This document shows, piece after piece, positions 1 through 64,000 of a stretch of 64,000 nucleotides of DNA. The translations under genes and the position numbers were made by a program. The notes below the pieces were generated by a model. The model saw only the letters and a program-made list of their open reading frames with translations, was not told the origin of the DNA and ran no database searches. The DNA lies in the IMG/VR virus record IMGVR_UViG_3300020202_000063, positions 34,579-98,578 of that record. One strand, 5' to 3'. Source of the DNA: a virus. Every line of letters begins with the position of its first letter. The first letter of the stretch is position 1.

Positions 1-19
1 GAATACCATCCAACTCGTC

Positions 20-1660
20 ATGCGTGCGTATTCGGGCTTCCCTGTATTTCGCAATGCAATCGAAGTATTAGTAGAATTTACAAATACGCCAATGCACCTT
101 AAAGGTGGTAATGCAAAATCGCGCGAATTCATTCAGGCGTGGTTCCAAAAGGTTGGCATGCAGAAATTGAGTGAGCAGTTCTTCCGTGAATACTATCGCT
201 CTGGTAATGTATTTTTGTATCGATTCGATGGGCGCATGCGCGATGCCGATTTTAAGCAAATGCAGCAGGTTTTCGGCGCCAAATCAAACATTATTCCTAT
301 CCGATATGTTTTGATTAACCCCACCAATGTATTTGTTGAGAACGCAATCATCACCAACAACTATACATATGTAAAACTCCTTTCGCCTTTTGAAGTTCAG
401 CGTTTAAAGCATCCTCAGACCCCAGAGGAGCGGGAAATGTTTGAATCGCTCCCCGATAATGTAAAGCAGCAGATTAAGAACGCCAGTGGTGGAGGGTTGA
501 AGCAGATATATGTTCCCATCGACTTAAATCGCCTTTATTACGTATTTTACAAAAAGCAGGATTATGAACCTCTGGCCACTCCTATGGGTTTCGGGGTTTT
601 AAATGACATTGAATATAAACTTCAGATGAAGCGTATTGATATGGCTCTTACCAAGACCATCGAGCACGCGTTCTTGAAGATTACTATGGGTAATGAGCCT
701 GATAAACATGGTATCAATCAAGCAAATATGCAATCGATGCAGGATATTTTTAAGAATTCCACCATCGGGCGCGTATTAGTAGCGGATTATACTACAAAAG
801 CCGAATGGGTTATTCCAGACTTAAAGAATCTGCTTGGTCCGGAGAAATATCAGGTTGTAAACGACGATATTCGAGAGGGTTTACAGTCCATACTACTCGG
901 CGATGATAAATTTGCAAATGCCGTCATCAAAGCACGCGTTTTCAATGAAAGACTTAAGGAGGGTCGAATGGTGTTCAAGCGTGATTTTCTTGAACCGGAA
1001 ATTCGTCGTATCTGTGCCGAAATGAATTTTAAATCTGCTCCTACTGTAGAATTTGAAGAAATCTTACTAGAAGACGACACAAATCTACAACGTCTTTACA
1101 CTCGTTGGGCTGAACTTGGTATCCTAGCACCTTGGGAACTTATTCGTGCAAAGCAAACGGGTCTTCTCCCAGAAAAGGCCGATAATATCGAGTCTCAGAA
1201 AGAATACAAAGATTTACGCGAAGACGAATTTTACTATCCACTTGTTGGGGCGTCCGCACCTAAAGATGGAGAGGCGTTGGCCGCACCATCAGGTAGACCA
1301 TCGGGTACAAAGTCCAAACAGACGACTAAAAAGGTCAGTCCAATTGGCGGCGGCGTTTCTTCTAAGAAGTTGATGAAAGCAATTTCGTTATCCAATGACC
1401 TTCTTGGTTCTGTACAGAGTGAATTCCGTAAGCGCTTTAATCTCAAAAAATTAGATAGTGCGCAACAAGACTTAACCGCTTCACTGGCAAAAGCCATTAT
1501 GGTAAACGAAGATATTGAGAAGTGGCAGGAGTGTGTTGCGAGCTATATGGATAGCCCAAAAGATATGAATAAAGAACAATGCGCTATAGTGGATGAGATA
1601 CGTATCGCGCATGAAGTAGATGAATGGCAAGCCATACTTCTTAACAAGTGTAAAATCTGA
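20..1660 (+). CDS. Phage portal protein (5'-truncated by window edge)
   Basis: Frame open to the window start; >546 aa; first gene of the portal-protease-decoration-capsid order; helical portal-like content. Confidence 0.7.
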   Translation: MRAYSGFPVFRNAIEVLVEFTNTPMHLKGGNAKSREFIQAWFQKVGMQKLSEQFFREYYRSGNVFLYRFDGRMRDADFKQMQQVFGAKSNIIPIRYVLINPTNVFVENAIITNNYTYVKLLSPFEVQRLKHPQTPEEREMFESLPDNVKQQIKNASGGGLKQIYVPIDLNRLYYVFYKKQDYEPLATPMGFGVLNDIEYKLQMKRIDMALTKTIEHAFLKITMGNEPDKHGINQANMQSMQDIFKNSTIGRVLVADYTTKAEWVIPDLKNLLGPEKYQVVNDDIREGLQSILLGDDKFANAVIKARVFNERLKEGRMVFKRDFLEPEIRRICAEMNFKSAPTVEFEEILLEDDTNLQRLYTRWAELGILAPWELIRAKQTGLLPEKADNIESQKEYKDLREDEFYYPLVGASAPKDGEALAAPSGRPSGTKSKQTTKKVSPIGGGVSSKKLMKAISLSNDLLGSVQSEFRKRFNLKKLDSAQQDLTASLAKAIMVNEDIEKWQECVASYMDSPKDMNKEQCAIVDEIRIAHEVDEWQAILLNKCKI

Positions 1661-1669
1661 TATTTATAA

Positions 1670-1675
1670 GTGTAA
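1670..1675 (+). promoter_or_regulatory. Putative late promoter motif GTGTAA
   Basis: AAGTGTAAATAAACATAC upstream of 1712; same motif precedes several virion genes. Confidence 0.55.
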
Positions 1676-1711
1676 ATAAACATACCAACCTTTAACTCAT
1701 ATATTGCGCTC

Positions 1712-2206
1712 ATGAAGAGAGAATTGACCCTTACCAACAAACGTTTCGCAGAAGAACTTGTTGCACATCTAAACGAAAAAGAACCTATCGCTAAGTTAGA
1801 GGAAAAGGATAGTAAGTTCATCGTCGCCTATGAGACCACAGCCGCCGATGGGCAATGTGTCGATGAGAAATTGGCGCAAGTTGCGCAATATCTTTTTAGA
1901 GTGGTTGATGACCGCTTCAATTATGTTCTTCGTCAAATTGACCAAATTTGGACTCAGTACGATAAACATACTGTCGGACATTTACCACAACTATCCCCAT
2001 CTGGCTTGGCCAAGCTTATTAAAGCAGCCGGTCAAGAAGATGATTTTGAGGTTCGTCCACGTATGGTTTGGGCATCTCAGGGTGGTATCGAATTTGGCGC
2101 ACAGGAACTCAAAGACGCACTTACAAAAATTAATGAAAGTGCCGAGGCTTCCACCGATAAGGATATCAGCCGCTTGATGGATGTAATTCGCGCCCAAAAG
2201 AAATAA
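1712..2206 (+). CDS. Hypothetical head-module protein
   Basis: 164 aa ORF; stop overlaps next start (TAATG). Confidence 0.6.
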   Translation: MKRELTLTNKRFAEELVAHLNEKEPIAKLEEKDSKFIVAYETTAADGQCVDEKLAQVAQYLFRVVDDRFNYVLRQIDQIWTQYDKHTVGHLPQLSPSGLAKLIKAAGQEDDFEVRPRMVWASQGGIEFGAQELKDALTKINESAEASTDKDISRLMDVIRAQKK

Positions 2207-3837
2207 TGGACGGTTTACCGGATATCTTCAAAGATAAGATAGAGATTTTTTCCACTATTAAGGTTATTGAGGAAACTCAGTCGCCTTTTAAGAAGGAAGA
2301 AATCACTGCTTCGTTAGATAAATTAAAGGATATTTTTCCTAAATGGGTAGATGTAGATTCTACTCCCGATATTCTATTTCTTGCCTCTAATCTAGTTGTG
2401 TGCGATGTAATGAATGGCAATCATGTTTGTTTGCCCCTTTCCGTCGCCAAAGAAGTATACAAAGGCTTTATTAATAAGCTTGTTGATATTGAGCATGATA
2501 GAAAGAGAATTGTTGGTTTTATTATAAATTCTGCTTTCACCAAAGTCGACACAGACGAAATTATAGAAGAGAAGGATTTGGATAGCTACGACGGTTTGGT
2601 CCAGATATCTTATGCTGCGGCCATCTGGCGTTTAGCCGCACCAAAATTATCCGCATTTTTACTCAAGGCGTCCAATCCAGAATCTAAAGAATACAATCAG
2701 GTAAGTTCAAGTTTTGAACTCGCAGTTAGTGATTGGGATATTGCAGTGGGTTCCCCTCATGTAAAGAATGCGCGTATCATCAAAAGGGGTGACAAAGATT
2801 TTGATTTGTATGCTGCATATCTCCCCAATAACAAAGGCTCTGGGAAGACTAAACAGGGTGACTTTGTATATCGCGTGATTAAGGGGGAAGTTCTTCCTAC
2901 GGGCGCGGGCTTGGTCGCCAATCCAGCAAGTCAAGTCGAAGGTATCTACACCTTAGTTGGAGAAGAAGATATAGTCGAAAAGGAAGAGGGTAAGGAAAAA
3001 GCTGATATAAGTGTAGTAGAGACTCCAAAAGTCGAGTCTACAGAGGTAACTACGGCAAATATTACGCTTCCTACCAATGAAATTTCTCAACAAAATATCG
3101 AAAATACTAAAATCGAGGGAAAACTAAGTGTAAACTCTAATACAACCCACTCTATGAAAATTACCAAAGTAGAAGATATCGTCGCATCTCTTTTTAAAGA
3201 GGAAACAACTGCAAGCGCCGTTACTGCTTTCATTGCTGCCGAGATTGCTAAGTCCAGTGAACAATATGTCAAGGATTTACAGGCGCAGAAAGACCTAAGT
3301 AAGAAGCTTGAGGAAGCAAAGGCTTCTGCGGAGACAAAGGCACAGGAACTTCAGACGAAGGTAACCGAACTTGCGAACCGCCTTAATGAAATTGAGGCTC
3401 AAAAGGCCGCTCAACAGGCCGAAGCAGATTTCAATCAACGTATGAATGCGTTTGAAGAAGAATATGACCTTGATGAAGAAGACCGCAAGTCTCTCACGGT
3501 TGATATTAAGGCATGCAAGACGAAGGAAGAATTCGAAACTTTCGTGGCTAAGATTAAGCCGCTCATGAAGGAAAAGAGCAAGACTTTCAAAAAGGAAAAA
3601 GCTTCCAAGCTTGAAGAGGCTGTTAAGGCCGCAAAAGCAACTGGCGTTTCTATTGATACCGTTAAGGTTGACCCAAAGACATTGGATTTCGTTGAAATCG
3701 TTGCTTCGGTAAAAGAGACACCAAAACAGGAAAATGTTCCAAACACACCTCCCCCAGCAGGAGAAAAGAGTCTTGTAGAGCGTATGCAGGCTTTCAAAGA
3801 CCAGATTAGCTTTAACGGCAAAGTCGTTAAACAGTAA
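2206..3837 (+). CDS. Prohead protease / scaffolding fusion
   Basis: N-terminal domain with DIEHD, SSSFE and GAGLVANPA protease-like motifs; acidic linker; long coiled-coil C-terminal half; lies between portal and capsid. Confidence 0.65.
   Translation: MDGLPDIFKDKIEIFSTIKVIEETQSPFKKEEITASLDKLKDIFPKWVDVDSTPDILFLASNLVVCDVMNGNHVCLPLSVAKEVYKGFINKLVDIEHDRKRIVGFIINSAFTKVDTDEIIEEKDLDSYDGLVQISYAAAIWRLAAPKLSAFLLKASNPESKEYNQVSSSFELAVSDWDIAVGSPHVKNARIIKRGDKDFDLYAAYLPNNKGSGKTKQGDFVYRVIKGEVLPTGAGLVANPASQVEGIYTLVGEEDIVEKEEGKEKADISVVETPKVESTEVTTANITLPTNEISQQNIENTKIEGKLSVNSNTTHSMKITKVEDIVASLFKEETTASAVTAFIAAEIAKSSEQYVKDLQAQKDLSKKLEEAKASAETKAQELQTKVTELANRLNEIEAQKAAQQAEADFNQRMNAFEEEYDLDEEDRKSLTVDIKACKTKEEFETFVAKIKPLMKEKSKTFKKEKASKLEEAVKAAKATGVSIDTVKVDPKTLDFVEIVASVKETPKQENVPNTPPPAGEKSLVERMQAFKDQISFNGKVVKQ
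3154..3837 (+). CDS. Putative nested in-frame scaffolding protein
   Basis: Internal GTGTAA motif (3128-3133) followed by in-frame ATG 3154 at the start of the coiled-coil half. Confidence 0.5.
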   Translation: MKITKVEDIVASLFKEETTASAVTAFIAAEIAKSSEQYVKDLQAQKDLSKKLEEAKASAETKAQELQTKVTELANRLNEIEAQKAAQQAEADFNQRMNAFEEEYDLDEEDRKSLTVDIKACKTKEEFETFVAKIKPLMKEKSKTFKKEKASKLEEAVKAAKATGVSIDTVKVDPKTLDFVEIVASVKETPKQENVPNTPPPAGEKSLVERMQAFKDQISFNGKVVKQ

Positions 3838-3866
3838 CCCCTATAAACTTTAATTTATAAAATAAC

Positions 3867-4508
3867 ATGCCAAATACAACCACATTTGCAAATACTCGTA
3901 TTCACCCAACGAGAGACTATAGTGAACACGAAGTCATTAATATGTTCTCGAAGGACCGTACTGGTGAGGCAGGCGAACTCGTAAGAATCGTTCGTAGCAC
4001 ACCAAGCGAAACCAACAAATTCAGCAATACAACTGTCGGCGCGTCTTTCAGCCGCACGTACAATAAGTTCTACGAAACAACCGACAAGGTTCGCGCTACG
4101 GCGGGCGGTCAGTATGCAGACACGAAGTACAACGTACTCGGTTTGACGCTGAATGCTACCCTTTCGCATGACGAAAACGGTCTTCCACTTTTCAATAACC
4201 CGCAGCGCCGCGAGGAATTGCAGTGCGTTATGTCCGGTGAAACGGTTCCCGTTCTCCGTCGTGGTGTTATTGGTGTTTATAGCAATGGCTATGTTGGCAC
4301 CCCAACAGTCGGCTACGCAGTAGTACCATTCTCCGGTGGTAACGGTATGCTCGCTTTCGTTGACCCAACTAATACAGGCGAACTTGGTGGTATCGGTGGT
4401 TCAGTTCTCCCAACGCCACGTTATCGCGAAAATCAAGTCATTGGTTACTGCCTTAGCTCGTCCGGTGATGAACTTGGAGGCTACGCCCTTATCAGTCTCG
4501 AACTCTAA
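3867..4508 (+). CDS. Head decoration / capsid cement protein
   Basis: 213 aa, directly upstream of the capsid gene; GETVPVLRRG..IGYCLS pattern typical of beta-tulip decoration proteins. Confidence 0.55.
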   Translation: MPNTTTFANTRIHPTRDYSEHEVINMFSKDRTGEAGELVRIVRSTPSETNKFSNTTVGASFSRTYNKFYETTDKVRATAGGQYADTKYNVLGLTLNATLSHDENGLPLFNNPQRREELQCVMSGETVPVLRRGVIGVYSNGYVGTPTVGYAVVPFSGGNGMLAFVDPTNTGELGGIGGSVLPTPRYRENQVIGYCLSSSGDELGGYALISLEL

Positions 4509-4539
4509 GTTTTAAACCAACAGAAAGGAAACTTTTTAC

Positions 4540-5649
4540 ATGAAAATTACCATCAATAGAACACCAGAGCAAGTTGAACTTGTGAAGCTTATGGCTAGCA
4601 AGAACAAGTTGAAGGCTATCGAAGCTCAAGAGGCATTCGCTGCTTTCATCGCCCCTGTTATCCAGAACATTCTTCAACAGGCTCCCGTTATCTCCCGCTT
4701 TTATAAGGACATCGCATACGATTCCAATAGCAATCCATCAATTCCTCTCGACCTATATTACGACGTAACCCAGAAGGGTCTCGTTCGCGTATGGTCACAG
4801 ACAATGCCCGGTAGCTTGGCTACAGCCATCACTCAGGGTATCACGGAAATGATTCCTTCTACATACAATCTTACCTCTGCCGTATCGTTCCTCAAGAGCT
4901 ATGCCGCAGCCGGTCGCTTGGATGTAGTTGCAAAGACACTTGAACGCATGGCGCAGGAAGTATTGCTCAAGCAGGAAGTCAATTCCGCTTCGGTTATGCT
5001 CTCCGCTCTCGCTGGCGCGCAGTACGGCAATACAAATGCCTATCAGACAATTCGCTCTACGAACAAGGCAAACTTGGTTCCAAACGACCTCCTTCGTTTG
5101 ATGACATTGGCCGCGCGCGTCAACGCTTCGTGGGTTGGTGGTACTCCTACCAATGCTCCCCGTGGTTTGACCGACCTTATTCTCTCGCCAGAAGCGGTTG
5201 AGAAGGTCAAGGGTTGGGCATATGAGCCACTTAATACACGTGGCGCCGCAATTCCAACTCAGGCTGGTATTGCAGAGCAAATCTATAACACTGCTGGTCT
5301 CCCAAGCATCTACGGTGTTACGCTCAATCAGGTTAACGAATTCGGTGTAGGATACTCCTACAATACGATTTTCGATACCGCCGCAGGTTCTAATTCGTAC
5401 CCAGCATCGCCAACTGGTGGTTCTGCCGCCGCATTCGACGGCACCAGTGAGGAAATCATTGTTGGTCTCGATGCAACACGCGATAATCTTCTCCGTCCAG
5501 TTCTTACCAATGGTAATGAAGGAAGCACGTTTGAGATTAGCGCCGACGACCAATTCTTCGTCCGTTCGGAAAAGATTGGCTTCTACGGTAAACTCCGTGA
5601 AGGTCGCGTTGCAGTCGATACCCGCGCAATGCTCGGCCTCATTATGTAA
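4540..5649 (+). CDS. Major capsid protein
   Basis: 369 aa; HK97-like features (LERMAQEVLLKQE spine helix, C-terminal KIGFYGKLREGRVAVD); AAGGA RBS; followed by terminator. Confidence 0.8.
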   Translation: MKITINRTPEQVELVKLMASKNKLKAIEAQEAFAAFIAPVIQNILQQAPVISRFYKDIAYDSNSNPSIPLDLYYDVTQKGLVRVWSQTMPGSLATAITQGITEMIPSTYNLTSAVSFLKSYAAAGRLDVVAKTLERMAQEVLLKQEVNSASVMLSALAGAQYGNTNAYQTIRSTNKANLVPNDLLRLMTLAARVNASWVGGTPTNAPRGLTDLILSPEAVEKVKGWAYEPLNTRGAAIPTQAGIAEQIYNTAGLPSIYGVTLNQVNEFGVGYSYNTIFDTAAGSNSYPASPTGGSAAAFDGTSEEIIVGLDATRDNLLRPVLTNGNEGSTFEISADDQFFVRSEKIGFYGKLREGRVAVDTRAMLGLIM

Positions 5650-5670
5650 GGTCGATAAAATCGATTCTCG

Positions 5671-5708
5671 AAGCCCCCTTTCTGAAGAAGATTGGGGGTT
5701 TTTTATTT
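5671..5708 (+). terminator. Rho-independent terminator
   Basis: GCCCCC...GGGGGT stem followed by T-run after the capsid gene. Confidence 0.8.
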
Positions 5709-5740
5709 CGTTATTGTGGCCTCCCCGCGTATTATCATAC

Positions 5741-6190
5741 ATGGAAAAAGTAAATAACGATAAACAAAGAAAATGTGCCCGATGTAAAAATATATTTCCA
5801 CTAGACTTGTTTCCAATAAATCGTGGTTTAAAACATGGACATGGCTACTATTGTAAGAATTGTAAAAACATAGTTAAACGCGAAAACAGACATCGTTATA
5901 GAGATAGAGAAAAAACTAAGATACAAACAATTAAATATAAGTATGGCCTCTCAGAACAAGAATATATTAATTTACTAGAAAGGTCTGGTCACCAATGCGC
6001 AATTTGTAAACGCTCCGATAAGAGGTTAGTTATAGACCATAATCATCAAACAAAACAAGTTCGTGGTTTACTCTGTGCCACATGCAATACTGGTCTCGGA
6101 CACTTCTATGAAGATGAAGTAATCCTTACTGGCGCTATAAATTATGTAAAAACCCATAAAATATTGCGCATTAATCAAAATCGAACATAG
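5741..6190 (+). CDS. Endonuclease VII-family (HNH-like) free-standing endonuclease
   Basis: CARC..CKNC zinc finger; KYGLSEQEY, CAIC, VIDHNH..VRGLLCATCNTGLG. Confidence 0.85.
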   Translation: MEKVNNDKQRKCARCKNIFPLDLFPINRGLKHGHGYYCKNCKNIVKRENRHRYRDREKTKIQTIKYKYGLSEQEYINLLERSGHQCAICKRSDKRLVIDHNHQTKQVRGLLCATCNTGLGHFYEDEVILTGAINYVKTHKILRINQNRT

Positions 6191-6200
6191 AATATGTGTA

Positions 6201-6383
6201 ATGGGTGGCATGCAATCAAAGATTAAAATTACAGAAACTACAATTGAATTCGAAGAAATCAATGGAAAATTAGAAGCCCCCACACTCGACGATTTGGAAG
6301 CTTTTTCTCGGAATTTAACTGACGAGGATAAAGAAGAGATTAAGAAATATTTCGCCAATCGTAAACCCAATACACTTAAATAA
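6201..6383 (+). CDS. Hypothetical protein
   Basis: 60 aa ORF tightly packed. Confidence 0.45.
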   Translation: MGGMQSKIKITETTIEFEEINGKLEAPTLDDLEAFSRNLTDEDKEEIKKYFANRKPNTLK

Positions 6384-6384
6384 T

Positions 6385-6762
6385 ATGCCTAAAAAGAAAA
6401 TTCCATCAACAGAAATTACTGGCGATTTAAAGCCGCGTCTCTCTCTTTATGAAATGGTTGGACTAAATGTCAATCCATATAACCAAAGAACTCTTGAAGA
6501 GTATCAGGCTTACCTAGACACACTCAGTTTTATTGAGTTACATGAGCATGCCGCGCAGGAAGCGGGTGTGGTGCCGATTGACGATAGAGAGAAGCTATTA
6601 GAAAGACTTAGCCGCCAATTCATCGTTGTAAATGGTCAATTAGAAGCGAATGCAATTCAGGTTAAAGAATCGCGGGAACAACTTGAGGCTTCAAAGAAGA
6701 AGTCGAAACTAAGTCCTGAAAAACAGCGCCAACTCAAGGAAATTTTGGCAAGAGGCCGTTAA
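6385..6762 (+). CDS. Hypothetical protein
   Basis: 125 aa ORF in the structural operon. Confidence 0.6.
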   Translation: MPKKKIPSTEITGDLKPRLSLYEMVGLNVNPYNQRTLEEYQAYLDTLSFIELHEHAAQEAGVVPIDDREKLLERLSRQFIVVNGQLEANAIQVKESREQLEASKKKSKLSPEKQRQLKEILARGR

Positions 6763-6801
6763 TTTAGTGTAACTTATAGATACAAAAACCCTTTTTAAAC
6801 C

Positions 6802-7239
6802 ATGGCTTCTCTAGTCTATAGCAAATTTATCCAAAACGTCTTCAATGGTACGATTTCTCAGGTGGATTTTGATACCAACACCTTCAAGATGTTGTTAGTT
6901 ACATCTTCTTACACACCAGATAGGGATGCACACGATTTTCGTAATGATATAACAAATGAAGTGGCAAACGGTAACGGATATACAACTGGCGGTGCCACTT
7001 TTGGCGCGATTACTGTAACACTTGACACTACCAATGACCGTATTGATATTACATTCCCGACAATTTCTTGGGCGAGTGCAACGTTTACTGCGCGCGCAGG
7101 TGTCATATACAAGGATGCGGGCGGGGCCGCAAGCGACCCCCTTATTGCGTACGTTGATTTTGGTACGGACGTAACCGCTACCGCTGGTACTTTCACAGTC
7201 ACGTTCTCTGGTCCATTACGCTTCTCTAACGCAGCCTAA
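6802..7239 (+). CDS. Virion structural protein (tail/fibre-associated)
   Basis: NEV..GNGYTTGG and PLIAYVDFGTD..GTFTVTF pattern common in phage structural genes; GTGTAA motif at 6767-6772. Confidence 0.65.
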   Translation: MASLVYSKFIQNVFNGTISQVDFDTNTFKMLLVTSSYTPDRDAHDFRNDITNEVANGNGYTTGGATFGAITVTLDTTNDRIDITFPTISWASATFTARAGVIYKDAGGAASDPLIAYVDFGTDVTATAGTFTVTFSGPLRFSNAA

Positions 7240-7251
7240 TTAGGATAACAT

Positions 7252-7590
7252 ATGGCTGATGCCCATAAAAATTTCAGTATCAGCGCTGTAACTAATAATC
7301 CGGGAACCGGTGGAACCTCACTCACTATAACGAGCGGCCATACGACCCGATTTCCCGACGCGCCTTTTAATGCTACTGTTTGTCCGGCCAGTACAACTCC
7401 GGACCCAAGCAATTCTGAAATTGTCCGGGTGATAGCCGTAGATGCCGGAACAAATACGTTCACAATTCAGCGCGCCCAAGAAAATACAACGGCCCGAAAT
7501 ATCGTGGCAACCGATTCAATATTTGCGTCGGTTACGGTTAAAACTTTAACCGATGTTGAAACAGTAGCAAATCTAATGTTATTAATCTAA
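7252..7590 (+). CDS. Virion structural protein
   Basis: EIVRV..TFTIQRAQENTTAR motif seen in tail-fibre N-terminal modules. Confidence 0.6.
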   Translation: MADAHKNFSISAVTNNPGTGGTSLTITSGHTTRFPDAPFNATVCPASTTPDPSNSEIVRVIAVDAGTNTFTIQRAQENTTARNIVATDSIFASVTVKTLTDVETVANLMLLI

Positions 7591-7593
7591 TCC

Positions 7594-8016
7594 ATGCCTA
7601 AACAAACTGCACTTTATCTCCCTGCTAACGTCAATAATTCGGGCGTAAATTTTGTCAATTCCGATGGCGTAGCATTCAAGAATCTTTACACTGCCGGAAA
7701 TAATGATTCGGACGTTTATTCTATCATTGCCGCGAGTAATGATTCTTCAGTTCGCGCCTTTCAATTAGCAATTCAACGTTCATCCATAAACTATCCACTT
7801 GGGACCATTTCAATTCCTACTGGTGCGGGCGGCACAAGCGCCGCTGTCCCTTCTGTCGATATGATAAATTCTACTTCCGTGCCGGGTTTACCCGTAAATG
7901 GCGCTGGTAAGCGATATATCTCCCTTCGTTCGGGTGAAAATCTTGTTGTAGCGCCAATGGTGGCATTCACTGCGGGTGCAACTGGTTGGGTATCAGCCTT
8001 TGGTCAAGATTATTAA
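7594..8016 (+). CDS. Virion structural protein
   Basis: 140 aa beta-rich ORF in the tail cluster. Confidence 0.55.
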   Translation: MPKQTALYLPANVNNSGVNFVNSDGVAFKNLYTAGNNDSDVYSIIAASNDSSVRAFQLAIQRSSINYPLGTISIPTGAGGTSAAVPSVDMINSTSVPGLPVNGAGKRYISLRSGENLVVAPMVAFTAGATGWVSAFGQDY

Positions 8017-8021
8017 AATTT

Positions 8022-9143
8022 ATGCGCGTTTTAACGTCCCCTCAATTCAGGCCCGCGCCTGTTACTCAAACTGCGTTGGACGATGTACGCAAGTCTTCAC
8101 GTATTAAAATTTCGCAGGCGGCGCATGGTTTAGTCGCAGAAGATGTAGTTTATAGTAATGCTGGTATTTGGGCCAAAGCAAAAGCGGATGCATTAACCAC
8201 ATCTTCGGTTGTTGGAGTTGTTGAGTCTGTTCTCGATATCAATACCGCCATAATCGTTATAAACGGTGAATTTACATTCACTACCGCCAAAACATCCAGC
8301 AGTATTTATTATTTGTCGGATACTACAGCGGGGCTACTTACCCTTACACCGCCAACAGCTACAACTTCATATGTTGTTCAAGTGATAATTACGACGAGTA
8401 CGGGCGCGGCATTTGTACAGGTTGGGGAACCAATGGCGTTGGCAAAATTGGCGATTACCGATATTGACAAGATGGATGCCACAACAGTAAATGGAGACCC
8501 AAATTCTAAAGTCGCTATTGGTTCGCATTTTTTAACGACTGAACCATTTACAACGATAACAGCCAATACAGGTACAGCTACTATTGCTGCGGCAGCGAGC
8601 GCACAAGGTATATTAACATTAAGTACCGAATCTAATTCAGCGGGTACAGCCGGTATTTATATTGGTCAGACTACTGGCACCCTAAATCAAATCGGATTGG
8701 GGCCAATAACAATTAAGGGAAGAATTAATCTTCCTGCGCTTTCAACAGCCAGCGAAGAATACATCTTTCGCTTTGGACTTGGTAACAACGTTACTGCTGC
8801 ACCTACCATCGGTGTATTTTTTGAATATGATAGAGCATCAAATACGCTATGGCGATTGAGGAGTGGTAACGGTTCAGTTACAACGGTAAATGCTAGCGGA
8901 ACTGGTTCAACTGTAGTACAAGCCACTTGGACAAAACTGCGTATTGAAATAAATGCTGCCGGTACAGCCGCAGAATTTTTTGTTAATGATGTTTCGATGG
9001 GTGTCGCAACAGGAACAATGCCAGTAAGCCCCGGTAACACATGCGGTCTTTTCGTTTCTATTATTAAAAGTGCGGGTACAACTGCTCGTACAGCCCAAGT
9101 TGATTATGCTTGGATGAAATTAGATATAACAAATCCAATGTAA
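8022..9143 (+). CDS. Tail fibre-like protein
   Basis: T/G/A-rich; YYLSDTTAGLLT motif; C-terminal concanavalin-like domain; start moved to ATG 8022. Confidence 0.6.
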   Translation: MRVLTSPQFRPAPVTQTALDDVRKSSRIKISQAAHGLVAEDVVYSNAGIWAKAKADALTTSSVVGVVESVLDINTAIIVINGEFTFTTAKTSSSIYYLSDTTAGLLTLTPPTATTSYVVQVIITTSTGAAFVQVGEPMALAKLAITDIDKMDATTVNGDPNSKVAIGSHFLTTEPFTTITANTGTATIAAAASAQGILTLSTESNSAGTAGIYIGQTTGTLNQIGLGPITIKGRINLPALSTASEEYIFRFGLGNNVTAAPTIGVFFEYDRASNTLWRLRSGNGSVTTVNASGTGSTVVQATWTKLRIEINAAGTAAEFFVNDVSMGVATGTMPVSPGNTCGLFVSIIKSAGTTARTAQVDYAWMKLDITNPM

Positions 9144-9149
9144 CATAAT

Positions 9150-9644
9150 ATGATACTACACGTTTGGAAAAATCCTAATTCTCGTTGTTTGGCTGAATGT
9201 ATTCAAATTCAGGACAAACAGCCATATAGTACGATTGACCCTGAAACTGGCACAAAAATATATTTACCAATTCCTGTCGAAGACATTCCTGCTTTACCAT
9301 ATGAAATTATTGGTGATGGGTCTGTAGAGGATTTTGAAGCGTGGAGGGTACAACAAATAGCTACAGGCTGGGTCGCAGCGCCGCCAGAGCCAATAGTCCC
9401 ATCCGCAGTTACTTGTGCAACTTTACGTATAGCTATAAAACGTCTTTATGGAATTACAGAAGAAAATGTTGATGCATTGATTGCTGGAATTTCGGATGTA
9501 AATGCCAAATGGGAAGCCGAAACCCTTTGGAAGAAATCTCCAACAATTAGGAGACGGCATCCTCTTGTATTATCCTTTTCGGCAGCGTTTGGATTAACCT
9601 CTAGTCAAGTAGACCAAGCGTTTATATTAGCTGAGACTTTGTAA
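9150..9644 (+). CDS. Tail fibre assembly/chaperone-like protein
   Basis: C-terminal W..S..I.R.HPLV..FGLTSSQVDQAF pattern typical of fibre-associated proteins. Confidence 0.55.
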   Translation: MILHVWKNPNSRCLAECIQIQDKQPYSTIDPETGTKIYLPIPVEDIPALPYEIIGDGSVEDFEAWRVQQIATGWVAAPPEPIVPSAVTCATLRIAIKRLYGITEENVDALIAGISDVNAKWEAETLWKKSPTIRRRHPLVLSFSAAFGLTSSQVDQAFILAETL

Positions 9645-9648
9645 TCGA

Positions 9649-11412
9649 ATGGCTAACTATTATTGGGTCGGTGGGACAGCTAATTGGGACACATCAACCG
9701 GAACAAATAGATGGGCTACCACTTCAGCAGGTGGAACATTTCATACAAATCCTCCCGGTGCTGGCGATGACGTATTTTTTGATGCAGGGTCCGGTGTTGT
9801 AAATTGTACAATCTCCGCTAATGCTTTCTGTCGTTCATTAAACTGCTCAAACTTCACTGGTACACTAACACATACAAATGGAGTTACGTTAGCTATTGGT
9901 GATGGGACAGCAGGAACAAGTAATATCGCATTGAAATTTGTTTCTGGAATGACATATAGTCCAAATGCGACAGGTAGTATAATAGATTTCGTGTCAACTT
10001 CCACTACTCTTCAAACTATCGACTTCGGCACAAGGCAGGCGTGCCGGTTGCGGTTCACGGCGGCAGGGAAATGGGCGTTTATATCTGCTTTCACGACGGC
10101 CAATGTTGCCACCCAGATTAATATAATCGGGGGTGCGGAAGTCCACGTTGACGGACTTAGTGATAATTCCGGATTTGACCACACGTGGGGCTATTTATCG
10201 ATGGCTCACGCTTCGGCCAATCTGTACCTCGGTAACGCAACCGTCCGGATTCGTGACACGAGCAATGTGGTTCAAATCAGTGCTGGGACCGTCATTCCGG
10301 GTGCCTCTACTTTCATCATTCAGGGTGGAGGTTCTTCCTCGTTCTGGGGCGGCGGAAAGAATTACTGGAACATTCGGTTTACCTGTACCGGACAGGGGAC
10401 AATCCTAGATAATGGGACGACGTTCAATGACATCTCACACGCGAGCCCATGCACCTCGCTTCGGTTCGGTGAGGATTCAACCTATAATGTCACATCATTT
10501 AGCGTTCGCGGCACGTCAGCCTCAAGGTTTCCCGTTCTATCGAATGGCCGCACGTTCACGCTCAATAAGACGTCTGGTTTAGTTTCCTGTGACTGGCTCA
10601 CGCTCTCCAACTGTAAGACTAGCGGCGGGGCGGTATGGTTCGCTGGCTATAACAGCATCGACGAGGGGCTGAACAGCGGGTGGCTTTTCCGTGGACCGCA
10701 GCCGAGGGTGATTAGACGCCTTGTTGTCGATAATGCCTACCGCTTCAATGGGTCTCAGTACAATCAGTTCACAGGCGGAGGAGCTACAGCAGACCCGACT
10801 GAATACACTTTGGCAGCGTGGGTGAAACTCGACCACGCCGGGTTGGACTTGGGTATTGTCTTTCGCTCGAATGGAAATCCGTCCGCTTCCTATTCCCATG
10901 AGCTTTCTTTTTCAGGTGCACTAAGAAAATTCGTTTCCAAAACGTATGACGGTACTTTGAAAGATTGTGTAGGGACAACTACAGTGGTCAAAGATGTCTG
11001 GTATCACGTTGTTGCCACAGCGAAGAACGGAAGTGCGGTGAGATTGTATGTTAATGGTGTAGCCGAAGGTACTCCGATGGCGATAGGCACGCTTTGGCTT
11101 GATGGTAATGACTGGTGGGTTGGGCGTGGCAATTCAGGTGCTCCCATTACGGGTGGCTCAATCGTCCCGACCCCCTTTCAGGGGTTGATGAGAGATTTGG
11201 TTGTTTGGAAAAAGGAACTAACCGCCAGCGAAATCCTTTCGCTTGCCAACGGCTCAAAGCGCCCCGGTGACATTCAAGCCGCAGACTTAGTTATTTATTG
11301 CCCGATGAATAATACGGGCAACGGTAACAACGTATCTGGAAACTGGACTGAAAGGGTAGGCGGCCTGACTCAGAATCCAACAGGAACGTGCGTCGGAGGA
11401 CTATTTCCATGA
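9649..11412 (+). CDS. Virion protein with beta-helix-like N-terminus and C-terminal LamG/ConA-like domain
   Basis: YYWVGG..NW..PGAGDDVFFD N-terminus; YTLAAWVK, WYHVVAT, LYVNG LamG motifs. Confidence 0.7.
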   Translation: MANYYWVGGTANWDTSTGTNRWATTSAGGTFHTNPPGAGDDVFFDAGSGVVNCTISANAFCRSLNCSNFTGTLTHTNGVTLAIGDGTAGTSNIALKFVSGMTYSPNATGSIIDFVSTSTTLQTIDFGTRQACRLRFTAAGKWAFISAFTTANVATQINIIGGAEVHVDGLSDNSGFDHTWGYLSMAHASANLYLGNATVRIRDTSNVVQISAGTVIPGASTFIIQGGGSSSFWGGGKNYWNIRFTCTGQGTILDNGTTFNDISHASPCTSLRFGEDSTYNVTSFSVRGTSASRFPVLSNGRTFTLNKTSGLVSCDWLTLSNCKTSGGAVWFAGYNSIDEGLNSGWLFRGPQPRVIRRLVVDNAYRFNGSQYNQFTGGGATADPTEYTLAAWVKLDHAGLDLGIVFRSNGNPSASYSHELSFSGALRKFVSKTYDGTLKDCVGTTTVVKDVWYHVVATAKNGSAVRLYVNGVAEGTPMAIGTLWLDGNDWWVGRGNSGAPITGGSIVPTPFQGLMRDLVVWKKELTASEILSLANGSKRPGDIQAADLVIYCPMNNTGNGNNVSGNWTERVGGLTQNPTGTCVGGLFP

Positions 11413-12092
11413 GCGTAATTCGAGCAGGCATCAGCAATACCCTCCTCAACAATCTAGTTGCCTACTGGAAACTAGATGAAGCGAGCGGCAGCCGCGCCGA
11501 CTCGAAGGGGAGTCACACGTTATCAGATATCAACACAGTCACGCAGGCGGCAGGCAAGCACGGCAATGCGGCACAATTCACTGCTGCTAACTTGGAACGG
11601 CTGAATCTTGCTGATGACGCTAACTTTAGAATTAACACGAATGCGCTTACGATAGCTGGGTGGTTTTATTTGGATTCACTTAACGAAAACAGAGCTATTA
11701 TCGCCAAGCGCGCTGAGTGGGTGCTATATGTAGATGGTGCCAACAAACCAACTTTCAACTTTCCGGGCGATGGGACCATTCAGACTCCAACTGCAGTATC
11801 TTCCGGGCAGTGGTACTTTGTTGTAGGTTGGTGGAAAAATGAGAATAATGCCGGACGTGGAGCTTTATACATTCAGGTCAATAACGGCACAATCTACAAT
11901 ACTGGTCTAGTTAACGGATTCGCTAATTGGGACACAGATGTTAATATCGGTGCGTGGGAAGAGGGGGTTAATAGTTATACGTTTTTCTGGAACGGCCGCT
12001 TAGACAGCATCGGAGTGTGGCGGCGTGAGTTGACAGCAGAAGAACGTGCATTACTTTATAATGGTGGTAATGGTAGAAATTATCCTTTTTAA
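11409..12092 (+). CDS. LamG/ConA-like virion protein
   Basis: LVAYWKLDE, TIAGWF, WYFVVG, GRLDSIGVW..LYNGG motifs; ATGA overlap with previous gene. Confidence 0.75.
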   Translation: MSVIRAGISNTLLNNLVAYWKLDEASGSRADSKGSHTLSDINTVTQAAGKHGNAAQFTAANLERLNLADDANFRINTNALTIAGWFYLDSLNENRAIIAKRAEWVLYVDGANKPTFNFPGDGTIQTPTAVSSGQWYFVVGWWKNENNAGRGALYIQVNNGTIYNTGLVNGFANWDTDVNIGAWEEGVNSYTFFWNGRLDSIGVWRRELTAEERALLYNGGNGRNYPF

Positions 12093-12116
12093 ATATTTAG
12101 TGTAATCTAACGTACA

Positions 12117-13382
12117 ATGTCATTCGGCGCAGCATATTTCGGCCAAGGCTACTTCGGTGGCTATCCTGTTACTACCGGCGGTGGTGGTGGCGACGGAAAT
12201 GCGTCTGGAAGTTTGCCGACAGTTACAGTTATAGCGCCAGTTGCCACAGCTACAGGTAATGCTAACATAAGTGTAACCCCGACAACTATTACCGTAATAG
12301 CACCAACGGTATCGGCAGCGGGTAATGCAGATTGTAGTGGTAATATAGGGACTATTACTCTTTCTGCGCCAGCCGCGACAGCGACAGGCGACGCAAACAC
12401 GTCAGGCGGATTAAATACAATTACTGTTTCCGCTCTCGCAGGTAGCGCCAGCGGCGACGGTGGTGCCAGCGGCAATATAGGGACTGTTACAACTTCCGCG
12501 CCAGCGGCAAGCGGTACTGGTGATGCGAATGCTTCTGGCGGTCTAAATACAATCACTGTAACTGCTCCCGCAGGTTCGGGTGCCGGAAATGGTAATACAA
12601 GTGGCAACATTGGTACTATCACAATTACCGCTCCAACCGCTACTGCTGCTTCGTCGGGCGATGGTAATGCTACAGGTGCGCTGCCAACCGTTACAGTAGT
12701 TGCGCCAACCGCAACAGTAACAGCAGACGCAAATACCAGCGGTAATATAGGTACGGTCACATTGTCTGCCCCAGCGGGTAGCGCAGCGGGTAATGGTGAT
12801 GCGACTGTCACACCAAATACTATCACGGTTACAGCGCCAAACGCAAGCGGAACGGGAACCGCGAATACAAGTGGTGCAATTGGAACTATAACCGTTATCG
12901 CACCACAAGGTACGGCAGCAATATCATCTGATGGTAATGCAACGGGTGCGTTACCAACGATTACCGTTTCTGCGCCCGCCGCTACAGCAACAGGCAACGC
13001 GGGTGCGACGCCTAATTTACCAACAATCACTGTTACAGCCCCAAGTGTTGCGGCAACGGCTGACGCAAATACAAGTGGTAATATATCCACAATCACTCTT
13101 AGTGCGCCAAATGCAACAGCAACAGGCGGCGCTATTGCAAGTGCCAATATTGCAACAATCATTATTTCGGCGCTATCGGGCACGGGCACTGGCATAGCAA
13201 ATACGAGTGGTTCAATCGGCACAATTACGATTACGGCTCCAACTGCCGTCGCGCAGGATTTACAGCCAAACGTAGTCATTTCAGCCATGATTCCGCTCAG
13301 AAACAACCGGGCAAATGGTGTAATTTATAAGGCCAATGTTGGTCAAAGACACCTTAAAGCCAAAGTTTCTCCCAAAACATAA
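12117..13382 (+). CDS. Thr/Ala/Gly-rich 22-aa repeat virion protein
   Basis: About 16 copies of SGNIGTITxxAPxAxAxGxAN-type repeat; GTGTAA motif at 12100-12105. Confidence 0.7.
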   Translation: MSFGAAYFGQGYFGGYPVTTGGGGGDGNASGSLPTVTVIAPVATATGNANISVTPTTITVIAPTVSAAGNADCSGNIGTITLSAPAATATGDANTSGGLNTITVSALAGSASGDGGASGNIGTVTTSAPAASGTGDANASGGLNTITVTAPAGSGAGNGNTSGNIGTITITAPTATAASSGDGNATGALPTVTVVAPTATVTADANTSGNIGTVTLSAPAGSAAGNGDATVTPNTITVTAPNASGTGTANTSGAIGTITVIAPQGTAAISSDGNATGALPTITVSAPAATATGNAGATPNLPTITVTAPSVAATADANTSGNISTITLSAPNATATGGAIASANIATIIISALSGTGTGIANTSGSIGTITITAPTAVAQDLQPNVVISAMIPLRNNRANGVIYKANVGQRHLKAKVSPKT

Positions 13383-13708
13383 TGAGTTACGATTTTACAA
13401 TTAAGCAGGGCGCGCGCTTTCCTCAACTAGATGCAGTATTGCAGGATGAGGACGGCAACATAATATCCTTGACGGGAGCTAATTATGCTACCTTCGCCAT
13501 GCGTCCGTTGGCCACTCTTACATCTATAACCGGTTTGGCATCTATCATCGATGCGGCAGGGGGACATGTCCGATATGCTTGGGCGAGCGGCGATACCAAC
13601 ATAGCGGGTCCAGCCGATGCAGAATTTATCGTCAATTTTACAAATGGAGAACTCGTATTCCCGAGTGATGATTATATTCGCATTAATATTGTGGACAATC
13701 TAACATGA
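13382..13708 (+). CDS. BppU N-terminal-like (baseplate/fibre anchor) protein
   Basis: FTIKQG..P.L..L.D..G.ISLTGA..G.VRYAW..GDT..AEF..FPSDDY pattern. Confidence 0.65.
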   Translation: MSYDFTIKQGARFPQLDAVLQDEDGNIISLTGANYATFAMRPLATLTSITGLASIIDAAGGHVRYAWASGDTNIAGPADAEFIVNFTNGELVFPSDDYIRINIVDNLT

Positions 13709-14139
13709 ACCTTTATAATCTAGCTTATAATACTTGGAATGATTTAAATCAACCTGAAGATACGACTGCTAGTTATATTTCAGGCTGGTATCTACATAGC
13801 TCCAATTTAGGTTTACTTAACAACGTTCTTGGTACTTGTTTCAGTGGGGTTGGTGGGGCTATATCTCCAGAATTAGGCAACGAAGAAGCCGCGATTTATA
13901 GCGAAATATTCAAGCAAAATTATTGCAAACGAAAGATTTATTCGAACCTTGGGGCAAGTTCGATTCAATGGACGGAGATAAGAGAAGGTGATGGAGTGAT
14001 TAGGCGCGCAAGCCCAACAGAAGTCGCAAAAGTATTTAAGGATTTACTTAAAGAATCCAATGCGACTTTCAAAGATTTGGTCCAATCTTATAAATCGAAC
14101 TTGTCTTTCCCACGTAGCAACGACTTCTCCGCGCCATAA
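13705..14139 (+). CDS. Putative head-tail connector/neck protein
   Basis: 144 aa; EIREGD..IRR motif resembling head completion proteins; position. Confidence 0.4.
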   Translation: MNLYNLAYNTWNDLNQPEDTTASYISGWYLHSSNLGLLNNVLGTCFSGVGGAISPELGNEEAAIYSEIFKQNYCKRKIYSNLGASSIQWTEIREGDGVIRRASPTEVAKVFKDLLKESNATFKDLVQSYKSNLSFPRSNDFSAP

Positions 14140-14148
14140 CCTCGTATC

Positions 14149-15369
14149 ATGGAGTTAACGCAATACAACTCGGCGGCGATGTTTGTTGGGCCAAGTGTGG
14201 CGCTTAGTCAACACACCCCCATAAATATTTTGCCGCTTTATGGCATTCAGTCCGCCTCTTTTGATTTTGGCGAACCCCTGACCGATATGGAAAGTGCTGA
14301 AGGTGTATATGAGCGCCTTCATCTTAATCCAAATGAAGTAAATCTTCGTTTTAGTTATCATGTTCGTGATGGCACGAATGAGGAAAATATGGGATTAATG
14401 ATAGATGGCACCGGTTCCGCCTTTGCCTATCTGTGGAATTACGAGCGTAATTACTTTCTCGCTACCCGTAACGATGGGCGCGATATTCTCATTTATTCTG
14501 GATACGATACAACTGTATTTGCGTTTGGACAGGGTTGTATTACATCATATGGTGTCAGAGCGACCGTTGGAGAGCCATTAATGGCTAACGTTTCACTGTC
14601 ATTCTTAAATGTGGGCGTCTCTCTTTCTGGTTTAGATGTACAACTACCGGTTGTTCATAAAACTGACGGAACAACAGTTTATACATATGGATTTGATAAC
14701 AATTTCTATACTGGTTCGGGAGATTCAGTAGATTATACGAGTTCCGTTTCAGACCTATTTACGGGTTCTGGTACGAACAATGCCGAAACTGATAATTCAT
14801 CATATTTTGCAACCGGTACTGGCTGGACTACAGATTGGCAAGCCCTCGACACGACTTATACGTTACCTTCGGTTTATTTTGATAATGCCCCGCTTTATGC
14901 AATTGGACCGGGCGACATCACATTACATATTCCAAATGATGCGACCTTCTCTGATATTATCAGTGGAGAAGATGCCTGTGTGATTCAGAGTTTTGATTTA
15001 CAGGCGGCGCTCATACATTTCGACGACCGTCCAATGGGATATGTTTATCCGCGTAATCGGTTGGTTGACCCGCCGATTGAAGTACGTTTCAATGTTAATG
15101 CGTTTGTGGATAGAAGTAAGGCGGCGTTACTCAACGAACGTCTATGTATGAATTCGGGTCAAGCAATAGAAATTTCCGTAAGGAATCGTTGCAATAATTC
15201 GACCGAAATTATCAAATATCGACTTGAAGGCGCGCGCCTAACCAATACCTCTACCGAACTAAGCATTGGTAATATAATGCAAGTGTCATATAATTGGTCT
15301 GCTCAGATATTTGAGCAAAATGAAACTGGCGTCACACTCGCCAATTTATTAATTACGGCAAACCCGTAA
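14149..15369 (+). CDS. Tail tube-like structural protein
   Basis: Acidic beta-rich protein with duplicated IQS(A/F)xx motif. Confidence 0.45.
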   Translation: MELTQYNSAAMFVGPSVALSQHTPINILPLYGIQSASFDFGEPLTDMESAEGVYERLHLNPNEVNLRFSYHVRDGTNEENMGLMIDGTGSAFAYLWNYERNYFLATRNDGRDILIYSGYDTTVFAFGQGCITSYGVRATVGEPLMANVSLSFLNVGVSLSGLDVQLPVVHKTDGTTVYTYGFDNNFYTGSGDSVDYTSSVSDLFTGSGTNNAETDNSSYFATGTGWTTDWQALDTTYTLPSVYFDNAPLYAIGPGDITLHIPNDATFSDIISGEDACVIQSFDLQAALIHFDDRPMGYVYPRNRLVDPPIEVRFNVNAFVDRSKAALLNERLCMNSGQAIEISVRNRCNNSTEIIKYRLEGARLTNTSTELSIGNIMQVSYNWSAQIFEQNETGVTLANLLITANP

Positions 15370-15373
15370 TTGA

Positions 15374-18300
15374 TTATACCTTGTTCCAAGTAGCGCCGTC
15401 GTAAATCAAGGTGCAAAAGTCACCCACTGCCATAGTGAAGCTTGCTACGCCACTTGTTGTCCAGATGGTAGTACCGTTGCCAGAAATTGTGATGGCGGAA
15501 CCACTACCCTTGTTCTTAATAACGTAAGTTTGGCCGGTAATTGGAGTAGATGGCAACGTGAGTGTGTGACCACCAGTTCCAGTATATGCGATAAAGTAAT
15601 CGGTGGTGACAAGTGTATATGTGGTCGATTGTGTACTGGTATTCTGTATTTTGCCGCCGCCGACAGCCAATGTACCCGATATACCAACACCACCCGTTAC
15701 GATTATTGTACCTGTAGTATTTGAAGTAGAAGCGACACCAGCAGACGCAACTAGAACGCCGTCACCACGGAAGTTAAATCGTGTAGTACCATTGTAGTTC
15801 TTGAGTTGGAGGATTGTGGTGCCGGAACCCAAGTCACCACCTGTCAGGGCATGCTCGCGAAGTACACTGGTCGTGCCAGCGTTAAGTGCGCCTGCAATGC
15901 CAACACCACCAGATACTACAAGCGCGCCAGTGGTTGAGCTAGTGCTTGCCGTTGTGCTCGCCACCGTCAGCACGGACCCCGCTGAATTGGTGAAGAAAAC
16001 AACGTTGTTACCTTGGTTGTTGATATGAAGCGGCTTGCTAGACCATGACTGTAAGTAGACATTGGTATTGTCGGAGCCAGCAGTAAAATGCGTCGTGCCG
16101 CTATACTGAACCTGCAACGTGTAAGTTCCACCGTTGCCAACGGTGGTGCCTGTCGTGTTCAAGAGCGTTATACTGCTGTTGCGGAGACCAACATTGGTCG
16201 TGGATGCGCCAGATTGCGCATCAATATCAATACCGTAGGCGTTTGCGATGCCAGACGCGCCCTGATTGATGACGTGGACACCTCGCTGCGTCGTAATTGA
16301 TGAACCGCTACCAACGGTCGGCGAGCCTACCAGTACAGCAACGCTGGTGGTCATGGTGAAGGCTGATGCTGCCGTTACCGAGGCAATATAAGCTGCATAT
16401 CCAGCGGTCGTGACGGCACTGCCAAACGTGGGCTCTGAAAGGAAGCCGTATTGCGTTGACCCAGTCAGGTGAGAAGCAGCATTACCTGAGATGGTAAGAA
16501 GCGAGTCAGTGCGGACAGTCGTTCCGCTGATATTGGTACGGGAAAGGATTGTCGTACCCTGATTGCGCAATCCTACATTGGTCGTAGCAGCACCAGATTG
16601 CGCTTCAATATCAACTCCGATGGCGGTAGTCGTCTTGCCGCTGACTCCTTGGTTCGCGATGTATAGACCACGCATGTTCGTGACGGAACCAGAGCCGATT
16701 GTTGGTGGCGCAATGGCAATACCAAAACCGTCTATCATTGTAAACGCCGCTGACGTAATTACGCCAAAGTACCCACTGTAGCCGCTAGTTAGCGCGGAAG
16801 AATTGAAGGTCGGTAGAGATACTATGCCATACTGAGTCGTGCTGGATAGTGCAGAACTCGTGATATTAACGGCTCGGTCTGTTCCAGAGACACCGCCGAT
16901 ACCTACGTTGCCAGTCAGTTGAGTCGTTCCCGCATTGCGCAATCCTATGTTGGTGGTAGCTGCCCCAGATTGTGCAGCGATTTCAATGCCGATAGCATGC
17001 GCAATATCGGTGTCACCACCTTGATTCGCCACGTATATTCCCCGCATGCTGGTGACAATTGAGCCAGCACCAAGCGTTGGGGAGTCGGCATACAGACCGG
17101 TTCCTTCAACCGATGTGAATACCGAAGCTACAGTACGAATGTTGGAATAGAAACCGATGAGACCGGTGGTTGCGCCTGAGGTAAACGTTGGCTGTGAAGC
17201 CACGCCCACTTGGAGGGTACCAGTCAACCCAGTTGACCCGATATAAATCCCCTGTGAAGCGACAGACGCCGCACCAACGCCCATATTACCACCAGACACA
17301 GTAATGTCACCGGTAAATGTCACATCATTTGCGGTGTTCGCGACCGTCATTACGGTGAAGTCTGAATTGTTGGTTCGTCGCACAAACGAGAACTCACTCG
17401 TTGTGGAGGCTACCTTAAAGTAGAACCCGTAAGTGCGCGTGCCGCCTTCGTCCTGAAATAGACCTAATGAAGAATTGTAATCTAAATCTGGTGAACGAAT
17501 GTTGAAGTCCGCAAGGGCGGCTACGGATAGTATTTCCACTCTACCAGTGGCATCGCCCCTGATGATTTTCGTGTTGGAATTGACGAGTGATATGTCGCCG
17601 CCCGACACAGTGAGGTCACCATTCAACGTTACGTTGTCATTGCTGCCGGTCACGGTAATCGGCGTAGTCCCAGACGTGATATTGCCCAGTGTGAAATTGT
17701 CGCCACCAGTCAGCGTAAATGTCTGAGCCGTTGCATTCGTCTTGGCAAAGGAGAGGCTTGCGCTGGCCGCGCCAGTGATAGTCTGATTGCCGCCGACGTA
17801 GAGTGCTCCACTTATGCCGACGCCGCCACTCACCACAAGCGCGCCTGTGGTGGTAGACGTGCTGGTTGTGGTAACCGGGTTAATCGTAACCGTGTTTGCG
17901 TCATTCGCTATGGCAGAACCCGCAGTCTGAGTGGTACTGGTGCCACCAATGACCCAGATGCCGGTGGTGTTTGTGTACTCTAGTTTGCCTGCGTACCGTG
18001 ATGACGCCGAAGCTCTGGCCGTTCCATCATTATACTGGTTTCCCCAAAGGATGGTTTGGTTCGCGTTGCTGGTTAACCACGATGTCGCCGATACGGCCCC
18101 GTTGCCCACTGCAAGGCCCGTGGTTGAGTGAACAAACAGGTTGCCGGCTATACCAGCGCCACCCGACACCACCAATGCACCTGTGGTGGTTGAGGTGCTT
18201 GCAACAGTGCTTGCGACGGTGGTAACAGAAGTCGTCACTGCCCCATCCGTAACAGAAAACAGCGTCGTATTGTCTGTGAAGCGACTGACTCTGAATGAGC

Positions 18301-19201
18301 CGCCGTTTGCTTGAAGCGTTACTGTGCCACTCGCTTGGCTGTTGAAAATGCCGAGGGAGGCAACCGCTCCTTGAAGCGCGTTGGTGGAGGTGGAGACGAA
18401 GCCGTTTGCTGTTGCTGCGCCGCCTGCATAGAATGCCCCAGCAATGCCAACGCCGCCCGACACAACCAATGCGCCTGTAGTGGTGGAGGTGCTGGCGGTA
18501 GTCGGCGCAATCGTCACTGTCCCTGCTGCAAAGTGGGTGTAAGCTGTGGCCCCCGTACCTACTCCGATGCGCAGACCGGGAGAAGCCGGAGCATAGATGA
18601 ACGTTTGATTATTCCCGAGCCAAGCCAACGAACCCGAGTACGCCGTACCAGACATCCCAAAAAAACAACTGTCTGTTCCGGCTGTGTTGGTAATAGAAAG
18701 GGATTGTGTGGAGGCATAGCCGGAGCCAGATAGGGAAAGCGTCGTTCCGGCTTGTGTTATAGTTACGGCCCCCGCAAACGTCGCCGCCAAAGCTGGCGTA
18801 ATCGTCAAGGCCGCCGTGGCTGAGGCTCCAACTGTCAGTTGAAGCGAGGTGGAATTGCTAAAGCGTAGGCCACCGACTTCAGTTCCAGCCTGATAGCAGA
18901 TGACGCCCTGTGTGGTGGAGGCCGTACTATTGAGGAGGAGAAGTGCGTTGGTTGCAGCATTACCACCAATAGTAACCTGAGTGCCTCCAAATGTCGCCGC
19001 TAAAGTAGAAGATGCAAACGTTAATGCGGCGGTTCCAAAAGTTGATGACAATGAAGACGTGGTATTATAAATGGCAAGATTATTCCCACTAAACATACCA
19101 ATACGCCACGCAGAAGAACCTTCCGCGATGCCAAACCTTATATGTGCCAGAGCATCAAGGTCGATTACTCTCTGAACCCGAATATCACGTAAAATTGCCA
19201 T
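15374..19201 (-). CDS. Long tail fibre / receptor-binding protein
   Basis: 1275 aa T/G/S-rich; repeated STSTTTGALVVSGGxGI; three AQSGAxTTNxGLRN modules; own GTGTAA motif (19228-19233). Confidence 0.8.
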   Translation of the reverse strand: MAILRDIRVQRVIDLDALAHIRFGIAEGSSAWRIGMFSGNNLAIYNTTSSLSSTFGTAALTFASSTLAATFGGTQVTIGGNAATNALLLLNSTASTTQGVICYQAGTEVGGLRFSNSTSLQLTVGASATAALTITPALAATFAGAVTITQAGTTLSLSGSGYASTQSLSITNTAGTDSCFFGMSGTAYSGSLAWLGNNQTFIYAPASPGLRIGVGTGATAYTHFAAGTVTIAPTTASTSTTTGALVVSGGVGIAGAFYAGGAATANGFVSTSTNALQGAVASLGIFNSQASGTVTLQANGGSFRVSRFTDNTTLFSVTDGAVTTSVTTVASTVASTSTTTGALVVSGGAGIAGNLFVHSTTGLAVGNGAVSATSWLTSNANQTILWGNQYNDGTARASASSRYAGKLEYTNTTGIWVIGGTSTTQTAGSAIANDANTVTINPVTTTSTSTTTGALVVSGGVGISGALYVGGNQTITGAASASLSFAKTNATAQTFTLTGGDNFTLGNITSGTTPITVTGSNDNVTLNGDLTVSGGDISLVNSNTKIIRGDATGRVEILSVAALADFNIRSPDLDYNSSLGLFQDEGGTRTYGFYFKVASTTSEFSFVRRTNNSDFTVMTVANTANDVTFTGDITVSGGNMGVGAASVASQGIYIGSTGLTGTLQVGVASQPTFTSGATTGLIGFYSNIRTVASVFTSVEGTGLYADSPTLGAGSIVTSMRGIYVANQGGDTDIAHAIGIEIAAQSGAATTNIGLRNAGTTQLTGNVGIGGVSGTDRAVNITSSALSSTTQYGIVSLPTFNSSALTSGYSGYFGVITSAAFTMIDGFGIAIAPPTIGSGSVTNMRGLYIANQGVSGKTTTAIGVDIEAQSGAATTNVGLRNQGTTILSRTNISGTTVRTDSLLTISGNAASHLTGSTQYGFLSEPTFGSAVTTAGYAAYIASVTAASAFTMTTSVAVLVGSPTVGSGSSITTQRGVHVINQGASGIANAYGIDIDAQSGASTTNVGLRNSSITLLNTTGTTVGNGGTYTLQVQYSGTTHFTAGSDNTNVYLQSWSSKPLHINNQGNNVVFFTNSAGSVLTVASTTASTSSTTGALVVSGGVGIAGALNAGTTSVLREHALTGGDLGSGTTILQLKNYNGTTRFNFRGDGVLVASAGVASTSNTTGTIIVTGGVGISGTLAVGGGKIQNTSTQSTTYTLVTTDYFIAYTGTGGHTLTLPSTPITGQTYVIKNKGSGSAITISGNGTTIWTTSGVASFTMAVGDFCTLIYDGATWNKV

Positions 19202-19260
19202 ATGTTATGCCGTTCCGTACCCATAAATTACACCTTGGGCCGCAACGATTATAACATATT

Positions 19261-19677
19261 CTAACTCTCAAAATACTGTTTGCGCCAATATTCTTTAAGT
19301 TCTGGAAGTTCCTCTTCGTCAAGTTCTGGGGGTGAGTATTTAAAACCCAACCCATCCATCATCATTTTGGCAAATTTACCCGCATCTTGTTCAGCCATCA
19401 CTACTTCCTTCATATAAGCAGGATGGTAGCGTTTATAGCCACTCATAAACCGCGCAAACCTTTTATCTCGATTTTGGTGCCAGTGGCGCAATTCATGAAA
19501 TAAGACAGCGCATCCTAGAACAGTACCCTTTAGACATCGTTGTATTGTGATTATATTCGTCTCTGGGTCAAAGTGCCCATTTACATTATTGGCTAAACGT
19601 CTATGTCTAACTTTTATACCTTTCGACCTTATAAAATCGAGTGTTACCTTATATTCCTTAGTCTTGCGCAGGCTCAT
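19261..19677 (-). CDS. ImmA/IrrE-like HExxH metallopeptidase
   Basis: LFHELRHWHQ plus downstream E.DA motif. Confidence 0.6.
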   Translation of the reverse strand: MSLRKTKEYKVTLDFIRSKGIKVRHRRLANNVNGHFDPETNIITIQRCLKGTVLGCAVLFHELRHWHQNRDKRFARFMSGYKRYHPAYMKEVVMAEQDAGKFAKMMMDGLGFKYSPPELDEEELPELKEYWRKQYFES

Positions 19678-20438
19678 CGTGGCATTGTTTCAATGCGCTC
19701 GACAATGTAGCCAAGCAAACCACTGCGAACAATATCTTCCTTAGTGAAGGCGAAGCAATGAATCCCCTTTTCCTTGCTTGATTCGTCGTTGAACAAATCA
19801 AACATAGGTTGGAAGCCGCTCTTACCATTGATATCTGATTGCATTGGGTCGCCCAAGATGATAAATTTGGAGAATTGTCCAATACGCGTGAGAGCGGTCG
19901 TTAATTCTTTTCGGTCAAGATTTTGCGCTTCATCTACGATGACGCATTTCGCATTGATACTTGCGCCACGCAAATAGTTGATTGGAATACCCTTAAATCG
20001 TTCTTCCTTTGCAAGATGGTCGATATCAGCTTTAGGTAGCAACTCTTCCAACTTGTCATAAAGTGGCATGAGGAAGGGTGCCAATTTTTCATTTTCAGAA
20101 CCCGGTAGGGTGCCGAAAGATTTAGAGGCGCTTTCCGCAATAGAACGAATATAAACTAGGTCTGAGACACGTCTTGTATTCAGTAAGTGCAAAGCGCAAT
20201 ATACGGCAAGAAATGTTTTGCTGGTTCCAGCCGGACCAGAAACGAAAATAAGATTTGTTTTCTTATCTAATACTAACTCGATGAATTTCTTTTGTTTTTC
20301 GGTTAGGTCATTACGCTCTCGTATCTGTAACTGGAAATCAATTTTATCGCGTTGGTATATGTAGGGCGATTTATCTTTTGGCTTTTCATTTTTTTCTGTT
20401 TCCTTTAGTTGTTTTTCCAGTTTCTTTCGTTTTGACAT
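19674..20438 (-). CDS. phoH: PhoH-family ATPase
   Basis: GPAGTSKT Walker A, YLRG, IVDEAQN, TRIG, GDPMQSD, DIVRS; start at MSKRKK after GTGTAA motif (20468-20473). Confidence 0.9.
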   Translation of the reverse strand: MSKRKKLEKQLKETEKNEKPKDKSPYIYQRDKIDFQLQIRERNDLTEKQKKFIELVLDKKTNLIFVSGPAGTSKTFLAVYCALHLLNTRRVSDLVYIRSIAESASKSFGTLPGSENEKLAPFLMPLYDKLEELLPKADIDHLAKEERFKGIPINYLRGASINAKCVIVDEAQNLDRKELTTALTRIGQFSKFIILGDPMQSDINGKSGFQPMFDLFNDESSKEKGIHCFAFTKEDIVRSGLLGYIVERIETMPR

Positions 20439-20535
20439 AAAATGAGTTTGGTTTGACTCGACATAGTTTACACCGAAATTCTCTTGACTGATAATAAAAA
20501 ACTCGGCTATTAAACCGAGTTCTTTAGTTGTGTAA

Positions 20536-21450
20536 TTAGCCATTCCAATTGGAAGGAGGGGTCGCGAACCCCGCTGGGAACCCTCGCGGCAATGCAACTT
20601 TAGGCTGTTTAGCAAAGTCGATGCCAATCTCTTCCAACTGTTCCCGAGAATCATAATAAATATCCATTGTTACCATTGGAGTAGTTGAGGCGCGCTCAAA
20701 TTCGACATTTACAACCTTATGTTGAACTTGCTGGCCCCATGTAGAACCAACCGTGAAATCGGGTGCAGCGCTTGCTGTTGGAATACTGTCTAGTGAAGCA
20801 CTACATCCTCTTGCGCCAGAACGTCTCAAAGGACTCTTAGTTTCTTCGCCCGCGTTATATGAGGTCAACCTTGTGCCGCCAGCTAGATTTGAAGCGTTGC
20901 AACTGTAAGTTGTCGTGGTATAATTCTTATCAACTGAATTAACATTATGTGAATCATAAGTTGTATAACTTGGCCATTCCCAAGTAGGATATGGACGATA
21001 TGGGCGCACTAGCCAACTGTCTGTATAGACCGGATGGTAATGATGTACTGTTGTTACAGGTTGCGGTTTTATCTTTTCGCTGAAAACGGCGAGCGAAATA
21101 ACTCCAACATTTTGGGTGGAACCACTCACTTCCTTCGCATAGGATTTCTTTTTCTTCGTAAATTTGAAAGCGCCGACGCTTTCCAAATCTTTTCTGTAAC
21201 CCTTGATATCAACCGAAGAATATGCTTCGATTATATATCCGCTTCCATTGTAAGAAGCCTCTTTTCCACTTATTACATCCACGCCATCGACGGAAACAAC
21301 CGCCAGCACGCGATAGGAGTTATTATTTCGAATGCGCAGGCTATATTCACTACCAACCTTGGCTTCGATAAATGTCTTTCCGGCATGGCCGAATTGACGA
21401 ACAGGACGTTGATTAACGAGCACGTCTAGCTCGATATTTTGTTTATTCAT
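20536..21450 (-). CDS. Conserved phage hypothetical protein
   Basis: YSLRIRNN..AVVSVDGVDVISG..GVISLAVFSE; start at MNKQNI. Confidence 0.7.
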   Translation of the reverse strand: MNKQNIELDVLVNQRPVRQFGHAGKTFIEAKVGSEYSLRIRNNNSYRVLAVVSVDGVDVISGKEASYNGSGYIIEAYSSVDIKGYRKDLESVGAFKFTKKKKSYAKEVSGSTQNVGVISLAVFSEKIKPQPVTTVHHYHPVYTDSWLVRPYRPYPTWEWPSYTTYDSHNVNSVDKNYTTTTYSCNASNLAGGTRLTSYNAGEETKSPLRRSGARGCSASLDSIPTASAAPDFTVGSTWGQQVQHKVVNVEFERASTTPMVTMDIYYDSREQLEEIGIDFAKQPKVALPRGFPAGFATPPSNWNG

Positions 21451-21551
21451 GTACTTTTGCGCCTCACAATGAGGACTTTTATGAATGACGTAATTATCAT
21501 TCAGAAGAATATTAGCGCAAAGTTGATGCAACGCGCAACACTTTTAAATGG

Positions 21552-21583
21552 AAAAGGGTGCGCTTTTTAAGGCACACCCTTTT
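21552..21583. terminator. Bidirectional-type terminator downstream of Hsp20
   Basis: AAAAGGGTG...CACCCTTTT inverted repeat. Confidence 0.75.
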
Positions 21584-21588
21584 GACCA

Positions 21589-21957
21589 TCATTTCACCCT
21601 GATTTCTATTGCTTTAGGTTTTGTTTTCTCTTTCTTTTTTAGGGTAAGAGTCAACAGACCGTCTTCCAGTTCCGCCTCAATTTTTTCGGCATCAATCTCA
21701 TCCCAGAGAGGTACCGATTTCGTGATTTTATTGCCCTTCTTTTCAGCCTCAACAGAAAGGACGCCTTCAGCGACCGTTACTTTTACATCTTCGCGTTTAA
21801 ACCCCGGTAGCGCAACGGTAAGAATAACATTATCCTTATTTTCATCTACCTTAAACGGAACGGAATAACTGGCAAACAATTGGTCGAACGCAACGTCCAA
21901 CCGAAATGGGTCGTGATAGAATCGACCTAAACTATAATTATATGGAATCAATGTCAT
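21589..21957 (-). CDS. hsp20: Small heat shock protein Hsp20
   Basis: LPGFKREDVKV..GVLSV..IEAELEDGLLTLTL..IEI alpha-crystallin motifs. Confidence 0.9.
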   Translation of the reverse strand: MTLIPYNYSLGRFYHDPFRLDVAFDQLFASYSVPFKVDENKDNVILTVALPGFKREDVKVTVAEGVLSVEAEKKGNKITKSVPLWDEIDAEKIEAELEDGLLTLTLKKKEKTKPKAIEIRVK

Positions 21958-21983
21958 AACCTTTTCCTTTCGTATGACATATA

Positions 21984-21998
21984 GCTATCTTGATGCCA
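21984..21998 (-). promoter_or_regulatory. sigma54-type (-24/-12) promoter of hsp20
   Basis: TGGCATCAAGATAGC = GG-N10-GC; IHF-like AAACAACAACTTA at 22027-22039. Confidence 0.55.
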
Positions 21999-22144
21999 AG
22001 CTAGCGCACTTATACAACTCAATACAAAACAACAACTTACATATGTATGCAAGCGGGGAGTGTGTCATAACTGCGTCAAAATGTCCCAATGATTTATTTC
22101 ACTTGACCCATCTGCAAAGTTAGTATTTTCTACTAGACGTACAT

Positions 22145-22870
22145 ATGGCAACTCCCCTTCTTTTACTCCCACATCATTATGGGCCGGACACGCAGGATGT
22201 TTGGCGAGAAGCATTAAGGAGGAAATGGCGCATCGAAAGAATTGGTTCCGCCAAGATTGACATTGAGCCGAAGTGTTTGGGGCACAGTCCGATAAAGTAT
22301 TATGGGAATATTTTACATCAGGAGCAGTGCGGCGGCGCACTACCTATCAAATTTTTGCCAATTGATATTACTAATCTTCCTCGGTTAAGAGAGTTTACGG
22401 GACGTTACATAGAACTGTTGCGGGCGCGCGACATTCCCCAGCCTATCCGCGAGACCTTGGTTTTTCTGAAATGTCCGGGAGTGAAGTGGATTGAGAGTCG
22501 AATTTACAAACAGGGAGAATATTTTGATTGCAAGCCCGATGACTTTATTTATCGGCAGGAACCAATCGAAATTATAGATGAGATAAGGTGCTTTGTAGTT
22601 GATGGGGTAATACAAGCCGCGAGTTGGTATCGCATTAATAAAGAATTCATACCCGAAGAATTGATTGATATCGGAATATTTAAACATTTACAAAGTCTTA
22701 CTACTGGTATTTGGGCGGCGGCTAAATGGCCCCGAGGTATTGTATTTGACTTTGGCCGTTTGAGGAACGGGCGCTGGATATTCATCGAATGTAATGAGAG
22801 TTGGGCGTCTGGTTTGTACGGTTGTAATCCTTCGGGGGTTTTTGAAAGTATAATCGCTAGCCAAGAATAA
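22145..22870 (+). CDS. ATP-grasp domain protein (DUF4343/R2K-like)
   Basis: EIRCFVVDG, FDFGRL..W.FIECN..WASGLYG. Confidence 0.75.
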   Translation: MATPLLLLPHHYGPDTQDVWREALRRKWRIERIGSAKIDIEPKCLGHSPIKYYGNILHQEQCGGALPIKFLPIDITNLPRLREFTGRYIELLRARDIPQPIRETLVFLKCPGVKWIESRIYKQGEYFDCKPDDFIYRQEPIEIIDEIRCFVVDGVIQAASWYRINKEFIPEELIDIGIFKHLQSLTTGIWAAAKWPRGIVFDFGRLRNGRWIFIECNESWASGLYGCNPSGVFESIIASQE

Positions 22871-22871
22871 T

Positions 22872-23117
22872 ATGACTGAACGAGAATTAAAATTTGTGCG
22901 TTGTAAATGGGATGTTAAAGAACAAGAGTCGCGCGTGAAGGAAGCCAAGGCCGCGCTTGACCAAGGATATAAGAAACTTCAGGCTGAGATGGAGCAGGAA
23001 TATTCCAAACTCAAGTGTGAGTATGAGCGAGAATTGATTAAGTTGGAGAAGGAAAAGGCATATCTTAAAGCCGCCGAAGAGGATATGGAAGCAGGATATA
23101 GCAAGAGCGACTCATGA
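22872..23117 (+). CDS. Hypothetical coiled-coil protein
   Basis: 81 aa ORF. Confidence 0.55.
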   Translation: MTERELKFVRCKWDVKEQESRVKEAKAALDQGYKKLQAEMEQEYSKLKCEYERELIKLEKEKAYLKAAEEDMEAGYSKSDS

Positions 23118-23215
23118 ACACAGATAGAAACGAAGAGATGAATGATTTTATCGACGCTTTGATAGGCGGGCTTGTCATTTGCGGACTTATTCTGCTTTTA
23201 CTTCCGTGATGGTTT

Positions 23216-23716
23216 ATGGCTTCTGAAACACCAAAATATTCAACTAAAATATGTTTGACACCAAACTGCGGCAAACGTTTATGTGCACGTGGGTTTTGTG
23301 TCTCTTGTTATTATAAAAGTTTAAGACGCGGTTCGGTTATTGCTCGTTCCGCTACGAAACGATGGAAACATAGACTAAAAGATATAAATATTGAAAAGAA
23401 GAATGCCATTTGTTTGGTTTGTGGTCCCGTCAAAATAAATTCACGTGGTAATGGTCAATGGCGCTGTGCAATTGATACCAACGAACGCTCTAAACTTTAC
23501 AAACGAGCCTATCGAGAAGAAAAGAGACGATTATTATTAACTTATTGTGAAATTTGTGGATGTAAAGACGTAAAACTTTGCTATGACCACTCACATACAA
23601 CTGGTAAATTTCGTGGAACTCTGTGTGGGAAATGTAATTCTGCCATAGGGCTGTTTGGAGATAATGAAAAAGTGATAGAAAGTGCTAGGCGTTATATATG
23701 TGAAAGGGGAAAATGA
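23216..23716 (+). CDS. Endonuclease VII-family protein
   Basis: CEICG..CYDHSH..FRGTLCGKCNSAIG; N-terminal ARGFCxxCY zinc finger. Confidence 0.85.
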   Translation: MASETPKYSTKICLTPNCGKRLCARGFCVSCYYKSLRRGSVIARSATKRWKHRLKDINIEKKNAICLVCGPVKINSRGNGQWRCAIDTNERSKLYKRAYREEKRRLLLTYCEICGCKDVKLCYDHSHTTGKFRGTLCGKCNSAIGLFGDNEKVIESARRYICERGK

Positions 23717-23981
23717 TTGTTCATTGTAAAAAACTAACTTATGATATATATATTGGTAGAAAATGCTATGGATTACCACAATCAAAATGGGGCAACCCGT
23801 TTGTCATTGGGAAAGATGGCACGCGGGAGGAAGTTATAAAAAATATCGAGAGTGGATAAAGACCCAGCCGCAATTACTTGCTGATATTGAGGAACTTAGT
23901 GGTAAGGTATTGGGATGTTGGTGCGCGCCCAATCCATGTCACGGACAAGTGCTGCTTGACATACTTAACAACAAGATATGA
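23713..23981 (+). pseudogene. DUF4326-family gene split by 1-bp frameshift (likely assembly error)
   Basis: MIVHCK..YIGR..SKWGNPF..GTREEVI in one frame, YREW..GKVLGCWCAP..CHG in the other; break at A6 23838-23843. Confidence 0.75.
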
Positions 23982-23990
23982 AATCGCGGC

Positions 23991-24350
23991 ATGAGACCAA
24001 TAAGATTCAGAGTTTGGAATAAGAAGACGAAAAGTTGGGTGCATGGACCCGGCGACGAATGCAATCTCTTTGGGGAGACAATTTTACTCGGCGGCTTTAT
24101 GCGCGTTCCATTGGAAGAATTAAATGATTGCGTGGCATTACAATATACCGGATTGAAAGACAAGAATGGTAAAGAAATATACGAGGGCCACATTCTAAAA
24201 GATAAATGGGATAAAGTTGGAACAATTGTTTGGGACCATGCCGGTTTTCGCTGGCATAGTAACGCGGTGTTAAATTATATGCCCCTATCAAATAACTGGG
24301 GCGAAGATAAGGAAATTATTGGACATGATTTTGAGAGGAAATACGATTAA
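23991..24350 (+). CDS. YopX-family protein
   Basis: [26 protein letters not shown]. Confidence 0.9.
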
Positions 24351-24670
24351 TGCCCCCACTCCCATCTGATATTAAATTGCGCGCGGCTGTAGATTTGAAA
24401 CGCCGTTCTGACGAATGGCTGGGTTTCAAGCATGTCACGGCGATTACAAAGGAAGATGTGAAATTTGGTCGCGGCGCTGTATTACATATGTCGGCGCGCG
24501 ACTGGTGGGCGGAGGCGAACGGTCAGCAGAAGTCAGAAAAAGTGACTTCGGGCGTGAAGGTCATGTGGATTGGGAAATATAAGGGGAAAACTGCCGAGTG
24601 GATTGAGGAAAATGATTACGGCTATCACAAATGGGCTTTAGAAAATATAAAAGGATACGATAAATTATGA
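24350..24670 (+). CDS. Hypothetical protein
   Basis: C-terminal M.IGKYKGK..Y..W motif. Confidence 0.6.
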   Translation: MPPLPSDIKLRAAVDLKRRSDEWLGFKHVTAITKEDVKFGRGAVLHMSARDWWAEANGQQKSEKVTSGVKVMWIGKYKGKTAEWIEENDYGYHKWALENIKGYDKL

Positions 24671-24767
24671 GTAATTTGATTTCTACAACGACTGATGAGA
24701 TAGCATTTAAGTTGGGTAAATTTGACATGCTCGCCTTCTATTTCAAATATTTAAGAGGGAAGTAATT

Positions 24768-25016
24768 ATGAATTATAAGTTGAAAATTAAGGTGGCGCTG
24801 GAAACCGACGATGGTATTGTGGCACCAATCATTCCGGGTGGTATTCCAACTAAAAATGTAAAACTAGATGAGGTTCCATTTTTAAATATTCATGCCGACA
24901 CAAAAGAGATGTTATATGTAAAGGCGGCTATTAATATCGCCACGACAATCCTACACGATAAAATAATGGATGGTGATTTTGGGGAGCAAATACTTAAATT
25001 AATGAATTCGAAATGA
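24768..25016 (+). CDS. Hypothetical protein
   Basis: 82 aa ORF. Confidence 0.55.
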   Translation: MNYKLKIKVALETDDGIVAPIIPGGIPTKNVKLDEVPFLNIHADTKEMLYVKAAINIATTILHDKIMDGDFGEQILKLMNSK

Positions 25017-25207
25017 AAAATACAAGAATACAAGAGGCGCAGGCCGCAAAAAAAGAATTGGTCACGAATATTTTATCACTCATTCAGGATTATGAACTGG
25101 AGTTCGGAGTGGTAGTTAATAAAATTATCTGGGAGGAAACGGGTCGAATACAAGCTGGGGGCGAGATTATTGTAAAGCGCGATTTCGATATAGAGGTTAT
25201 TATCTAA
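25013..25207 (+). CDS. Hypothetical protein
   Basis: ATGA-coupled ORF. Confidence 0.55.
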   Translation: MKNTRIQEAQAAKKELVTNILSLIQDYELEFGVVVNKIIWEETGRIQAGGEIIVKRDFDIEVII

Positions 25208-25533
25208 TGAGCGCCCAAGTCATAGGTTTCGTTCCCAAAGACCATGATATTCTTTTTCTCACAAAAGATAGAAACGACGTTTGGAATTATAATGCCCGAT
25301 TTTTAAAAAGCGAAGATTTGGATAATACGCTCTGTGGAGTGCGCGGAAATGTAATTATTGCGCTGGCGCCCCAAAATGAGGAATTTGTTCAACATATTCT
25401 ACTTCCATTTATTGTGGCTGGAATGGAATCGAGAAAGAATCCTATAACCGGAGAGCGAGAATTTATTAAAGACGAAAGTAAAGTTTGGCGAAATGATTTT
25501 GGTCGAGGTATAGAACCCGAATATTACATATGA
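25207..25533 (+). CDS. Hypothetical protein
   Basis: TAATG-coupled ORF. Confidence 0.55.
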   Translation: MSAQVIGFVPKDHDILFLTKDRNDVWNYNARFLKSEDLDNTLCGVRGNVIIALAPQNEEFVQHILLPFIVAGMESRKNPITGEREFIKDESKVWRNDFGRGIEPEYYI

Positions 25534-26135
25534 GGGTGCTTGTAGCCTGTGAATTTAGTGGGAGAGTAAGGGATGAATTTATAAAGCGCGGGCATGATGC
25601 TTGGTCATGTGATATAATACCTTCGGAAAATGGCGGGCCGCATATTCAGGATGACGTGCTAAAACATTTGGATGAGGGCTGGGACATGCTAATTGGCTTT
25701 CCCCCATGTACTTATCTATGTTCCTCGGGCTTGCATTGGAACAAGAGAAGACCGGAGCGCGCCAAATTGACAGAAGAAGCGGTAGAATTCTTTTTGCGGC
25801 TATGGCATGGCCCAATTGACAAGATTGCGATTGAGAATCCAGTTGGGTGCATGTCAACGCGGCTGAGAAAGCCAGATTGCATTTTGCAACCTTGGCAATT
25901 TGGACATCCCGAATCCAAAGCTACCTGTCTCTGGTTGAAGAATTTGCCGCTTTTAAAACCAACCAACATATTAAAGCCGCAAAATTTCACGAATAAGGGG
26001 ACGCCTAGATGGGATAACCAAACACCTTCTGGACAAAATAAACTCGGCCCCTCTGATAAACGCGCTATGGAACGTTCCAAAACCTATATGGGAATTGCCC
26101 AAGCCATGGGGGAGCAATGGTCAGTAATTCAGTAA
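25530..26135 (+). CDS. Short phage DNA cytosine methyltransferase-like protein
   Basis: VLVACEFSG, SCDI, FPPCTYL (motif IV), IENPVG (motif VI). Confidence 0.75.
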   Translation: MRVLVACEFSGRVRDEFIKRGHDAWSCDIIPSENGGPHIQDDVLKHLDEGWDMLIGFPPCTYLCSSGLHWNKRRPERAKLTEEAVEFFLRLWHGPIDKIAIENPVGCMSTRLRKPDCILQPWQFGHPESKATCLWLKNLPLLKPTNILKPQNFTNKGTPRWDNQTPSGQNKLGPSDKRAMERSKTYMGIAQAMGEQWSVIQ

Positions 26136-26745
26136 AAAACCTATTGGTAAAATAGACCCCGCTATAAATTCGAAAACGCCAGAACGGATTTTTAAAGATT
26201 TTTTGAAAACTTTTTGAAGGGGGTAGGGGGGGGCTGGTGAGTATAATTGAATGGGGAAACCCTAATAGGAAACATAACCCGCCTATAAATCAGAAAACGA
26301 TTAAAAAGTAATCCTATTATTTTTCGTAGAGGTGTAGGGATAGTACCCCCCCGGTCGGCCCAATCGCAAGTCATTTGCAAAAATCCATAAATGGGGTACG
26401 GGGTTCTTTTACATATGTTTTACATAGGGTTGGCATAACGTATGCCCGACAAATATCATGCCAATGCAATCTGACCTTATGCAATTAGGTAATCCACCCT
26501 ATGTGACCCATGATATTGCATAACACGTGCAAATCGTTTCCTAATGTCATTGCGTGCGTTTAAAGGCGATTCGTTTCTGGCCTATAGCAAGGTAGTGGGT
26601 TTTCTATTGCGTTGCGTAACCTCTTGGGGCCTGGGAACTTACGAAAGCATAGGGTGTTTGCCTTTCGTGCGTTTAAACCCAAGCAAACGGGGTCGTTTTT
26701 GCCTATGTTTGGCGATTGCATACGGGGTCGGAATGCGCACAAATG
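26136..26745. other. Non-coding strand-convergence zone; candidate genome terminus/packaging site
   Basis: No credible ORF; GGGGGTAGGGGGGG and TACCCCCCCGG runs; copies of the 16-bp palindrome. Confidence 0.45.
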
Positions 26746-26746
26746 G

Positions 26747-26774
26747 AAAAGGCGCACCCGATGAAAGGTGCGCC
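26747..26774 (-). terminator. Rho-independent terminator (copy 1)
   Basis: GGCGCACC-TTTCATCG-GGTGCGCC-TTTT on minus strand. Confidence 0.75.
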
Positions 26775-26799
26775 CCATGTGTTAACCCTTGGTTTCGCT

Positions 26800-26943
26800 C
26801 TAGGGGAAAGCCTTTGCCCAAAATTCGCGCGCCGATTTGTGGAATGCCTTTGCTTCGTCTGCGGACTGTGCACCAATGAGAGCGAACAAAGCTTGCGACA
26901 TTGCCGCATTAGCGAACGCGTCTTGCGTGACTTGGTTTTTCAT
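26800..26943 (-). CDS. 47-aa hypothetical protein (not in ORF track)
   Basis: MKNQVTQDAFANAAMSQALFALIGAQSADEAKAFHKSAREFWAKAFP fills the gap before the terminator. Confidence 0.55.
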   Translation of the reverse strand: MKNQVTQDAFANAAMSQALFALIGAQSADEAKAFHKSAREFWAKAFP

Positions 26944-26962
26944 AGGTGGGAACGTTTGAGGG

Positions 26963-27460
26963 TTAACGAACGCGTTGCAACGTTTGCGCGCGCAACGTAT
27001 AGCAAGTCACGTCCGAAGTTTCCGAAAACTCACTGGCCAGACAAAGCGCTTGCGCGCGTTCGCGCGTGATGCGTTGGCCGTTTTCACGGTACACTACCTT
27101 ACAACGCCTTGGCGACCCATCGGAGCGCAAAACGGGGTAAAGGCGAACGTAAAATCCGCCATTATGGGAAATGACATAAGGGAAGACTTCCCACTGACCC
27201 CATGGCAGACCTGCGTTTGCGCTTGGCAACTCGCCGGACGCTCGCGCGGTTTGAACGCTCGCGCGATTGTCGTATGCCAGACCTACGCGGACAGTGGTCC
27301 TAACTTCCTTGGTGACGATTGCATCGATACCCTTGCGGGTTTTCATGGGGCGAACCCATAGAACGGAAACGAAATGGCCAGCGCGAGCGAAGACCTTGCG
27401 GAGTAGTGGAAACATTCCGCAAAGCGCTTCTGTTTTTCCGGTGGTGTCGGGTGTGTTCAT
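26963..27460 (-). CDS. Conserved phage hypothetical protein
   Basis: LPWGQW..FPYVISH.G.FYVRLYP. Confidence 0.65.
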   Translation of the reverse strand: MNTPDTTGKTEALCGMFPLLRKVFARAGHFVSVLWVRPMKTRKGIDAIVTKEVRTTVRVGLAYDNRASVQTARASGELPSANAGLPWGQWEVFPYVISHNGGFYVRLYPVLRSDGSPRRCKVVYRENGQRITRERAQALCLASEFSETSDVTCYTLRAQTLQRVR

Positions 27461-27663
27461 CGATTCGCCTTTCTGTAGGTAACGGTAACAAAGTAGACGG
27501 TCTGGCCGTTTACAAGGTCAGAGGTGATGCGGTAACGCGTGCGCGACATTTCATCGATTGCGGCGAGGTTTTCGTCATAACGCGCACCACAGCCGAGAAC
27601 GAAAGCATACGCGAGCAACGCGAACGTTGCGACGATTAGAGCGAATCCAACAGGGTTTTTCAT
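27457..27663 (-). CDS. Small membrane/lipoprotein-like protein
   Basis: N-terminal hydrophobic helix ending VLGC. Confidence 0.55.
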   Translation of the reverse strand: MKNPVGFALIVATFALLAYAFVLGCGARYDENLAAIDEMSRTRYRITSDLVNGQTVYFVTVTYRKANR

Positions 27664-27767
27664 TGGTTTTTTTTGTTATGGGTTACGCTAACGAGCGCCA
27701 ATGTCATTGCATACGGCACAAAAGGCAATTTGTTTTTGTGCGGAAACTACGTAGTTGCGACAAATAC

Positions 27768-27795
27768 AAAAGGCGCGCCCGATGAAAGGCGCGCC
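27768..27795 (-). terminator. Rho-independent terminator (copy 2)
   Basis: GGCGCGCC-TTTCATCG-GGCGCGCC-TTTT, same loop as copy 1. Confidence 0.75.
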
Positions 27796-27812
27796 CGATT
27801 GCATAAGGCGGT

Positions 27813-29012
27813 TTACTTTGTGGCGTTCGCCTTTGCCGCCTTTTCTTTTTCCACGCGTTCCGCGTCTGCCAACAGTTTTTGGCCATCACAAATCAACTTT
27901 GCGCGTTTCTTTTCGTCTTGTAGGACAGCGAACGCGAAAGCTTTCATTGCGGCGCCGTTTCCGAATTCGGAAGACGCGATTTGCTTAAACGTATCTTCGC
28001 CGCCGGATGATTCGTGCGAATAGTAATCTGTGACAGCCGAGAACACATCCGCAAGGTTTTGTCCGACGTTACCCTTGCCGGTTTGAAACAGCTCGACAAG
28101 ACGCGCGATTTGATTTGCGCGACGTGCCGAGATTATCGCGCGTTCGCTGTCATTTGCCGCTGATTCTTCCTCGTTAGCGTCTTTCGCTGATAGGAAACCG
28201 GTGAAGAAAGCGCGCGCATCGTTTTCTGATATCGCAATCGCCGCAAAGGTTTGCATTGTCGCGACAAATTTTTCGGCGGTAACAAACGCGGCAGCAACGA
28301 TTTCCGGGACATCCGCAAGTGCCGTTTCCATGTTTTTGGTGTGCGCGATACTAATCCGCAAGCGCTTGTCGTTACGGTCCAATAGATTGCAATTAAACGT
28401 GTTATTGCATACAGTGCAAACCGTGGACAAAACAACAGTAAACGGCGCCGACTTGTCATGTGACGAAAGGAAATTCAAATAGAATTGAAACTCCCGATTC
28501 GCCGCATTAAGGGTTAATGTCATCGCCCCATTAACGACGGACAATGCATTGTCGGCAAACGTCTGCGGATTCAACTCGCGCGGAATGGAAAGCGCAACAG
28601 CGATACGTGCACGGTCGCAACAGGACAGAACCGAAGCCACAAACGCGCCGGGAAGCTTTGCGGCGGTGTCTGCGATAATCTTCAGGAATTTCGCGTTCGT
28701 GAGAACCGTATACGTCTGACAGTGGACCGGTTTGCCGATAATAATCTCCGGATTATCCGTGCACGTGAGTTCGCACGTTTCCGTTTCCACGAATTGCTCG
28801 TTCGTGTCCGGAATTTTGATGCCGACGATGGACATCAAAACCGGAATGCGCCGATACAGAACCCGCTTGACGATATCCCACGTCGAAAGAAAGCATGCGG
28901 CCAGAACCGTGGCGACCGGCAAATCTTTCCATTCCGGATGCACTTCCGTTTTGTTATGCCACGCCTGTTCAATGCCTTGGTGTTTGTCGAACTTGCCGAT
29001 TTCGTGACTCAT
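27813..29012 (-). CDS. DUF932-family (phage/plasmid TIGR03299-like) protein
   Basis: MSHEI..AWH N-terminus, SHD.S, VCNNT, HT, VFSAVTDYYSH; AGGAG RBS. Confidence 0.8.
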   Translation of the reverse strand: MSHEIGKFDKHQGIEQAWHNKTEVHPEWKDLPVATVLAACFLSTWDIVKRVLYRRIPVLMSIVGIKIPDTNEQFVETETCELTCTDNPEIIIGKPVHCQTYTVLTNAKFLKIIADTAAKLPGAFVASVLSCCDRARIAVALSIPRELNPQTFADNALSVVNGAMTLTLNAANREFQFYLNFLSSHDKSAPFTVVLSTVCTVCNNTFNCNLLDRNDKRLRISIAHTKNMETALADVPEIVAAAFVTAEKFVATMQTFAAIAISENDARAFFTGFLSAKDANEEESAANDSERAIISARRANQIARLVELFQTGKGNVGQNLADVFSAVTDYYSHESSGGEDTFKQIASSEFGNGAAMKAFAFAVLQDEKKRAKLICDGQKLLADAERVEKEKAAKANATK

Positions 29013-29508
29013 GATATTTGTCTCCTAACTGTTTTTTTTGGGTTTCTGCGGCAATGCGCCGCATTGGTGCCGATAAAAGAGATTGGTTTTTGTTTGTCGA
29101 GATTTTTTCTCGGATTTTTTGTGCGGAGATTGCGTAGGCAATCGTGCGGCCATTACGTAGTGACAATATGTCACACCTGCTGTGGCCAGTCCGTTTGCTA
29201 TTGCACAGCATTTGATTTGCATTGCGCAAGCGCTTGGGCGCCAGGAGTTTGCCAGGCATTTGCAATTGCGCCGCGCGCGTCGCGCTGGCTGGTGGCTGGC
29301 GTTTGCTATTTTATTTTCATTTCATTTAAAAAAAAAAAAAAACAGTTTTTGATTTGGCGAAATAAAAAAAACAAAAAAAGAGCGCGACCCGTGCCGCGCC
29401 CTTTGCCATGAGTCAAAATAAAAAAACTAAACAAAAAATTCTTCCTTTACAATGCCGCGCAGAAAAAAAACCAAGGAAATGATGGATTTCGCTGGCATAA
29501 AAAAAGAA

Positions 29509-29952
29509 TTAGAAATCAATTCGGTTTGAAATCTGCGCGCTCGACATTTGTGGGATTTGCACTTGGCCCAAATAGCGCCGAATCCAATTTTCGAAATGCG
29601 TATGCATGGCCGCAAGCATGTTCGAAAGTTGAGCGGTCGAATAACCGCCGAAATGCGCGCGCCGTTCGCCCCATGTGCTATCAGTCACGAAATCCGAAAA
29701 AATGTACCAAGCACGGTCATCGGGATTAGCGCGACCGTCATTCCAGACGTTGCCAATGCAACCGAAAGTAAGGTGATTAATGGAATAGCGCCGCGCGTAA
29801 AGTTCCATCAATTCGCGAATGGCCCTTTGTGGGTTTTGCGCATCGGAATAGCGCGACATTTCCTGATTCAAAGGCGCGAACGGAAGGTTCCCAAAGCGCC
29901 GCATCGACTCGTGACGTTCTGCCTCAATCTCTTCGTTGGATAGGTTACTCAT
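29509..29952 (-). CDS. Hypothetical early protein
   Basis: Preceded by palindrome-linked promoter. Confidence 0.65.
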   Translation of the reverse strand: MSNLSNEEIEAERHESMRRFGNLPFAPLNQEMSRYSDAQNPQRAIRELMELYARRYSINHLTFGCIGNVWNDGRANPDDRAWYIFSDFVTDSTWGERRAHFGGYSTAQLSNMLAAMHTHFENWIRRYLGQVQIPQMSSAQISNRIDF

Positions 29953-30009
29953 GGGAACCCCACTATATCACATAATAATCGGAATACAATGGGGTATTTC
30001 CCTCAATTG

Positions 30010-30165
30010 TTATGGTTTGTAATCCAATATGCTGCACGAGCCACCGTGACGCTTTACCGAATCGTAACGCGCGAATGCTTCCGTCAACGAATTTGTGTAT
30101 TCGGTTCCTGATATCATCATGCCGCGCTGATGCCGATAGGAATAATGCACGACGTATTTGAACAT
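30010..30165 (-). CDS. Small hypothetical protein
   Basis: Start at MFKYVVH. Confidence 0.5.
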   Translation of the reverse strand: MFKYVVHYSYRHQRGMMISGTEYTNSLTEAFARYDSVKRHGGSCSILDYKP

Positions 30166-30185
30166 GGTAAAAAAAGGATTAGTTT

Positions 30186-30665
30186 TTAATGGTCGCCAGC
30201 GGGACCGGCCCGGTATCCAATCGATTCGATTTTGTAAAGGTCGCCCTGAACATGCGTGATAGTCGATTCGACGGCGCAAAAAAATTGGATTGCGTCTTTT
30301 ATCTTTTCGACTGTTGTGCCAGCAGGCATTTCCGACAATTTCCTATAGCAATAGATTGGCGCTTTCCAATCATCCCGATTGCAAACCGAATCAAAAATTG
30401 GCCTCAATTCCTCGCGCTGTTTTTCCAATTTGTTTTTATAGGAAACGATTTCGATTTCGGGATTGAGCGCATTTTTCAGTTCGCGCATCCGGCTGATAAC
30501 GTCACCAGTCGCAATCCAATCTTTCCGCGACCCATCAGATTCGACGCCCGAAAACTTGGGCGAGTGCAAAAACGCAATAAACAAATCCAATTCGGACTCG
30601 GCATTCTTAAGCGCTTTTGAAAGCGCCGCGACTTCGTTTTCGAGTTGCTTAATATAGTTGCTCAT
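30186..30665 (-). CDS. Hypothetical early protein
   Basis: Palindrome-linked promoter. Confidence 0.65.
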   Translation of the reverse strand: MSNYIKQLENEVAALSKALKNAESELDLFIAFLHSPKFSGVESDGSRKDWIATGDVISRMRELKNALNPEIEIVSYKNKLEKQREELRPIFDSVCNRDDWKAPIYCYRKLSEMPAGTTVEKIKDAIQFFCAVESTITHVQGDLYKIESIGYRAGPAGDH

Positions 30666-30712
30666 GGCGAAAACACTATATCACAAAGCCGCGAGACTGT
30701 ATATGGGTAGAA

Positions 30713-30919
30713 TTACGTATTGTAAACGGGTTCGAATTTCGTTTTGTCTGGTAGATTTTTCAATGGGCGCAAACCATCGTGAGCGCGCGCATGATTATAA
30801 TCCCAAAGCGCATTTTCCTCTTTTGTTTCAAGTGTGCTTTCACGAGCATTCGTTTTGAATTCGCTCATGTCGCGCGTAGGCGGCACCGTTACTTTCCAAT
30901 ATTTAATTTCGGATTGCAT
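30713..30919 (-). CDS. Hypothetical protein
   Basis: Start MQSEIK; stop inside palindrome. Confidence 0.55.
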   Translation of the reverse strand: MQSEIKYWKVTVPPTRDMSEFKTNARESTLETKEENALWDYNHARAHDGLRPLKNLPDKTKFEPVYNT

Positions 30920-30920
30920 T

Positions 30921-31157
30921 TTAGTCGAGAAATGCGGGAAAGATTTCGCGGTCCGGTTCGCCCGTTTCGGGATAACACATGGCGCGGTCAATCAATTCCT
31001 CTTTTGCCGCTTCAATCTCCACCGGAGTCATCGCCCGATTCGTTTCAAAATTCGAAACAAACGGGATTCCATTTTCGAATGTGACGCGCGCCGAAACGAT
31101 TGCTTCGACAATATTTTCGCGACCGGATTCCAGATAGATTGTTTTGGTGAATTTCAT
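30921..31157 (-). CDS. Hypothetical protein (leaderless)
   Basis: ATG 6 nt after TATTCT. Confidence 0.65.
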   Translation of the reverse strand: MKFTKTIYLESGRENIVEAIVSARVTFENGIPFVSNFETNRAMTPVEIEAAKEELIDRAMCYPETGEPDREIFPAFLD

Positions 31158-31205
31158 GGCGGCAGAATAACAAAGATTGGAATGGATTACAATAGGGTGT
31201 TGACC

Positions 31206-31352
31206 CTATTTATATGTAATAATGCGCTTTTCTGAGTTGATTCGCGCGCTAAATCCAATCATATTGTCGAAAAACTTGAGCGCGACCCACGCCAGCAGGA
31301 CGCAGATAACGACCCATAAAACGAATTCGTAAAAGGATGGAAATTTGCGCAT
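31206..31352 (-). CDS. 48-aa membrane peptide (not in ORF track)
   Basis: MRKFPSFYEFVLWVVICVLLAWVALKFF...; TAG stop is the palindrome arm. Confidence 0.5.
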   Translation of the reverse strand: MRKFPSFYEFVLWVVICVLLAWVALKFFDNMIGFSARINSEKRIITYK

Positions 31353-31422
31353 GGGGAACGATTTGTTTCATGGCGCGACTAGAATACAATCTCTCGAATT
31401 GTATTACAATAGGGTGAAACCC

Positions 31423-31704
31423 TCAATTTACCAACATATCGACATAAAAACAACGACGATTGAATTCCATTACAGTCGCATCGAACAATGACGCAATCCG
31501 TTCCTGATTTGTCGTTTTCGTTTGAAGATAAACAGTTCCAAAGCCGCGCAGGGCGCTTTCCCGCTTTGACTCATTCGTCATAACGGATTTGTTTCCCATC
31601 GCCTCACGGAAACGCAACAGTTCCTCCATGAAATAACGTTCGGAAAAATCCGTTTCGTTTTGAATTACGCTACTTTGCATTTGGGTTTTGTTCTTGTGCT
31701 CCAT
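31423..31704 (-). CDS. Hypothetical protein
   Basis: Stop coincides with palindrome end. Confidence 0.55.
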   Translation of the reverse strand: MEHKNKTQMQSSVIQNETDFSERYFMEELLRFREAMGNKSVMTNESKRESALRGFGTVYLQTKTTNQERIASLFDATVMEFNRRCFYVDMLVN

Positions 31705-31922
31705 CGAGACCCCTTAAGGGAGTCCATTTTGTATTTTTCGATACACTTTGCGCAAATTTCGTGGCTTACCTCATATCCACAAGTCTCGAAATAGTCTGTA
31801 GCCGCTTGCTTATCCGCGCAGTAAAAGCAAACTACCGCCATTTTATCAGGGCGAATCTCGATAGTGGACTTAAAAACCATTTGGTTTATTTGGCGAATTT
31901 GGGATAGGGTTTTCCATCCCAA
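31665..31922 (-). CDS. Hypothetical zinc-finger-like protein
   Basis: CFYC..SHEICAKC; true start probably MVFKST. Confidence 0.5.
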   Translation of the reverse strand: MGWKTLSQIRQINQMVFKSTIEIRPDKMAVVCFYCADKQAATDYFETCGYEVSHEICAKCIEKYKMDSLKGSRWSTRTKPKCKVA

Positions 31923-32107
31923 TTTGTTTGATGGGGTAAAGCCGCGCGACCATATCTATTTAGATAATTCCGATTGGCTTTTCTATCCTGTTTGATTTTG
32001 TCTTTGCGGCGCTGTGGTCCACCAAAAGCGCCACAGTTCCCGCGTACCCGTGGTCGCACGAACAAACGAGAATAGGTCCACGGATTTGGGTCGTAAATCA
32101 CAGTCAT
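31886..32107 (-). CDS. Basic hypothetical protein
   Basis: ATGA-coupled ORF. Confidence 0.45.
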   Translation of the reverse strand: MTVIYDPNPWTYSRLFVRPRVRGNCGAFGGPQRRKDKIKQDRKANRNYLNRYGRAALPHQTNWDGKPYPKFAK

Positions 32108-32442
32108 GGCAGTAATAAAAGTAGATTGTTTTTCTTCTCAATATCCTGCATGAAACGGTGTGTCGCAACATCGCGCGCCAAACGGCGGCGCTCCATTGCG
32201 TTTAGAAGATGCGATGTGGTGGCGCTCGATTCCATTTCGATTTCTGGCTCAGTAATGGAAGGAGCAACGTCGCGAATCTCTTCGTCAACGATATTCGAAT
32301 CGTCAATTCGCGTACCGATGCGCGAAAGAACGATTTGTTTTTCCTTCTTATTTTCGACCGGACTGATGCGAAGCGCTGAAAGGTCTTTGCCTTGCAGCGC
32401 GGCCCAACGATTGCGAATCAGGGTAGAGGTGACATGAATCAT
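32104..32442 (-). CDS. Hypothetical protein
   Basis: Start MIHVTS 9 nt after -10 box. Confidence 0.55.
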   Translation of the reverse strand: MIHVTSTLIRNRWAALQGKDLSALRISPVENKKEKQIVLSRIGTRIDDSNIVDEEIRDVAPSITEPEIEMESSATTSHLLNAMERRRLARDVATHRFMQDIEKKNNLLLLLP

Positions 32443-32498
32443 GGCGTGCGAACAATAACATACCCCATTGTGCAATACAATAGGGTGTTATACTCATT

Positions 32499-32981
32499 TT
32501 ATACCGCAATGCGCGAATTGGGATATTTCGCTTCAATCCAATCTTTCGCCGATTTCAAATCCCAGCCGGTAATGGTGCGGAACTCCTTGATGGCACCAAG
32601 CTTATTTGTGTATGGATTACCAATGCGACTTTCGATATACCGCCTGATATCGTCCGTCGAAATGGAGACTGATTCCAGCGGCATCGGACCGCGCCGAACG
32701 AGAAAGAGCCGCAAGAGTTGATTGGCGCTCGCATCAGGAGAAGATTGCAAACGCAGCCGTTCACACTCGCGCGACATGCCAAGCAAATCCGCCCGCAGCC
32801 CACGCTCAGTCATTTCCAAATCCGAAATACGCTTGAGCAATTTCTGATTGGCTTCTTGCAAAAGTTCAATTGGAACAGATGCGTTAATCGAAACGGTTTC
32901 ACCCGGTCGAATGTTGTAGAAACGGCCAACGATAATCGCGGCTTCCGAAACGGTCAGAATGATGTTGCGCAGGATTTTCAT
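32499..32981 (-). CDS. Protein with C-terminal ribosomal L7/L12-like domain
   Basis: NKLGAIKEFRTITGWDLKSAKDWIE resembles bL12 KxxxIKxVRxxTGLGLKEAKDLVE. Confidence 0.7.
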   Translation of the reverse strand: MKILRNIILTVSEAAIIVGRFYNIRPGETVSINASVPIELLQEANQKLLKRISDLEMTERGLRADLLGMSRECERLRLQSSPDASANQLLRLFLVRRGPMPLESVSISTDDIRRYIESRIGNPYTNKLGAIKEFRTITGWDLKSAKDWIEAKYPNSRIAV

Positions 32982-33060
32982 AAAATCAGTTAGATTTGGT
33001 TAGAATTGAGTGGAAGAGACGAAAATATAACAGATTGGCGCAGAATTACAATAGGGTGAA

Positions 33061-33366
33061 TTACTTAATTTGGTCTGGATTGCACACGAGCGCATTGCCC
33101 GCAATCCAATCGGTCAACATGCCGCCCGCATCATGCAAGAGAGCCGTCGCAGTCTTGTTCATGGGAAGATTTTCCAATTTGCCTTCCTCATGAATGACCA
33201 TGATGCGACCATCCTTCAATTCGATTGTTTGGATAAAGCCGCCCACGGCGCTTTGCATTTCTTCCAAAGAAAAATCAGTTCCATTTGCCGGGACGACGCA
33301 GAGTGAAGATTTCTGATTGGGAAAAATCAGATAGGCGGCGGCACCTTGAGCGGATTTGTTTTTCAT
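33061..33366 (-). CDS. DUF3846-family protein
   Basis: LEEMQSAVGGFIQ..IHEEGKL..LPMN..AT..IAGNALV. Confidence 0.8.
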   Translation of the reverse strand: MKNKSAQGAAAYLIFPNQKSSLCVVPANGTDFSLEEMQSAVGGFIQTIELKDGRIMVIHEEGKLENLPMNKTATALLHDAGGMLTDWIAGNALVCNPDQIK

Positions 33367-33415
33367 GATGTCGAATATAACAGATAAAAGATTGAAATGG
33401 AATAGGGTGAATTAC

Positions 33416-33616
33416 TTATTTTTCGATTGCTCTCCACCAGATTAGACCATGCGTGCGACCATCAAAGCAGCCACCATCGTGATTTTCGCGCTTGGCTTGT
33501 CGGATGGCATCACGTTTAGTGCGCGCATAATATGAATTGAAATAACTCCAGTCGGCAGTGCGCCTACCAAATTGAGTTTTCACCTCCACGTCGAAAGTTT
33601 TTAAATCTGAATCCAT
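33416..33616 (-). CDS. Hypothetical protein
   Basis: Stop at palindrome end. Confidence 0.6.
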   Translation of the reverse strand: MDSDLKTFDVEVKTQFGRRTADWSYFNSYYARTKRDAIRQAKRENHDGGCFDGRTHGLIWWRAIEK

Positions 33617-33802
33617 TTAGTAAATGCGCGTGAGACCGTTGTGTGGAATGAATTCGTATTTCTTTTTCCCGTCGAGTGATTCAAGAGTGTAGATATCGGG
33701 CATGCCATCCTTCACCGCGCGCACGCCCACAACCCGCAGTTGCAGGAAGCCAACCTGAACCGTCTGTCCTACGGACCAGTTTTGTTTGGTGCGAGTAATC
33801 AT
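33617..33802 (-). CDS. Hypothetical protein (leaderless)
   Basis: ATG 6 nt after TATAGT. Confidence 0.65.
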   Translation of the reverse strand: MITRTKQNWSVGQTVQVGFLQLRVVGVRAVKDGMPDIYTLESLDGKKKYEFIPHNGLTRIY

Positions 33803-33850
33803 AAGAGAACTATAGCAGATGGCCCGTCGCTATGCAATAGGGTAAATACC

Positions 33851-33952
33851 TCAATTACAATGTTTCCACGATTCCCCTCGGGCAATTCTTCTAACCTGAC
33901 TGGCACCAATTCCAAATCTATTTATTAGGTCGCTTACAGAACCCGGCCCACG
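33851..33952 (-). pseudogene. Remnant C-terminal HTH of an HNH-type endonuclease
   Basis: Startless frame ..LINRFGIGASQVRRIARGESWKHCN*. Confidence 0.5.
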
Positions 33953-34860
33953 CTAGGTTTTCTCACTTTGTAAATTATTGCAATCCCTTTTGGTGGAGGA
34001 ATCGGTGGGATGAATTGCCATTGCCCCTTCATATTGACATACCGCTCATCTTTGTAAAAACGGATTGTTCCTGCGCGGCCCAAAAACTGTCTGGTTTTTC
34101 CTGAGCTATCGTGAGCCACCTCAACCTTCTCGCGATAGACGTGCGGCAGATAACGAACCGAATAGATTTTTTGCGTCGCTTTGATGTGTTTTGGGTGAAG
34201 ACCCGCCTCTTTCTTTTCGGCTTTCGTTGTGAGAAGCTTTGGACCTAGCTGTGGCACGCTCGCAAAAGCGAGAACTTTGACTGCCAGCATGGTCATATAC
34301 CGCATCATTTCAGCTTCGTCATTCTCCATTGTCTGGTCGAATTGAGTGAACGCATTCATATGTTCATTGTACTGCCCTTGAACATATTTCGGCCAAATCG
34401 AATCAGGAATTGAGAGAGTGAGTGTTGCGCCGTCCTTTGCATCAGCCGCAAAAACAACCCCAGCATCAGGCACAACCTCGCCATTTTCCATCAGTTGCCC
34501 TTTATCCACCCGTCCCACAAGCATGGCAGGCAAATCCGGGTCGGCAAAGCGAATCTCCATCGCACGCGCGGGAAATACAATCTTGTTTAATTCGCCCACA
34601 ACCTTCGTGATTTCCAAATCCAAAGACACACGATGGTCCACAATCAGGAGAACATTGCCGCTTAAAATCTGATTGGCTTTGATGTAATTGCCAACAGCGG
34701 TCGGCCCCTTTAAGTGTTCAGTGAGTCGTACCGTCTCCATCAAAACACCAATTGGTGCCTCGCGCAAATCAACCCCCTCATAAACCCAATTGATTTCTCG
34801 CCGCATATGCGGAAGATAGGCGGGGCGTTCAACTGAAACAATTTTGACTTTGTTATCCAT
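33934..34860 (-). CDS. Hypothetical early protein
   Basis: 308 aa; palindrome-linked promoter. Confidence 0.7.
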   Translation of the reverse strand: MDNKVKIVSVERPAYLPHMRREINWVYEGVDLREAPIGVLMETVRLTEHLKGPTAVGNYIKANQILSGNVLLIVDHRVSLDLEITKVVGELNKIVFPARAMEIRFADPDLPAMLVGRVDKGQLMENGEVVPDAGVVFAADAKDGATLTLSIPDSIWPKYVQGQYNEHMNAFTQFDQTMENDEAEMMRYMTMLAVKVLAFASVPQLGPKLLTTKAEKKEAGLHPKHIKATQKIYSVRYLPHVYREKVEVAHDSSGKTRQFLGRAGTIRFYKDERYVNMKGQWQFIPPIPPPKGIAIIYKVRKPSVGRVL

Positions 34861-34914
34861 TACGCGACTAGAATAACAGAATCGACGTTATATTACAATA
34901 GGGTGATTACCTCA

Positions 34915-34952
34915 AAAACAAAAGCCGCCCTAGTTTTTATAACCAGAGCGGC
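34915..34952 (-). terminator. Rho-independent terminator
   Basis: GCCGCTCTGGTT...AACTAGGGCGGC followed by TTTGTTTTT on minus strand. Confidence 0.65.
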
Positions 34953-34987
34953 CTTGCCATGTCATCGACCGTTACGCCGAATAATTT

Positions 34988-35464
34988 TTAGCTTGCTGCC
35001 GCGAGTGGTGCCGGGGCGTTTGCCTCGGGCATCGTGGTGACATTGGCAGGCGCAGCAGGTGCTTCCTGCTTTGCCGTGCGAGTGTTGACAAGGCCCGCTT
35101 TCTTCAGCCAATTGTGCAATGTCTGCGGATGGCAACGAAGTTCCGCGATGATTTGTGAACGCTGCTTGGTGCCATTACGAACCGCCTCGATAGCGGCATT
35201 GCGTTCCGCTTCAGAAAACTCCGTGCGCGGGCGCTTGTCGGCAGCGAGTGCGCCAAGCGTGCCCTTTTCGCGTTGGGCAATCAAAGCTCGCACGCCCGCG
35301 AGATTGTCAACGCCGAAAATCTTCGGCAGTTCGTCGATTTTCTTTCCAATCGTTTCATAATGTTCGCGCTCGGTCTTTTCGATTTCGGCGCGAGTCTCTG
35401 TCATTTCACGTTGCAAACGAGCAAGACGCTCGGCGGGGGTCTCTGACTTATTGGTTTTAGACAT
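34988..35464 (-). CDS. Coiled-coil + HTH DNA-binding protein (paralogue A)
   Basis: N-terminal coiled coil, ELPKIFG, C-terminal HTH ending HNWLKKAGLV. Confidence 0.7.
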   Translation of the reverse strand: MSKTNKSETPAERLARLQREMTETRAEIEKTEREHYETIGKKIDELPKIFGVDNLAGVRALIAQREKGTLGALAADKRPRTEFSEAERNAAIEAVRNGTKQRSQIIAELRCHPQTLHNWLKKAGLVNTRTAKQEAPAAPANVTTMPEANAPAPLAAAS

Positions 35465-35508
35465 AATGCTGGTTGAGTTGAAGTTCCTATTTCACTTACA
35501 ACCCTATA

Positions 35509-35670
35509 TTATTGTTTCGGATTGTCGAGTATTTTCTTATAGGGACTATTACCTATAAGCTTATTGATGGACCATTCCAAACGACGAAACTGCCAAGCAA
35601 GTGAGTTGCTATTATACTTGCGCTTCTTTGTCGGGACGCTAACACTCATTCTCTTTTTATTTGCGGCCAT
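35509..35670 (-). CDS. 53-aa basic protein (not in ORF track)
   Basis: MAANKKRMSVSVPTKKRKYNSNSLAWQFRRLEW... Confidence 0.45.
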   Translation of the reverse strand: MAANKKRMSVSVPTKKRKYNSNSLAWQFRRLEWSINKLIGNSPYKKILDNPKQ

Positions 35671-35708
35671 ATTATTTATGAGTTAAAACGACAAATGTTT
35701 TAAAAAAA

Positions 35709-36032
35709 TCTAGGGGCCGAATCGCACGGCCCTCACTTTTAATTTAGTACGTTCGCCGCTTGGTAGTGTCACACCCTGCGTATCGAACGGGGTTCTCGTC
35801 TCACTTCTTAATTCCTTGCTGCGTCCAGCCCGGTCAGTTCTAGAAACTAATCCCGCTTTGACGTAAAACCCAATTTCACTTTTCGTTTATATCCGGTAGC
35901 ATCTAATTGGAACTTCTCAGCCTAAAACGAAATGGTTTATCACCATCTCGCTCTGGTCCCACTTCAAACGTTTCCGTTTGATTATTGCCGTCAGGCAAAG
36001 GGATTGCGGCTCCATCCCGATTAACCACACCG
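35709..36032 (-). ncRNA. Candidate ~325-nt structured ncRNA with tRNA-like 3' domain
   Basis: No ORF; consecutive hairpins including GNRA loop; terminal GGGCCG-TGCGATT-CGGCCC T-arm stacked on TCTAG/CTAGA. Confidence 0.65.
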
Positions 36033-36057
36033 AAAATTTGAAAGAACAAAAATTAAT

Positions 36058-36186
36058 TTAGGCGGCTTTCTTTAGTCCGACATAATCGACATACACCTTG
36101 CCGTCACGCTTTCGAGCGGCGCGGCCCTTAAGCTGATGCCGATTCATTCCAGACTGTTTCCGCATTTTCTTACCAGTTGCATTCAT
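36058..36186 (-). CDS. 42-aa highly basic peptide (not in ORF track)
   Basis: MNATGKKMRKQSGMNRHQLKGRAARKRDGKVYVDYVGLKKAA downstream of palindrome promoter 36239. Confidence 0.6.
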   Translation of the reverse strand: MNATGKKMRKQSGMNRHQLKGRAARKRDGKVYVDYVGLKKAA

Positions 36187-36247
36187 GATGTTTTAAGTTG
36201 AGGTTGGAACTATATCAGAAAGCTCATTCGAAATGCAATACGTACTA

Positions 36248-36496
36248 TTACGTATTTTCTATCTCCGCCCTATACATTTCGATTGAATTGGGAAAGCGGG
36301 TCGCCAGCCAATTGAGACTGGTGCGGTCCGTCATTTCCCAATTGATTTCAGCTAATGGACATGGAGTGGAGTTATTATAGGAAAATGCCGTGCGATAGAT
36401 TTGGATAATCGTTAGTCGCTGTTCGGCACTTAGACCATTATTCCACCAGTTCAGAATATTTTTATTGCGGATGGCACGAGAGAGGGTCTGGGGCAT
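36248..36496 (-). CDS. Hypothetical protein
   Basis: TTGACG-N17-TACAGT promoter; start MPQTLS. Confidence 0.55.
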   Translation of the reverse strand: MPQTLSRAIRNKNILNWWNNGLSAEQRLTIIQIYRTAFSYNNSTPCPLAEINWEMTDRTSLNWLATRFPNSIEMYRAEIENT

Positions 36497-36555
36497 AGGG
36501 TGTGCACTGTAGGGAAATTTCCCATCCCCCGTCAAGCAATTTCTGATGCACCCGA

Positions 36556-36795
36556 TTAGAGTTTTACGTAATCGCCACCAACTAGCAATAATTCAATCTG
36601 ATTGCTTTTTAAGTTGCCCCGTCGCACCGTTTTGAACGCGAAAATCTTGCCAGTTTTTTTCCAATCTGGTTGATTGATGGCATCTTGCGCAAGGTACGTG
36701 CGACCCTTGAAAAAAGTGATGGCGCGGCTATCCCCAGTCGTCAGTCCTTGTGCAACTAGACTGCGACACATGCGAATTTTAAAATAACCATTCAT
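36556..36795 (-). CDS. Hypothetical protein
   Basis: ATGA-coupled ORF. Confidence 0.55.
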   Translation of the reverse strand: MNGYFKIRMCRSLVAQGLTTGDSRAITFFKGRTYLAQDAINQPDWKKTGKIFAFKTVRRGNLKSNQIELLLVGGDYVKL

Positions 36796-37100
36796 GACGT
36801 GACTATATCCTCCGGATGAAGTTTGTTATGATTTTCGGCGCTTGTCCTTGTATGTTTCGCCGCATTTAATAGCTGATTTGCCATACTCTCAGCCTCGTCG
36901 GGTGTCATTTCCAAAACCAATTTTTCATCGGGATGCCCCGTGCGATATGCGTCAATCCACATGGAAACACGCATGCGCAATTTGTCTGTTTCTTGACGGG
37001 TCAGCCACGCGCGGCTGATTCCCCCTCCCACCCTGAAACCACCAATACTATGGACGGGCGCATTGGAACGAGTCGGGTCTCGTGATAGTATGAATCTCAT
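36792..37100 (-). CDS. Hypothetical protein (leaderless)
   Basis: ATG 7 nt after TATACT. Confidence 0.65.
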   Translation of the reverse strand: MRFILSRDPTRSNAPVHSIGGFRVGGGISRAWLTRQETDKLRMRVSMWIDAYRTGHPDEKLVLEMTPDEAESMANQLLNAAKHTRTSAENHNKLHPEDIVTS

Positions 37101-37130
37101 AAAAAGGAGTATACTCGAATGCGGGCGCTA

Positions 37131-37970
37131 TTACAATAGGGACATTTCCTCAATTCGCTCGCTGCGGATAATCAAATCTTCTATTTCGTCATCAGTATAT
37201 CCACGGTCTTTCTGGAATTCAGCCTTCCAACTGATATCGCCATCACCATCCCGATAGATGGAAAATTCAATCCCTCTATAATGGTTTGCCTTTTCTTCGG
37301 CAGGATTGCGCTTGCAAAAAGTATTCCAAAAGCGAATGAAATTGTTAAGTACCTGATGATTATTGCAGTTATGCGGTACTAGCCTTTGCGCCATCCGAAA
37401 GCCATAGCGGTGCAAGTCTGCAATACGGCGGAAGGTGCAACTCTGCTTATATTCCAATCCAATTTCACAACTTTCTTTTTCGTGTTTACCGGGTTGGAAA
37501 GCGCGAACCCTTTTTGTGTACTCTTCCACCACCCATTCCAATTCGCAGTCGTCAACGGGCGCTTGCCTTGGAACACTGGAAACTAGGCGGTCGCCAAATT
37601 GCGTATATCCATCTTCAATCGCCTCTTGAACAAAACTGATTGTGGTGCCGATTACATCACTTCCATTCAGGTAATCCCTGATTTGCCGATTAATAATCCG
37701 TTCACGAATTCCCAACACGCTATAATAGTACCACATTGCACCCATCGCGGCCATTTCGCCGCCCACATTCATGGCTGCATCACCCCTGAAATACTTATCG
37801 GTATGTTCGTGGGCGTGCTCAAACACATCGTGGAAGATGCCAACCCCATCCCAAAAGGCATTAAACGAATTATGTTCGTTATAGGTTTCCTTGTGAGTCA
37901 AGCCCCATTCACCGTTGGCGTCATCCTGAAAGAAAACCAGATTGACTTTGCGAACTAGGTTTTTTGGCAT
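37131..37970 (-). CDS. Hypothetical protein, possible HxxxEH metal site (leaderless)
   Basis: FHDVFEH; ATG 6 nt after TATAGT. Confidence 0.7.
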   Translation of the reverse strand: MPKNLVRKVNLVFFQDDANGEWGLTHKETYNEHNSFNAFWDGVGIFHDVFEHAHEHTDKYFRGDAAMNVGGEMAAMGAMWYYYSVLGIRERIINRQIRDYLNGSDVIGTTISFVQEAIEDGYTQFGDRLVSSVPRQAPVDDCELEWVVEEYTKRVRAFQPGKHEKESCEIGLEYKQSCTFRRIADLHRYGFRMAQRLVPHNCNNHQVLNNFIRFWNTFCKRNPAEEKANHYRGIEFSIYRDGDGDISWKAEFQKDRGYTDDEIEDLIIRSERIEEMSLL

Positions 37971-38011
37971 GGCGCGACTATAACATAACGAGTCGCACTA
38001 TACAATAGGGA

Positions 38012-38212
38012 CTATTCCTTATTTACGGGTAGAACGGTCGCCGTCTTTTCATCCGTATCGATTTCGATATTGACGTATTCGCCATATTCGAAAAATTTTT
38101 CCAACGTCGCCTCCGCTTGTTTCATTTCCTTTTCATTGAGAGGTGAGCATAGTCCGTCACCGTGATAAACAGATTTATCCGGGTCTTTGAATGTGACGAT
38201 GTATTTTGGCAT
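38012..38212 (-). CDS. Hypothetical protein
   Basis: Start MPKYIV; stop inside palindrome. Confidence 0.6.
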   Translation of the reverse strand: MPKYIVTFKDPDKSVYHGDGLCSPLNEKEMKQAEATLEKFFEYGEYVNIEIDTDEKTATVLPVNKE

Positions 38213-38217
38213 GGCTG

Positions 38218-38508
38218 TTAAATTTTTTTCCAACCCATCATTGCACATTGATAAGCCGCCGCTTTGACCTCGGGAGCGCCCCAAACCATATCCACGTCAC
38301 CCATTTCGAGGATGATAACAATATCCCCTACCGACATGGAACGAAGATTCTCTTCTCGAATGAATTCGGTCCGGTCAACATGATTGCATTGACGAAAAAC
38401 AAATTCGAGAATATCTTTATCTGATTTGTTTTGCATCTCTTCGGTTAGCGGAAACACAAATAGATTATCCGAACCGAAAGCGAGGTATTGGATGATGACC
38501 TTTTTCAT
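38218..38508 (-). CDS. YodL-like domain protein (leaderless)
   Basis: LEFVFRQCN..RSMSVGDIVII..Y.C..GW. Confidence 0.6.
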   Translation of the reverse strand: MKKVIIQYLAFGSDNLFVFPLTEEMQNKSDKDILEFVFRQCNHVDRTEFIREENLRSMSVGDIVIILEMGDVDMVWGAPEVKAAAYQCAMMGWKKI

Positions 38509-38613
38509 GCCGCTACTATATCAGGTGCGCCATCGCAATACAATAGGGAGGATTACCTATTTTTAATTGCAGAAAGACTGCATAAGTTATGAACACCTTC
38601 ATAATATGAGATT

Positions 38614-39006
38614 ATGAAGTGTGTGAAGTGCAATCAGGATTTAATAGGAAAACAGACTAAGTTTTGTTCCGCTAAATGTAAAGCCAGTCAGCAAAACAAT
38701 TGTTATCCTAAACAGAAGATTCGAGCGTTCAAAAGAAAAGCAGAGGTGGTGACTCGATTAGGTGGAAAGTGCTCCGTTTGTGGTTATAACAAAAATTATG
38801 CCGTTTTAAACTTTCATCATACCGAACCTCAAAATAAACTGTTTAATTTAGACTCGCGCAAGCTATCCAATTCCTCTTGGGATAGGATAGAGTTAGAACT
38901 GCAAAAGGTAATCCTATTATGCGCCAATTGTCATATGGAAATACATCATCCCGATTCAGAAATAGTGGGCGGAGTGGGATTCGAACCCACGGTCCAAGAA
39001 TTATGA
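38614..39006 (+). CDS. HNH endonuclease
   Basis: CVKC..FCS..C zinc finger; GGKCSVCGY..FHH..LLCANCHMEIH. Confidence 0.85.
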   Translation: MKCVKCNQDLIGKQTKFCSAKCKASQQNNCYPKQKIRAFKRKAEVVTRLGGKCSVCGYNKNYAVLNFHHTEPQNKLFNLDSRKLSNSSWDRIELELQKVILLCANCHMEIHHPDSEIVGGVGFEPTVQEL

Positions 39007-39039
39007 GTTCTTCGCTTTGAACCACTAAGCTACCCGCCC
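38966..39039 (-). tRNA. tRNA with CAT anticodon (Ile2 or elongator Met); CCA not encoded
   Basis: GGGCGGG TA GCTT AGTGGTTCA AAGC G AAGAA CTCATAA TTCTT GGACC GTGGG TTCGAAT CCCAC TCCGCCC A. Confidence 0.92.
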
Positions 39040-39045
39040 AAAAGA

Positions 39046-39261
39046 TTAGGTTTTAAGTATACCCACGGTTTTGCGGATGTGCGCTATCGCATATTCCATA
39101 CAATCCAGAATCGATTTTGCGCTTTCTGGTTTCTTGATAAGCGCTTTTCGCAATTGTATTATATCGTAAACGGTAGATGGTAATGAATGACACCCACTGT
39201 AAGTATCCCGTATGCGGATAGCCTCCTCAACTATTTCATTTGCCCGTTCTAAGTGTGTCAT
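39046..39261 (-). CDS. Hypothetical protein
   Basis: 71 aa ORF between two RNA genes. Confidence 0.55.
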   Translation of the reverse strand: MTHLERANEIVEEAIRIRDTYSGCHSLPSTVYDIIQLRKALIKKPESAKSILDCMEYAIAHIRKTVGILKT

Positions 39262-39268
39262 TTAAAAT

Positions 39269-39497
39269 TGGTGGGCTGCAAGGGATTCTCACCCCTAACC
39301 TTTCGTTACCACACCAGCCACGGTGGGGGCTTTCGGCCCGATATAACGACTGCTCTGTTTCCGGTTCTGTGGTTTCACTTTCGGCTTTGGCAAAACCTAA
39401 TTGTATTTTCCACATCCGGCCCCTTCTCTACTAAATCGCTTGTATGCGCACTTAATCGCGAAGATTCGAGTTGGGTTTATCTTGAGCTAGCGCGCCC
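39269..39497 (-). ncRNA. 229-nt tRNA-scaffold RNA with large D-loop and anticodon-loop insertions
   Basis: GGGCGCGC-TA-GCTC...GAGC-AG-TCGTTA...TAACGA-AAGGTT-AGGGG-TGAGAAT-CCCTT-GCAGCCC-A-CCA. Confidence 0.8.
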
Positions 39498-39503
39498 GTA
39501 AAA

Positions 39504-39770
39504 TCAAATTGCCTTTTCCAAATCTTCAAACGTGGAACCCAACGTACCCCAATTACAGTAGGTGGCAACCCCAACTTCCGTCTTCTCATCACCACCCATC
39601 GGACCCCAAATCTGCAATATTATAACGCCTTTTGCTCCCGCCCAAAATTCGAATTGGATTTCTGGGGCATTGGGATTCTTATCCTGAACAACCCGAATGA
39701 TTTGATAATTCTTACCCAATAGGATGTCTCGCATCCGAACATAAACACGATTCTTGAATTTATCGTTCAT
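39504..39770 (-). CDS. Hypothetical protein
   Basis: ATGA-coupled ORF. Confidence 0.6.
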   Translation of the reverse strand: MNDKFKNRVYVRMRDILLGKNYQIIRVVQDKNPNAPEIQFEFWAGAKGVIILQIWGPMGGDEKTEVGVATYCNWGTLGSTFEDLEKAI

Positions 39771-40024
39771 GTTATAAATTCAAACAATTTTGGGCGCGAG
39801 TTGAACTTTGCCACTTGCACCAACTCGCTCCCCGCATCACGAACAATACAACCGCTATTATCGACCTCGGCTGTATCGTCGTTCAGAACGAGATAAAGCA
39901 GATGGGTTTTATCACTACGTGGCACTCGCGGCAATTTGTTCATCGCCTCGACAAATGACACTTTGCTTGATGCCCACTCGCCAGCGGAGACAGCGAGGAA
40001 TGTTTTCTTAATCGGTTTATTCAT
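39767..40024 (-). CDS. Hypothetical protein
   Basis: Palindrome-linked promoter at 40063. Confidence 0.6.
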   Translation of the reverse strand: MNKPIKKTFLAVSAGEWASSKVSFVEAMNKLPRVPRSDKTHLLYLVLNDDTAEVDNSGCIVRDAGSELVQVAKFNSRPKLFEFIT

Positions 40025-40080
40025 GACACCCACGTTATAACATGTGTCGCGCCAGAATACAATAGGGTATATACCTTAAT

Positions 40081-40332
40081 TTAAGCCGCCAAACGCACTG
40101 AATTAGCATCCCATTTTTCCTGCCACATTCCGGGGGCGAGATGATTGAAATTCAGAGCAATATCCATTCTGATATTTTCGGCGCTCTCAAATTTATCCCG
40201 ATGCAGGATTTTCTCAATCACATGCAAAATATTATTCGCCTCAAATTCCCATTCATTCCCATGTATTAAGACTCTACACAAGAACGGTTTGGGTTTGGTG
40301 GGCGACTCACTGAGTGATAGTATTTTGCTCAC
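40081..40332 (-). CDS. Hypothetical protein
   Basis: Ends in RLAA. Confidence 0.55.
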   Translation of the reverse strand: MSKILSLSESPTKPKPFLCRVLIHGNEWEFEANNILHVIEKILHRDKFESAENIRMDIALNFNHLAPGMWQEKWDANSVRLAA

Positions 40333-40609
40333 GCAACACAGTCGATTTCATTGCCGCGCGAACGTCAAGCAAAATCTGCTTTGCATTCTCGTGCGCATCA
40401 GCATGGCCGCTCATGTATTTTGCCTCGGAAACATACCCTTGAGATTCAAAATTATCCGACAAGCGCTGACTACTGCTGCGCCAAATTTCTAATTGTTTGG
40501 TCGCAGCTTCGATGAACAAATCCACTTCGCTTTTCTGAGGGGTCGGCTGAGAAAGCGCAAGAGATGCAAGCACGCAAAAAACCATGAGGTGGAATCGATT
40601 AGTTTTCAT
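40307..40609 (-). CDS. Hypothetical exported protein (leaderless)
   Basis: Signal peptide-like N-terminus; palindrome promoter 40647. Confidence 0.6.
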   Translation of the reverse strand: MKTNRFHLMVFCVLASLALSQPTPQKSEVDLFIEAATKQLEIWRSSSQRLSDNFESQGYVSEAKYMSGHADAHENAKQILLDVRAAMKSTVLREQNTITQ

Positions 40610-40761
40610 GCGCGCGAGGCTAGTCCATTTGTTTGTGGTTTGTCAATAGGGTCTTATACCTATTTTTGGGGTCGAAAAAAAGATTGGTTTTTAAGGTTTG
40701 GGGTCGTTTGTTTTATTCATTAATATGCCGCATAGTATACCGATTATAATCAGGATTAGTA

Positions 40762-41457
40762 TTAGCATTGTTTGGCTATTTCGTTTACTACTCTATGAGC
40801 CGTTCCATGTGCCGGAAATCCAATTACATATTCACGGTTCGCGCGGGCGCAAAGCCCGCAGACAGAACAATTTACATTTTCGCGCACTGACGCTGGGCAA
40901 ATGACAACCCGTTTGCCATTAGGCGTCAAGCAATTTGTTTTCTGTTCGGTCGGAACTATAGCGACCACTGGCGCTATACCAAGTTCCAATAATTTATCGG
41001 CATGGTTCAGGTTATTAGCCGAAAGATTAATAACGAATCCGTTTTTAACCGCCTCTTTTACAGCCTCGCGGTTTGACTTTACAATTGACGCAGAAGCTTG
41101 ACCATTCAATACCGGTTTGTGAGTGTAGCAGATTGCGCGCTTATTCTTATTGGCGGCTGTCAACTCACGCAATTTCTTTCTATCAATCTTGTTATTGTCA
41201 CCTGCCAAATCACCCGCCTGATTGTGACGCCATAGCTGACCGGCGCGAAGTGATTTGATTTTCGACAAAAAACTATTCCATTCCTCGCCCGTTTTCTTTT
41301 GGGTCAGTCTCATCCAGTGGATATTCAGCGCGCCCGAGGCCGCATAACAACCCGATTTCTTTAGGGGGCAAGCGCTGGGGCAAGTTTCTTTTGGTGAGGT
41401 GGATACGGGAATTGGACCCGTCTTTTTATTCCCAGAAACAGGGGTGAATAAAATCAT
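40762..41457 (-). CDS. Gp88-like Cys-rich putative Fe-S protein (leaderless)
   Basis: N.KTG..TCP..CP..GCYA, RHNQAGD, YTH, CPA..C..CGLC..GFPAHG; TTGACA-N17-TATGGT-N6-ATG. Confidence 0.65.
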   Translation of the reverse strand: MILFTPVSGNKKTGPIPVSTSPKETCPSACPLKKSGCYAASGALNIHWMRLTQKKTGEEWNSFLSKIKSLRAGQLWRHNQAGDLAGDNNKIDRKKLRELTAANKNKRAICYTHKPVLNGQASASIVKSNREAVKEAVKNGFVINLSANNLNHADKLLELGIAPVVAIVPTEQKTNCLTPNGKRVVICPASVRENVNCSVCGLCARANREYVIGFPAHGTAHRVVNEIAKQC

Positions 41458-41672
41458 GTCCCTACCATACCATATGAAATCGAAATGTCAAGTACCTATC
41501 GGAGAATTTCTTATGGGGAGTAATACCTATTCCGAAAGGCGAAAAATCTGATTGCTTTTTAGCGCAAAAACTGATTGGATTAGCCGCCAGTTGGGGAATT
41601 TTCCCCACCCCGCTCGGGGCGCACGCGTATATTTTGGGACGCGATTTTAAAAAAAAATATTCTAAAAAAATT

Positions 41673-41888
41673 CTATTTGTGCTTTACAATGCCACCAGCA
41701 GAATTAACAATGTATTCGCTCCCATCATAGCGCACCAAATGTAAATTTGGTCCAGTCATTCTACCTGCCGAAATATGTATAATCTCAAGGGGCTGATTTC
41801 CTTTTGCACCCAATCCAAAAAAAATGACAGCGGCCAATAGCACCACAGTCACTACAGAGTATATTCGGAGTCGTATTTTTGCGTTCAT
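41673..41888 (-). CDS. Small membrane-anchored protein
   Basis: N-terminal TM helix. Confidence 0.6.
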   Translation of the reverse strand: MNAKIRLRIYSVVTVVLLAAVIFFGLGAKGNQPLEIIHISAGRMTGPNLHLVRYDGSEYIVNSAGGIVKHK

Positions 41889-42058
41889 ATTTAAAAAAAA
41901 TTGTAATTTTGCGCTCTGAATTGTAAAAAAACGTATCCAAATTTCCTACAATCGATAAGGTTTTACTAGGGGTTTCAACAAAAACGAAATTGTATAAGTA
42001 TTTATTTTGAAGCGCTTTATAAAAAAACGTGCATTTTGCAATACTGTATCCACTTTTA

Positions 42059-42475
42059 CTACAATCGGCGTTTGGCAATCCGCCGCCTATTTTCGACTCT
42101 CGCGAGCAAAAAACAGGTGGTGAGCGCTATAATTCGGGGTGTTGTATCACACGAACGCCACCAATAAGCGCCCCTACAATTTCCCTTTTCTTTATATTTT
42201 GGTTCGAAATGCTTATAAAAAAGTTTCATTTCAGGCTCGTGTTTCGCATCAACAATCCAAGCGTGGTCACACGCCTTGGCTATGGCGCGACAACATCCAT
42301 AGTAGTAAACCTGCTCATCATCAACAACTTCCAAATGTTTAATAGCCCTCAAAAAGACGTTTGGTCTCAAGAGACGTATAGTAGCCATATGATGTGAGTT
42401 GTTAATATTGGGGAATTTTACCCAATTTTTGGTGTTGCGTATTTTGGAGAGTAAGGGCGCAGTGCGGTACGTCAC
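42059..42475 (-). CDS. Hypothetical protein (start uncertain, probably ~42370-42390)
   Basis: ORF; promoter-like TTAACA..TACTAT inside its 5' part. Confidence 0.5.
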   Translation of the reverse strand: MTYRTAPLLSKIRNTKNWVKFPNINNSHHMATIRLLRPNVFLRAIKHLEVVDDEQVYYYGCCRAIAKACDHAWIVDAKHEPEMKLFYKHFEPKYKEKGNCRGAYWWRSCDTTPRIIALTTCFLLARVENRRRIAKRRL

Positions 42476-42545
42476 CCCAAATCAAATTAACCAACCTTCT
42501 CCAACCTTCTCCAACCTTATCTCTTCCTTATTCTTCCTTCCCTAT

Positions 42546-42812
42546 CTATACTTCCTCTATCTTACTACCGCTATTATTCTCTTCTGTTTCTGGTTCGTTG
42601 GGGGACACATGATTTAACACTCGTATAGTGTTATAAACAGTTAATCCACAGCTAATTACACAAAAGAAAAGCAGGACGAAAAAGCGGGCTGGATTCTCCT
42701 GAGAAACAGTGTGTAACAACCCCATAATGGTCGCTCCAAACATGAGTGAAAAGTACACCGAAAAGAACACATGATTCTCTATTTTATTGGCGCTTGAGAC
42801 AGTTTGACACAT
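42546..42812 (-). CDS. Membrane protein
   Basis: Two TM helices. Confidence 0.55.
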   Translation of the reverse strand: MCQTVSSANKIENHVFFSVYFSLMFGATIMGLLHTVSQENPARFFVLLFFCVISCGLTVYNTIRVLNHVSPNEPETEENNSGSKIEEV

Positions 42813-42896
42813 AATTTTATAATGGTTGGGTTATACTCCCCTATAATTAGGTTTGGGGCGCGTTTTTAATACTTAAAGCGGCGATTCCTCCACCCT

Positions 42897-43130
42897 TTAT
42901 CCTTGTAAATTACTTTCGGCGGCTTTCAAACTATCTAATTTTTGACAGCCCCAATAAAAAATTCCATAATAAATAATCCCCATCACGGCACACATGTAGT
43001 ATTCCCAATCCTTAATCGAGTACAGTTCTGGGAATAAATCCAAAACAACGAACGTAAGGAGGCAGAGGATGACGCCCGCCAGCCCCATATCGCGCACGAA
43101 TCTTACATCCTTTTCGGTGAGAAATTTCAT
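42897..43130 (-). CDS. Membrane protein
   Basis: Two TM helices. Confidence 0.6.
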   Translation of the reverse strand: MKFLTEKDVRFVRDMGLAGVILCLLTFVVLDLFPELYSIKDWEYYMCAVMGIIYYGIFYWGCQKLDSLKAAESNLQG

Positions 43131-43408
43131 GGGAATTTTTTAAAAAAATCGTCAACCGTCATTTCTTTGCCGCCACAATTATTAACGACTACATCAACCA
43201 CTTCGCCGCAAGAATTCAAGAAAAAAAATACAAATTTGTAATGTTCGCTCAGTTTTCGATATTCTTTTTCTAGTTGTTTTTTACTGATGAACTTATGGAC
43301 CCACCCATAAACTGGTTCGGTACGCGCGCGATACTTATACAAACGGTGCACAATCTCAACGAACAGCGCGGGGATACCGAAAGTATTGACTTTATATTTT
43401 GTGTGCAT
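43127..43408 (-). CDS. Hypothetical protein
   Basis: ORF packing. Confidence 0.55.
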   Translation of the reverse strand: MHTKYKVNTFGIPALFVEIVHRLYKYRARTEPVYGWVHKFISKKQLEKEYRKLSEHYKFVFFFLNSCGEVVDVVVNNCGGKEMTVDDFFKKFP

Positions 43409-43443
43409 AGCCGCGAAAAATTAAAAAACCGGTCTTTTTTTAT

Positions 43444-43707
43444 TTAGATGTTCAAACTATTAAGTTTCCGCATCATACCCAATGTATACTTCATCATTGC
43501 GAAACGTTCATCCACCGGATTCTCATAGAGTTGGTCTTGAGCCTCTTCAATTGTGGTGGCGTAACCTAATACCTCAAAGGCCACCGCTCCATCTTTCAGT
43601 TTCGTATGTTCATCACCGGGTTTGTTACAGGTAATAAACCGATTGTTATGCCTGATTCCGCGCAGCATTACGAACGGCAGGGATGAATCTTGAGAGCGCG
43701 TTTTCAT
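43444..43707 (-). CDS. Hypothetical protein
   Basis: ATGA-coupled ORF. Confidence 0.6.
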   Translation of the reverse strand: MKTRSQDSSLPFVMLRGIRHNNRFITCNKPGDEHTKLKDGAVAFEVLGYATTIEEAQDQLYENPVDERFAMMKYTLGMMRKLNSLNI

Positions 43708-44102
43708 GCCGCCGACTTTAGGGATTCGATAGCCGCCGTCAAGTCCAAAGTAACAATATTCTTGCTTTTCTGTTGATTTTCCCTTGCTCGCAGAACCTTC
43801 TCATAGCGCCGTCTCATAAAGGCTATGGCGCATTTCCATTTTTCGGTCTCTTCTGGCCCAATGTAAAATTTAACCAAATTATCCCACTGCCCCCGCAAGT
43901 TATTACATTCATAACAAGTTAAAAAATAACCCGAATTCTTTTTTCGTTCTTCGGGGTAAAGTTGTGAAACCTTATGGTCGAGAGTCGCGGCACGAGTATG
44001 GAGAATGCCGGTCGGTTCGTTTGTTAAATCCGTTTTAACTCCGCACCAATGACAATTTGGGTCTTTATTCCATAGTCTGACTTTAATCTTTCGAAAACTC
44101 AT
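43704..44102 (-). CDS. HNH endonuclease-like protein
   Basis: CHWCG..ATLDH..TCYECNNLRG. Confidence 0.75.
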   Translation of the reverse strand: MSFRKIKVRLWNKDPNCHWCGVKTDLTNEPTGILHTRAATLDHKVSQLYPEERKKNSGYFLTCYECNNLRGQWDNLVKFYIGPEETEKWKCAIAFMRRRYEKVLRARENQQKSKNIVTLDLTAAIESLKSAA

Positions 44103-44365
44103 TAAATTGTAATCAGTATGTAGGTGTTATGATGCTCACTCTTATTCAATGAATGGAATAGGCGTAAACCCGGAGTTTCGTACTTTCCACTCACATCGTG
44201 TATTTCCAACCGTCGCATGCTCCGACAAATTGAATCGCGCCAAGCTTCCAACCGTTTAACAGTCAATTTCTTCGGCTTGAATAGAATAAGTTGATGCCCA
44301 ATTCCACATTCGACATTCACTGCATACTCACATTCGATAACAAGATTAGGGTTGTGTGGAGCCAT
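44102..44365 (-). CDS. Hypothetical protein
   Basis: ORF packing. Confidence 0.5.
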   Translation of the reverse strand: MAPHNPNLVIECEYAVNVECGIGHQLILFKPKKLTVKRLEAWRDSICRSMRRLEIHDVSGKYETPGLRLFHSLNKSEHHNTYILITI

Positions 44366-44585
44366 GTTGTTTGGGTTGTTCTAACTTACGTTGCAAATCA
44401 AAAAGCTGAATGAATTTAACGCGTCGCCCTCGCGTTCTTTCGATTCCATTCTCTTCTTCGGCGGCTTGTTCAGCTTTATGCCGCTTTTCATAACCCATAC
44501 TATAAACAGTTCCGGTCGAAAGATTTAGAATGCGGAATTCCTTTGTGCGACCATCATAAACAACCGTTTCGTAAATATTATCCAT
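44346..44585 (-). CDS. Hypothetical protein
   Basis: ORF packing. Confidence 0.55.
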   Translation of the reverse strand: MDNIYETVVYDGRTKEFRILNLSTGTVYSMGYEKRHKAEQAAEEENGIERTRGRRVKFIQLFDLQRKLEQPKQHGSTQP

Positions 44586-44868
44586 TGATTATATCCTTTC
44601 CGTAGGTTGTTACTAGTTGTGAGGCGGCGCGTTTGGCGGCTGACCCAATATCTTTATTGGTAATTCGTCCGTGGTGCCTGATTGTATCTCGGAGAGCGCC
44701 CGCTATTACGCGTTGCAATCTATCAAAACTATCACAACGAACCTCTTTATCTTTATTTTTGATTCGCTTTTCGATGATTAATCCAATTGCCTTTTGTCCC
44801 TCCCTTGTCGAGTGGTGCATACCAGTCAACAGGTAATCAGAAATTTCTTCGGCAATCGTTTTCTTCAT
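44578..44868 (-). CDS. Hypothetical protein
   Basis: ORF packing. Confidence 0.6.
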   Translation of the reverse strand: MKKTIAEEISDYLLTGMHHSTREGQKAIGLIIEKRIKNKDKEVRCDSFDRLQRVIAGALRDTIRHHGRITNKDIGSAAKRAASQLVTTYGKDIING

Positions 44869-45072
44869 GTCGCAATTAAAAATGCTAACGAGGCTATAAA
44901 TAGAAGGGGCCAGAGTAGAAAGAGGGGCTTTATAACAAATTTTCGACCCCGTGCGATTCCTGCCGAATCATTTAGAAAATCAATAACTTGAATTACAAAT
45001 ATAAAAAGTACAAAGGCCCTGATTAAGAGTGTTCCGCATGACACTACTGTAAAAAAAACTAATCCAATTCAT
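44865..45072 (-). pseudogene. Membrane protein gene with 1-bp frameshift in T8 run
   Basis: MNWISFF/TVVSCGTLLIRAFVLFIF..; coupled ATGA overlaps at both ends. Confidence 0.5.
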
Positions 45073-45278
45073 ATTTTCTTTGTCTCGACTTTAATATTTT
45101 GATAACCCATCTCCTGAATCATCTTCTTCTTTTCGTCAAGAGTAATTGTATCGTAAGTATGCATCATGAAAATTTGATTATTCGATGCGTTTGGATGCGT
45201 CGCTGTCACTGTATGACGTTCGGTGAATTTGGCGCTCATGGGAAATCTTCCTATGTTGTCGGACAGTGGGCGGACCAA
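45069..45278 (-). CDS. Hypothetical protein
   Basis: ORF; start probably MSAKFT. Confidence 0.5.
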   Translation of the reverse strand: MVRPLSDNIGRFPMSAKFTERHTVTATHPNASNNQIFMMHTYDTITLDEKKKMIQEMGYQNIKVETKKI

Positions 45279-45317
45279 TCGTGCGCTGCCCCTAACAACG
45301 GGACTAGATTCGTTCCA

Positions 45318-45542
45318 TCACGCGTGCTTTGCCCACAACAGAGTGAGCGCAAACACGAGGTACGCGGCGCACGCAATCAGCGCGCTCCTTGGACGCAGGT
45401 AGTAACCCGCGACGAGGCCAAGCACGACAAACACGAGATAGCCCCAGCCAAAAAACCAGAGCGCGATGGGTTTGAGTAGGTCCATAGGTTCGTTTACTCG
45501 TCGGACTCTTCCTCTTCGAGTTCTTCGAGCCGCATTTTCCAT
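45318..45542 (-). CDS. Small membrane protein
   Basis: Two TM helices; start probably MDLLKP. Confidence 0.5.
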   Translation of the reverse strand: MENAARRTRRGRVRRVNEPMDLLKPIALWFFGWGYLVFVVLGLVAGYYLRPRSALIACAAYLVFALTLLWAKHA

Positions 45543-45721
45543 TCGTCCGCGACGTTGAGTGCGGCTTCGAGCGCATCCTTTTCCGGGACGCCTTTTGACG
45601 CGCGGGCCATTGCCTCGCGGATTGCTTCTTCGATTTTCTGAGTAGCCATAAAATTTCCTCTGGTTCGTTCAACTCTCCGCCGACTCGCGAAAGAGTCGAA
45701 TGTGATTCTGTGCAATTTCAA
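45494..45721 (-). CDS. Acidic hypothetical protein
   Basis: Start probably MATQKI after AGAGGA. Confidence 0.5.
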   Translation of the reverse strand: MKLHRITFDSFASRRRVERTRGNFMATQKIEEAIREAMARASKGVPEKDALEAALNVADEWKMRLEELEEEESDE

Positions 45722-45875
45722 GGGCGCGGTCGGTCTTCTCTACGTCCGTCATCAGTGGGCCATCGCTACTACCTTTCCGCACTTCAGTGTTGCGCGCATA
45801 ATAACCGGTTGTAGCGGCTGCAATCCACCACAACGCTTGTAACTCACAATGCTTTTGGAATTGGTCCTTGTTCAT
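45669..45875 (-). CDS. Hypothetical protein
   Basis: ATGA-coupled ORF. Confidence 0.55.
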   Translation of the reverse strand: MNKDQFQKHCELQALWWIAAATTGYYARNTEVRKGSSDGPLMTDVEKTDRALEIAQNHIRLFRESAES

Positions 45876-46102
45876 AGAGAAATCCTTTTAAGATATATTG
45901 AATCAGGATGTTCTTTTACAACCTGAATGCGGGCCGCACGATATGGATTCTCAATACGAACGTGCCACCATGCACGAAGCCATGCTAGCCAACGCCAACG
46001 ATAAGTGCCAATTGTATATTCGTATCCTTCCCAGAAGGTGCCGGGACCACCAGCACGACCTATGGCGCGAAACTTGGTTGTATTTTTATTACGAATTGTC
46101 AT
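45872..46102 (-). CDS. Hypothetical protein
   Basis: ORF packing. Confidence 0.55.
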   Translation of the reverse strand: MTIRNKNTTKFRAIGRAGGPGTFWEGYEYTIGTYRWRWLAWLRAWWHVRIENPYRAARIQVVKEHPDSIYLKRISL

Positions 46103-46109
46103 TCATTTG

Positions 46110-46394
46110 TTAATCAGTATAAGGTTCCGTAACTGTATAGCGCCACGTCGTATCGTCAAACTGCTTAAGCGTGCCGTAAGATTCAAACCCAAACGGATAT
46201 CCACCAAGCTTTTCGGCGCGGTTATTAGTCGCATGGACAGTCTGCATATAAGCCCAAACCTGCGCATCGGTTGCGCCCACTTCAGTAGTGACTAGATAAG
46301 TATGCGCGGTGTCGCCATAAGCGCCGAGTTGACCGCCCTGAATACATTTATGAGTCATGGTGGAAAAGATTGCATATCTGCCGCCCAATATCAA
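46110..46394 (-). CDS. Hypothetical protein
   Basis: Start probably MTHKCI. Confidence 0.55.
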   Translation of the reverse strand: MILGGRYAIFSTMTHKCIQGGQLGAYGDTAHTYLVTTEVGATDAQVWAYMQTVHATNNRAEKLGGYPFGFESYGTLKQFDDTTWRYTVTEPYTD

Positions 46395-46448
46395 GATTTA
46401 TTTTCGAAAAAGTGCAAAACTACATGTATTATTAGTGTAACTAATTAC

Positions 46449-47270
46449 ATGAAGAAAGAATACTTTTATGATACGACAATTTTTAAACAGATTGATTCCC
46501 CAGAAAAAGCTTACTGGCTTGGCTTTCTGTATGCGGATGGAAATTTATTGGGAAGACGGGTGTCAGTTGGCCTTGCAAATTTAGATGCCGAACACGTCGA
46601 AAAATTCAAACGTTTTTTAGGAACAGATAAACCAATTGAGAAATACAAAAATAGTACGCACCTGCAATTCAACTCAAAAGAAATTTCTGATGACTTACGA
46701 GTATTGGGTCTATACGAAAGGAAGAGTTTAACAATACCGTTTCCGACAACAAGTATGGTGCCAGATAAATATTTGAATAGTTTTGTGTTGGGTTATTTTG
46801 ATGGAGATGGAACGATTTACAAATCGCGGCGGGTTCAATATAGTGTTAAGTTTATTGGTAGCAACACGTTTATTGATGGTTTAAAATCTTATCTTACTAC
46901 TAAGGGGTTTTTATTTCATGTTAGACGTATTAAGTCCGTTTCTGAACTTGTCACCACAGACAAAAAAAATATTAGAGAGTTTTATAAACTACTTTACTCA
47001 GATGGGATATATTGTCTACAAAGAAAGAAAGAAAAATTTGAAACTATGTTAACCGAAGTCAATTGGGAAAGAGTTGACCAACCGCGACATTCGCGATATA
47101 AATACGTTACATTAGATAGGCGACGGGGAAAATGGGTGGCAAGTCGCAAAATTAACCGTAAGACAAAATTTATTGGTTATTTCGATTCTGAAATCAACGC
47201 CCATCTCGCTGCCGTAGCTTATCAACCGGAATGTTTAGTATCACAGACCAAAATTCTATCGGAAGTATAA
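46449..47270 (+). CDS. Double-motif LAGLIDADG homing endonuclease with C-terminal AP2 domain
   Basis: YWLGFLYADG and FVLGYFDGDG; SRYKYV..GKWVA..IGYFDSEINAH AP2 motif. Confidence 0.85.
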   Translation: MKKEYFYDTTIFKQIDSPEKAYWLGFLYADGNLLGRRVSVGLANLDAEHVEKFKRFLGTDKPIEKYKNSTHLQFNSKEISDDLRVLGLYERKSLTIPFPTTSMVPDKYLNSFVLGYFDGDGTIYKSRRVQYSVKFIGSNTFIDGLKSYLTTKGFLFHVRRIKSVSELVTTDKKNIREFYKLLYSDGIYCLQRKKEKFETMLTEVNWERVDQPRHSRYKYVTLDRRRGKWVASRKINRKTKFIGYFDSEINAHLAAVAYQPECLVSQTKILSEV

Positions 47271-47634
47271 CATTTGATGGAATGGTGCTTCCGAAGAGTG
47301 GAGCAATGTCGCGTGGTGAATAGCCCGCTAAACCCGTTCCTATTTTCGTCACCAAGAATTTTTTATCTGGATGTTGCGCAGCATACCGAAGAAAGCGCGC
47401 AACTTTTATTTGAATTTTATCCAAAGATAAAACTCGTAACTTTCTATCCTTGGTCGAAATGCCATAAGATTGTCCTTGGGGTCCATCGCCAGTGCCCCAT
47501 ACAGCCCCGAATTTGTTGAGTGCGACCTTGGCGGCACCGGCTCCATGAAATCCCGATTCGTTGCTTCCGAAGATAAAGACTTCGTTATTAGCAAGTTGCG
47601 TAATATTATCTGGTGTATATTCAGTTGGATTCAT
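47194..47634 (-). CDS. Conserved phage protein (Macro-like, A1S_2505-type)
   Basis: NEVFIFGSN..G.HGAGAA..GPQGQSYGI.T..FLVTKIGTGLAGY. Confidence 0.7.
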   Translation of the reverse strand: MNPTEYTPDNITQLANNEVFIFGSNESGFHGAGAAKVALNKFGAVWGTGDGPQGQSYGISTKDRKLRVLSLDKIQIKVARFLRYAAQHPDKKFLVTKIGTGLAGYSPRDIAPLFGSTIPSNVILPIEFWSVILNIPVDKLRQRDGR

Positions 47635-47635
47635 A

Positions 47636-48115
47636 TTACAATCCCTCCACATTATGCGGCTTCCAATCTTCATTGGTTGGACTTAACCGTTTTAATTCAG
47701 CTTTCGCTTGTTTAAGTTCAAATTCCAATTCGATATTCTTTCTTATAATTTCGGTAGTCTTATCTTGGTCGTGCTTAGTTGCCTCACTATCATTAACAAA
47801 GAACATCCCATTGGAACACTTCATCCAAGCCATGCCCGAACGTCGCGCCGTCGCTTTAATTTCATCCTCTAATATCGTTCGTAAAGCCTCCTTAACGCCG
47901 AGTGTTTGAGTTGCTAGAATTTCAAAACGGGCGACAATCGCATCCAAATCAAATTCACCCGGTACGCGCTGATTATCGATATGCTTTGTTATCAGTAGTT
48001 CCGCTTCGTCAATTGCCTTCGTAACTTCCGCTTTGTTTTCGGCATGACCCGCTAATTCAACCCCCTTAGCGAGAATAGTGGCGGCTAACTTACGATTGGG
48101 ATTGGTGGGTTGCAT
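47636..48115 (-). CDS. Hypothetical protein
   Basis: 159 aa ORF. Confidence 0.6.
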   Translation of the reverse strand: MQPTNPNRKLAATILAKGVELAGHAENKAEVTKAIDEAELLITKHIDNQRVPGEFDLDAIVARFEILATQTLGVKEALRTILEDEIKATARRSGMAWMKCSNGMFFVNDSEATKHDQDKTTEIIRKNIELEFELKQAKAELKRLSPTNEDWKPHNVEGL

Positions 48116-48116
48116 A

Positions 48117-48254
48117 TTATTTAGCCGCGAAAGCCAAAAGAATTATACCGATTACAATCAGAACAATGACGCCAAGTATCCAAAGCAACGTTTTAATTGC
48201 ACCAACCGTAATAGCAATGGCGAGTAGAAGAAGGAAGATGAAGAATAGAGTCAT
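48117..48254 (-). CDS. 45-aa two-TM membrane peptide (not in ORF track)
   Basis: MTLFFIFLLLLAIAITVGAIKTLLWILGVIVLIVIGIILLAFAAK. Confidence 0.55.
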   Translation of the reverse strand: MTLFFIFLLLLAIAITVGAIKTLLWILGVIVLIVIGIILLAFAAK

Positions 48255-48499
48255 GTTATTTTGGTCCGGTTGTGTTTTTGTAAAGGGGCGCTGTCAACCA
48301 TGTTAGTAGTATTCCGAAGAATAAACAGAATGCAATCATTTCAATTAGCGAATTAAACATATTTTCAATCGTTTCTTATTAGATTTTGCCCAGCGCCACA
48401 AAAACCATAGGTTGCCGATGCACCACGAAGGCATTTTTAAAGGCGAATAGATTGCTAAATTTTCAACACTTAATTTGAGTTGTAAACAATGCGACCGCT

Positions 48500-48781
48500 T
48501 CATTTCTTTCTGTCGGCGCAATACTTACAATTCCCTTTATGCGTGAAACTATGGGAGAAATTACTTGCCACCCCAACACTATATTCACTTACAACATATT
48601 CACAACCGTCATACTCCAATACTTTGATGGAGTAACCGTCCAACTTAGTTGTTGGATAACTGGCGGCACCCAAACAAAGCAAGATGGCGGCAAACAAAAC
48701 TAAAGCGTGGTTTCTTTTCATAGTATTAAGCGCTGCCGTATCTATAGCTCTGGAATGCACCATCAGAAACATGGAACCCAA
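48500..48781 (-). CDS. Exported phage protein
   Basis: Signal peptide from MKRNHA; YDGCEYV..THKGNCKYC. Confidence 0.6.
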   Translation of the reverse strand: MGSMFLMVHSRAIDTAALNTMKRNHALVLFAAILLCLGAASYPTTKLDGYSIKVLEYDGCEYVVSEYSVGVASNFSHSFTHKGNCKYCADRKK

Positions 48782-48947
48782 GTTTTTCCAATTGTTTCTT
48801 ATCTTCGTCGCTTACTCTATCCGCCTCAATACAAACATGCATAACGTCATGTTCACAATGAGTTGGATAGGTAGGGTTGTCATATTTCCGGAAGATTTGT
48901 AGCGCGGCAATCAGCGCATCCAAACCCTTTAAATCGTTGTTGTTCAT
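48726..48947 (-). CDS. Conserved phage hypothetical protein
   Basis: PTHCEHD..L..LGF..F.S.RYGSA. Confidence 0.65.
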   Translation of the reverse strand: MNNNDLKGLDALIAALQIFRKYDNPTYPTHCEHDVMHVCIEADRVSDEDKKQLEKLGFHVSDGAFQSYRYGSA

Positions 48948-49468
48948 TTTGCAGAATCAATAATGGCGGCAATGTATTCGCGGGCTTTCTCCACACCCCA
49001 TGCATGGATATATTTATCGCCCTTAGTCACTTCTTCTTTTGGAAATAGTTCCTGCGCCATCTTTGCCTTCTCAATCGCTTCCCAATCGATATTAATAACG
49101 CGCTTCCTCCAACCAATTGTAATCCGACCAACTATTGTTGTAACTACAAACCAAGGGAGGTGTGCACAACACCAGCTTGAACAATATCCATTTGGAATTT
49201 CTTCGACGAAAATTAGGTTGGGAAATAAGCTTATAATTTGCTCACGTTCCAACGTCCTACGTTTTTGTGCCCTCTCATCCTGCTTAATCGCTTCTATCAT
49301 TAGGGCGCGCTCTAGAATCGAAGACGCCTCATTTGCCGCCCTTTGTATCGCTTCATTCTCTGGGGCGTCAGGGAAATAAGCAGGCGGCGCGATTTCAATC
49401 TTTACGCCCCAACTTCCATATGTACCCATACTTTGATTGCAATACAGAGGTTTAAATTGTAGGTTCAT
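48944..49468 (-). CDS. Hypothetical protein
   Basis: 174 aa; IPNGYC..PWF..IGWRKRVINIDW. Confidence 0.7.
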   Translation of the reverse strand: MNLQFKPLYCNQSMGTYGSWGVKIEIAPPAYFPDAPENEAIQRAANEASSILERALMIEAIKQDERAQKRRTLEREQIISLFPNLIFVEEIPNGYCSSWCCAHLPWFVVTTIVGRITIGWRKRVINIDWEAIEKAKMAQELFPKEEVTKGDKYIHAWGVEKAREYIAAIIDSAK

Positions 49469-49518
49469 AACGTTATTTTGTGTGTTCTTCCCAAGTCCCT
49501 ATTTTCGAAAAAAACGTT

Positions 49519-49968
49519 TCATTCTAACTGGCCCAGATTCCCCATCACACCCTTTTCGATTGCTGTGTGACAGGTTATTAAAGTCATCGCATCGTAACTA
49601 AGCTTACTTTTGTGGCGCCTATAAGCCTCAGTTAGAAAGTCTTCTACCTCCTTACTGAACGCTTCGGCGGCGGGCGTATAACAATCACTTTTACCCGGCA
49701 AACGAATTTCGCTTTGTGTTGTGGGTTGTTTGTGTGTCCTTACTCCCCCAATCGTATGTAGGAACTTGTCTTTATACTCGGGATGGTCAAGCAATACCTC
49801 ACAATCGCACAATAGCTGCCCCTTGTAAGCTCGAAAACTACAATCCTCCCGATGGTCTTCAACAGGAGCCTTAGCCGAAATCTCCCAAGCCCGTGAAATA
49901 TCGACGCTCATAGGTCCATATCGATTGAGGTTCGGATGTGACGTGAATCGGTGAGAGTATAGGTCCAA
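49519..49968 (-). CDS. Hypothetical protein
   Basis: Start probably MSVDIS. Confidence 0.55.
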   Translation of the reverse strand: MDLYSHRFTSHPNLNRYGPMSVDISRAWEISAKAPVEDHREDCSFRAYKGQLLCDCEVLLDHPEYKDKFLHTIGGVRTHKQPTTQSEIRLPGKSDCYTPAAEAFSKEVEDFLTEAYRRHKSKLSYDAMTLITCHTAIEKGVMGNLGQLE

Positions 49969-50108
49969 ACCTGATTTGCGTCCAACTTATTACCGTCCTT
50001 ATCAACGATAAACTCGATATCGTGTAAATCCCAAATCCGGAGAAAAGCCAATCCTTTTTCCAGACTGGCTTCTCTCGTCCGCCGGAACTCGCAGAGTTGA
50101 ACTTTCAT
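49908..50108 (-). CDS. Hypothetical protein
   Basis: ORF with upstream TTGACT promoter-like sequence. Confidence 0.55.
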   Translation of the reverse strand: MKVQLCEFRRTREASLEKGLAFLRIWDLHDIEFIVDKDGNKLDANQVWTYTLTDSRHIRTSIDMDL

Positions 50109-50397
50109 ACGCGTAATACAAAACTACGCGCTATGCAAAGTCAAGATTTATTTTCGCTTTTGTAATACCTTTGCAATCTTTTCTCTATGTCATCCGACGA
50201 CACAGAACCTATCTCATCGTAAAATATTGCCCTGAACCAATGGATTAGTTCTTCCAATCCGTATTTGGCTGCCCGCCTCTTAATAAGCCAGTCGTAATCT
50301 CTAATTATAGTGTCAATTTTATCCATTATAATGGCAAAAGCCACGTTGGGGTTATAACCCAATCGTGGCTCTTGTTGAAGGATTAGAGAAGTCTGGA

Positions 50398-50883
50398 TTA
50401 CTTGCGAGCACGAACAAGGCCCGCACCCTTCTTGATGTTTTGCGCGGTTGGAGCGGAGATATTCCACTTGGCGCAAATGTCGTCTTTAGACAACTTGCCG
50501 CCACGGAAATCTTCCACGATTTTGGCCCGCATCTCGGGTGTGATAGTGACACGAGCCTTGCGGTTGGACCGACGCGCTTGCGCGTTGCGTGCGCCGTTCG
50601 TGCGATTGGTGACGGATGCGCGACCCCGATTATTACCGAGCACATTACCGATTCCGTGAACTTCCACAAAATTGCGGACGAATTCCGAACTATCGGTATA
50701 ACCAAGACGCTGCGGCAGTTCCTTCAATTCCTGCATACGCGCAGCCTGAATTTCCTGCGCCAAGGTCGCCTCACGCTGACGGAGTTGTTCAAATTCTTGA
50801 ACTTTTGCAGCTACAGAATTGAACGAAACGGCGGGCATAGATGCCCCCGTGGGAGTGTTAACATTAGCGGTTGCGGTACTCAT
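50398..50883 (-). CDS. Coiled-coil + HTH DNA-binding protein (paralogue B)
   Basis: ELKELPQRLGY..RVTITPEMRAKI..NISAPTAQNIKKGAGLV. Confidence 0.75.
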   Translation of the reverse strand: MSTATANVNTPTGASMPAVSFNSVAAKVQEFEQLRQREATLAQEIQAARMQELKELPQRLGYTDSSEFVRNFVEVHGIGNVLGNNRGRASVTNRTNGARNAQARRSNRKARVTITPEMRAKIVEDFRGGKLSKDDICAKWNISAPTAQNIKKGAGLVRARK

Positions 50884-51039
50884 TGGGTTTTGTCCTTTTC
50901 TTTTTGGTTGTTTTGTTACGTCCGAATTGAAGCTATCGAACGTGTCTACCTTACCAGTACAGCATTTATTTGACAATAGGTAAAAAATTTAAATAGGCAT
51001 CGGGAAAATCCCTAGTAACAAATGTAATATGCACGAAAA

Positions 51040-51276
51040 TCATTCGGTACCATCTTCTACTAGCGCAAATTCACCGACACGTACAATATCTTTAACCCCT
51101 TCATTCTCAACAAATACTGCTTCGCGCGTACACACTAAAACGAACCATGTACCACCGATACAGAAGCGACCGGTAGAATCCCATTCACTGATGTCGAAAT
51201 TTGATTCGTGCACCAGTGTGATTGCTTGCTCTAATGAGAGAGCATCACTTACCCACAGTGGAATTTCCTGATTCAT
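51040..51276 (-). CDS. Hypothetical protein
   Basis: ORF packing. Confidence 0.5.
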   Translation of the reverse strand: MNQEIPLWVSDALSLEQAITLVHESNFDISEWDSTGRFCIGGTWFVLVCTREAVFVENEGVKDIVRVGEFALVEDGTE

Positions 51277-51451
51277 CGAGTGTGAGAAGCTTGTTAAGTT
51301 CTACTGAACAGGTACTAATGGCGCGAAGCACATCCTCCCTATTCACGATAACAATTCTTACAGCAGTGGTAGGATTCACGCAACATTGTTTTTTAAGGGC
51401 GACCCACAATAATTCCGTAAGAGCCTCATTATCAGTGACGTTGCGTCCCAT
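51245..51451 (-). CDS. Hypothetical protein
   Basis: ORF packing. Confidence 0.45.
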   Translation of the reverse strand: MGRNVTDNEALTELLWVALKKQCCVNPTTAVRIVIVNREDVLRAISTCSVELNKLLTLDESGNSTVGK

Positions 51452-51752
51452 AAATTTTTTCCACGTCTGTCAATAGCTTGGTTATGTTCCGGTAGAGGGA
51501 AAGGAATAAAGGAATCTGTTTTTCTTTTCCACGCGTGTTTTTCACCCGGTCGAAAACCTCCAAACCACCTTCAACCAACGCGCCGCCGTAATGACAGAGC
51601 CAAACGTACTGAAATTGTCCTTGAAATTCGCGGGAGACGTAGACAAGACCATCCACCACAGAGCCGATATCGCGCACTTGGTCAGCATCCTTAAAGCCGC
51701 GCGCGTACAGGTCTGCAACTACTCCTCGTTCTCTTGGTAGGAATCCTTCCAT
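51432..51752 (-). CDS. Hypothetical protein
   Basis: ORF packing. Confidence 0.55.
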   Translation of the reverse strand: MEGFLPRERGVVADLYARGFKDADQVRDIGSVVDGLVYVSREFQGQFQYVWLCHYGGALVEGGLEVFDRVKNTRGKEKQIPLFLSLYRNITKLLTDVEKIYGTQRH

Positions 51753-52084
51753 ATGTCATCCGATTTCTTTTGTGATTGTTCGTAACGGTACTCCAATAGG
51801 GGACGGAACTTATGCGCCGACCAAAAACACTCTAGTGGCGCATGCTTCTTTCCTTCGTATTCTACCCGATAAGTGGGCTTACCTACAATCTTGTAGGCAT
51901 AAAGTTTTCCATTATGAAAGATGCGTTCTTCAATAGCGTATACTTGATTGACAATACATGCGCCATTAGGGTTCCAGAAGTTAGAGTCTGAACCACCTTC
52001 AACGCATACAACTCGCTCATTTAGGGCATCATTCATGGTTTTTCCTTCGTGTGAAGACTGACATTGCAAAATGCGACCGGTCAA
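51719..52084 (-). CDS. Hypothetical protein
   Basis: RVVCV..FRPL pattern. Confidence 0.55.
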   Translation of the reverse strand: MTGRILQCQSSHEGKTMNDALNERVVCVEGGSDSNFWNPNGACIVNQVYAIEERIFHNGKLYAYKIVGKPTYRVEYEGKKHAPLECFWSAHKFRPLLEYRYEQSQKKSDDIWKDSYQENEE

Positions 52085-52551
52085 GAAAATTCTTTTATAA
52101 CTGCAATATGATGGCGAGCGCGCTCCGGTAACTGGTTAAACCAGAGTGAGTTTTCTAATTCTTTTGCCGCCATTGCGTAATCGCCACGTTCCATTGCGGC
52201 GCGAAATTTTACAAATTTTTCAAATCCTTTGTCGCCTACGTTGTAGGCCAGACTGATAAGAACCAAACGGATTTTCTCCGGGTGGGAATAAAACGATTGG
52301 ATTTTTCGTTGCGCCGCCCGCTTTGCGCGTTCTACATCTGATACGAAAAGCGCCAATACTTCCTCATCAGTATACTCGCGAATAGGTTCTCCAACAACAA
52401 ACTTATGCCCAATTCCAACGTGCCATACACCATTCAATCTATAAGGGGTTGTCTTATAACCCTCGAACCTAACGAGGAAATCGAAACACGTTGTGTTACA
52501 CTGTCCAAATGTCGCTGAGACCAGACAACAAAACAAGAGTAGTTTCTTCAT
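52081..52551 (-). CDS. GH24 T4-type lysozyme/endolysin with N-terminal signal peptide
   Basis: FEG..PY..G.W.VGIGH; SLAYNVG; SLWFNQLPERA aligns to T4 lysozyme SRWYNQTPNRA. Confidence 0.88.
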   Translation of the reverse strand: MKKLLLFCCLVSATFGQCNTTCFDFLVRFEGYKTTPYRLNGVWHVGIGHKFVVGEPIREYTDEEVLALFVSDVERAKRAAQRKIQSFYSHPEKIRLVLISLAYNVGDKGFEKFVKFRAAMERGDYAMAAKELENSLWFNQLPERARHHIAVIKEFS

Positions 52552-52659
52552 TCAGCGTTTTCGTTTTCGCTTGTTAGTCAACGGGTTACGTTCTTGCCTA
52601 TTCTCCGTGAGAACAAGTAGCTTAGTGCGCTTTATAACTGTTTTTCGCTTCGTTCTCAC
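52552..52659 (-). CDS. 35-aa Arg/Lys-rich peptide (not in ORF track)
   Basis: GTG start right after GTGTAA motif; stop abuts lysozyme ATG. Confidence 0.4.
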   Translation of the reverse strand: MRTKRKTVIKRTKLLVLTENRQERNPLTNKRKRKR

Positions 52660-52794
52660 GTGTATAGTTACACGTGTGAATCGACTCGTTAGACTGTTTT
52701 TGGAATATCGTTATCGTATTCGTTCGTTGTAAGGGTGAGCACAATCGAATAGAAAACAAACAAAAAGAGGTCAGCGATAAATTGGCCGCATTCT

Positions 52795-53214
52795 TTAATC
52801 TTCGTTTTCATAAACTTTAACAATGCGGGCGCGACGCCAAACTTCACCCTTCCATCCCATCGCCCAACAAGAAAATCGCCAACCATAATAACCAGCACCT
52901 AAGAACCCAGAAACACGAATTTTTACAATACACAATATCTCCCCATGCCGATGACCCATTTGTTTCAATGCGTGTTTTGCCTTATTCAGTGTAGTAAAGA
53001 CGTGAATACCCCCACCATGGGTAAATACCTCACTCATCTCTTCGGGTTTATAAGCCGGAAAATCCTTGGGTAGTTCCAACTTCTTATCCGTCCATTGTGT
53101 ATTACGATATGGGGAATAGAATTTTGTCTTACCACGGTCCTTATAAATATGGAGAATCTTATAACGGAATGGACTTTTGCTATGTGGTACAGTTTGGGTA
53201 ACAGAAAGACACAT
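52795..53214 (-). CDS. Hypothetical protein
   Basis: MCL..YK..FYSPY..GIHVF pattern. Confidence 0.65.
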   Translation of the reverse strand: MCLSVTQTVPHSKSPFRYKILHIYKDRGKTKFYSPYRNTQWTDKKLELPKDFPAYKPEEMSEVFTHGGGIHVFTTLNKAKHALKQMGHRHGEILCIVKIRVSGFLGAGYYGWRFSCWAMGWKGEVWRRARIVKVYENED

Positions 53215-53218
53215 ATAA

Positions 53219-53431
53219 TTATTCCTTTTTATATTTCGGCTCGCTATCGAATAAATCGGGGTCCAGTTTCATAGCTAACTCGGTAATATCATTAGCTTCC
53301 TTTTCGGCCATGCCCTCAAGAGTTGACTTCACCGCGCGCATTTGACTAAGAAGTTCCTGCGCCTTTGCTAATCGTTGCTCTGGTGTCATATTTGTTATCT
53401 TTCCGTGAAATACCTGACAAGCGCAACACAT
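53219..53431 (-). CDS. Hypothetical protein
   Basis: Start probably MTPEQR. Confidence 0.5.
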   Translation of the reverse strand: MCCACQVFHGKITNMTPEQRLAKAQELLSQMRAVKSTLEGMAEKEANDITELAMKLDPDLFDSEPKYKKE

Positions 53432-53652
53432 GCACTTTTTAATGCTTTTTGCTTATTGTCTTGTGGCTCTCCCCTGATTACAGTGCCAAAAGCTGGCAAA
53501 TCGACAAATATATATAGGTGTTTACCCTGAGCCTCTTGATAAGCGATTGGAATATTAGCCCGTCGTGCTGCCATGCAGACATAGCCGCAAAACTCCATAT
53601 CGGAAAGTTGCCACTCCTGTACTTTGTCTTGCGGCTTTGCTGCTGTTTCCAT
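53395..53652 (-). CDS. Hypothetical protein
   Basis: TAATG-coupled ORF. Confidence 0.55.
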   Translation of the reverse strand: METAAKPQDKVQEWQLSDMEFCGYVCMAARRANIPIAYQEAQGKHLYIFVDLPAFGTVIRGEPQDNKQKALKSACVALVRYFTER

Positions 53653-53999
53653 TAGATTACACCATCCTTACGAAGACGACCAAGGCAAATACGAATGCCG
53701 AGACGACGGTTAAATGCATCCTTTCGATTACACTGTGCGGCGCGAACCTCAGTCGTACCACCGTTTGGTGCGGTGATTTCAACTTCAGTCAAACCACCCT
53801 TGGCATCGACATAACCATATTTTCTATTGCGCTTATCCTCCTTCGTCAGACGTTCCAACGTGGGAACGGTCGGGGCAACGTGAGTTGCAATCAATTTGGT
53901 CGAAGGAATAGATGGGTTGCGCGAAGCAACGTACCGATAATGATTGATACGGACCTTGTAACCCTGTTTACGCAGTTCGTGAATTGTAGGTAGGTTCAT
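53652..53999 (-). CDS. Conserved phage hypothetical protein
   Basis: GG.T.VEI..A.C...DAFNRRLG..I.LGR. Confidence 0.65.
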   Translation of the reverse strand: MNLPTIHELRKQGYKVRINHYRYVASRNPSIPSTKLIATHVAPTVPTLERLTKEDKRNRKYGYVDAKGGLTEVEITAPNGGTTEVRAAQCNRKDAFNRRLGIRICLGRLRKDGVI

Positions 54000-54011
54000 T
54001 GTTATTTAGTT

Positions 54012-54590
54012 TTATGCAATAAGGTTGAAAGTGATAGCGAGACCAATGAGAAAGGTTGCCAATGTACTTAGAAATGCATACAATGCTCTCTCGCCAGTAT
54101 AATAATCATTATTTTTTACAATTTCGTATTTATACGTTCGATTCCAGAATGGGCCGCTCCGTTCAGCCACAACTCGGCGCTGAAGAACCATCTTATACAT
54201 AATAGACAGATATACGGAAATGAGAATTGCTAGCAACCCAAGTCCAATCGGAACGCATACTAGCCTATCGACAACATATCGTGTAATATCGAAGGCGTCG
54301 CGTCCTGCCACTTTCCAAGCAATAACTGCCATTGTAAAGCGACCCACATCCGTCTTGGAAAACTTCTCCGCATGGTCGGTGAGAGAAGTAAGACCAGCGT
54401 CCATAGCGGTGCCGACGTTCTTACCAAACTCGACCCATTCATTTGCTTTGGCAACGATGGGTGTGTTGTTAGTTGGCGCGGCAACCGTTTGGACTTTAAC
54501 AAGAACTTCTTGTGGTTGGTTTTGCTGTTGCTGACCGAAAACGGATGTAATAGCCGCGAACGCAAAGATTATAATAAAGATGTATTTCAT
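54012..54590 (-). CDS. Membrane protein with signal peptide
   Basis: Signal peptide; FSKTDVGRFTMAVIAWK; TM helices. Confidence 0.7.
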   Translation of the reverse strand: MKYIFIIIFAFAAITSVFGQQQQNQPQEVLVKVQTVAAPTNNTPIVAKANEWVEFGKNVGTAMDAGLTSLTDHAEKFSKTDVGRFTMAVIAWKVAGRDAFDITRYVVDRLVCVPIGLGLLAILISVYLSIMYKMVLQRRVVAERSGPFWNRTYKYEIVKNNDYYTGERALYAFLSTLATFLIGLAITFNLIA

Positions 54591-54615
54591 GAACGGAAAC
54601 TGAGGGATAAATTGC

Positions 54616-54945
54616 TTATGTCAAGCCGAAATCAGAATATTTCTTAGCCGCTTCCCGGTAACTTTCCACCGGATTAGGTAAGAGGCCGCGCGAGTGCATT
54701 TTCCGCCAAAATCCGATAGACGATTTAGTGGGCCAATTGATATCATACTCTATGCGATTATCTTTGAGCGCCTTTAAAAAAGCTGTTCCAGCGCCCAACT
54801 TGGGTTTTACCGTTCGAAGCGAAACGATTTCTATCTTACCGGGTTTATTAACAAAGCGCCCGTCGCGCACAGAACTATCAGGCGCAAGCAAACCGTGCTC
54901 AACAAACTGTCGCAATATTGTTCGGGCGAGATTAAGATTTGTCAT
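54616..54945 (-). CDS. GNAT acetyltransferase-like protein
   Basis: KLGAGTAFLKAL..SSIGFWRKM. Confidence 0.45.
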   Translation of the reverse strand: MTNLNLARTILRQFVEHGLLAPDSSVRDGRFVNKPGKIEIVSLRTVKPKLGAGTAFLKALKDNRIEYDINWPTKSSIGFWRKMHSRGLLPNPVESYREAAKKYSDFGLT

Positions 54946-55370
54946 CCTACTTTATACAACACTGCCGTCTTGCCACGCTGCCCTTCACTGCGAGCGGCCA
55001 AACCCGCTTCAACACAATGCTCCTTAACCCAATTATAAGCGTAGGGTTGAGGAATTCCATTTACTTCGGCTAATTCCTTAATTGTAAATACATCCCCCGG
55101 AACCTTGATATCGTTCATCTTGGCGGTATAAGTGCCGCGCGATACACGTGGCAATGCAACTACAACATTCGCATCTTTCGATACAATCTCTTCTCGATGG
55201 AGTCGAGCGGGAGAGCGCCCACTTATAACTGTGAAAGGGGTTAGAGTGCCCCCGGTTACAGTCACGCCACAATCGGAAATACGTTCAATTTTAAGGTTTT
55301 GCATTTCTGCAATACCATTAATATCGACTCGTTGACCCTCTTTAAATGTATTTAGGTCTCGGTATTCCAT
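54942..55370 (-). CDS. Protein with C-terminal winged HTH
   Basis: FTIKELAEVNGI..AYNWV..RGKTAVLYK; start MEYRDL. Confidence 0.6.
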   Translation of the reverse strand: MEYRDLNTFKEGQRVDINGIAEMQNLKIERISDCGVTVTGGTLTPFTVISGRSPARLHREEIVSKDANVVVALPRVSRGTYTAKMNDIKVPGDVFTIKELAEVNGIPQPYAYNWVKEHCVEAGLAARSEGQRGKTAVLYKVG

Positions 55371-55380
55371 GATAAAAAAA

Positions 55381-55557
55381 TGATAATAGGCTGGTCGCCA
55401 GTCCAGCGCGTTAGTTGTTGGTTCGGTAGGAGTTACCAACGAGCAAGCCCTACATCGCAAGCCCACGTGTCCCACGTTCGTTCAAATAGGTAATCACCTA
55501 TTTTCGCACTTAGCTATCATGCTTTACTACTTGCTAGCTTCCACGTCGCTATTATCA
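55381..55557. ncRNA. Candidate 177-nt structured element closed by a 9-bp inverted repeat
   Basis: TGATAATAG...CTATTATCA enclosing several hairpins and a possible pseudoknot. Confidence 0.45.
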
Positions 55558-55566
55558 AAAATAAAA

Positions 55567-55827
55567 TTACTTCGCCAACGTCAAACCGATGATGTTTTCG
55601 CGAATGCGCAATGCGTCTTCCATTTCTTCGGTATGCGCGGCATTAGCCGCCTGCAATTTCGCAATCACATTATCGTTGTTCGCAATAACACCCTTGTTCT
55701 GATTAACAAGTGCTTCGAGTTCTGACTTCACCTTGGTGAATGCCGAAACGATGTTATTGAGACGAAGCGGTTCGGGCGCGGGCGCAACAGCCTTACGGAA
55801 TGGATTCAGTTTTTTTATGAGGAACAT
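55567..55827 (-). CDS. Coiled-coil hypothetical protein
   Basis: 86 aa; TTGACG promoter upstream. Confidence 0.6.
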   Translation of the reverse strand: MFLIKKLNPFRKAVAPAPEPLRLNNIVSAFTKVKSELEALVNQNKGVIANNDNVIAKLQAANAAHTEEMEDALRIRENIIGLTLAK

Positions 55828-55903
55828 ATGGTTTAGAATTTGTATGATTAACTTATCGGGAAAAACACTATCAAATGGGACGGGGTTTCGTCAAGTAATT
55901 TTC

Positions 55904-56626
55904 TTAGTTTGTATTGGGTATTTCTACGTATTCCTTTTCCACCCGGAAATTACTTACGTTACTCTTTCGGAAGCAACGGTATCCGTTACGTAAAAAATCG
56001 AACCCACGATAATGAACGGGGTCTTCCTGACGATAATCAAGCGCAACGCGGCGCTTCGTTAGCACTCCCTGTTTTGCATAGTCGAAATAGGCAACATCTC
56101 GACAACGTAGAAAACGTCCATTCTTTCCACGTGGTGGTAGAATAACCCCATCAAAGCGCCCCTTGTTATCACGGGTCGGTTGGGTTAAATCTTTTTTACT
56201 AGCCAAAACATTATCGATAACCTTATCCATGGCCGCATTCACGGGTTTGGGTGTCAAATCATGCTTGCGCACGCCACCCACCACATTTGGGTCGAACGAA
56301 TAGGCGGTGACCTTTGGTTGTACTCGCTGATAGAGACTATTAAAAGTGGGAGGTACATTACCATCTCTATCTACATACGCTTTGTGAGGATTACTCCACT
56401 TATAACCAGCATTTAGTAAACTTTCTTCGGGGTCATCGTTGCTATACCGATTGAAATTATGACTGATACAAATTAGCTTATAGATACCATGCTTATTCTT
56501 TCTATTTACATCAATAAGCGCAACAATCGCTTCAGACGATAGATATCCACCTAAATTGAAAATATGGCCCGCCATCCTTGCGGCATGCAATCGTCCCGAA
56601 ACTGTCTCTGTACTTTGTTCAAGCAT
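55904..56626 (-). CDS. Protein with RxxxGRF repeats and C-terminal WYL-like domain
   Basis: RDNKGRF, RGKNGRF; FDY..RRV..GFDFLRNGYRCFRKSNV. Confidence 0.55.
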   Translation of the reverse strand: MLEQSTETVSGRLHAARMAGHIFNLGGYLSSEAIVALIDVNRKNKHGIYKLICISHNFNRYSNDDPEESLLNAGYKWSNPHKAYVDRDGNVPPTFNSLYQRVQPKVTAYSFDPNVVGGVRKHDLTPKPVNAAMDKVIDNVLASKKDLTQPTRDNKGRFDGVILPPRGKNGRFLRCRDVAYFDYAKQGVLTKRRVALDYRQEDPVHYRGFDFLRNGYRCFRKSNVSNFRVEKEYVEIPNTN

Positions 56627-56636
56627 TAGATTATCC

Positions 56637-56876
56637 TCAATATTTTACACTGTCCGTTGGTGTTTCATTCGTTTCAACCTCGGGTCGAGTATCATTCGAC
56701 CGGCGCTTGCTGAAATCTTCTGTAAGGCGTTCAGCGAAATACTTAATCGATTTTTTTTGTGCGGGAGTTACAATGCCGAGCGGATGCAGGCTTGCTGCGC
56801 GCTCAATCATATTCTTGATTTTCGACCGATATACGGGCGAATAGGATGGATTCGACTTTTTATTTTCCTGATTCAT
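56637..56876 (-). CDS. Hypothetical protein
   Basis: 79 aa ORF. Confidence 0.5.
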   Translation of the reverse strand: MNQENKKSNPSYSPVYRSKIKNMIERAASLHPLGIVTPAQKKSIKYFAERLTEDFSKRRSNDTRPEVETNETPTDSVKY

Positions 56877-56903
56877 GTAGTGATATTTCTAAGGTAAAAA
56901 ATT

Positions 56904-57674
56904 TTATTGCGCCACGTCAAGCACTTTCTGATATTCCAATTTCAAATAAGGGAAGTAGCAGCGTAGCAAGAGGTTATTCGCTATCTTCTCTGAGAAAGTA
57001 AAAGTGCGAGTGCGGCTTTCATATGCTGCGACAATTTCTGCATCATATTGCTTATAATCCGCTTCAAGCTGTTCGACCGAATAGCGTTCGGGTGTCGCCT
57101 TGATTTTCATCAGGTAATTATATTCGTCCGCCCCAAAATCACGGCAGTTCACAACATATATTTGATGGCGGAAAAAGTGAATACCGGTCCACAACAATCG
57201 AAGAAGGTGCGTGGCATTGCGATAACTATAACCGTAAGTGTTAAGTGATTCTTTGCGTTTGGAACCCAAGACACCGGCGCGCTCACCTTTTGCAAGACGG
57301 AATTCGCTTTGGGCATAGCCGCGCAATACATTGAACAACTTGCGACTATCGATTAGATTATGCGCTTCCGCCCTAAACAGGTTGAATTCGGGCGCGCACA
57401 ACGTAAATGAATCAGAGGATGCGAATAGCATTTCAAATGCCTCTGTATTACCTTGATGGAGTAAACGCACCCAAGCCGACAATTCCTTATAAACAATATC
57501 CTGCTGAATATTTGGATTTTGTTTACGATATTCCTCGTTCTTGGCTGTACCGATGATATGTTTGGCATCGGTGTTCATATACAAGCCGCGCACATCTATA
57601 TCCGAATTGTGTGTATTCAGATGATATAAGTGCGAGCCGCCCTTAAATTCACAAAGCTTCTTAATATTATCCAT
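56904..57674 (-). CDS. Pol-beta superfamily nucleotidyltransferase (RlaP/YcgL-like)
   Basis: GSHLY.LNT..SDIDVRG; N..E.LF; GY..SE; YGY..A.HLLRLL. Confidence 0.85.
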   Translation of the reverse strand: MDNIKKLCEFKGGSHLYHLNTHNSDIDVRGLYMNTDAKHIIGTAKNEEYRKQNPNIQQDIVYKELSAWVRLLHQGNTEAFEMLFASSDSFTLCAPEFNLFRAEAHNLIDSRKLFNVLRGYAQSEFRLAKGERAGVLGSKRKESLNTYGYSYRNATHLLRLLWTGIHFFRHQIYVVNCRDFGADEYNYLMKIKATPERYSVEQLEADYKQYDAEIVAAYESRTRTFTFSEKIANNLLLRCYFPYLKLEYQKVLDVAQ

Positions 57675-57675
57675 A

Positions 57676-58185
57676 TCAAAACATATCCTTTATTTCAATT
57701 TTCACACCCAAAATCTTCTTCGCTTGGAATACCGTTCTAGGGGTAATTCCAACATAAGGGTCAACGTGAATAAAATTGTTCCTTTGTGAATATAGCATGT
57801 CCGAATCATCATCTAAGATGATATAATTTGTATAATTGTAGTAAGGGCAACCAATCGCGGCTGGATTATCTTTCATCCAACAGAGAATTTCATTGCCGCG
57901 CACGATAGAATCGGCATCAGGTCCGCGCCGCAAGTCCTTCGTTTTATCAATTACTTCCCCTATAAAACCCTTACTAAGCAATATATCCTCAAGTTCCTGA
58001 ATAGTCCTATTAAGTCGCCAAGTAGAAGATACGACAACCTTTGCGTCGCTAGCCTGTACAATTTGATTGAGTAAAACAACACTATCTTCGTCTATATCAA
58101 TCAATCCCATCTTTTTACTTTTTGCATAAAAATGGGAGTTTAGCACTCCATCAAAATCCAAAAAAATTATAGGATTACCCTTCAT
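57676..58185 (-). CDS. HAD phosphatase (Swiss Army Knife RNA-repair-like)
   Basis: FLDFDGVLN, VVVSSTWR, RGNEI..W, YIILDDDSD. Confidence 0.85.
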   Translation of the reverse strand: MKGNPIIFLDFDGVLNSHFYAKSKKMGLIDIDEDSVVLLNQIVQASDAKVVVSSTWRLNRTIQELEDILLSKGFIGEVIDKTKDLRRGPDADSIVRGNEILCWMKDNPAAIGCPYYNYTNYIILDDDSDMLYSQRNNFIHVDPYVGITPRTVFQAKKILGVKIEIKDMF

Positions 58186-58376
58186 TCTTTTTGTTTTGTT
58201 GTCACGTCCGCTTTAACATTCATGGCGCTAAATACAGACCTGATTGCCATATCTACCATGCGACGACAGATTTCATTCAGCACCTTTTCCTTCTCTTCCT
58301 TCCCTATACCATCACAGGTGATAAGCGCGGCTTTCAACTCCTTAATATCTGTCTTTTCTATATCGTCAAATTTCAT
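58182..58376 (-). CDS. Hypothetical protein
   Basis: Start MKFDDI. Confidence 0.5.
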   Translation of the reverse strand: MKFDDIEKTDIKELKAALITCDGIGKEEKEKVLNEICRRMVDMAIRSVFSAMNVKADVTTKQKE

Positions 58377-58689
58377 GCGAACCTGCCGTTCCAAAAATTA
58401 CGGACTAAATTAAAAATACGAACAAACAAATTGGGCTTGGCTGGTTCCTCTACCTTATTACGCTTAATCTCAATTTGATAGTTCGGATATTTCTCCTGTA
58501 CCTTCTCATATAGAAAGTCGAGAGAAAGATTATTGGGGTCAATAAGATATTGCCACTCAACCCCACCCCCTTTCCAACCAAACCGTTTGCAGGTCTGATT
58601 GGCTGCGAAATGCGCAACGGCAAGGGCGTCAATTATAAAACTCTTACCCTCGCTCCTGTTAGTATAAATTCCACGTTGATATTATGCAT
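58373..58689 (-). pseudogene. Hypothetical gene with 1-bp deletion near its start
   Basis: ~100-codon open frame lacking a start; ATG CAT AA[A] TAT would restore it. Confidence 0.45.
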
Positions 58690-59017
58690 GTAAATCTTCC
58701 AGTTTTTGGGTGGCCCGCTTTGTATAGTCGGGCGCGCAAATCGTCATAGTGACAGTCACCAACTCCAATGCAATACCCTCAAGGTCCGTATGTTTTACGG
58801 CTTCGTCGGGACGCACGAAAAAATCCGCCTTACCAAGTAACGGCGTACTATATGGTATATCTGGGCCGTTTAAACGAGAATGCACCCAAAGATACTCGCC
58901 CGCTTTACAAGTGGTGCGAGAACTCTTTAAAATCCGCCAGCAATAATATGTCTGCGCGGTCTCAGTCGTTGGGGTCGTCATCGCTTGGCTTGGGCCACAG
59001 TCCGAGGACGATTCCAA
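58682..59017 (-). CDS. Hypothetical protein
   Basis: Start probably MTTPTT. Confidence 0.5.
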   Translation of the reverse strand: MESSSDCGPSQAMTTPTTETAQTYYCWRILKSSRTTCKAGEYLWVHSRLNGPDIPYSTPLLGKADFFVRPDEAVKHTDLEGIALELVTVTMTICAPDYTKRATQKLEDLHA

Positions 59018-59110
59018 CTAGAATAAGGAGGATTACCAGCACAACTCCTTAGACTCTAGTTGGTTTCGTCGTGTTCGAACTTTTTTCTGTCTTAAGTAAT
59101 TCTGAATCCG

Positions 59111-59995
59111 TTACTTGGATTTGACGAATTTACCATTCGTGCCGCGCACGTTATGGAAGCGCTGACCGCTAGGCTTAAGCCCAAACTGCGAGCGCTTAAC
59201 GAGCGGCTGAGATACCGCCGATTGTAGTGTCTTGTACTCGCCCACGAGTCGCATGCGGCAAGCAACCATCTTGGATGATTCGGCGTGAGCCACATTACAC
59301 ACATCCTGCGGGTCAATCTGAGCGATTAGGAGCCGCCCGCGACCAGTGTAAACGTTGTTCTGGTCGAAATCGCCATTCCAATAGTTCTTGTTGGCGACGT
59401 ACAGTCCAACCGTACCACACTCTTGTTCACCTTCACGAATCTCGTTACGAGGATACGTATATTCATACCCCACTCGGTAGATTTGGGTCTTACAATGCTT
59501 GCCATTACGCGTTTCGAAAAAGTGACCAGTTTTGTTGTACGGCGCTCTACCGTCCTTATCTACCAATTTGAATGCGGTAATGAATCCATCCTCAGTAATC
59601 GCAAGATGATTATGTTCGAGGAAGCTAAACAGCTTCGAACGCACGCCCTCGCTAACGTTCTTATACAGACGGTCCAAGAATCGCGCCAATGGCTCGAATG
59701 GCAATCCCTGCTTCAAAAAATCGAGAATGCGCATAGCGATTACACCATGTACTTCGGTGCCGTTATAGGTAACAGCATTATCGTACACACAAACCGCACC
59801 ATGACTGTAGCGCTGAATTGCACCAACCCGGTCCAGCAAATTAAGCAACCCGTTGTAATCACGCTTGCGATACAATTCAATTGCCTGTGGAAAACGGGGG
59901 TCGGACTTGGTAATGCTAAACTCGCGGTCCGCAATAAGAGTTAAAAAGTTCTGCGTGAGAATGACTGGATAGACTGTGGACTTTTTTGTAGACAT
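59111..59995 (-). CDS. rIIB: rIIB-like protein
   Basis: PL..FLDRL..N.S..LFSFLEH..L.ITEDGF..AFK; C..GL; IDPQDV..K..CR; follows rIIA-like gene. Confidence 0.8.
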   Translation of the reverse strand: MSTKKSTVYPVILTQNFLTLIADREFSITKSDPRFPQAIELYRKRDYNGLLNLLDRVGAIQRYSHGAVCVYDNAVTYNGTEVHGVIAMRILDFLKQGLPFEPLARFLDRLYKNVSEGVRSKLFSFLEHNHLAITEDGFITAFKLVDKDGRAPYNKTGHFFETRNGKHCKTQIYRVGYEYTYPRNEIREGEQECGTVGLYVANKNYWNGDFDQNNVYTGRGRLLIAQIDPQDVCNVAHAESSKMVACRMRLVGEYKTLQSAVSQPLVKRSQFGLKPSGQRFHNVRGTNGKFVKSK

Positions 59996-60058
59996 AATTT
60001 TCGTAATTTCGGGAGCTAGCGTTTCAGAACATATTACATATGTCAAGGTTTTATTTTA

Positions 60059-62299
60059 TTATGCTGCGATTATCTGGGTTTGTGTAACTGGCGCTGGGCT
60101 AGCAATTTGTGTTGCTCCACGCAGCGCACGCATCTGATTTGCAAGTTCAACTGTTTCGATATAGTCCCGCACTAACGGAATTTCAGTTCCGCTAATGTAA
60201 GAAAACCGTTCAAGCAGCGGATAAGCGGCAACAACCTTTTTCCATTCATCCACCATCGAATACGTTGGCTTGTTTGGTAGCTCCGCGATTTTCGAAGTCA
60301 AACGTTGTAATGCGTTACGAATTTCGCGGTCCTTCTCAGCCTTTTTTGCGGCTAACTGAATCGTCTTTGCCTTAGTAATATAATCGTTTAGAATTGTACC
60401 AGAAAATGTTACGTTATACATTAATTGGTGCTTCAGATATTGTGCCTGTTCCGAATCAACAATATTCTGCGCAGCAACGGGGCTGAATTTTACATTACTA
60501 CAGGCTTCCTCAATATACTTGTCCAATGTAATCCAGTCTGCCGACGCTTTAATTTCATCTAAAACGGGGGGATTTTTACCCGTTAAAGAACTCTTGATTC
60601 CATATACTTTAGGAATCTGCTTAATAAGATTCAACTTTAACAAATATTCAAGGTTTTGTTGAATCCTCTCATTAGAATGTAAATAGGCGTTGGGCGTGAA
60701 CCCGCGAATAGTCAAATAAACGCCACCTTCATCCACGTCGATTTCAGTGGGTTCCCACCAATCCGAATTCTTATCTCGATAAGCATTTGGTTTCTTTGGA
60801 ACAAACTGGAATAACTTCAACCGGTGCTTTTCATTATGGTCACCGGGTGAAATATCGCTTGCGTCGCGCTGGACAACAATCTCACTGGCTTTTTCAAATA
60901 TGCTATCATCGGTGCCATTAATCTTGTGAAACTCCTTACGTGCCTCATCACTCTTGAAACGAATTGCATGATAGTATGAATCACGCATGGCGGGGTTCTT
61001 ATTTCCATCGGTTTTTAAGCGAAACCCGATGCGATACTTTGCGCCGCGACCACCATCCAAATCATTTATAAAGAATTTGTTGTAATTTGTGGCTTCCAAA
61101 GATGGGTTGCTATCGTACTCTTTAACGCGCCAATTACCACGCATATATGATAAACAAAACGATTTAGCCGAAACACCATCAATCCAAATAGTTTTGTTTT
61201 TGTCGGATGGATTTTTGCGCCCACACCACAAATACTCATCTTCAATTGGAATACCTTTCCAGCTAACTGTTGGGGTATCACCTAACACTTTACCGATTTT
61301 ATGTGCCTGCCCGCCATAGCGAAAATACGACTTATAGAGTTTTTTTGCTTCAAGGATATTGGCGCACTTGTCGAAATCCTTTTGAATTACACTCTTTACT
61401 TCTTTTTCGATTTCATCCAATCGAGTCTTAATTGCCTTCACCGTTTTATCGTCATAATTCAATCCCTGACGATTGGTTTGAGGCGTAATTTCACTTGGAC
61501 CAAAGACGAGTGTAATACCCATATCGGATTCGAGAAAATCCAATTGGGTGTTTGTAAGACCGGGAATATCGCGCGGCTCAATCTTGTACCAATAGATACC
61601 ACCAACGGCAACCGGATAGTCCAACGACTTATCGAGCCACCAATTAGTCCCACTGAGGCTCTTATCGATTGCTTGAAATTGAAAGTTTGGAACTCCCTTT
61701 ATAATGGGGCGTGGATTATAATACTTGAACGCGCGGTGGGTTGCCTCAATAAAGGCGGGTATATCTTTTTCTTGGACTGGAACAGTAACTTCAACCCCAT
61801 TTGGTTCTGCCGAATCTTGGGTGTTGACATGTACAATCTCGGGTAGTCCATCTCCATTCATGAAGACCGAATACGAACGCCGCTTGCCATTATCATAACA
61901 GGCGAGGGTATAAGTATCCGAAAGGGCCAGCGCGATTAGCTTGCCAATACCGTAGCCGCCCGCTTGATTCTCATCGGTATCCTTGGTCGAATCGAACGCC
62001 GTGCAATAGCGTTCCATTACAAACTCATGTGACATGCCAATACCGGTATCACGAATCACCAATTGTGGCTCCAATTTGGATGGAAGCCGAACGGTGAACG
62101 GTTCATTGGCTTTTCCCGCCAACTTCATCGAATCAAAACAATTCTGACCCAATTCCTGTAGCGTACCCAAAATCGGGTTAGAATACAGATTCTTCGTCAG
62201 AATTGCAAACAGTTTACCATCGGCCTTGATACCAAAGGCATTCCGCTGCGATTTCTTGATATTGGTTTCGACCGTAACGGGATTCTGATTGATAATCAT
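60059..62299 (-). CDS. rIIA: rIIA-like protein (GHKL ATPase N-terminus), leaderless
   Basis: LYSN..EL..N..DS, IRDTGIGMS, STK..GGYGIG, NGVEV.VPV, RQGL.YD..T. Confidence 0.85.
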   Translation of the reverse strand: MIINQNPVTVETNIKKSQRNAFGIKADGKLFAILTKNLYSNPILGTLQELGQNCFDSMKLAGKANEPFTVRLPSKLEPQLVIRDTGIGMSHEFVMERYCTAFDSTKDTDENQAGGYGIGKLIALALSDTYTLACYDNGKRRSYSVFMNGDGLPEIVHVNTQDSAEPNGVEVTVPVQEKDIPAFIEATHRAFKYYNPRPIIKGVPNFQFQAIDKSLSGTNWWLDKSLDYPVAVGGIYWYKIEPRDIPGLTNTQLDFLESDMGITLVFGPSEITPQTNRQGLNYDDKTVKAIKTRLDEIEKEVKSVIQKDFDKCANILEAKKLYKSYFRYGGQAHKIGKVLGDTPTVSWKGIPIEDEYLWCGRKNPSDKNKTIWIDGVSAKSFCLSYMRGNWRVKEYDSNPSLEATNYNKFFINDLDGGRGAKYRIGFRLKTDGNKNPAMRDSYYHAIRFKSDEARKEFHKINGTDDSIFEKASEIVVQRDASDISPGDHNEKHRLKLFQFVPKKPNAYRDKNSDWWEPTEIDVDEGGVYLTIRGFTPNAYLHSNERIQQNLEYLLKLNLIKQIPKVYGIKSSLTGKNPPVLDEIKASADWITLDKYIEEACSNVKFSPVAAQNIVDSEQAQYLKHQLMYNVTFSGTILNDYITKAKTIQLAAKKAEKDREIRNALQRLTSKIAELPNKPTYSMVDEWKKVVAAYPLLERFSYISGTEIPLVRDYIETVELANQMRALRGATQIASPAPVTQTQIIAA

Positions 62300-62355
62300 G
62301 GCGAAACTGTGGACGCGAAAATTGCATCCGTCAAGATTTTTTTTGAAAAATTGTA

Positions 62356-62838
62356 TTACGCTGCGGTACGGTATTCGGCCAAACCCACCTTATCGATGCC
62401 GTACATGAAATTGATTCGCGATACCTTATCCATAAAAGATTGGACTAATTCTGCCGCTTTTGATTCAACCGCACACTCGTCCCTAATGGGAAGTTTAATG
62501 TCTTCAACATGTTCGTAGGTAAACGGCTCAACGAGATTATTTATAATTACCTGCGCCCTATAGTAGTCCGTTAGTGCTTTCGTAAGGTTTTCTGCTGTCG
62601 TGCACACATAATAAATGCTGCCCAACCCCAAACTAGATAACTTCGTTCTCTTCGAAAGTCCAAAATTCCTAACAAGATTTTGGCATCGTCTTATAAAATC
62701 GTAATCTCCTTTAAAACCGAGGGCAATCCCTTTCCCGTAGGAACTAATTAGAAATTCGCCTGTTTCTTCTTCAAGTTTAATATATTTGACATTATTTTCA
62801 GTCATATGTGAGTCGCATGAACTGGTCGGTCCATACAA
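62356..62838 (-). CDS. Hypothetical protein
   Basis: Start probably MTENNV. Confidence 0.6.
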   Translation of the reverse strand: MYGPTSSCDSHMTENNVKYIKLEEETGEFLISSYGKGIALGFKGDYDFIRRCQNLVRNFGLSKRTKLSSLGLGSIYYVCTTAENLTKALTDYYRAQVIINNLVEPFTYEHVEDIKLPIRDECAVESKAAELVQSFMDKVSRINFMYGIDKVGLAEYRTAA

Positions 62839-62847
62839 CCGATTTAA

Positions 62848-63105
62848 TCAGGCAACCCTATAACATTTTAAAGCCCTTTCGAAAGCTTTAAAATTGGTAT
62901 CAGGGTCCAATGGGTGCTCCAACAGGTGTTCTTCTCCCGTTACATCCTTAAACTTATCCCTGAACTCGATTTCAAGTTTATCGGGCATCTTTTCACCCTC
63001 TGGCTCAAGTATATACCCGAAAAAATTGCTGGCTAGATTGGCCCACAAATCAACTTCTGGTGTTTGAGTCAGAGTATAATCACTTATTTTATATACCTTA
63101 ATCAT
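62848..63105 (-). CDS. Hypothetical protein
   Basis: 85 aa ORF. Confidence 0.6.
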   Translation of the reverse strand: MIKVYKISDYTLTQTPEVDLWANLASNFFGYILEPEGEKMPDKLEIEFRDKFKDVTGEEHLLEHPLDPDTNFKAFERALKCYRVA

Positions 63106-63111
63106 TTGTTT

Positions 63112-63324
63112 TTAACCGGCGGTATCGTGTAGCAACTTTTTCAAGTTTGCAATACGTTTTTTAGAACCGAAAAGTAGATTGGCGGTTTCCACCGACAAAC
63201 CCTCGTCATTATATACGTGGCCGTTAGTAACGGCCCAATTTAACCACTTACCAAGAAGAATGATAGATGAACTGTCATTCCTCTGAACCTTCCGCGCTTT
63301 CTTGATATCCGATTGTTTTTCCAT
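63112..63324 (-). CDS. Hypothetical protein
   Basis: 70 aa ORF. Confidence 0.5.
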   Translation of the reverse strand: MEKQSDIKKARKVQRNDSSSIILLGKWLNWAVTNGHVYNDEGLSVETANLLFGSKKRIANLKKLLHDTAG

Positions 63325-63502
63325 GTTTGTCGAGATTGTAATTTATTCTAGCGCGTATCTCGGCAATTTTCTTACGTGTTTTCTGTCGCAGACTTGTGAG
63401 TTCTTTTGATTCACGTTTTAGACGCTTCAATATGAATTTTTCCCGTAGTAGCTCTTGCGAGAGAAATTCCAGTGTATCGATAACGTCTTTCTTTTGGTCC
63501 AC
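63275..63502 (-). CDS. Basic coiled-coil hypothetical protein
   Basis: GTG start after GTGTAATATAATAC motif. Confidence 0.5.
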   Translation of the reverse strand: MDQKKDVIDTLEFLSQELLREKFILKRLKRESKELTSLRQKTRKKIAEIRARINYNLDKHGKTIGYQESAEGSEE

Positions 63503-63520
63503 GTATTATATTACACGTAA

Positions 63521-63742
63521 TTATGCCGACTTTTTTGGTGCACGTAGCGGTTGATATGCATCATTCTCTGCATACTGTGCGAAAATTTCGCCGCCGAAGC
63601 GCCCCGCATTTTGGCGCGCATAAAAAAGCGCTAAATCGCAACCCCACCGGTCTGGGCCGGGAGAAGTATTATATGAGGCACTGTAACCAAAATCGGTTTG
63701 CCCCGGATTAATCACAATGTAACGAATAGGTTTGTTGTTCAT
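63521..63742 (-). CDS. Hypothetical protein
   Basis: 73 aa ORF. Confidence 0.55.
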   Translation of the reverse strand: MNNKPIRYIVINPGQTDFGYSASYNTSPGPDRWGCDLALFYARQNAGRFGGEIFAQYAENDAYQPLRAPKKSA

Positions 63743-63757
63743 GAGTATGAAATTGTA

Positions 63758-63991
63758 TTACTTTGATTCGATATATTGCTTCATCCATTCGACTTCGGCA
63801 ATAGCATCGGGTTCATGATATGCTACCAAATAGTAATCAGGAAAACGGTCGTCCGGTCTCCACAATTCGCCATAAAAAATCTCAACGTTTGTGCGGCGCT
63901 TAAATGTAGCAAGGAATTCCTTATACAAATCTTCAAGTGCTTCGAATGCATCGTTACGACGCCTAAAATTTGAAATTAGAGTTCGATTCAT
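63758..63991 (-). CDS. Hypothetical protein
   Basis: 77 aa ORF. Confidence 0.55.
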   Translation of the reverse strand: MNRTLISNFRRRNDAFEALEDLYKEFLATFKRRTNVEIFYGELWRPDDRFPDYYLVAYHEPDAIAEVEWMKQYIESK

Positions 63992-64000
63992 TGTATTTTA

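Follow-up and report, generated by a model that had tools for sequence, protein, structure and literature searches.

A palindrome-promoter unit repeated through an array of small genes

What does a short palindrome do when it recurs, joined to a promoter, at the head of some fifteen small genes of an uncultured large phage? The window analysed here (64,000 nucleotides of a 98.6-kb IMG/VR record) contains, on the minus strand between 29,952 and 40,664, 13 canonical and two variant copies of one compact unit that runs from palindrome through promoter to start codon. A 20-bp imperfect palindrome, AATAGGG-N6-CCCTATT (the box), is followed by a -35 hexamer, a spacer, a -10 hexamer and the ATG, and the final TT of the palindrome also forms the first bases of the -35 (TTGTAW), an overlap of 2 bp. 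The -35 reads TTGTAT or TTGTAA in 10 of the 13 canonical units, the spacer measures 16-18 bp throughout (17 bp in 10), and a TGn precedes the TATAGT-like -10, again in 10. Within the window the -10 begins 22-25 nt past the box, mostly 23, and the ATG lies 6-9 nt beyond the -10 in 12 units, the exception being unit 33051 with its 42-nt leader. At the level of sequence, a sigma-70-like promoter TTGTAW-N17-(TGn)TATAGT is present in 13 units.

These features agree with the first-pass annotation, which had placed the box directly upstream of a minus-strand promoter and the ATG 6-9 nt past the -10 in most cassettes; in the canonical units the box overlaps the -35 and the register is constant. The perfect palindrome reported at 31191-31210 is present, and the three cassettes described as having TAGTCGCG(CC/TA)ATG in common are units 38005, 31409 and 34898. 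The earlier count of 16 copies stands as a repeat array, but the copies are not equal: besides the 13 canonical ones there are two promoter-linked variants (36238 and 30703), one promoterless box (35555) and one lone box on the plus strand (26486). The units and related boxes are as follows.

41464-41529, minus strand: box-like TAGGTATTACTCCCCA, 22 nt upstream of a box-free promoter (TTGACA-N16-TATGGT-6 nt-ATG) of a DUF7227 gene
40607-40664, minus strand: unit 1, palindrome AATAGGTATAAGACCCTATT, -35 TTGACA, spacer 18, -10 TAGCCT, 7 nt, ATG 40609, 100-aa ORF
40022-40080, minus strand: unit 2, box TAAGGTATATACCCTA, TTGTAT, spacer 17 with TGT, TATAAC, 9 nt, ATG 40024, 85 aa
38506-38561, minus strand: unit 3, box TAGGTAATCCTCCCTA, TTGTAT, spacer 17 with TGA, TATAGT, 6 nt, ATG 38508, 96 aa
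37968-38023, minus strand: unit 4, box TAAGGAATAGTCCCTA containing the upstream stop TAG, TTGTAT, TGT-TATAGT, 6 nt, ATG 37970, 279 aa
37098-37154, minus strand: unit 5, box TGAGGAAATGTCCCTA, TTGTAA (its TAA is the upstream stop codon), TATACT, 7 nt, ATG 37100, 102 aa
36184-36256, minus strand: variant unit with another perfect palindrome, AATACGT-N6-ACGTATT, in the same register, TTGCAT, spacer 18, TGA-TATAGT, 22-nt leader, ATG 36186
35540-35555, minus strand: promoterless box TAGGTAATAGTCCCTA, no recognisable promoter behind it, upstream of an HTH-like 158-aa gene (34988-35464)
34858-34916, minus strand: unit 6, directly following a strong terminator (34955-34921), box TGAGGTAATCACCCTA, TTGTAA, TGT-TATTCT, 9 nt, ATG 34860, 308 aa
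33800-33855, minus strand: unit 7, box TGAGGTATTTACCCTA, TTGCAT, TGC-TATAGT, 6 nt, ATG 33802, 61 aa
33364-33420, minus strand: unit 8, box TAAGTAATTCACCCTA (TAA is the upstream stop), TTCCAT, TGT-TATATT, 7 nt, ATG 33366, DUF3846, 101 aa
32979-33069, minus strand: unit 9, same 16-mer box as unit 8, TTGTAA, spacer 16, TGT-TATATT, 42-nt leader, ATG 32981, 160 aa; the sole leadered canonical unit
32440-32498, minus strand: unit 10, box TGAGTATAACACCCTA, TTGTAT, TGT-TATTGT, 9 nt, ATG 32442, 112 aa
31369-31427, minus strand: unit 11, box TGAGGGTTTCACCCTA (TGA is the upstream stop), TTGTAA, TATTCT, 9 nt, ATG 31371
31155-31210, minus strand: unit 12, perfect palindrome AATAGGGTCAACACCCTATT, TTGTAA, TGT-TATTCT, 6 nt, ATG 31157, 78 aa
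30663-30721, minus strand: degenerate or hybrid unit, AATACGTAATTCTACCCATA, -35 TATACA, TGA-TATAGT, 9 nt, ATG 30665, 159 aa
29950-30007, minus strand: unit 13, box TGAGGGAAATACCCCA, TTGTAT, spacer 16, TGA-TATAGT, 9 nt, ATG 29952, 147 aa
26486-26501, plus strand: lone canonical box TAGGTAATCCACCCTA at the far end of the array, no promoter in register

In unit 11 (31409) the leaderless ATG at 31371 opens only 40 codons, and a 48-aa membrane-like ORF that starts 19 nt downstream, at 31352, is the likelier gene. Upstream stop codons lie in the box or at most 7 nt away in most units, in line with the clustering of stops at the palindrome noted earlier. The promoter-proximal half of the box is CCCTA in 11 of 12 units; the distal half is variable (TRRGK) and its changes are not compensated, leaving the half-sites consistently unequal in the window.

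The repeat and its confinement are directly observed, as are its register and, across four genomes, its conservation. The pattern TRRGKN6YCCYATT has 16 matches in the window against 0.15 expected (none of 100 shuffles reached 16), 13 of them on the minus strand between 29988 and 40662, and the stricter TRRGKN6CCCTA has 17 in the 98.6-kb record against 1.3 in shuffles. A position weight matrix scores its 13 sites at 27-37 bits and everything else at 14.6 bits or less, a scan that shows confinement only, as the matrix was trained on those same sites. No palindrome-promoter unit was found in the 98.6-kb record outside 29,952-40,664. The array of palindrome units is thus confirmed. A generic sigma-70 scan of the region yields 27 promoters against 25.9 expected, which is no enrichment, so the signal is the invariant composite and not the quality of the hexamers.

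Conservation of the box in distant relatives

The new point of our analysis is the conservation of the box across distant relatives. TAGGG-N6-CCCTA marks an equivalent block of ORFans in three other IMG/VR phages (G001, G002 and G003; 205, 191 and 191 kb) with capsid identities of 36-47% and a GC content of 52-55%. In G001 there are 21 forward box matches against 1/1 in the control, all between 17 and 56 kb; G002 has about 28 boxes and G003 has some 15. When all 5-mer palindromes (5-Nx-5) are scanned without bias, TAGGG-N6-CCCTA is the most over-represented in G002 (18 against 0.2 expected) and G003 (8 against 0.21), and in both the box is a perfect palindrome. Under a strict promoter filter, G001 and G002, with some 27-29 boxes each, have the box in register with -35, -10 and ATG 11-16 times each, and they keep the same order of box, -35, TGn, -10 and RTG despite other -35 hexamers (TAGACA, TTGAAA or TTGCGC instead of TTGTAW). 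Upstream of the -35, G003 carries two boxes at a distance of 23 bp, the distal one perfect and the proximal one degenerate. The complete low-GC relatives G005 and G006, of similar capsid identity to the phage studied here, lack the box. Given its recurrence at the corresponding gene block of three distant relatives, the palindrome appears to be a real, conserved switch.

Other observations concern single sites. The gene of unit 3 (ATG 38508) has a homologue in G001 that is likewise the first gene behind a box, and that of unit 6 (ATG 34860, 308 aa) has one that is 54% identical. The box-like element by the DUF7227 gene shows the same distal placement as in G003. Stop codons fall exactly on the left-half TRR in two of 13 units here and in nine of 25 in G001.

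Promoter classes and probable leaderless translation

Promoters that lack the box form a second group, for which the first-pass annotation had proposed a TTGAC(A/G) -35. Genes 36496, 41457 and 43707 bear this out under the filter on -10 and ATG distance, and in genes 54590 and 62299 TTGAC is found close upstream of the ATG. About 20 box-free promoters per genome with a TTGAC -35, also near the ATG, occur in G002, G003, G005 and G006, and the -35 hexamers of the box promoters are weaker than theirs. The sequences point to the box promoters as a class distinct from the box-free TTGACA leaderless promoters.

Because the -10 lies 6-9 nt from the ATG, the distance by which we define leaderless here, the first gene of each unit is probably read from a leaderless or nearly leaderless mRNA. 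Probable leaderless translation is in keeping with the complete lack of Shine-Dalgarno enrichment in this phage family. The clade has a tape-measure/GpJ tail, DnaE, DnaB and a primase; the conserved core proteins scanned have no Pfam match to an RNA polymerase or sigma family, and the transcribing enzyme is therefore likely to be that of the host.

The box as a putative operator

We consider it fairly probable that a single sequence-specific protein, probably a dimer, uses the box as its operator, fused in fixed register to a host-type promoter. This reading follows from conservation of sequence over base pairing, from weak hairpins and from the fixed promoter register, and the matching register in the relatives gives good support to the earlier suggestion of a regulon under a single dimeric factor that binds immediately 5' of the -35. 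The putative dimer would dock on the 20-bp AATAGGG-N6-CCCTATT from about -53 to -34, with its centre near -43.5 if transcription starts at the ATG, beside a sigma-70-type, extended -10 promoter used by host RNA polymerase. The 13-15 units would then constitute one regulon, switching small, fast-evolving genes as one temporal class, which we infer to be early; elsewhere in the phage family the leaderless promoters have the TTGACA consensus and no box, and these would form another class.

A number of observations sit less easily with an operator. TTG together with an extended -10 might give strong promoters without any factor, the unequal half-sites are unlike an ideal homodimer site, the left-half TRR may partly reflect stop codons, and in the generic scan the core hexamers by themselves do not exceed chance.

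Could the host RNA polymerase holoenzyme instead recognise the box itself, as an UP-like or extended -35 element with no separate factor? In favour of this reading, the box borders on the -35 and shares bases with it, A-rich sequence (AAAT) lies in front of it as in an UP element, and no phage regulator was found. UP elements, however, are A/T-rich and not dyad-symmetric, whereas G002 and G003 have the box as a perfect palindrome that includes G and C; the box is also detached from the -35 or placed some 23 bp upstream in G003 and at 41513, 35555 and 26486, and the roughly 20 strong box-free promoters per genome in the family indicate that the polymerase needs no box. We regard such an element as quite unlikely.

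Even less probable, to the point of being remote, is a role in RNA, with the palindrome forming a hairpin in read-through transcripts and serving there as a terminator, an attenuator, a stabiliser or a processing mark between cistrons. Often the preceding gene stops inside the box or beside it, hairpins in G002 are moderately stable (mean -5.4 kcal/mol), and the stem-loops of the PeSL (promoter-early stem-loop) cassettes are stable polyG/polyC terminators conserved as structure (PMC2839356, PMC4122927). In the window, however, the hairpins are weak (mean -2.7 kcal/mol, half of the sites at 0 to -1.5 and several at 0), the box has no U-tract, changes in its left half are uncompensated, and a function in RNA would need no constant distance to the -35. 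True terminators of the array are separate and much stronger hairpins (34955-34921, 35732-35714 and 29404-29377). A stable terminator stem-loop of the PeSL type is ruled out by the weak folding energies, the missing U-tract and the terminators elsewhere.

If the box is an operator, activation or class-specific recruitment is a plausible, though tentative, role for the factor, and shut-off repression a rather doubtful one; we lean to activation because the -35 of the box promoters is weaker and the strong box of G003 lies about two helical turns further upstream. Pfam recognised no clear regulator, whether in about 90 ORFs of the record or in the proteins conserved in box-bearing genomes, a sequence search of the PDB found no candidate, and one predicted fold was of low confidence and matched nothing. 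The two HTH paralogues put forward earlier have no homologue in two of the three box-bearing relatives.

Comparison with known regulatory sites

At class II activator promoters, CRP and FNR bind at -41.5, lambda cI acts from OR2 on PRM, and Mu Mor binds a dyad centred at -43.5 at Pm. Judged by sequence and analogy, the geometry of the putative operator would be that of such a site: a dyad of 16-22 bp abuts or overlaps a suboptimal -35 followed by a good -10, and the 5-N6-5 spacing is identical to that of the CRP core TGTGA-N6-TCACA. The box centre, however, would lie about 2 bp further upstream than for CRP/FNR, the half-sites are unequal, and the promoters here, which carry TGn as well, might do without activation.

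The T4 MotA box is asymmetric, is centred at -30 and replaces the -35, and both MotA and AsiA are required. As in that system, an extra upstream box and a normal sigma-70 -10 define a class distinct from consensus early promoters, but the box here ends at -36/-34 with a -35-like hexamer present. The Pfam matches of the record's ORFs include no MotA or AsiA family, and with the position of the box and the retained hexamer this led us to reject a MotA/AsiA middle promoter. It is conceivable, if on the whole doubtful, that the reader of the box travels with the phage lineage, as a phage-encoded factor that switches on, and later perhaps holds down, the leaderless extended -10 class; such a factor might be delivered with the DNA or made from box-free TTGACA promoters. 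If so, a MotA-like temporal switch would have evolved independently in large siphovirus-like phages of a new family, in hosts that would use neither Shine-Dalgarno sequences nor leaders. With stop codons of the preceding genes lying inside its site, such a factor might in addition control read-through from one cassette to the next.

The stoperators of Cluster A mycobacteriophages are asymmetric 13-bp sites for the monomeric immunity repressor of temperate phages, and they block elongation and are not in promoter register (PMC9283540, PMC6550527). They resemble the box in that one short site occurs tens of times along a phage genome, in the same orientation and in very short gaps between genes, overlapping stop and start codons; the box, in contrast, is dyad-symmetric and promoter-locked. 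No repressor, integrase or lysogeny module was seen in the phage here, and stoperator identity was rejected on these grounds and on the perfect symmetry in G002 and G003.

Comparison with recombination cassettes

The second part of the earlier interpretation, in which the palindrome is an integron-like recombination joint, found no direct support: identity between units does not exceed 18 bp, and there is neither an integrase nor attC-like architecture. In an integron, an IntI integrase lies beside promoterless cassettes that carry attC sites and are expressed from a common Pc. Here, unlike in an integron, each cassette has its own 5' promoter, and no IntI or tyrosine recombinase family was matched among about 90 ORFs scanned in this record, which is about 70% complete.

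A mobile cassette would not require an integrase if palindrome and promoter served as short homology by which self-expressing ORFan cassettes are inserted, deleted and shuffled, as in PeSL arrays; precedent exists in T4-type phages, mini-circles included (PMC2839356, PMC4122927). The array is rich in ORFans (two of 20 array ORFs scanned pass the Pfam curated cut-off, both DUFs, and few have homologues in relatives), homologues in G001 were found for only about 10 of its genes, in a different order, single cassettes are sporadically shared with G002, and the DUF3846 cassette is bounded by identical 18-bp repeats (33418 and 33067). We nevertheless hold this reading of the unit to be unlikely. 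Identity between any two units stops at 16-18 bp, and identical 16-mers are expected occasionally because the box spacer is compositionally constrained. A box preserved letter for letter at 36-47% capsid identity, in fixed promoter register, calls for a sequence-specific reader and not for homology alone. In G002 and G017, the only near-identical pair found, all 28 mapped boxes keep constant spacing when their positions are compared. The shuffled order between our phage and G001 is compatible with recombination but not specific to it, and 35-55% protein identity is too low to locate breakpoints.

The closest known system is nonetheless the PeSL cassettes of the T4-type phages RB49/phi1, T4/PST and KVP40/nt-1 (PMC2839356, PMC4122927), and the array is a new variant of the PeSL kind. 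In both, small ORFan genes within a variable block of a large phage (PeSL phages are lytic) are headed by a repeated inverted repeat with a sigma-70-type promoter, and gene content is shuffled between relatives. The present array differs in that its palindrome is a weak hairpin, conserved in sequence across very distant relatives and overlapping the -35 by 2 bp, that its mRNA would be leaderless, as judged from the distance between -10 and ATG, and that the phage is not T4-like, having a tape-measure/GpJ tail and a DnaE polymerase.

Architecture of the promoter-linked box

The minus-strand array constitutes a real, conserved promoter-operator regulon that heads near-leaderless gene cassettes, with both the operator role and the leaderlessness predicted from sequence, and is a variant form of known phage regulatory cassettes. 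When the 13 canonical units, from 40,664 to 29,950, are read on the minus strand and aligned on the -35 hexamer, they take the form aaAT-T[AG][AG]G[GT]-N6-(A)CCCTA/TTGTAW-N17-(TGn)TATAGT-N6-9-ATG. The palindrome is truly 20 bp long (AATAGGG-N6-CCCTATT), its final TT being the first two bases of the -35 hexamer. TGn precedes the -10 box in 10 of the 13 units, making these extended -10 promoters, and the ATG follows the -10 box by 6-9 nt in all units except 33051, where the leader is 42 nt. The pattern occurs 16 times against 0.15 expected (a second pattern, 17 against 1.3), and the composite is restricted to one 10.7-kb stretch of the 98.6-kb record. Promoters matching the generic sigma-70 consensus are not enriched in the region (27 found, 25.9 expected); the evidence rests on the invariant composite and not on hexamer quality.

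Several claims of the first-pass annotation are borne out by the alignment, namely that stop codons of upstream genes fall at or near the palindrome, that cassettes have TAGTCGCG..ATG in common, and that palindrome-free promoters are of the TTGAC type. In 2 of the 13 window units and in 9 of 25 units of the relative G001, the T-R-R of the distal half also serves the upstream gene as stop codon, and this double use partly accounts for the degeneracy of that half. Variant, hybrid and detached boxes also occur in the window:

36256-36237, minus strand: perfect variant palindrome AATACGT-N6-ACGTATT, in the same register with the promoter TTGCAT-N18-TATAGT
30721-30702, minus strand: hybrid unit with left half AATACGT and right half ACCCATA, heading the 30665 gene
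35555: detached box without a promoter, followed by the HTH-like paralogue gene 34988-35464 (minus strand)
41529: detached box 22 nt upstream of the DUF7227 promoter
26486-26501, plus strand: lone canonical box TAGGTAATCCACCCTA, at the far end of the array, flanked by the minus-strand gene 26192-26380 and the plus-strand gene 26544-26879, with no -35 or -10 in register

The AATACGT-N6-ACGTATT type may represent a second operator specificity or a decayed form of the first.

The box in related phage genomes

Relatives were collected by two routes. Homologues of DUF7227 led to 80 IMG/VR loci, only one of which carries the box; this is G001, a 205,168-bp genome (complete with terminal repeats, 52.5% GC) in which TRRGKN6CCCTA has 21 forward-strand matches, all at 17-56 kb, against control counts of 1 and 1. 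A search with the composite DNA pattern recovered G002 (190,671 bp, complete, 53% GC, with about 28 boxes across the terminus) and G003 (191,387 bp, 55% GC, about 15 boxes). The structural and replication genes of the record containing the window (G000) are syntenic with those of the relatives at 30-65% identity. In G001 and G002 the order and spacing of the unit are unchanged despite differing -35 hexamers (TAGACA, TATACA or TTGAAT in G001; TTGAAA or TTGCGC in G002), and the start codon, ATG or GTG, comes 6-9 nt after a -10 box of TAGAGT or TATACT. When 5-mer-Nx-5-mer palindromes of every sequence were counted without bias, TAGGG-N6-CCCTA was the top outlier, with 18 copies in G002 against 0.2 expected and 8 in G003 against 0.21.

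The box is absent from G005 and G006, two complete relatives of 36% GC whose capsid identity is similar to that of G001, and from three partial relatives; the same count yields no alternative palindrome of comparable number in the box-free relatives, and five capsid-bearing fragments were uninformative on the presence of the box. In the capsid tree the box-bearing genomes occupy three deep branches while the box-free genomes form one well-supported low-GC clade, which suggests that the box system is either ancestral with loss in the low-GC clade or linked to host group.

In G003 boxes are often paired at a distance of 23 bp, the distal (upstream) member being perfect and the proximal one, which abuts the -35 hexamer, degenerate (for example at 112881, 117527 and 115994, with a -35 of TCGACA/TTGCAT), and the DUF7227 promoter in the window shows the same distal arrangement. 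These two cases show that the box can be separated, as a module, from the core promoter. The pairing of distal and proximal boxes looks like cooperative occupancy.

A probable DNA site for a sequence-specific protein

We argue that the box is a DNA site recognised by a sequence-specific protein and not an RNA hairpin, because its letters are kept across capsid identities of 36-47% and a 10% difference in GC content, because the proximal half is near-invariant while the distal half drifts without compensation, and because the hairpins of G000 are weak and lack a U-tract. In this genome the predicted hairpins average -2.7 kcal/mol, several are at 0 and none has a U-tract; the real terminators of the array are separate, strong hairpins. 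With the ATG taken as the transcription start, the box centre would fall near -43.5, given its 5-N6-5 geometry and the 2 bp it shares with the -35 hexamer. This position is similar to that of class II activator sites, such as those of CRP/FNR, lambda cI at PRM and Mu Mor.

Two promoter classes and predicted leaderless starts

The box promoters coexist with a box-free class of the form TTGAC(A/T)-N16-18-TAnnnT-N6-10-ATG, present at about 20 per genome in G002, G003, G005 and G006:

L111-L130 and L155-L169: box-free promoter loci in G002, G003, G005 and G006
36496, 41457, 43707, 54590 and 62299: window genes headed by box-free promoters

Since these promoters also lie close to the ATG, and since Shine-Dalgarno enrichment upstream of genes is absent in all six genomes, promoter-close starts, which imply leaderless mRNAs, appear to be a family-wide habit and not specific to the cassettes, presumably reflecting the hosts. 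If so, efficient translation of leaderless and Shine-Dalgarno-less mRNAs must be a trait of the hosts that this phage family infects. A whole phage family that appears to be built on such expression would constrain the range of possible hosts.

What distinguishes the second class is the box combined with a weaker -35 and TGn. As the two classes differ in the quality of their -35, we lean, and only lean, towards activation or class-specific recruitment at the box promoters. In phage phi29 a single upstream-bound protein, p4, activates weak promoters and represses strong ones, so regulation through the box could be activation or repression. The result is a clean, testable regulon in an uncultured phage family. 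It comprises a single site of 16-20 bp, two classes of promoter and 13-30 promoters in each genome, and from it follow specific predictions on where transcripts start, on a protein that binds the box and on when each class is expressed.

Proposed recombination at the units

The first-pass annotation had also proposed that the unit is a recombination joint of an integron-like array. The nearest parallel in the literature is the PeSL cassette of T4-type phages, whose stem-loop terminator and early promoter together mediate modular shuffling and form mini-circles (PMC2839356, PMC4122927). Our relatives differ greatly in the ORFans that the array contains, with few common cassettes and a changed order, and identical 18-bp repeats flank one cassette. 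However, identity between units does not exceed 18 bp, compositional constraint on the spacer lets identical boxes arise easily, neither an integrase nor an attC-like layout is present, and in the only near-identical genome pair found all boxes lie at constant spacing. For these reasons shuffling at the units may plausibly occur as a by-product, and recombination cannot explain the letter-for-letter conservation of the box.

Search for the reader protein and the host

Proteins conserved in all box-bearing genomes include PhoH, lysozyme, Hsp20, YopX, DUF4326, glycosyltransferases, GDP-mannose dehydratase, DnaB, primase, a PD-(D/E)XK nuclease, PHP/DnaE, HNH and LAGLIDADG endonucleases, the tape measure protein, GpJ and several familyless proteins. 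No box-binding protein was found among these enzymes, structural proteins and families of unknown function. The box-bearing genomes also conserve a syntenic module upstream of the array, consisting of 148-, 80-, 160- and 371-aa proteins and lysozyme:

62356-63502: window
198.7-201.1 kb and 7.5-9.9 kb: G001
17.1-23.6 kb: G002

The 371-aa protein looks amidoligase-like, and nothing interpretable emerged for the other members: the model of the 148-aa family is of low confidence (pLDDT 66) and matched no fold, and neither this family nor the 160-aa family has PDB relatives. The 148-, 80- and 371-aa families were undetected in the box-free G005 and G006.

Two HTH paralogues in the window (34988-35464 and 50398-50883, minus strand) combine an N-terminal coiled coil with a weak C-terminal HTH (HTH_Tnp_1/HTH_29-like). 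Their sole homologue among the relatives is a 517-aa protein of G003, and its absence from G001 and G002 led us to reject the paralogues as the common reader. No HTH, RHH or other regulator family emerged when 47 further ORFs were pooled for a Pfam scan. The reader could be a host factor, a fast-evolving small phage protein, or a protein whose gene lies in the 30% that the record lacks. If phage-encoded, it would be a new transcription switch with a compact, portable promoter/operator part; if host-encoded, the box would provide a handle for assigning hosts to these metagenomic phages.

Capsid homologues occur on small contigs binned to a Bdellovibrio and a Thiobacillus MAG. Neither MAG is enriched in the box, and host inference by this route failed; a search with Hsp20 gave weak matches only.

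Genome context and other features of the array

The G000 record is 98,578 bp long, about 70% complete and 44.6% GC, and the window is its final 64 kb. In the window the plus strand carries the structural genes and the minus strand nearly all genes from about 27 kb to the end. Recognisable genes include rIIA, rIIB, PhoH, Hsp20, YopX, DUF932, DUF3846 and DUF7227, to which the relatives add a tape-measure protein, a GpJ-like tail tip, a DnaE-type polymerase III alpha subunit with PHP, DnaB, primase and a PD-(D/E)XK nuclease; no RNA polymerase or sigma family was matched among the core proteins scanned. No close cultured relative was found by a megablast search with the array in 50,697 phage records (no match), by tblastn with the capsid-like, DUF932 and 308-aa proteins (no match) or by a search with rIIA, whose matches are all at or below 29% identity. 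The exact promoter pattern had one chance match in IMG/VR, on an unrelated 31% GC contig. An identical DUF7227 protein is encoded on a separate 179.6-kb contig.

An Rfam search over 26-43 kb returned tRNA-Met as its sole match, and nothing in Rfam matches, at E <= 0.01, the two ORF-free stretches inside the array (35709-36048 and 39269-39497, minus strand). Within the cassette array, a plus-strand HNH-endonuclease-like ORF at 38614-39006 runs into the 3' part of the tRNA-Met gene on the minus strand (38965-39039). Short non-coding, purine-rich direct repeats (GGAAGGAAGAATAAGGAAGAGATAAGGTTGGAGAAGGTTGGAGAAGGTTGG, minus strand) occupy 42480-42560, immediately upstream of the 42475 ORF.

What the first reader, a model, noticed from the sequence alone, without database searches (positions are those of the whole stretch)
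35709..36048. ~325-nt highly structured ncRNA with boxA-like leader and tRNA-like 3' domain
Seen (minus strand, no ORF): TGTTCTTTCAAA (36037-36048), then back-to-back hairpins GGGAT/ATCCC, TTGCC-TGAC-GGCAA, TCAAACG-GAAA-CGTTTGA, AGAGCGAGATGGT-GATAA-ACCATTTCGTTTT and CCAATT/AATTGG, possibly closed by GGTTAATC/GATTAGTT. A second domain (35709-35844) starts TCTAG, contains CGTTCG/CGAACG and a repeated AATTAA(G)AAGTGAG, and ends GGGCCG-TGCGATT-CGGCCC-CTAGA, i.e. a T-arm with 7-nt loop stacked on an acceptor-like stem. CGAA(A)AGTGAAA occurs here and in the 229-nt RNA. Established: rrn boxA (TGCTCTTTAACA-like) antiterminates untranslated RNAs, and large phage ncRNAs (GOLLD, ROOL) tend to lie near tRNAs. 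I see no RNase P, tmRNA or SRP signature. Inference: a second tRNA-mimicking large ncRNA, possibly of an undescribed class.
Basis: partly seen in the sequence, partly recalled or inferred. Interest (0 to 1): 0.8.

Follow-up and report, generated by a model that had tools for sequence, protein, structure and literature searches.

The report
Folded untranslated RNA in phage early operon
A roughly 350-base gene-free stretch in an uncultured phage probably folds into a structured RNA at the end of an early transcript. The claimed tRNA-like and boxA features do not hold up, and no relatives could be fetched to show that the fold is conserved.

Summary

**Points in favour of a real structured RNA**
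- The stretch lies in the largest ORF-poor region of the whole 98.6-kb virus record.
- It folds better than shuffled sequence only on the transcribed (minus) strand: z = -4.0, against -1.6 on the plus strand.
- No Rfam family matches it.

**The two headline features are not supported**
- The boxA-like word is at chance level: 14 equally good matches in the window, against 18.6 expected.
- The acceptor-like stem has about zero probability in the folding ensemble.
- No tRNA model or ARAGORN hit falls here.
- The "T-arm" is more simply an intrinsic terminator hairpin followed by seven U.

**New findings**
- The 42-aa basic ORF just upstream is a real, conserved micro-protein, with five homologues at 59-81% identity.
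- The only early-type promoter sits upstream of that ORF.
- The next two genes have no early-type promoter of their own.

**Most likely reading (about 0.4).** This is a structured 3'-untranslated or intercistronic RNA of the micro-protein transcript. Its terminator gates read-through into a downstream helix-turn-helix (HTH) gene.

**What is missing.** I retrieved no RNA homologue, so neither covariation nor expression could be tested. The contigs that carry the micro-protein homologues are the obvious next test. Interest is moderate to low until then. The scan has not noted this RNA on other DNA.

The parts
36209..36255 (-). Early sigma-70-type promoter. It has a variant operator palindrome (ATACGTAATAGTACGTAT, 36255-36238), a -35 box TTGCAT (36238-36233), an 18-nt spacer and a -10 box TATAGT (36214-36209). 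The predicted start is near 36205-36202, which gives a leader of about 17 nt. Sister promoters in this region are leaderless.
   Evidence: Read. The regex scan of all TTGnnn-N16-18-TAnnnT sites shows it belongs to the series ...TA TTGyAw N17 TATnnT, and the repeat families agree. Function is inferred from the motif, not shown.
36058..36186 (-). Gene for a conserved 42-aa Lys/Arg-rich micro-protein (P0005). Its stop codon TAA lies at 36058-36060, 9 nt before the boxA-like word.
   Evidence: Five homologues at 59-81% identity come from Logan, ENA and JGI assemblies (P0003, P0006-P0009). They share the invariant core NGK..RK..G.NR..LKGRAA.KR. No Pfam, PHROG or PDB family matches. The ESM-Atlas lead to ribosomal protein L35 scores 0.86 and is a lead only.
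35709..36048 (-). Structured untranslated RNA segment, the finding itself. The predicted architecture is:
- a long-range irregular helix, 36042-36019 with 35903-35875
- a three-way junction, 36003-35957, carrying the UGAC-loop and GAAA-loop hairpins
- a 13-bp hairpin with a GAUAA loop, 35954-35924
- an 11-bp helix, 35871-35860 with 35800-35790
- a hairpin at 35789-35750
- the 3' hairpin
   Evidence: The structure comes from thermodynamic prediction only. No covariation is available.
35765..35811 (-). Module 1 of an internal duplication: AAUUAAGAAGUGAG, then 8 nt, then CCGUUCGAUACG. The loop word UUCGAUA is T-loop-like.
   Evidence: The local alignment to module 2 scores 26, against 14.5 +/- 2.8 in shuffles (p = 0.002). 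A hairpin of its own costs 7.8 kcal/mol relative to the minimum-free-energy fold.
35702..35745 (-). Module 2: AAUUAAAAGUGAG followed by the hairpin GGGCCG[UGCGAUU]CGGCCC (35732-35714), then CUAGA and U7 (35708-35702).
   Evidence: The terminator scan finds it. The helix has P = 0.97. The exact 19-mer occurs in unrelated phages as an ordinary terminator.
35509..35670 (-). A 53-aa basic ORF that starts 31 nt after the U-tract. It has no early-type promoter of its own. An operator-like palindrome without a -35 box lies inside it, at 35556-35539.
   Evidence: The only match among 5.8 billion proteins is itself, so its coding status is open.
34988..35464 (-). A 158-aa coiled-coil plus helix-turn-helix protein. 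It is the last gene of the unit and has no early-type promoter of its own.
   Evidence: Weak HTH_Tnp_1 and HTH_29 hits in Pfam, and a transposase hit in PHROGs. The only database match is itself. The promoter scan is.
34921..34955 (-). Strong terminator (15-bp stem plus a U-run) that closes the unit, directly before the next operator and promoter.

Best explanation
The stretch is the untranslated, strongly folding distal part of an early phage transcript.

**Proposed course of transcription**
1. Transcription starts at an operator-flanked sigma-70-type early promoter (36255-36209).
2. It passes the gene of a conserved 42-aa Lys/Arg-rich micro-protein (36186-36058).
3. It then runs through about 350 nt of multi-helix RNA.
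4. It meets an intrinsic-terminator-like hairpin plus U7 (35732-35702).

**Proposed function.** The following 53-aa ORF and the 158-aa HTH gene have no early-type promoter. They can therefore be reached only by read-through. On this reading the element works in cis in two ways:
- It forms a stable, protected 3' end for the micro-protein message.
- Its terminator sets, and possibly regulates, how much transcription continues into the HTH gene.

**Shown**
- absence of coding
- strand-specific excess folding
- the positions of the promoter and terminator motifs
- conservation of the micro-protein

**Inferred**
- that the RNA is made
- that the hairpin terminates transcription
- that read-through is what expresses the distal genes
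For: - It is the largest ORF-poor stretch of the record, and no frame opens under any single stop reassignment.
- Minus-strand fold z = -4.0, against -1.6 on the plus strand. Several helices have P > 0.9, and the 13-bp hairpin contains three G-U pairs.
- Early promoters of one series head nearly every gene between 29.9 and 41.5 kb. One sits at 36238, and none lies between 35700 and 35464.
- A terminator-like GC hairpin plus U7 closes the structured stretch, and a second strong terminator at 34955-34921 closes the unit.
- The upstream micro-ORF is a real conserved gene. The structured part therefore begins after a translated cistron and is not a separate gene.
Against: - No homologue of the RNA was found, so nothing shows that selection maintains the fold.
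- Other windows in coding sequence reach a similar z-score.
- The terminator has a 7-nt loop and 5 nt between the 6-bp stem and the U-run, which is not ideal.
- No alternative anti-terminator pairing is visible; the terminator helix has P = 0.97.
- 340 nt is far more than a terminator or a 3'-end stabiliser needs.
- A distant relative of the micro-protein in another phage (L033) is followed directly by the next gene, with no RNA.
- Other promoter types in front of the HTH gene cannot be excluded.
Confidence: 0.4

Rival explanations
1. This is a stand-alone, trans-acting large structured ncRNA of an undescribed class. It might be processed from the early transcript, with T-loop-type hairpins that mimic part of a tRNA.
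For: - It matches no Rfam family.
- It has strong local helices with GNRA-type loops (GAAA, and GAUAA).
- Two copies of the module AAUUAA(G)AAGUGAG plus a hairpin are present. Their 7-nt loops (UUCGAUA, UGCGAUU) fit the pattern U-N-C-R-A-N-N.
- It lies in an RNA-rich early region, 3 kb from tRNA-Met.
Against: - It has no promoter of its own.
- The tRNA model and ARAGORN are silent.
- The acceptor-like stem has P about 0.
- Forming the first T-loop-like hairpin costs 7.8 kcal/mol.
- There are no homologues or paralogues.
- The sequence shared with the 229-nt RNA is at chance level.
Confidence: 0.2
2. The stretch has no sequence-specific function. It is a spacer or the decayed remnant of a lost gene that happens to fold well, followed by an ordinary terminator.
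For: - It is an orphan sequence with no detectable relatives.
- z-scores below -4 also occur in two other windows of 120.
- The long-range helices proposed by eye are not supported.
- Phage early regions are mosaic; almost no flanking gene is shared with the nearest relatives.
Against: - Phage genomes rarely keep 390 nt of useless DNA, and this is the largest such gap in 98.6 kb.
- The folding excess is strand-specific.
- The internal duplicated module is not random.
- No frame shows the low stop count of a recent pseudogene; the best frame still has 3 different stops in 117 codons.
Confidence: 0.25
3. This is a processive-antitermination device of the lambda N/nut or HK022 put kind. The basic micro-protein would be an N-like arginine-rich peptide. 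It would bind GNRA-like hairpins of the nascent RNA and make RNA polymerase read through the terminator into the delayed genes.
For: - The layout matches lambda pR-cro-nutR-tR1-cII (established knowledge): promoter, small gene, RNA site, terminator, then promoter-less regulator gene.
- The micro-protein has a conserved Lys/Arg core.
- The GAUAA pentaloop could fold like a GNRA loop, as boxB loops do. This is an inference from established lambda and P22 boxB structures.
Against: - The boxA-like word is at chance level and the host is unknown.
- nut and put sites are 40-70 nt, not 340 nt.
- The micro-protein matches no N family or any other family.
- Its distant relative in L033 has no RNA beside it.
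Confidence: 0.1
4. The stretch acts as DNA rather than RNA. It would be an origin of replication or a packaging site, with AAGTGA-type iterons and the AT-rich run at 35710-35670 beside a small-terminase-like or HTH gene.
For: - Four AAGTGA copies lie in one orientation within 400 bp, against 19 on that strand of the whole 98.6-kb record.
- An AT-rich tract follows them.
- The neighbouring 158-aa protein has a faint hit to small-terminase and transposase HTH families.
Against: - The folding excess is strand-specific, which points to RNA.
- The repeat spacings of 75 and 68 bp are not in helical phase.
- The GC-skew turning point lies near 26-29 kb, not here.
Confidence: 0.05

Closest known systems
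Lambda nutR-tR1 and HK022 putR: cis-acting RNA sites between the first early gene and a terminator
   Same: The order is the same: early promoter with operator, small first gene, structured RNA, intrinsic terminator, then promoter-less regulatory gene. A small basic protein is encoded in the same transcript.
   Different: - The element is five to eight times longer.
- The boxA-like word is not above chance.
- No family link exists between the micro-protein and N.
- No functional data exist.
Large phage-associated ncRNAs GOLLD and ROOL (Rfam families)
   Same: It is a long, multi-helix, non-coding RNA in a phage genome that also carries a tRNA gene.
   Different: - No covariance-model match appears, even at E up to 10.
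- It is half their size or less.
- It has no promoter of its own.
- It is not adjacent to the tRNA, which lies 3 kb away.
3'UTR-derived bacterial sRNAs (for example CpxQ or SroC) and structured mRNA 3' ends
   Same: The structured RNA shares its terminator with an upstream coding gene. An internal promoter could give a shorter transcript.
   Different: - It is much longer than typical 3'UTR sRNAs.
- No seed or target is known.
- Neither processing nor stability has been shown.
tRNA-like structures: the tmRNA tRNA-like domain, YrlA and viral tRNA-like structures
   Same: One GC-rich hairpin with a 7-nt loop of the form U-N-C-R-A-N-N resembles a T-arm. A second such loop word (UUCGAUA) lies 68 nt upstream.
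   Different: - There is no acceptor stem of 7 bp.
- There is no NCCA end; U7 stands in its place.
- Position 55 of the loop is G.
- There is no D or anticodon arm.
- No tRNA, tmRNA or Y-RNA model matches.
Candidate structured RNAs mined from IMG/VR (PMC10690425)
   Same: It is an intergenic phage RNA candidate from IMG/VR-type data, and many of those candidates contain Rho-independent terminators.
   Different: - Those candidates are 29-151 nt long and rest on covariation among at least 3 sequences.
- This one is about 340 nt and has no retrieved homologue.

Membership tests
tRNA or tRNA-like structure | Match to the tRNA covariance model (RF00005) or a call by a tRNA finder | tested here: not met
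   RF00005 at E up to 10 over the whole record hits only tRNA-Met and an unrelated site. ARAGORN finds only tRNA-Met. cmscan of 35500-36300 at E up to 10 gives nothing.
tRNA or tRNA-like structure | An acceptor stem stacked on the T-arm, with a single-stranded NCCA 3' end | tested here: not met
   The proposed stem is 5 bp (UCUAG/CUAGA). It has ensemble probability of about 0 and costs +7.4 kcal/mol to enforce. It is followed by U7, not NCCA.
tRNA or tRNA-like structure | A T-arm: a 5-bp stem with a 7-nt loop U54-U55-C56-R57-A58 | tested here: inconclusive
   The hairpin GGGCCG[UGCGAUU]CGGCCC has P = 0.97. It has a 6-bp stem, and G stands where U55 should be. The same hairpin plus U7 fits an intrinsic terminator.
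boxA antitermination site (rrn / lambda nut) | A match to the boxA consensus that is better than chance | tested here: not met
   The site has 2 mismatches to TGYTCTTTRAMAA. The window holds 14 equally good or better sites, against 18.6 +/- 4.1 in shuffles.
boxA antitermination site (rrn / lambda nut) | Binding of host NusB/NusE and read-through of downstream terminators | not testable with these tools
   The host is unknown and no expression data are available.
Intrinsic (Rho-independent) terminator | A GC-rich hairpin followed by a U-run on the transcribed strand, at the end of a transcription unit | tested here: met
   Six G-C pairs, then CUAGA, then U7. The 5-nt spacer and the 7-nt loop are less than ideal.
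Described RNA families: GOLLD, ROOL, HEARO, OLE, raiA, RNase P, tmRNA, 6S, SRP, T-box, riboswitches, ribozymes, group I and II introns, phage pRNA | A covariance-model match in Rfam 15 | tested here: not met
   There is no match at gathering scores over the window. There is none at E up to 10 over 35500-36300 except a spurious lncRNA hit outside the element. RF00028 alone at E up to 10 hits elsewhere only.
Independent ncRNA gene | A promoter of its own directly upstream | tested here: not met
   The only early-type promoter (36238) precedes the conserved 42-aa ORF, and none lies between 36058 and 36048.
Conserved structured RNA (any class) | Homologues with compensatory base changes | not testable with these tools
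   No homologue was retrieved.

The most novel reading that the evidence does not exclude
The 340-nt RNA and the conserved 42-aa Lys/Arg-rich micro-protein encoded just ahead of it form a previously undescribed phage early ribonucleoprotein. The RNA would carry two T-loop-type modules, each preceded by AAUUAA(G)AAGUGAG. The peptide would bind it to control transcription read-through or to act on host translation or the tRNA machinery.
Probability: 0.12. Interest if true: 0.7.

Novelty: new member of a known kind. Interest (0 to 1): 0.35.

Why it matters
If conserved, this would be a large structured RNA tied to a conserved micro-protein in the early operon of a phage lineage with no cultured relatives. 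That could be a new way for a phage to time its early genes.

As it stands, it is an orphan candidate. Its two most striking claimed features, tRNA mimicry and boxA, are not supported.

The useful outcome is a concrete test. Five homologues of the adjacent micro-protein exist in public assemblies, at a divergence well suited to covariation analysis.

Tried and rejected
**Known RNA families**
- Rfam at gathering scores and at a permissive threshold found nothing.
- Searches with the group I intron model and the tRNA model alone found nothing here.

**Alternative genetic codes and pseudogene**
- The three stops in the best frame are TGA, TAA and TAG, so no single reassignment opens it.

**Homologue hunt for the RNA**
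- blastn against GenBank phages found nothing.
- I looked for neighbour-gene anchors:
  - The 158-aa and 53-aa proteins match only themselves.
  - A capsid-region protein gave nothing.
  - The 279-aa protein gave one IMG/VR relative and 21 metagenome loci at 39-71% identity (most 39-54%). These loci share no synteny, and blastn, nhmmer and the covariance model find no RNA match in them.
  - None of these loci holds an Rfam or tRNA feature, apart from one tRNA-Arg.
- Exact-word scans of IMG/VR with the 3' hairpin and with the duplicated module returned only chance hits: terminators and coding sequence of unrelated phages.
- Scans of the prokaryote genome collection with the 279-aa and the micro-protein alignments found nothing.
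- A distant micro-protein relative in L033 has no RNA next to it or anywhere in its record.

**Paralogy with the 229-nt RNA**
- It is not significant.

**Micro-protein identity**
- The ribosomal protein L35 lead from the protein atlas scored 0.86.
- Pfam and the PDB profile search do not back it.

Full report
**Setting.** The window is the right-hand 64 kb of a 98.6-kb IMG/VR virus record, estimated 70% complete. Its proteins have almost no family matches, and tblastn of the 279-aa protein found no cultured phage relative. Between about 29.9 and 41.5 kb the genes run on the minus strand. Nearly every gene there is headed by the same device: a palindrome ATAGGG-N6-CCCTAT overlapping a -35 box TTGyAw, then 17 nt, then TATnnT. 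In most cases the ATG follows 6-7 nt later, so the mRNAs are leaderless.

- The stretch is non-coding. All six frames are closed, and the best frame is interrupted by one TGA, one TAA and one TAG, so no single stop reassignment rescues it.
- 35671-36197 is the longest stretch of the whole record without an ORF of 50 aa or more in any frame, at 527 nt against 229 nt for the next longest.
- The 340-nt RNA folds to -111.5 kcal/mol, against -91.9 +/- 5 for dinucleotide shuffles. That is z = -3.5 to -4.0, with none of 100-150 shuffles as good.
- The complementary strand gives only z = -1.6. This points to RNA-level pairing with G-U pairs; three of them sit in the 13-bp hairpin.
- In a sliding scan of 120 windows on the same strand, this region scored -4.8. 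Two other windows, both outside non-coding RNA candidates, also fell below -4. The z-score is therefore supportive, not decisive.

**Which helices hold?** Six helices have probability of about 0.93 or more in the partition function:
- UUGCC[UGAC]GGCAA
- UCAAACG[GAAA]CGUUUGA
- AGAGCGAGAUGGU[GAUAA]ACCAUUUCGUUUU
- the 11-bp GGGUUUU.CGUC/GACG.AGAACCC
- CGUUCG/CGAACG
- the 3' hairpin GGGCCG[UGCGAUU]CGGCCC

The first two hairpins sit in a three-way junction closed by UCCC/GGGA. The boxA-like 5' segment is predicted to pair with the CGAAAAGUGAAA segment in a long irregular helix.

- UCUAG/CUAGA, CCAAUU/AAUUGG and GGUUAAUC/GAUUAGUU have probability of about 0.
- GGGAU/AUCCC has probability 0.17.
- Forcing the acceptor-like stem costs 7.4 kcal/mol.
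- The P = 0.99 helix 35871-35860/35800-35790 runs straight across his domain boundary.

These are thermodynamic predictions, and long-range pairs are the least reliable part of them. They do remove the positive evidence for a separate tRNA-like domain.

**The two headline features.**
- *boxA.* At the same stringency the degenerate boxA consensus matches 14 places in the window, against 18.6 expected from shuffles. Three of those are better than this site. The host is unknown.
- *tRNA mimicry.* The tRNA covariance model at E up to 10 over the whole record, and ARAGORN, see only the genuine tRNA-Met. Rfam at E up to 10 sees nothing in 35500-36300.
- *What is left of the mimicry.* One GC hairpin remains, with a 7-nt loop, followed by CUAGA and seven U. 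The terminator scan calls it an intrinsic terminator. The identical 19-mer occurs as an ordinary terminator behind a gene in unrelated high-GC phages.
- *Link to the 229-nt RNA.* The 9-mer shared with the 229-nt RNA at 39269-39497 is not above chance (p = 0.41). The single-sequence covariance model finds no paralogue.

**New observations.**
1. *The 42-aa ORF directly upstream is a real gene.*
   - The ORF spans 36186-36058.
   - An exhaustive search of 1.84 billion representative proteins, followed by a profile search of 5.8 billion, found five homologues at 59-81% identity. They come from Logan, ENA and JGI assemblies.
   - They share an invariant basic core, NGK..RK..G.NR..LKGRAA.KR.
   - It belongs to no Pfam, PHROG or PDB family.
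   - The protein-atlas lead to ribosomal protein L35 (0.86) is below the level that tool calls meaningful, and nothing else backs it.
2. *Promoter layout.*
   - The only early-type promoter near the RNA lies upstream of this ORF. Its -35 box is at 36238 and its -10 box TATAGT is at 36214-36209.
   - It carries a variant operator, ATACGT...ACGTAT instead of ATAGGG...CCCTAT. Unlike its sisters, it gives a leader of about 17 nt.
   - No such promoter lies between the terminator hairpin and the next two ORFs, the 53-aa ORF and the 158-aa coiled-coil/HTH protein.
   - The palindrome at 35556-35539 lacks a -35 box.
   - The unit ends at a strong terminator at 34955-34921.
3. *Internal duplication.*
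   - The 3' third contains AAUUAA(G)AAGUGAG followed by CCGU(U/G)CGAU(A/U)CG, twice, 68 nt apart (p = 0.002).
   - Both 7-nt words, UUCGAUA and UGCGAUU, fit the T-loop pattern.
   - Forming the first as a hairpin costs 7.8 kcal/mol, because it competes with the CGUUCG/CGAACG helix.
   - AAGTGA occurs 19 times on this strand of the record. Three copies lie in the RNA and one just upstream of the HTH gene.

**Homologues of the RNA.** None was found.
- Sequence searches were negative: GenBank phages, and the nearest IMG/VR relative, both the 10.7-kb locus around its homologue of the 279-aa neighbour and its whole record.
- The 21 metagenome loci around homologues of the 279-aa protein gave no match with blastn, nhmmer or the covariance model.
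- Two word scans of IMG/VR found nothing related.
- The relatives reachable here are too distant (39-54% protein identity) and share almost no flanking genes.
- A distant micro-protein relative in a 65%-GC phage (L033) is followed at once by the next gene, and its record has no match to the model.

**What it most likely is.** The layout runs in this order: operator-controlled early promoter, conserved micro-protein gene, about 350 nt of structured untranslated RNA, terminator-like hairpin plus U7, two promoter-less ORFs ending in an HTH protein, and a strong terminator.
- The most economical reading is a structured 3'-untranslated or intercistronic segment of the micro-protein transcript.
- Its terminator would limit or regulate read-through into the HTH gene. 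I put this at about 0.4.
- The length and complexity of the fold and the duplicated module suggest more than a terminator.
- Rival readings stay open: a processed trans-acting RNA (0.2), an N/nut-like device that uses the basic peptide (0.1), a functionless spacer plus terminator (0.25), and a DNA-level site (0.05).

**Comparison with known systems.**
- In function it looks most like lambda nutR-tR1 or HK022 putR in position, and like 3'UTR-derived RNAs in architecture.
- It is not a member of any described RNA family; every membership test that could be run was negative.
- Large-scale mining of IMG/VR has produced thousands of short intergenic candidates (29-151 nt), many with terminators (PMC10690425). 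That work required several homologous sequences per candidate, which are not in hand for this RNA.

**Verdict.**
- The non-coding, strand-specific folding stretch is real. The tRNA-like and boxA interpretations are not supported.
- Whether the fold is conserved or the RNA is expressed could not be tested.
- Novelty: at present, one more orphan phage structured-RNA candidate, now attached to a newly recognised conserved micro-protein.
- Interest: 0.35. It would rise sharply if the downstream regions of the five micro-protein homologues show covariation.

Noticed in passing
window 36058-36186 (-): The 42-aa Lys/Arg-rich ORF is a conserved micro-protein family. There are five homologues at 59-81% identity in Logan, ENA and JGI assemblies, plus a distant one in IMGVR_UViG_3300025018_000410 (L033:3002-3130). 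It has no Pfam, PHROG or PDB family.
   Followed up: yes
window 36238-36255 and 35539-35556 (-): Two atypical copies of the early-operator palindrome. One has the inner triplets changed (ATACGT...ACGTAT) but keeps a full promoter. The other is canonical in shape but lacks a -35 box, and it lies inside the 53-aa ORF just upstream of the HTH gene.
   Followed up: partly
window 36187-36210 and 35465-35490 (-): The untranslated leaders of the 42-aa ORF and of the 158-aa HTH gene resemble each other (TTCCAACCTCAAC and CTTCAACTCAACC). Neither has a Shine-Dalgarno sequence, and most genes of this phage lack one.
   Followed up: no
window 38614-39006 (+): A 130-aa Cys/His-rich ORF on the opposite strand has a weak HNH-endonuclease hit (PF21368, E = 0.0045). 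Its 3' end overlaps tRNA-Met (38965-39039, minus strand).
   Followed up: partly
It shows no significant similarity to the RNA studied here.
   Followed up: partly
window 38500-38699 and 39700-39899 (-): Two further 200-nt windows have fold z-scores below -4 (25 shuffles each). The first spans an operator/promoter and the antisense of the HNH-like ORF. The second lies in overlapping small ORFs.
   Followed up: no
window 37131-37970 (-): The 279-aa protein of unknown function is the only gene of this early region with a wide family. There are 21 metagenome loci and one IMG/VR record at 39-71% identity (mostly 39-54%), with many invariant His, Glu and Trp positions. There is no Pfam or PHROG hit and no match in GenBank phages.
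   Followed up: partly
window 46302-47270 (+): A 322-aa ORF with a LAGLIDADG_3 domain (E = 1.4e-6) lies on the opposite strand to its neighbours. It is a probable homing endonuclease.
   Followed up: no
window 32499-32981 (-): A 160-aa protein has a weak, sub-threshold hit to the C-terminal domain of ribosomal protein L7/L12 (E = 4.8e-4, 20.8 bits against a cut-off of 25.9).
   Followed up: no

What the first reader, a model, noticed from the sequence alone, without database searches (positions are those of the whole stretch)
39269..39497. Giant tRNA-scaffold RNA: tRNA core carrying two large structured insertions
Seen (minus strand): GGGCGCGC-TA-GCTC-[~128 nt]-GAGC-AG-TCGTTA-[35 nt]-TAACGA-AAGGTT-AGGGG-TGAGAAT-CCCTT-GCAGCCC-A-CCA. 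The tRNA landmarks are in canonical order: U8A9, D-stem GCTC/GAGC, anticodon stem, AGGTT variable loop, 5-bp T-stem with 7-nt loop, acceptor with one internal mismatch, discriminator A, encoded CCA. The D-loop is replaced by a folded domain (AAGAT/ATCTT; CCGG-A-TGTGG/CCACA-GAA-CCGG enclosing GGTTT/AAGCC). The anticodon loop is replaced by two hairpins (GGGC-CGAAA-GCCC; CCAC/GTGG), so there is no decoding anticodon. Established: tmRNA lacks a D-stem, and bacterial group I tRNA introns are longer single insertions in the anticodon loop; neither fits. Inference: a stable RNase P-processed tRNA mimic that presents extra domains, e.g. a decoy for anticodon nucleases/tRNA-targeting toxins, a synthetase or ribosome binder, or a scaffold. 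It shares a cassette with a normal tRNA(CAT).
Basis: partly seen in the sequence, partly recalled or inferred. Interest (0 to 1): 0.9.

Follow-up and report, generated by a model that had tools for sequence, protein, structure and literature searches.

The report
Phage tRNA-shaped RNA with two inserts
A 229-base stretch between two genes of an uncultured phage looks like a tRNA that has grown a large folded domain in its D-loop and a second one in place of its anticodon, so it probably cannot decode; it resembles the still unexplained stable RNA C of phage T4, but no relatives or expression data could be obtained to prove it is functional.

Summary
The sequence described is there, on the minus strand at 39269-39497. 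It fills the gap between two small genes, starting 6 nt after a stop codon and ending 7 nt before the next ATG. ARAGORN and Rfam do not recognise it.

- **tRNA-derived core, supported.** A covariance model built from the candidate alone, with both inserts skipped, picks out genuine tRNAs: the neighbouring tRNA-Met (E=7e-5), and tRNAs of an unrelated phage and of T4.
- **Cloverleaf order alone is not significant.** The same descriptor turns up about 0.64 times per random genome of this size.
- **First-reader errors.** The acceptor stem is 6 bp with a bulged A, not "one mismatch". The proposed AAGAU/AUCUU helix has no thermodynamic support.
- **Inserts.** The 128-nt D-loop insert folds better than shuffles (z about -3). 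The 35-nt anticodon insert does not.
- **No anticodon.** None of 1,120 in-silico "spliced" versions is called a tRNA.
- **No homologue found** in phage, IMG/VR or metagenome searches, so covariation cannot be tested.

Best reading (about 0.5): a non-decoding, tRNA-derived structured RNA processed by tRNA-maturation enzymes, analogous to T4 RNA C. Rivals: a decayed, insertion-riddled tRNA relic, a 59-aa ORF, or a spliced tRNA.

Earlier notes of this scan describe similar D-loop-insert tRNA-shaped RNAs in other phages.

The parts
39269..39497 (-). Whole 229-nt tRNA-shaped element (RNA position p = 39498 - window coordinate)
   Evidence: Sequence. Fills the gap between the stop at 39504 and the ATG at 39261. 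GC 0.515. Single copy in the genome.
39492..39497 (-). Acceptor 5' strand GGGCGC (positions 1-6), followed by the 4-nt linker GCUA (39488-39491)
   Evidence: Pairs 1-225, 2-224, 3-223, 4-222 (probability about 1.0) and 5-220, 6-219 (0.53) with A221 bulged. Aligns to GGGCGGG of the neighbouring tRNA-Met.
39484..39487 (-). D-stem 5' strand GCUC (positions 11-14)
   Evidence: Pairs with GAGC at positions 143-146, probability 0.91. The UAGCUCA / GAGCAG junctions align to tRNAs.
39356..39483 (-). Insert 1: 128-nt folded domain in the D-loop position (positions 15-142). Two sub-domains: positions 23-78 (39420-39475) and the 59-nt CCGG...CCGG hairpin at positions 79-137 (39361-39419).
   Evidence: Folded alone: -31.2 kcal/mol, z=-2.96. 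The 59-nt hairpin has z=-2.98 and the 5' sub-domain z=-1.60. Helix probabilities 0.86-1.0. No Rfam match and no repeat in the genome.
39352..39355 (-). D-stem 3' strand GAGC (positions 143-146), then AG
39303..39349 (-). Anticodon-arm position: 6-bp stem UCGUUA/UAACGA (positions 149-154 / 190-195) enclosing insert 2 (positions 155-189, window 39309-39343), which has two weak hairpins and no 7-nt anticodon loop
   Evidence: Stem probabilities 0.55-0.87, inner hairpins about 0.35. The arm alone gives z=-0.49. No spliced form is recognised as a tRNA.
39280..39302 (-). Variable-loop segment AAGGUU (positions 196-201) and T arm AGGGG-UGAGAAU-CCCUU (positions 202-218)
   Evidence: The same GGUU-N-GGGG-UGAGAAU-CCC string occurs in a genuine phage tRNA-Lys(UUU) that scores 59.7 bits with Rfam tRNA. 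U at loop position 1 and A at position 5 are kept.
39269..39279 (-). Acceptor 3' strand GCAGCCC (positions 219-225), discriminator A and encoded CCA (positions 226-229)
   Evidence: Aligns to CCGCCCA of tRNA-Met. The next ATG lies 7 nt downstream.
38965..39039 (-). Normal tRNA-Met(CAT) of the same cassette, no encoded CCA. Likely the closest relative of the candidate's core.
   Evidence: ARAGORN. Rfam tRNA 71.3 bits. Model R1 scores 18.6 bits, E=7e-5.
39504..39770 (-). Upstream 88-aa ORF, whose stop lies 6 nt before the RNA 5' end
   Evidence: Codon score 0.32. No relative among 5.8 billion proteins except itself.
39046..39261 (-). Downstream 71-aa ORF between the RNA and tRNA-Met. It has no SD, and its stop lies 6 nt before the tRNA.

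Best explanation
The element is a gene for a non-decoding, tRNA-derived structured RNA.

**Shown**
- Its ends pair like an acceptor stem, followed by A-CCA.
- Its core (U-A, D stem, anticodon stem, variable segment, T arm) is related to real tRNAs, most closely the tRNA-Met/Ile(CAU) type found next door.
- The D-loop carries a 128-nt domain that folds well on its own.
- The anticodon loop is replaced by 35 nt without an anticodon.
- No promoter or terminator flanks it.

**Inferred**
- It is co-transcribed with the flanking small genes and tRNA-Met.
- It is cut out by the host tRNA-maturation enzymes, RNase P at G1 and 3' trimming at the CCA, through its acceptor/T-arm minihelix.
- It accumulates as a stable RNA in which the tRNA body is the chassis and the D-loop domain is the payload, as in T4 RNA C.
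- Its excision would also separate the upstream and downstream cistrons.

What the payload binds is unknown.
For: - **Position.** It spans the intergenic gap exactly. This gap has the highest GC of the 16 gaps of 150 nt or more.
- **tRNA-like core.** Model R1, built from the candidate only, finds tRNAs when its inserts are skipped:
  - tRNA-Met at 18.6 bits, E=7e-5, with the next hit at only 7.3 bits.
  - Two tRNAs of an unrelated phage that were not selected by my pattern, at E=2.6e-5 and 5e-4.
  - T4 tRNA-Thr, Pro and Ile at E about 1e-3.
- **Fold.** The unconstrained MFE reproduces the acceptor, D stem and anticodon stem. Insert 1 has z about -3.
- **T loop.** The odd UGAGAAU loop occurs in a bona fide phage tRNA-Lys.
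- **Transcription signals.** No promoter or terminator flanks the element.
- **Precedent.** T4 rnaC has the same layout: imperfect acceptor, large domain at the D-arm site, hairpin, T arm. Rfam's tRNA model also misses it.
- **Relatives.** A phage with TerL 47% identical (G009) carries several other insertion-bearing tRNA-like genes.
- **59-aa ORF.** It has no real homologue among 1.84 billion representatives.
Against: - No homologue was found, so there is no covariation or conservation evidence at all.
- The whole-molecule folding z is only -1.27.
- The acceptor and D stem disappear from the predicted ensemble when 60-nt flanks are added.
- The cloverleaf descriptor alone is matched in 65 of 150 random genomes.
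- Rfam tRNA gives no hit even at E<=10.
- The bulged acceptor, the long linkers and the weak anticodon insert are also what a decaying pseudogene would look like.
- There are no expression data.
Confidence: 0.5

Rival explanations
1. It is a decayed duplicate of the neighbouring tRNA-Met/Ile-type gene that has been broken by two insertions. This could be a by-product of the mobile-element traffic around phage tRNA genes. It would have no function of its own, or be kept only as an RNase P processing site between cistrons.
For: - The acceptor strands are nearly the same as those of tRNA-Met but no longer pair in register.
- The linkers are too long, the T loop is non-canonical and the anticodon insert is weak (z=-0.49).
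- An HNH homing endonuclease gene abuts tRNA-Met on the other strand.
- A relative carries a group I intron in a tRNA gene.
- No homologue was found.
Against: - The phage genome is tightly packed, and 229 nt of junk would be expected to be lost.
- Insert 1 folds better than shuffles (z about -3).
- GC is raised like that of the true tRNA.
- A one-base slip restores 6 acceptor pairs, and the CCA is kept.
- The insert is not a repeat in the genome.
- The same T loop works in a real tRNA.
Confidence: 0.2
2. The gap holds a small protein gene, the 59-aa ORF at 39236-39415 on the minus strand, and the RNA-like features are incidental.
For: - The ORF starts with ATG behind a GAAGGGG string and was called as a gene in the source annotation.
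- Its codon score of 0.047 lies in the low range of the real small genes.
Against: - It has no true homologue among 1.84 billion representatives; the only hits are to tandem-repeat artefacts.
- It has no Pfam or PHROG match.
- It overlaps the next gene by 26 nt in another frame.
- It covers only the 3' 147 nt of the element and does not explain the tRNA-like core.
Confidence: 0.08
3. It is an interrupted tRNA gene. Both inserts are introns that are removed to give a working tRNA, like the 'enigmatic introns' reported in Lak megaphage tRNAs.
For: - Phage tRNA genes with unexplained introns are published (PMC6784885).
- Relative G009 has tRNA-like genes with inserts and one with a group I intron.
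- One register gives A-U-CGG-G, which could be a Pro anticodon loop (reading of the sequence).
Against: - None of 1,120 spliced forms is accepted by ARAGORN.
- That register needs an 8-nt variable loop and a 4-nt position-26 region.
- The acceptor stays bulged after any splicing.
- The inserts are too short for group I introns, and nothing was found at E<=10.
- No D-loop intron is known in bacteria or phages (my own knowledge).
Confidence: 0.05
4. There is no discrete RNA. The gap is an untranslated spacer or a cis-regulatory leader of the downstream 71-aa gene, and the tRNA-like bracket is a coincidence.
For: - The descriptor is common in random sequence.
- The whole-molecule z is -1.27.
- The end pairing is lost once flanks are included.
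Against: - The core similarity to tRNAs has E of 1e-4 to 1e-5 in independent targets.
- The element spans the gap exactly and has raised GC.
- By my rough estimate, the chance of a random bracket spanning one given gap end to end is about 1e-5 to 1e-4 before allowing for post-hoc choice.
Confidence: 0.12

Closest known systems
Bacteriophage T4 RNA C (species 1 RNA, rnaC, 139 nt) and RNA D, the stable RNAs of the T4 tRNA cluster
   Same: - Encoded in a phage tRNA cassette on the same strand as the tRNAs.
- The ends pair as an imperfect acceptor stem; rnaC has two U.U mismatches and the candidate a bulged A.
- A large hairpin domain sits where the D arm should be, followed by a hairpin at the anticodon-arm site and then a T arm.
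- Not detected as a tRNA by Rfam.
- Function still unknown (PMC3014915, PMC9697503).
   Different: - No sequence homology; R1 scores only 3.7 bits, on the T arm alone.
- The candidate is 90 nt longer.
- It keeps a 4-bp D stem that encloses the insert.
- It has a second insert in the anticodon loop.
- It has a non-canonical T loop (UGAGAAU against UUCGAAU).
- It encodes its CCA.
Ordinary tRNA (Rfam RF00005), especially phage tRNA-Met/Ile(CAU) and a phage tRNA-Lys(UUU) with T loop UGAGAAU
   Same: - The acceptor ends GGGCG.G / C.GCCCA.
- The UAGCUCA and GAGCAG junctions, the AGGUU variable loop, the T arm and the ACCA.
- The candidate's own model finds tRNAs.
   Different: - 128 nt in the D loop and 35 nt in place of the anticodon loop.
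- 6-bp bulged acceptor and 4-nt linker.
- Not detected by ARAGORN or by Rfam tRNA at E<=10.
'Enigmatic introns' in Lak megaphage tRNA genes (Devoto et al. 2019, PMC6784885)
   Same: Phage tRNA genes carrying unexplained insertions that are not group I introns.
   Different: The Lak cases are single insertions that leave a recognisable tRNA with an assignable anticodon under eukaryote settings. Here no such tRNA can be restored.
tmRNA and YrlA-type Y RNAs (tRNA mimics, Rfam RF00023 and RF02553)
   Same: Non-decoding RNAs that contain a tRNA-like acceptor/T-arm module.
   Different: - No hit to either family at E<=10, and ARAGORN finds no tmRNA.
- The candidate has G3-C70, not G3.U70, and no tag reading frame.
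- YrlA closes with a Ro-binding stem, not an acceptor stem with CCA.
- No Ro60/TROVE gene lies in the 98.6 kb held.

Membership tests
tRNA (RF00005 / ARAGORN) | Scores above the family threshold with a tRNA covariance model or tRNA finder | tested here: not met
   ARAGORN finds nothing at default settings, with or without introns. Rfam tRNA gives no hit at gathering score or at E<=10.
tRNA (RF00005 / ARAGORN) | 7-bp acceptor stem, 2-nt link to the D stem | tested here: not met
   4 pairs in register, or 6 pairs with A221 bulged; the link is 4 nt.
tRNA (RF00005 / ARAGORN) | 7-nt anticodon loop with U33, directly or after removal of an insert | tested here: not met
   35 nt lie between the stem strands. 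None of 1,120 spliced versions is recognised.
tRNA (RF00005 / ARAGORN) | Core sequence and structure related to tRNAs (descent, not function) | tested here: met
   R1 finds tRNA-Met at E=7e-5, tRNAs of an unrelated phage at E=2.6e-5 and 5e-4, and T4 tRNAs at E about 1e-3. The non-tRNA background scores 7.3 bits or less.
tmRNA (RF00023) | tRNA-Ala-like domain with G3.U70, tag reading frame, pseudoknots, family score | tested here: not met
   No ARAGORN tmRNA and no Rfam hit. The pair is G3-C70, and no plausible tag frame is seen in the sequence.
tRNA gene with group I intron | A single catalytic intron of about 200 nt or more in the anticodon loop, matching RF00028 | tested here: not met
   No Intron_gpI hit at E<=10. 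The inserts are 128 nt (D loop) and 35 nt. The same search does detect the intron in relative G009.
T4 RNA C-type stable tRNA-like RNAs | Lies in the phage tRNA cassette, same strand, no promoter or terminator of its own | tested here: met
   230 nt upstream of tRNA-Met with one small ORF between them.
T4 RNA C-type stable tRNA-like RNAs | Acceptor-like end pairing plus T arm, with a large domain at the D-arm site | tested here: met
   compared with the rnaC fold.
T4 RNA C-type stable tRNA-like RNAs | Sequence homology to rnaC/rnaD | tested here: not met
   R1 on the T4 locus matches only the T arm of rnaC, at 3.7 bits.
T4 RNA C-type stable tRNA-like RNAs | Accumulates as a discrete, stable, processed RNA | not testable with these tools
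YrlA / Y RNA with Ro60 | RF02553 match and a Ro60 (TROVE) gene in the genome | tested here: not met
   No Rfam hit. No TROVE gene in the 98.6 kb held, though the record is only about 70% complete.

The most novel reading that the evidence does not exclude
The element is one more, independent instance of a widespread and uncatalogued class of phage RNAs. These RNAs use a tRNA body as a chassis, so that RNase P, 3' trimming and the CCA-adding enzyme give a stable, defined RNA. They display a large folded module from the D loop while the anticodon is abolished. In this phage the module would engage a host or phage factor of tRNA metabolism; the phage also encodes RlaP and HAD-SAK RNA-repair proteins. 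Excision of the RNA would at the same time punctuate the early polycistronic transcript.
Probability: 0.35. Interest if true: 0.75.

Novelty: new variant of a known kind. Interest (0 to 1): 0.55.

Why it matters
T4 RNA C and RNA D have been known for about 50 years without a function. If tRNA-shaped RNAs with D-loop domains and no anticodon recur in unrelated phages, they point to a general, unexplored way in which phages exploit the tRNA-processing and tRNA-binding machinery of the cell. Support for recurrence comes from this case, from the odd tRNA-like genes in its relative G009 and from earlier notes of this scan.

A natural 229-nt example with a clearly separable chassis and payload would be a useful object for RNase P and CCA-enzyme assays and for pull-downs.

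On its own, however, this copy is a singleton with no comparative or expression support. Its value is as a lead, not as a demonstrated new RNA class.

Tried and rejected
**Searches for homologues, all empty**
- blastn against 50,697 phage records.
- Exact and degenerate 3'-end patterns in IMG/VR. These gave only one true tRNA-Lys, one weak tRNA-like site and chance matches.
- Both flanking small proteins in IMG/VR and the upstream one among 5.8 billion proteins (itself only).
- Model R1 over three sets of loci: 45 IMG/VR loci around the DUF7227 neighbour, five whole records of TerL relatives, and 28 of the 52 metagenome loci.

**Tools unavailable**

**Ideas tested and dropped**
- tmRNA, YrlA, riboswitch and ribozyme families.
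- A spliced tRNA.
- RNase P RNA, which I considered because of the ACAGAACCGG string. Rfam gave no hit at E<=10.
- An attP-type tRNA fragment: no integrase gene was found, and the 5' strand is present.
- A kissing contact between the D-loop insert and the anticodon insert, suggested by earlier notes on other phages. The duplex energy is -23.9 against a shuffled mean of -24.6, and 583 of 1,000 shuffles do as well.
- A repeated or mobile origin for the inserts within this genome.
- The second 'tRNA-like' region at 35709-36048: it does not match R1 and ends in an ordinary terminator hairpin.

Full report
**What the window is.** The window is the 3' 64 kb of a 98.6-kb IMG/VR virus record that is about 70% complete. 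The phage is tailed and has a large terminase, RIIA, PhoH, Hsp20, a T4-type lysozyme and RNA-repair genes. Genome GC is 0.438. It has no close relative in the phage collection.

**The observation.** The element starts 6 nt after the stop of an 88-aa ORF (39504-39770). It ends 7 nt before the ATG of a 71-aa ORF (39046-39261). That ORF in turn stops 6 nt before a normal tRNA-Met(CAT) at 38965-39039. ARAGORN, Rfam at gathering score and Rfam at E<=10 all find the tRNA-Met and nothing on the candidate.

- The acceptor is GGGC/GCCC plus two more pairs after a one-base slip (A221 bulged). This leaves a 4-nt link to the D stem.
- The AAGAU/AUCUU helix has zero probability in the ensemble.
- The hairpins in the anticodon insert are weak.

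**Is it more than chance?** Three tests bear on this.
The real genome has one full match, the candidate. Random genomes have 0.64 on average, and 65 of 150 have at least one. Short stems with free spacing are cheap, so the cloverleaf order alone proves nothing. The whole-molecule folding z is -1.27.
- *Position and composition, positive.* The match spans one of only 16 gaps of 150 nt or more from end to end. That gap has the highest GC of all of them: 0.515 for the element against 0.41-0.42 for its flanks, and close to the 0.54 of the true tRNA.
- *Covariance-model test, positive and most informative.* A model built from the candidate alone (R1) was searched with local ends so that the inserts can be skipped. 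It finds genuine tRNAs and little else.
  - In 8 kb of the window with filters off, the second hit after itself is the neighbouring tRNA-Met (18.6 bits, E=7e-5). The next hit has 7.3 bits.
  - In an unrelated IMG/VR phage it finds three tRNAs. Two of them were not selected by my search pattern (E=2.6e-5 and 5e-4).
  - In the T4 tRNA region its three best hits are tRNA-Thr, Pro and Ile (E about 1e-3).

The aligned columns are the acceptor ends (GGGCG.G / C.GCCCA), UAGCUCA, GAGCAG, the anticodon stem, AGGUU, the T arm and ACCA. I conclude that the frame is tRNA-derived, most like the Met/Ile(CAU) type next door.

The odd T loop UGAGAAU is not a sign of decay. The same GGUU-N-GGGG-UGAGAAU-CCC string sits in a phage tRNA-Lys(UUU) that scores 59.7 bits with Rfam tRNA.

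**The inserts.**
- Insert 1 (128 nt, 39356-39483) folds on its own to -31.2 kcal/mol (z=-2.96). Its 59-nt CCGG...CCGG hairpin gives z=-2.98, and its helices have probabilities of 0.86-1.0.
- Insert 2 with its stem is no better than shuffles (z=-0.49).
- Neither insert matches any Rfam family or is repeated in the genome.
- Complementarity between the two inserts is at chance level.

**Can it decode?** Probably not. No register gives a 7-nt loop with U33 between a canonical stem. None of 1,120 versions with the inserts trimmed to normal loop sizes is accepted by ARAGORN.

**Protein-coding rival.**
- A 59-aa ORF (39236-39415, minus strand) was called as a gene in the source data. Its codon score of 0.047 is ambiguous.
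- A full HMMER scan of 1.84 billion representatives returned only itself and two tandem-repeat artefacts.
- It has no Pfam or PHROG match and overlaps the next gene by 26 nt.

**Context.**
- No sigma-70-like promoter or intrinsic terminator flanks the element. If it is an RNA, it must be cut out of a longer transcript, as the T4 tRNAs and RNA C/D are.
- An HNH endonuclease gene lies on the other strand at 38614-39006, running into the tRNA-Met (phrog_2255, E=3e-25). This recalls segB in the T4 tRNA cluster.
- The phage also encodes RlaP and a HAD_SAK_2 phosphatase, domains named for RNA-repair systems, 17 kb away.
- No Ro60 gene and no integrase gene are present in the part held.

**Relatives.**
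- TerL relatives exist at 47-62% identity, but none holds a homologue.
- One of them, G009, carries other aberrant tRNA-like genes:
  - a 105-nt gene with about 35 extra nt in the anticodon arm;
  - a 126-nt gene (Rfam tRNA 41.7 bits) whose T loop is replaced by 62 nt;
  - a 150-nt six-arm cloverleaf (z=-3.4);
  - a tRNA gene with a group I intron.
- Insertion-bearing tRNA-shaped genes are thus a habit of this phage group, although each one is different.

**Comparison with what is known.**
- *T4 RNA C.* This is the closest published object: 139 nt, in the T4 tRNA cluster, with an imperfect acceptor, a large hairpin domain at the D-arm site, a hairpin at the anticodon-arm site and a canonical T arm. 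Rfam's tRNA model does not detect it either. Its role is still unknown (PMC3014915, PMC9697503). The candidate shares the layout but not the sequence.
- *Lak megaphage tRNA genes.* These are reported to hold 'enigmatic introns' (PMC6784885).
- *Earlier notes of this scan.* These AI notes, which I did not check, describe D-loop-rod tRNA-shaped RNAs without an anticodon in several other phages. So the scan has seen this kind of object before on other DNA. One feature claimed there, pairing between the rod tip and the anticodon module, is not supported in this copy.

**Verdict.** The most likely reading is a real, tRNA-derived, non-decoding RNA gene (about 0.5). It would be excised by the tRNA-maturation machinery, with the D-loop domain as payload and cistron punctuation as a side effect. 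A decayed, insertion-riddled tRNA copy is the main rival (about 0.2). Everything beyond the anatomy is inference: there is no homologue, no covariation and no transcript evidence. Two tools that could have supplied such evidence were unavailable.

Noticed in passing
window 38614-39006 (+): A 130-aa HNH endonuclease gene (phrog_2255, E=3.4e-25) on the opposite strand. Its 3' end runs about 40 nt into the tRNA-Met gene. It is a free-standing homing-type nuclease beside the tRNA cassette, like segB in T4.
   Followed up: partly
window 56904-58185 (-): Adjacent genes with RlaP (RNA-repair Pol-beta nucleotidyltransferase, E=3.9e-10) and HAD_SAK_2 (phosphatase of 'Swiss Army Knife' RNA repair proteins, E=2.3e-27) domains. 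An R2K ATP-grasp gene lies at about 22394-22840 (+). The phage appears to carry an RNA-repair module.
   Followed up: partly
window 35709-36051 (-) and L061:1830-1860: A non-coding stretch of about 340 nt ends in a terminator-like hairpin (35714-35732 plus a T run). It is preceded by a motif of about 25 nt (TTAATTTTTGTTCTTT...). The relative G009 carries the core TTGTTCTTT four times, three of them as TTTTTGTTCTTT, next to its tRNA-like genes. This may be a shared promoter for RNA genes. The stretch does not match model R1.
   Followed up: partly
L058:1501-1605; L061:1501-1626; L061:1863-2014; L061:2762-3064: Relative phage G009 (IMGVR_UViG_3300033072_001201) holds four aberrant tRNA-type genes: one with an insert of about 35 nt in the anticodon arm, one with 62 nt in place of the T loop, one 150-nt six-arm cloverleaf with an 11-bp anticodon-like stem, and one tRNA with a group I intron (Rfam 33 bits, below threshold).
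   Followed up: partly
L087:3675-3846: In a 95-kb complete IMG/VR phage, a weak tRNA-like element ends in the same GGGGUGAGAAUCCC T arm plus ACCA. A type-P1 twister ribozyme match overlaps its 3' end (48.5 bits, E=3e-8, below the gathering score of 67.2).
   Followed up: no
L088:11529-11603, 7175-7595, 8300-8372: An unrelated phage contig has more than 12 tRNAs, a tmRNA (127 bits) and a weak YrlA-like match (32.6 bits). It also has a tRNA-Lys(UUU) whose T loop is UGAGAAU and whose D loop lacks the GG dinucleotide, which suggests a co-varied elbow.
   Followed up: no
window 45722-46004 (-): The only other gap with GC 0.49 appears to hold an unlisted short ORF that starts ATGAACAAGGACC, rather than an RNA.
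   Followed up: no
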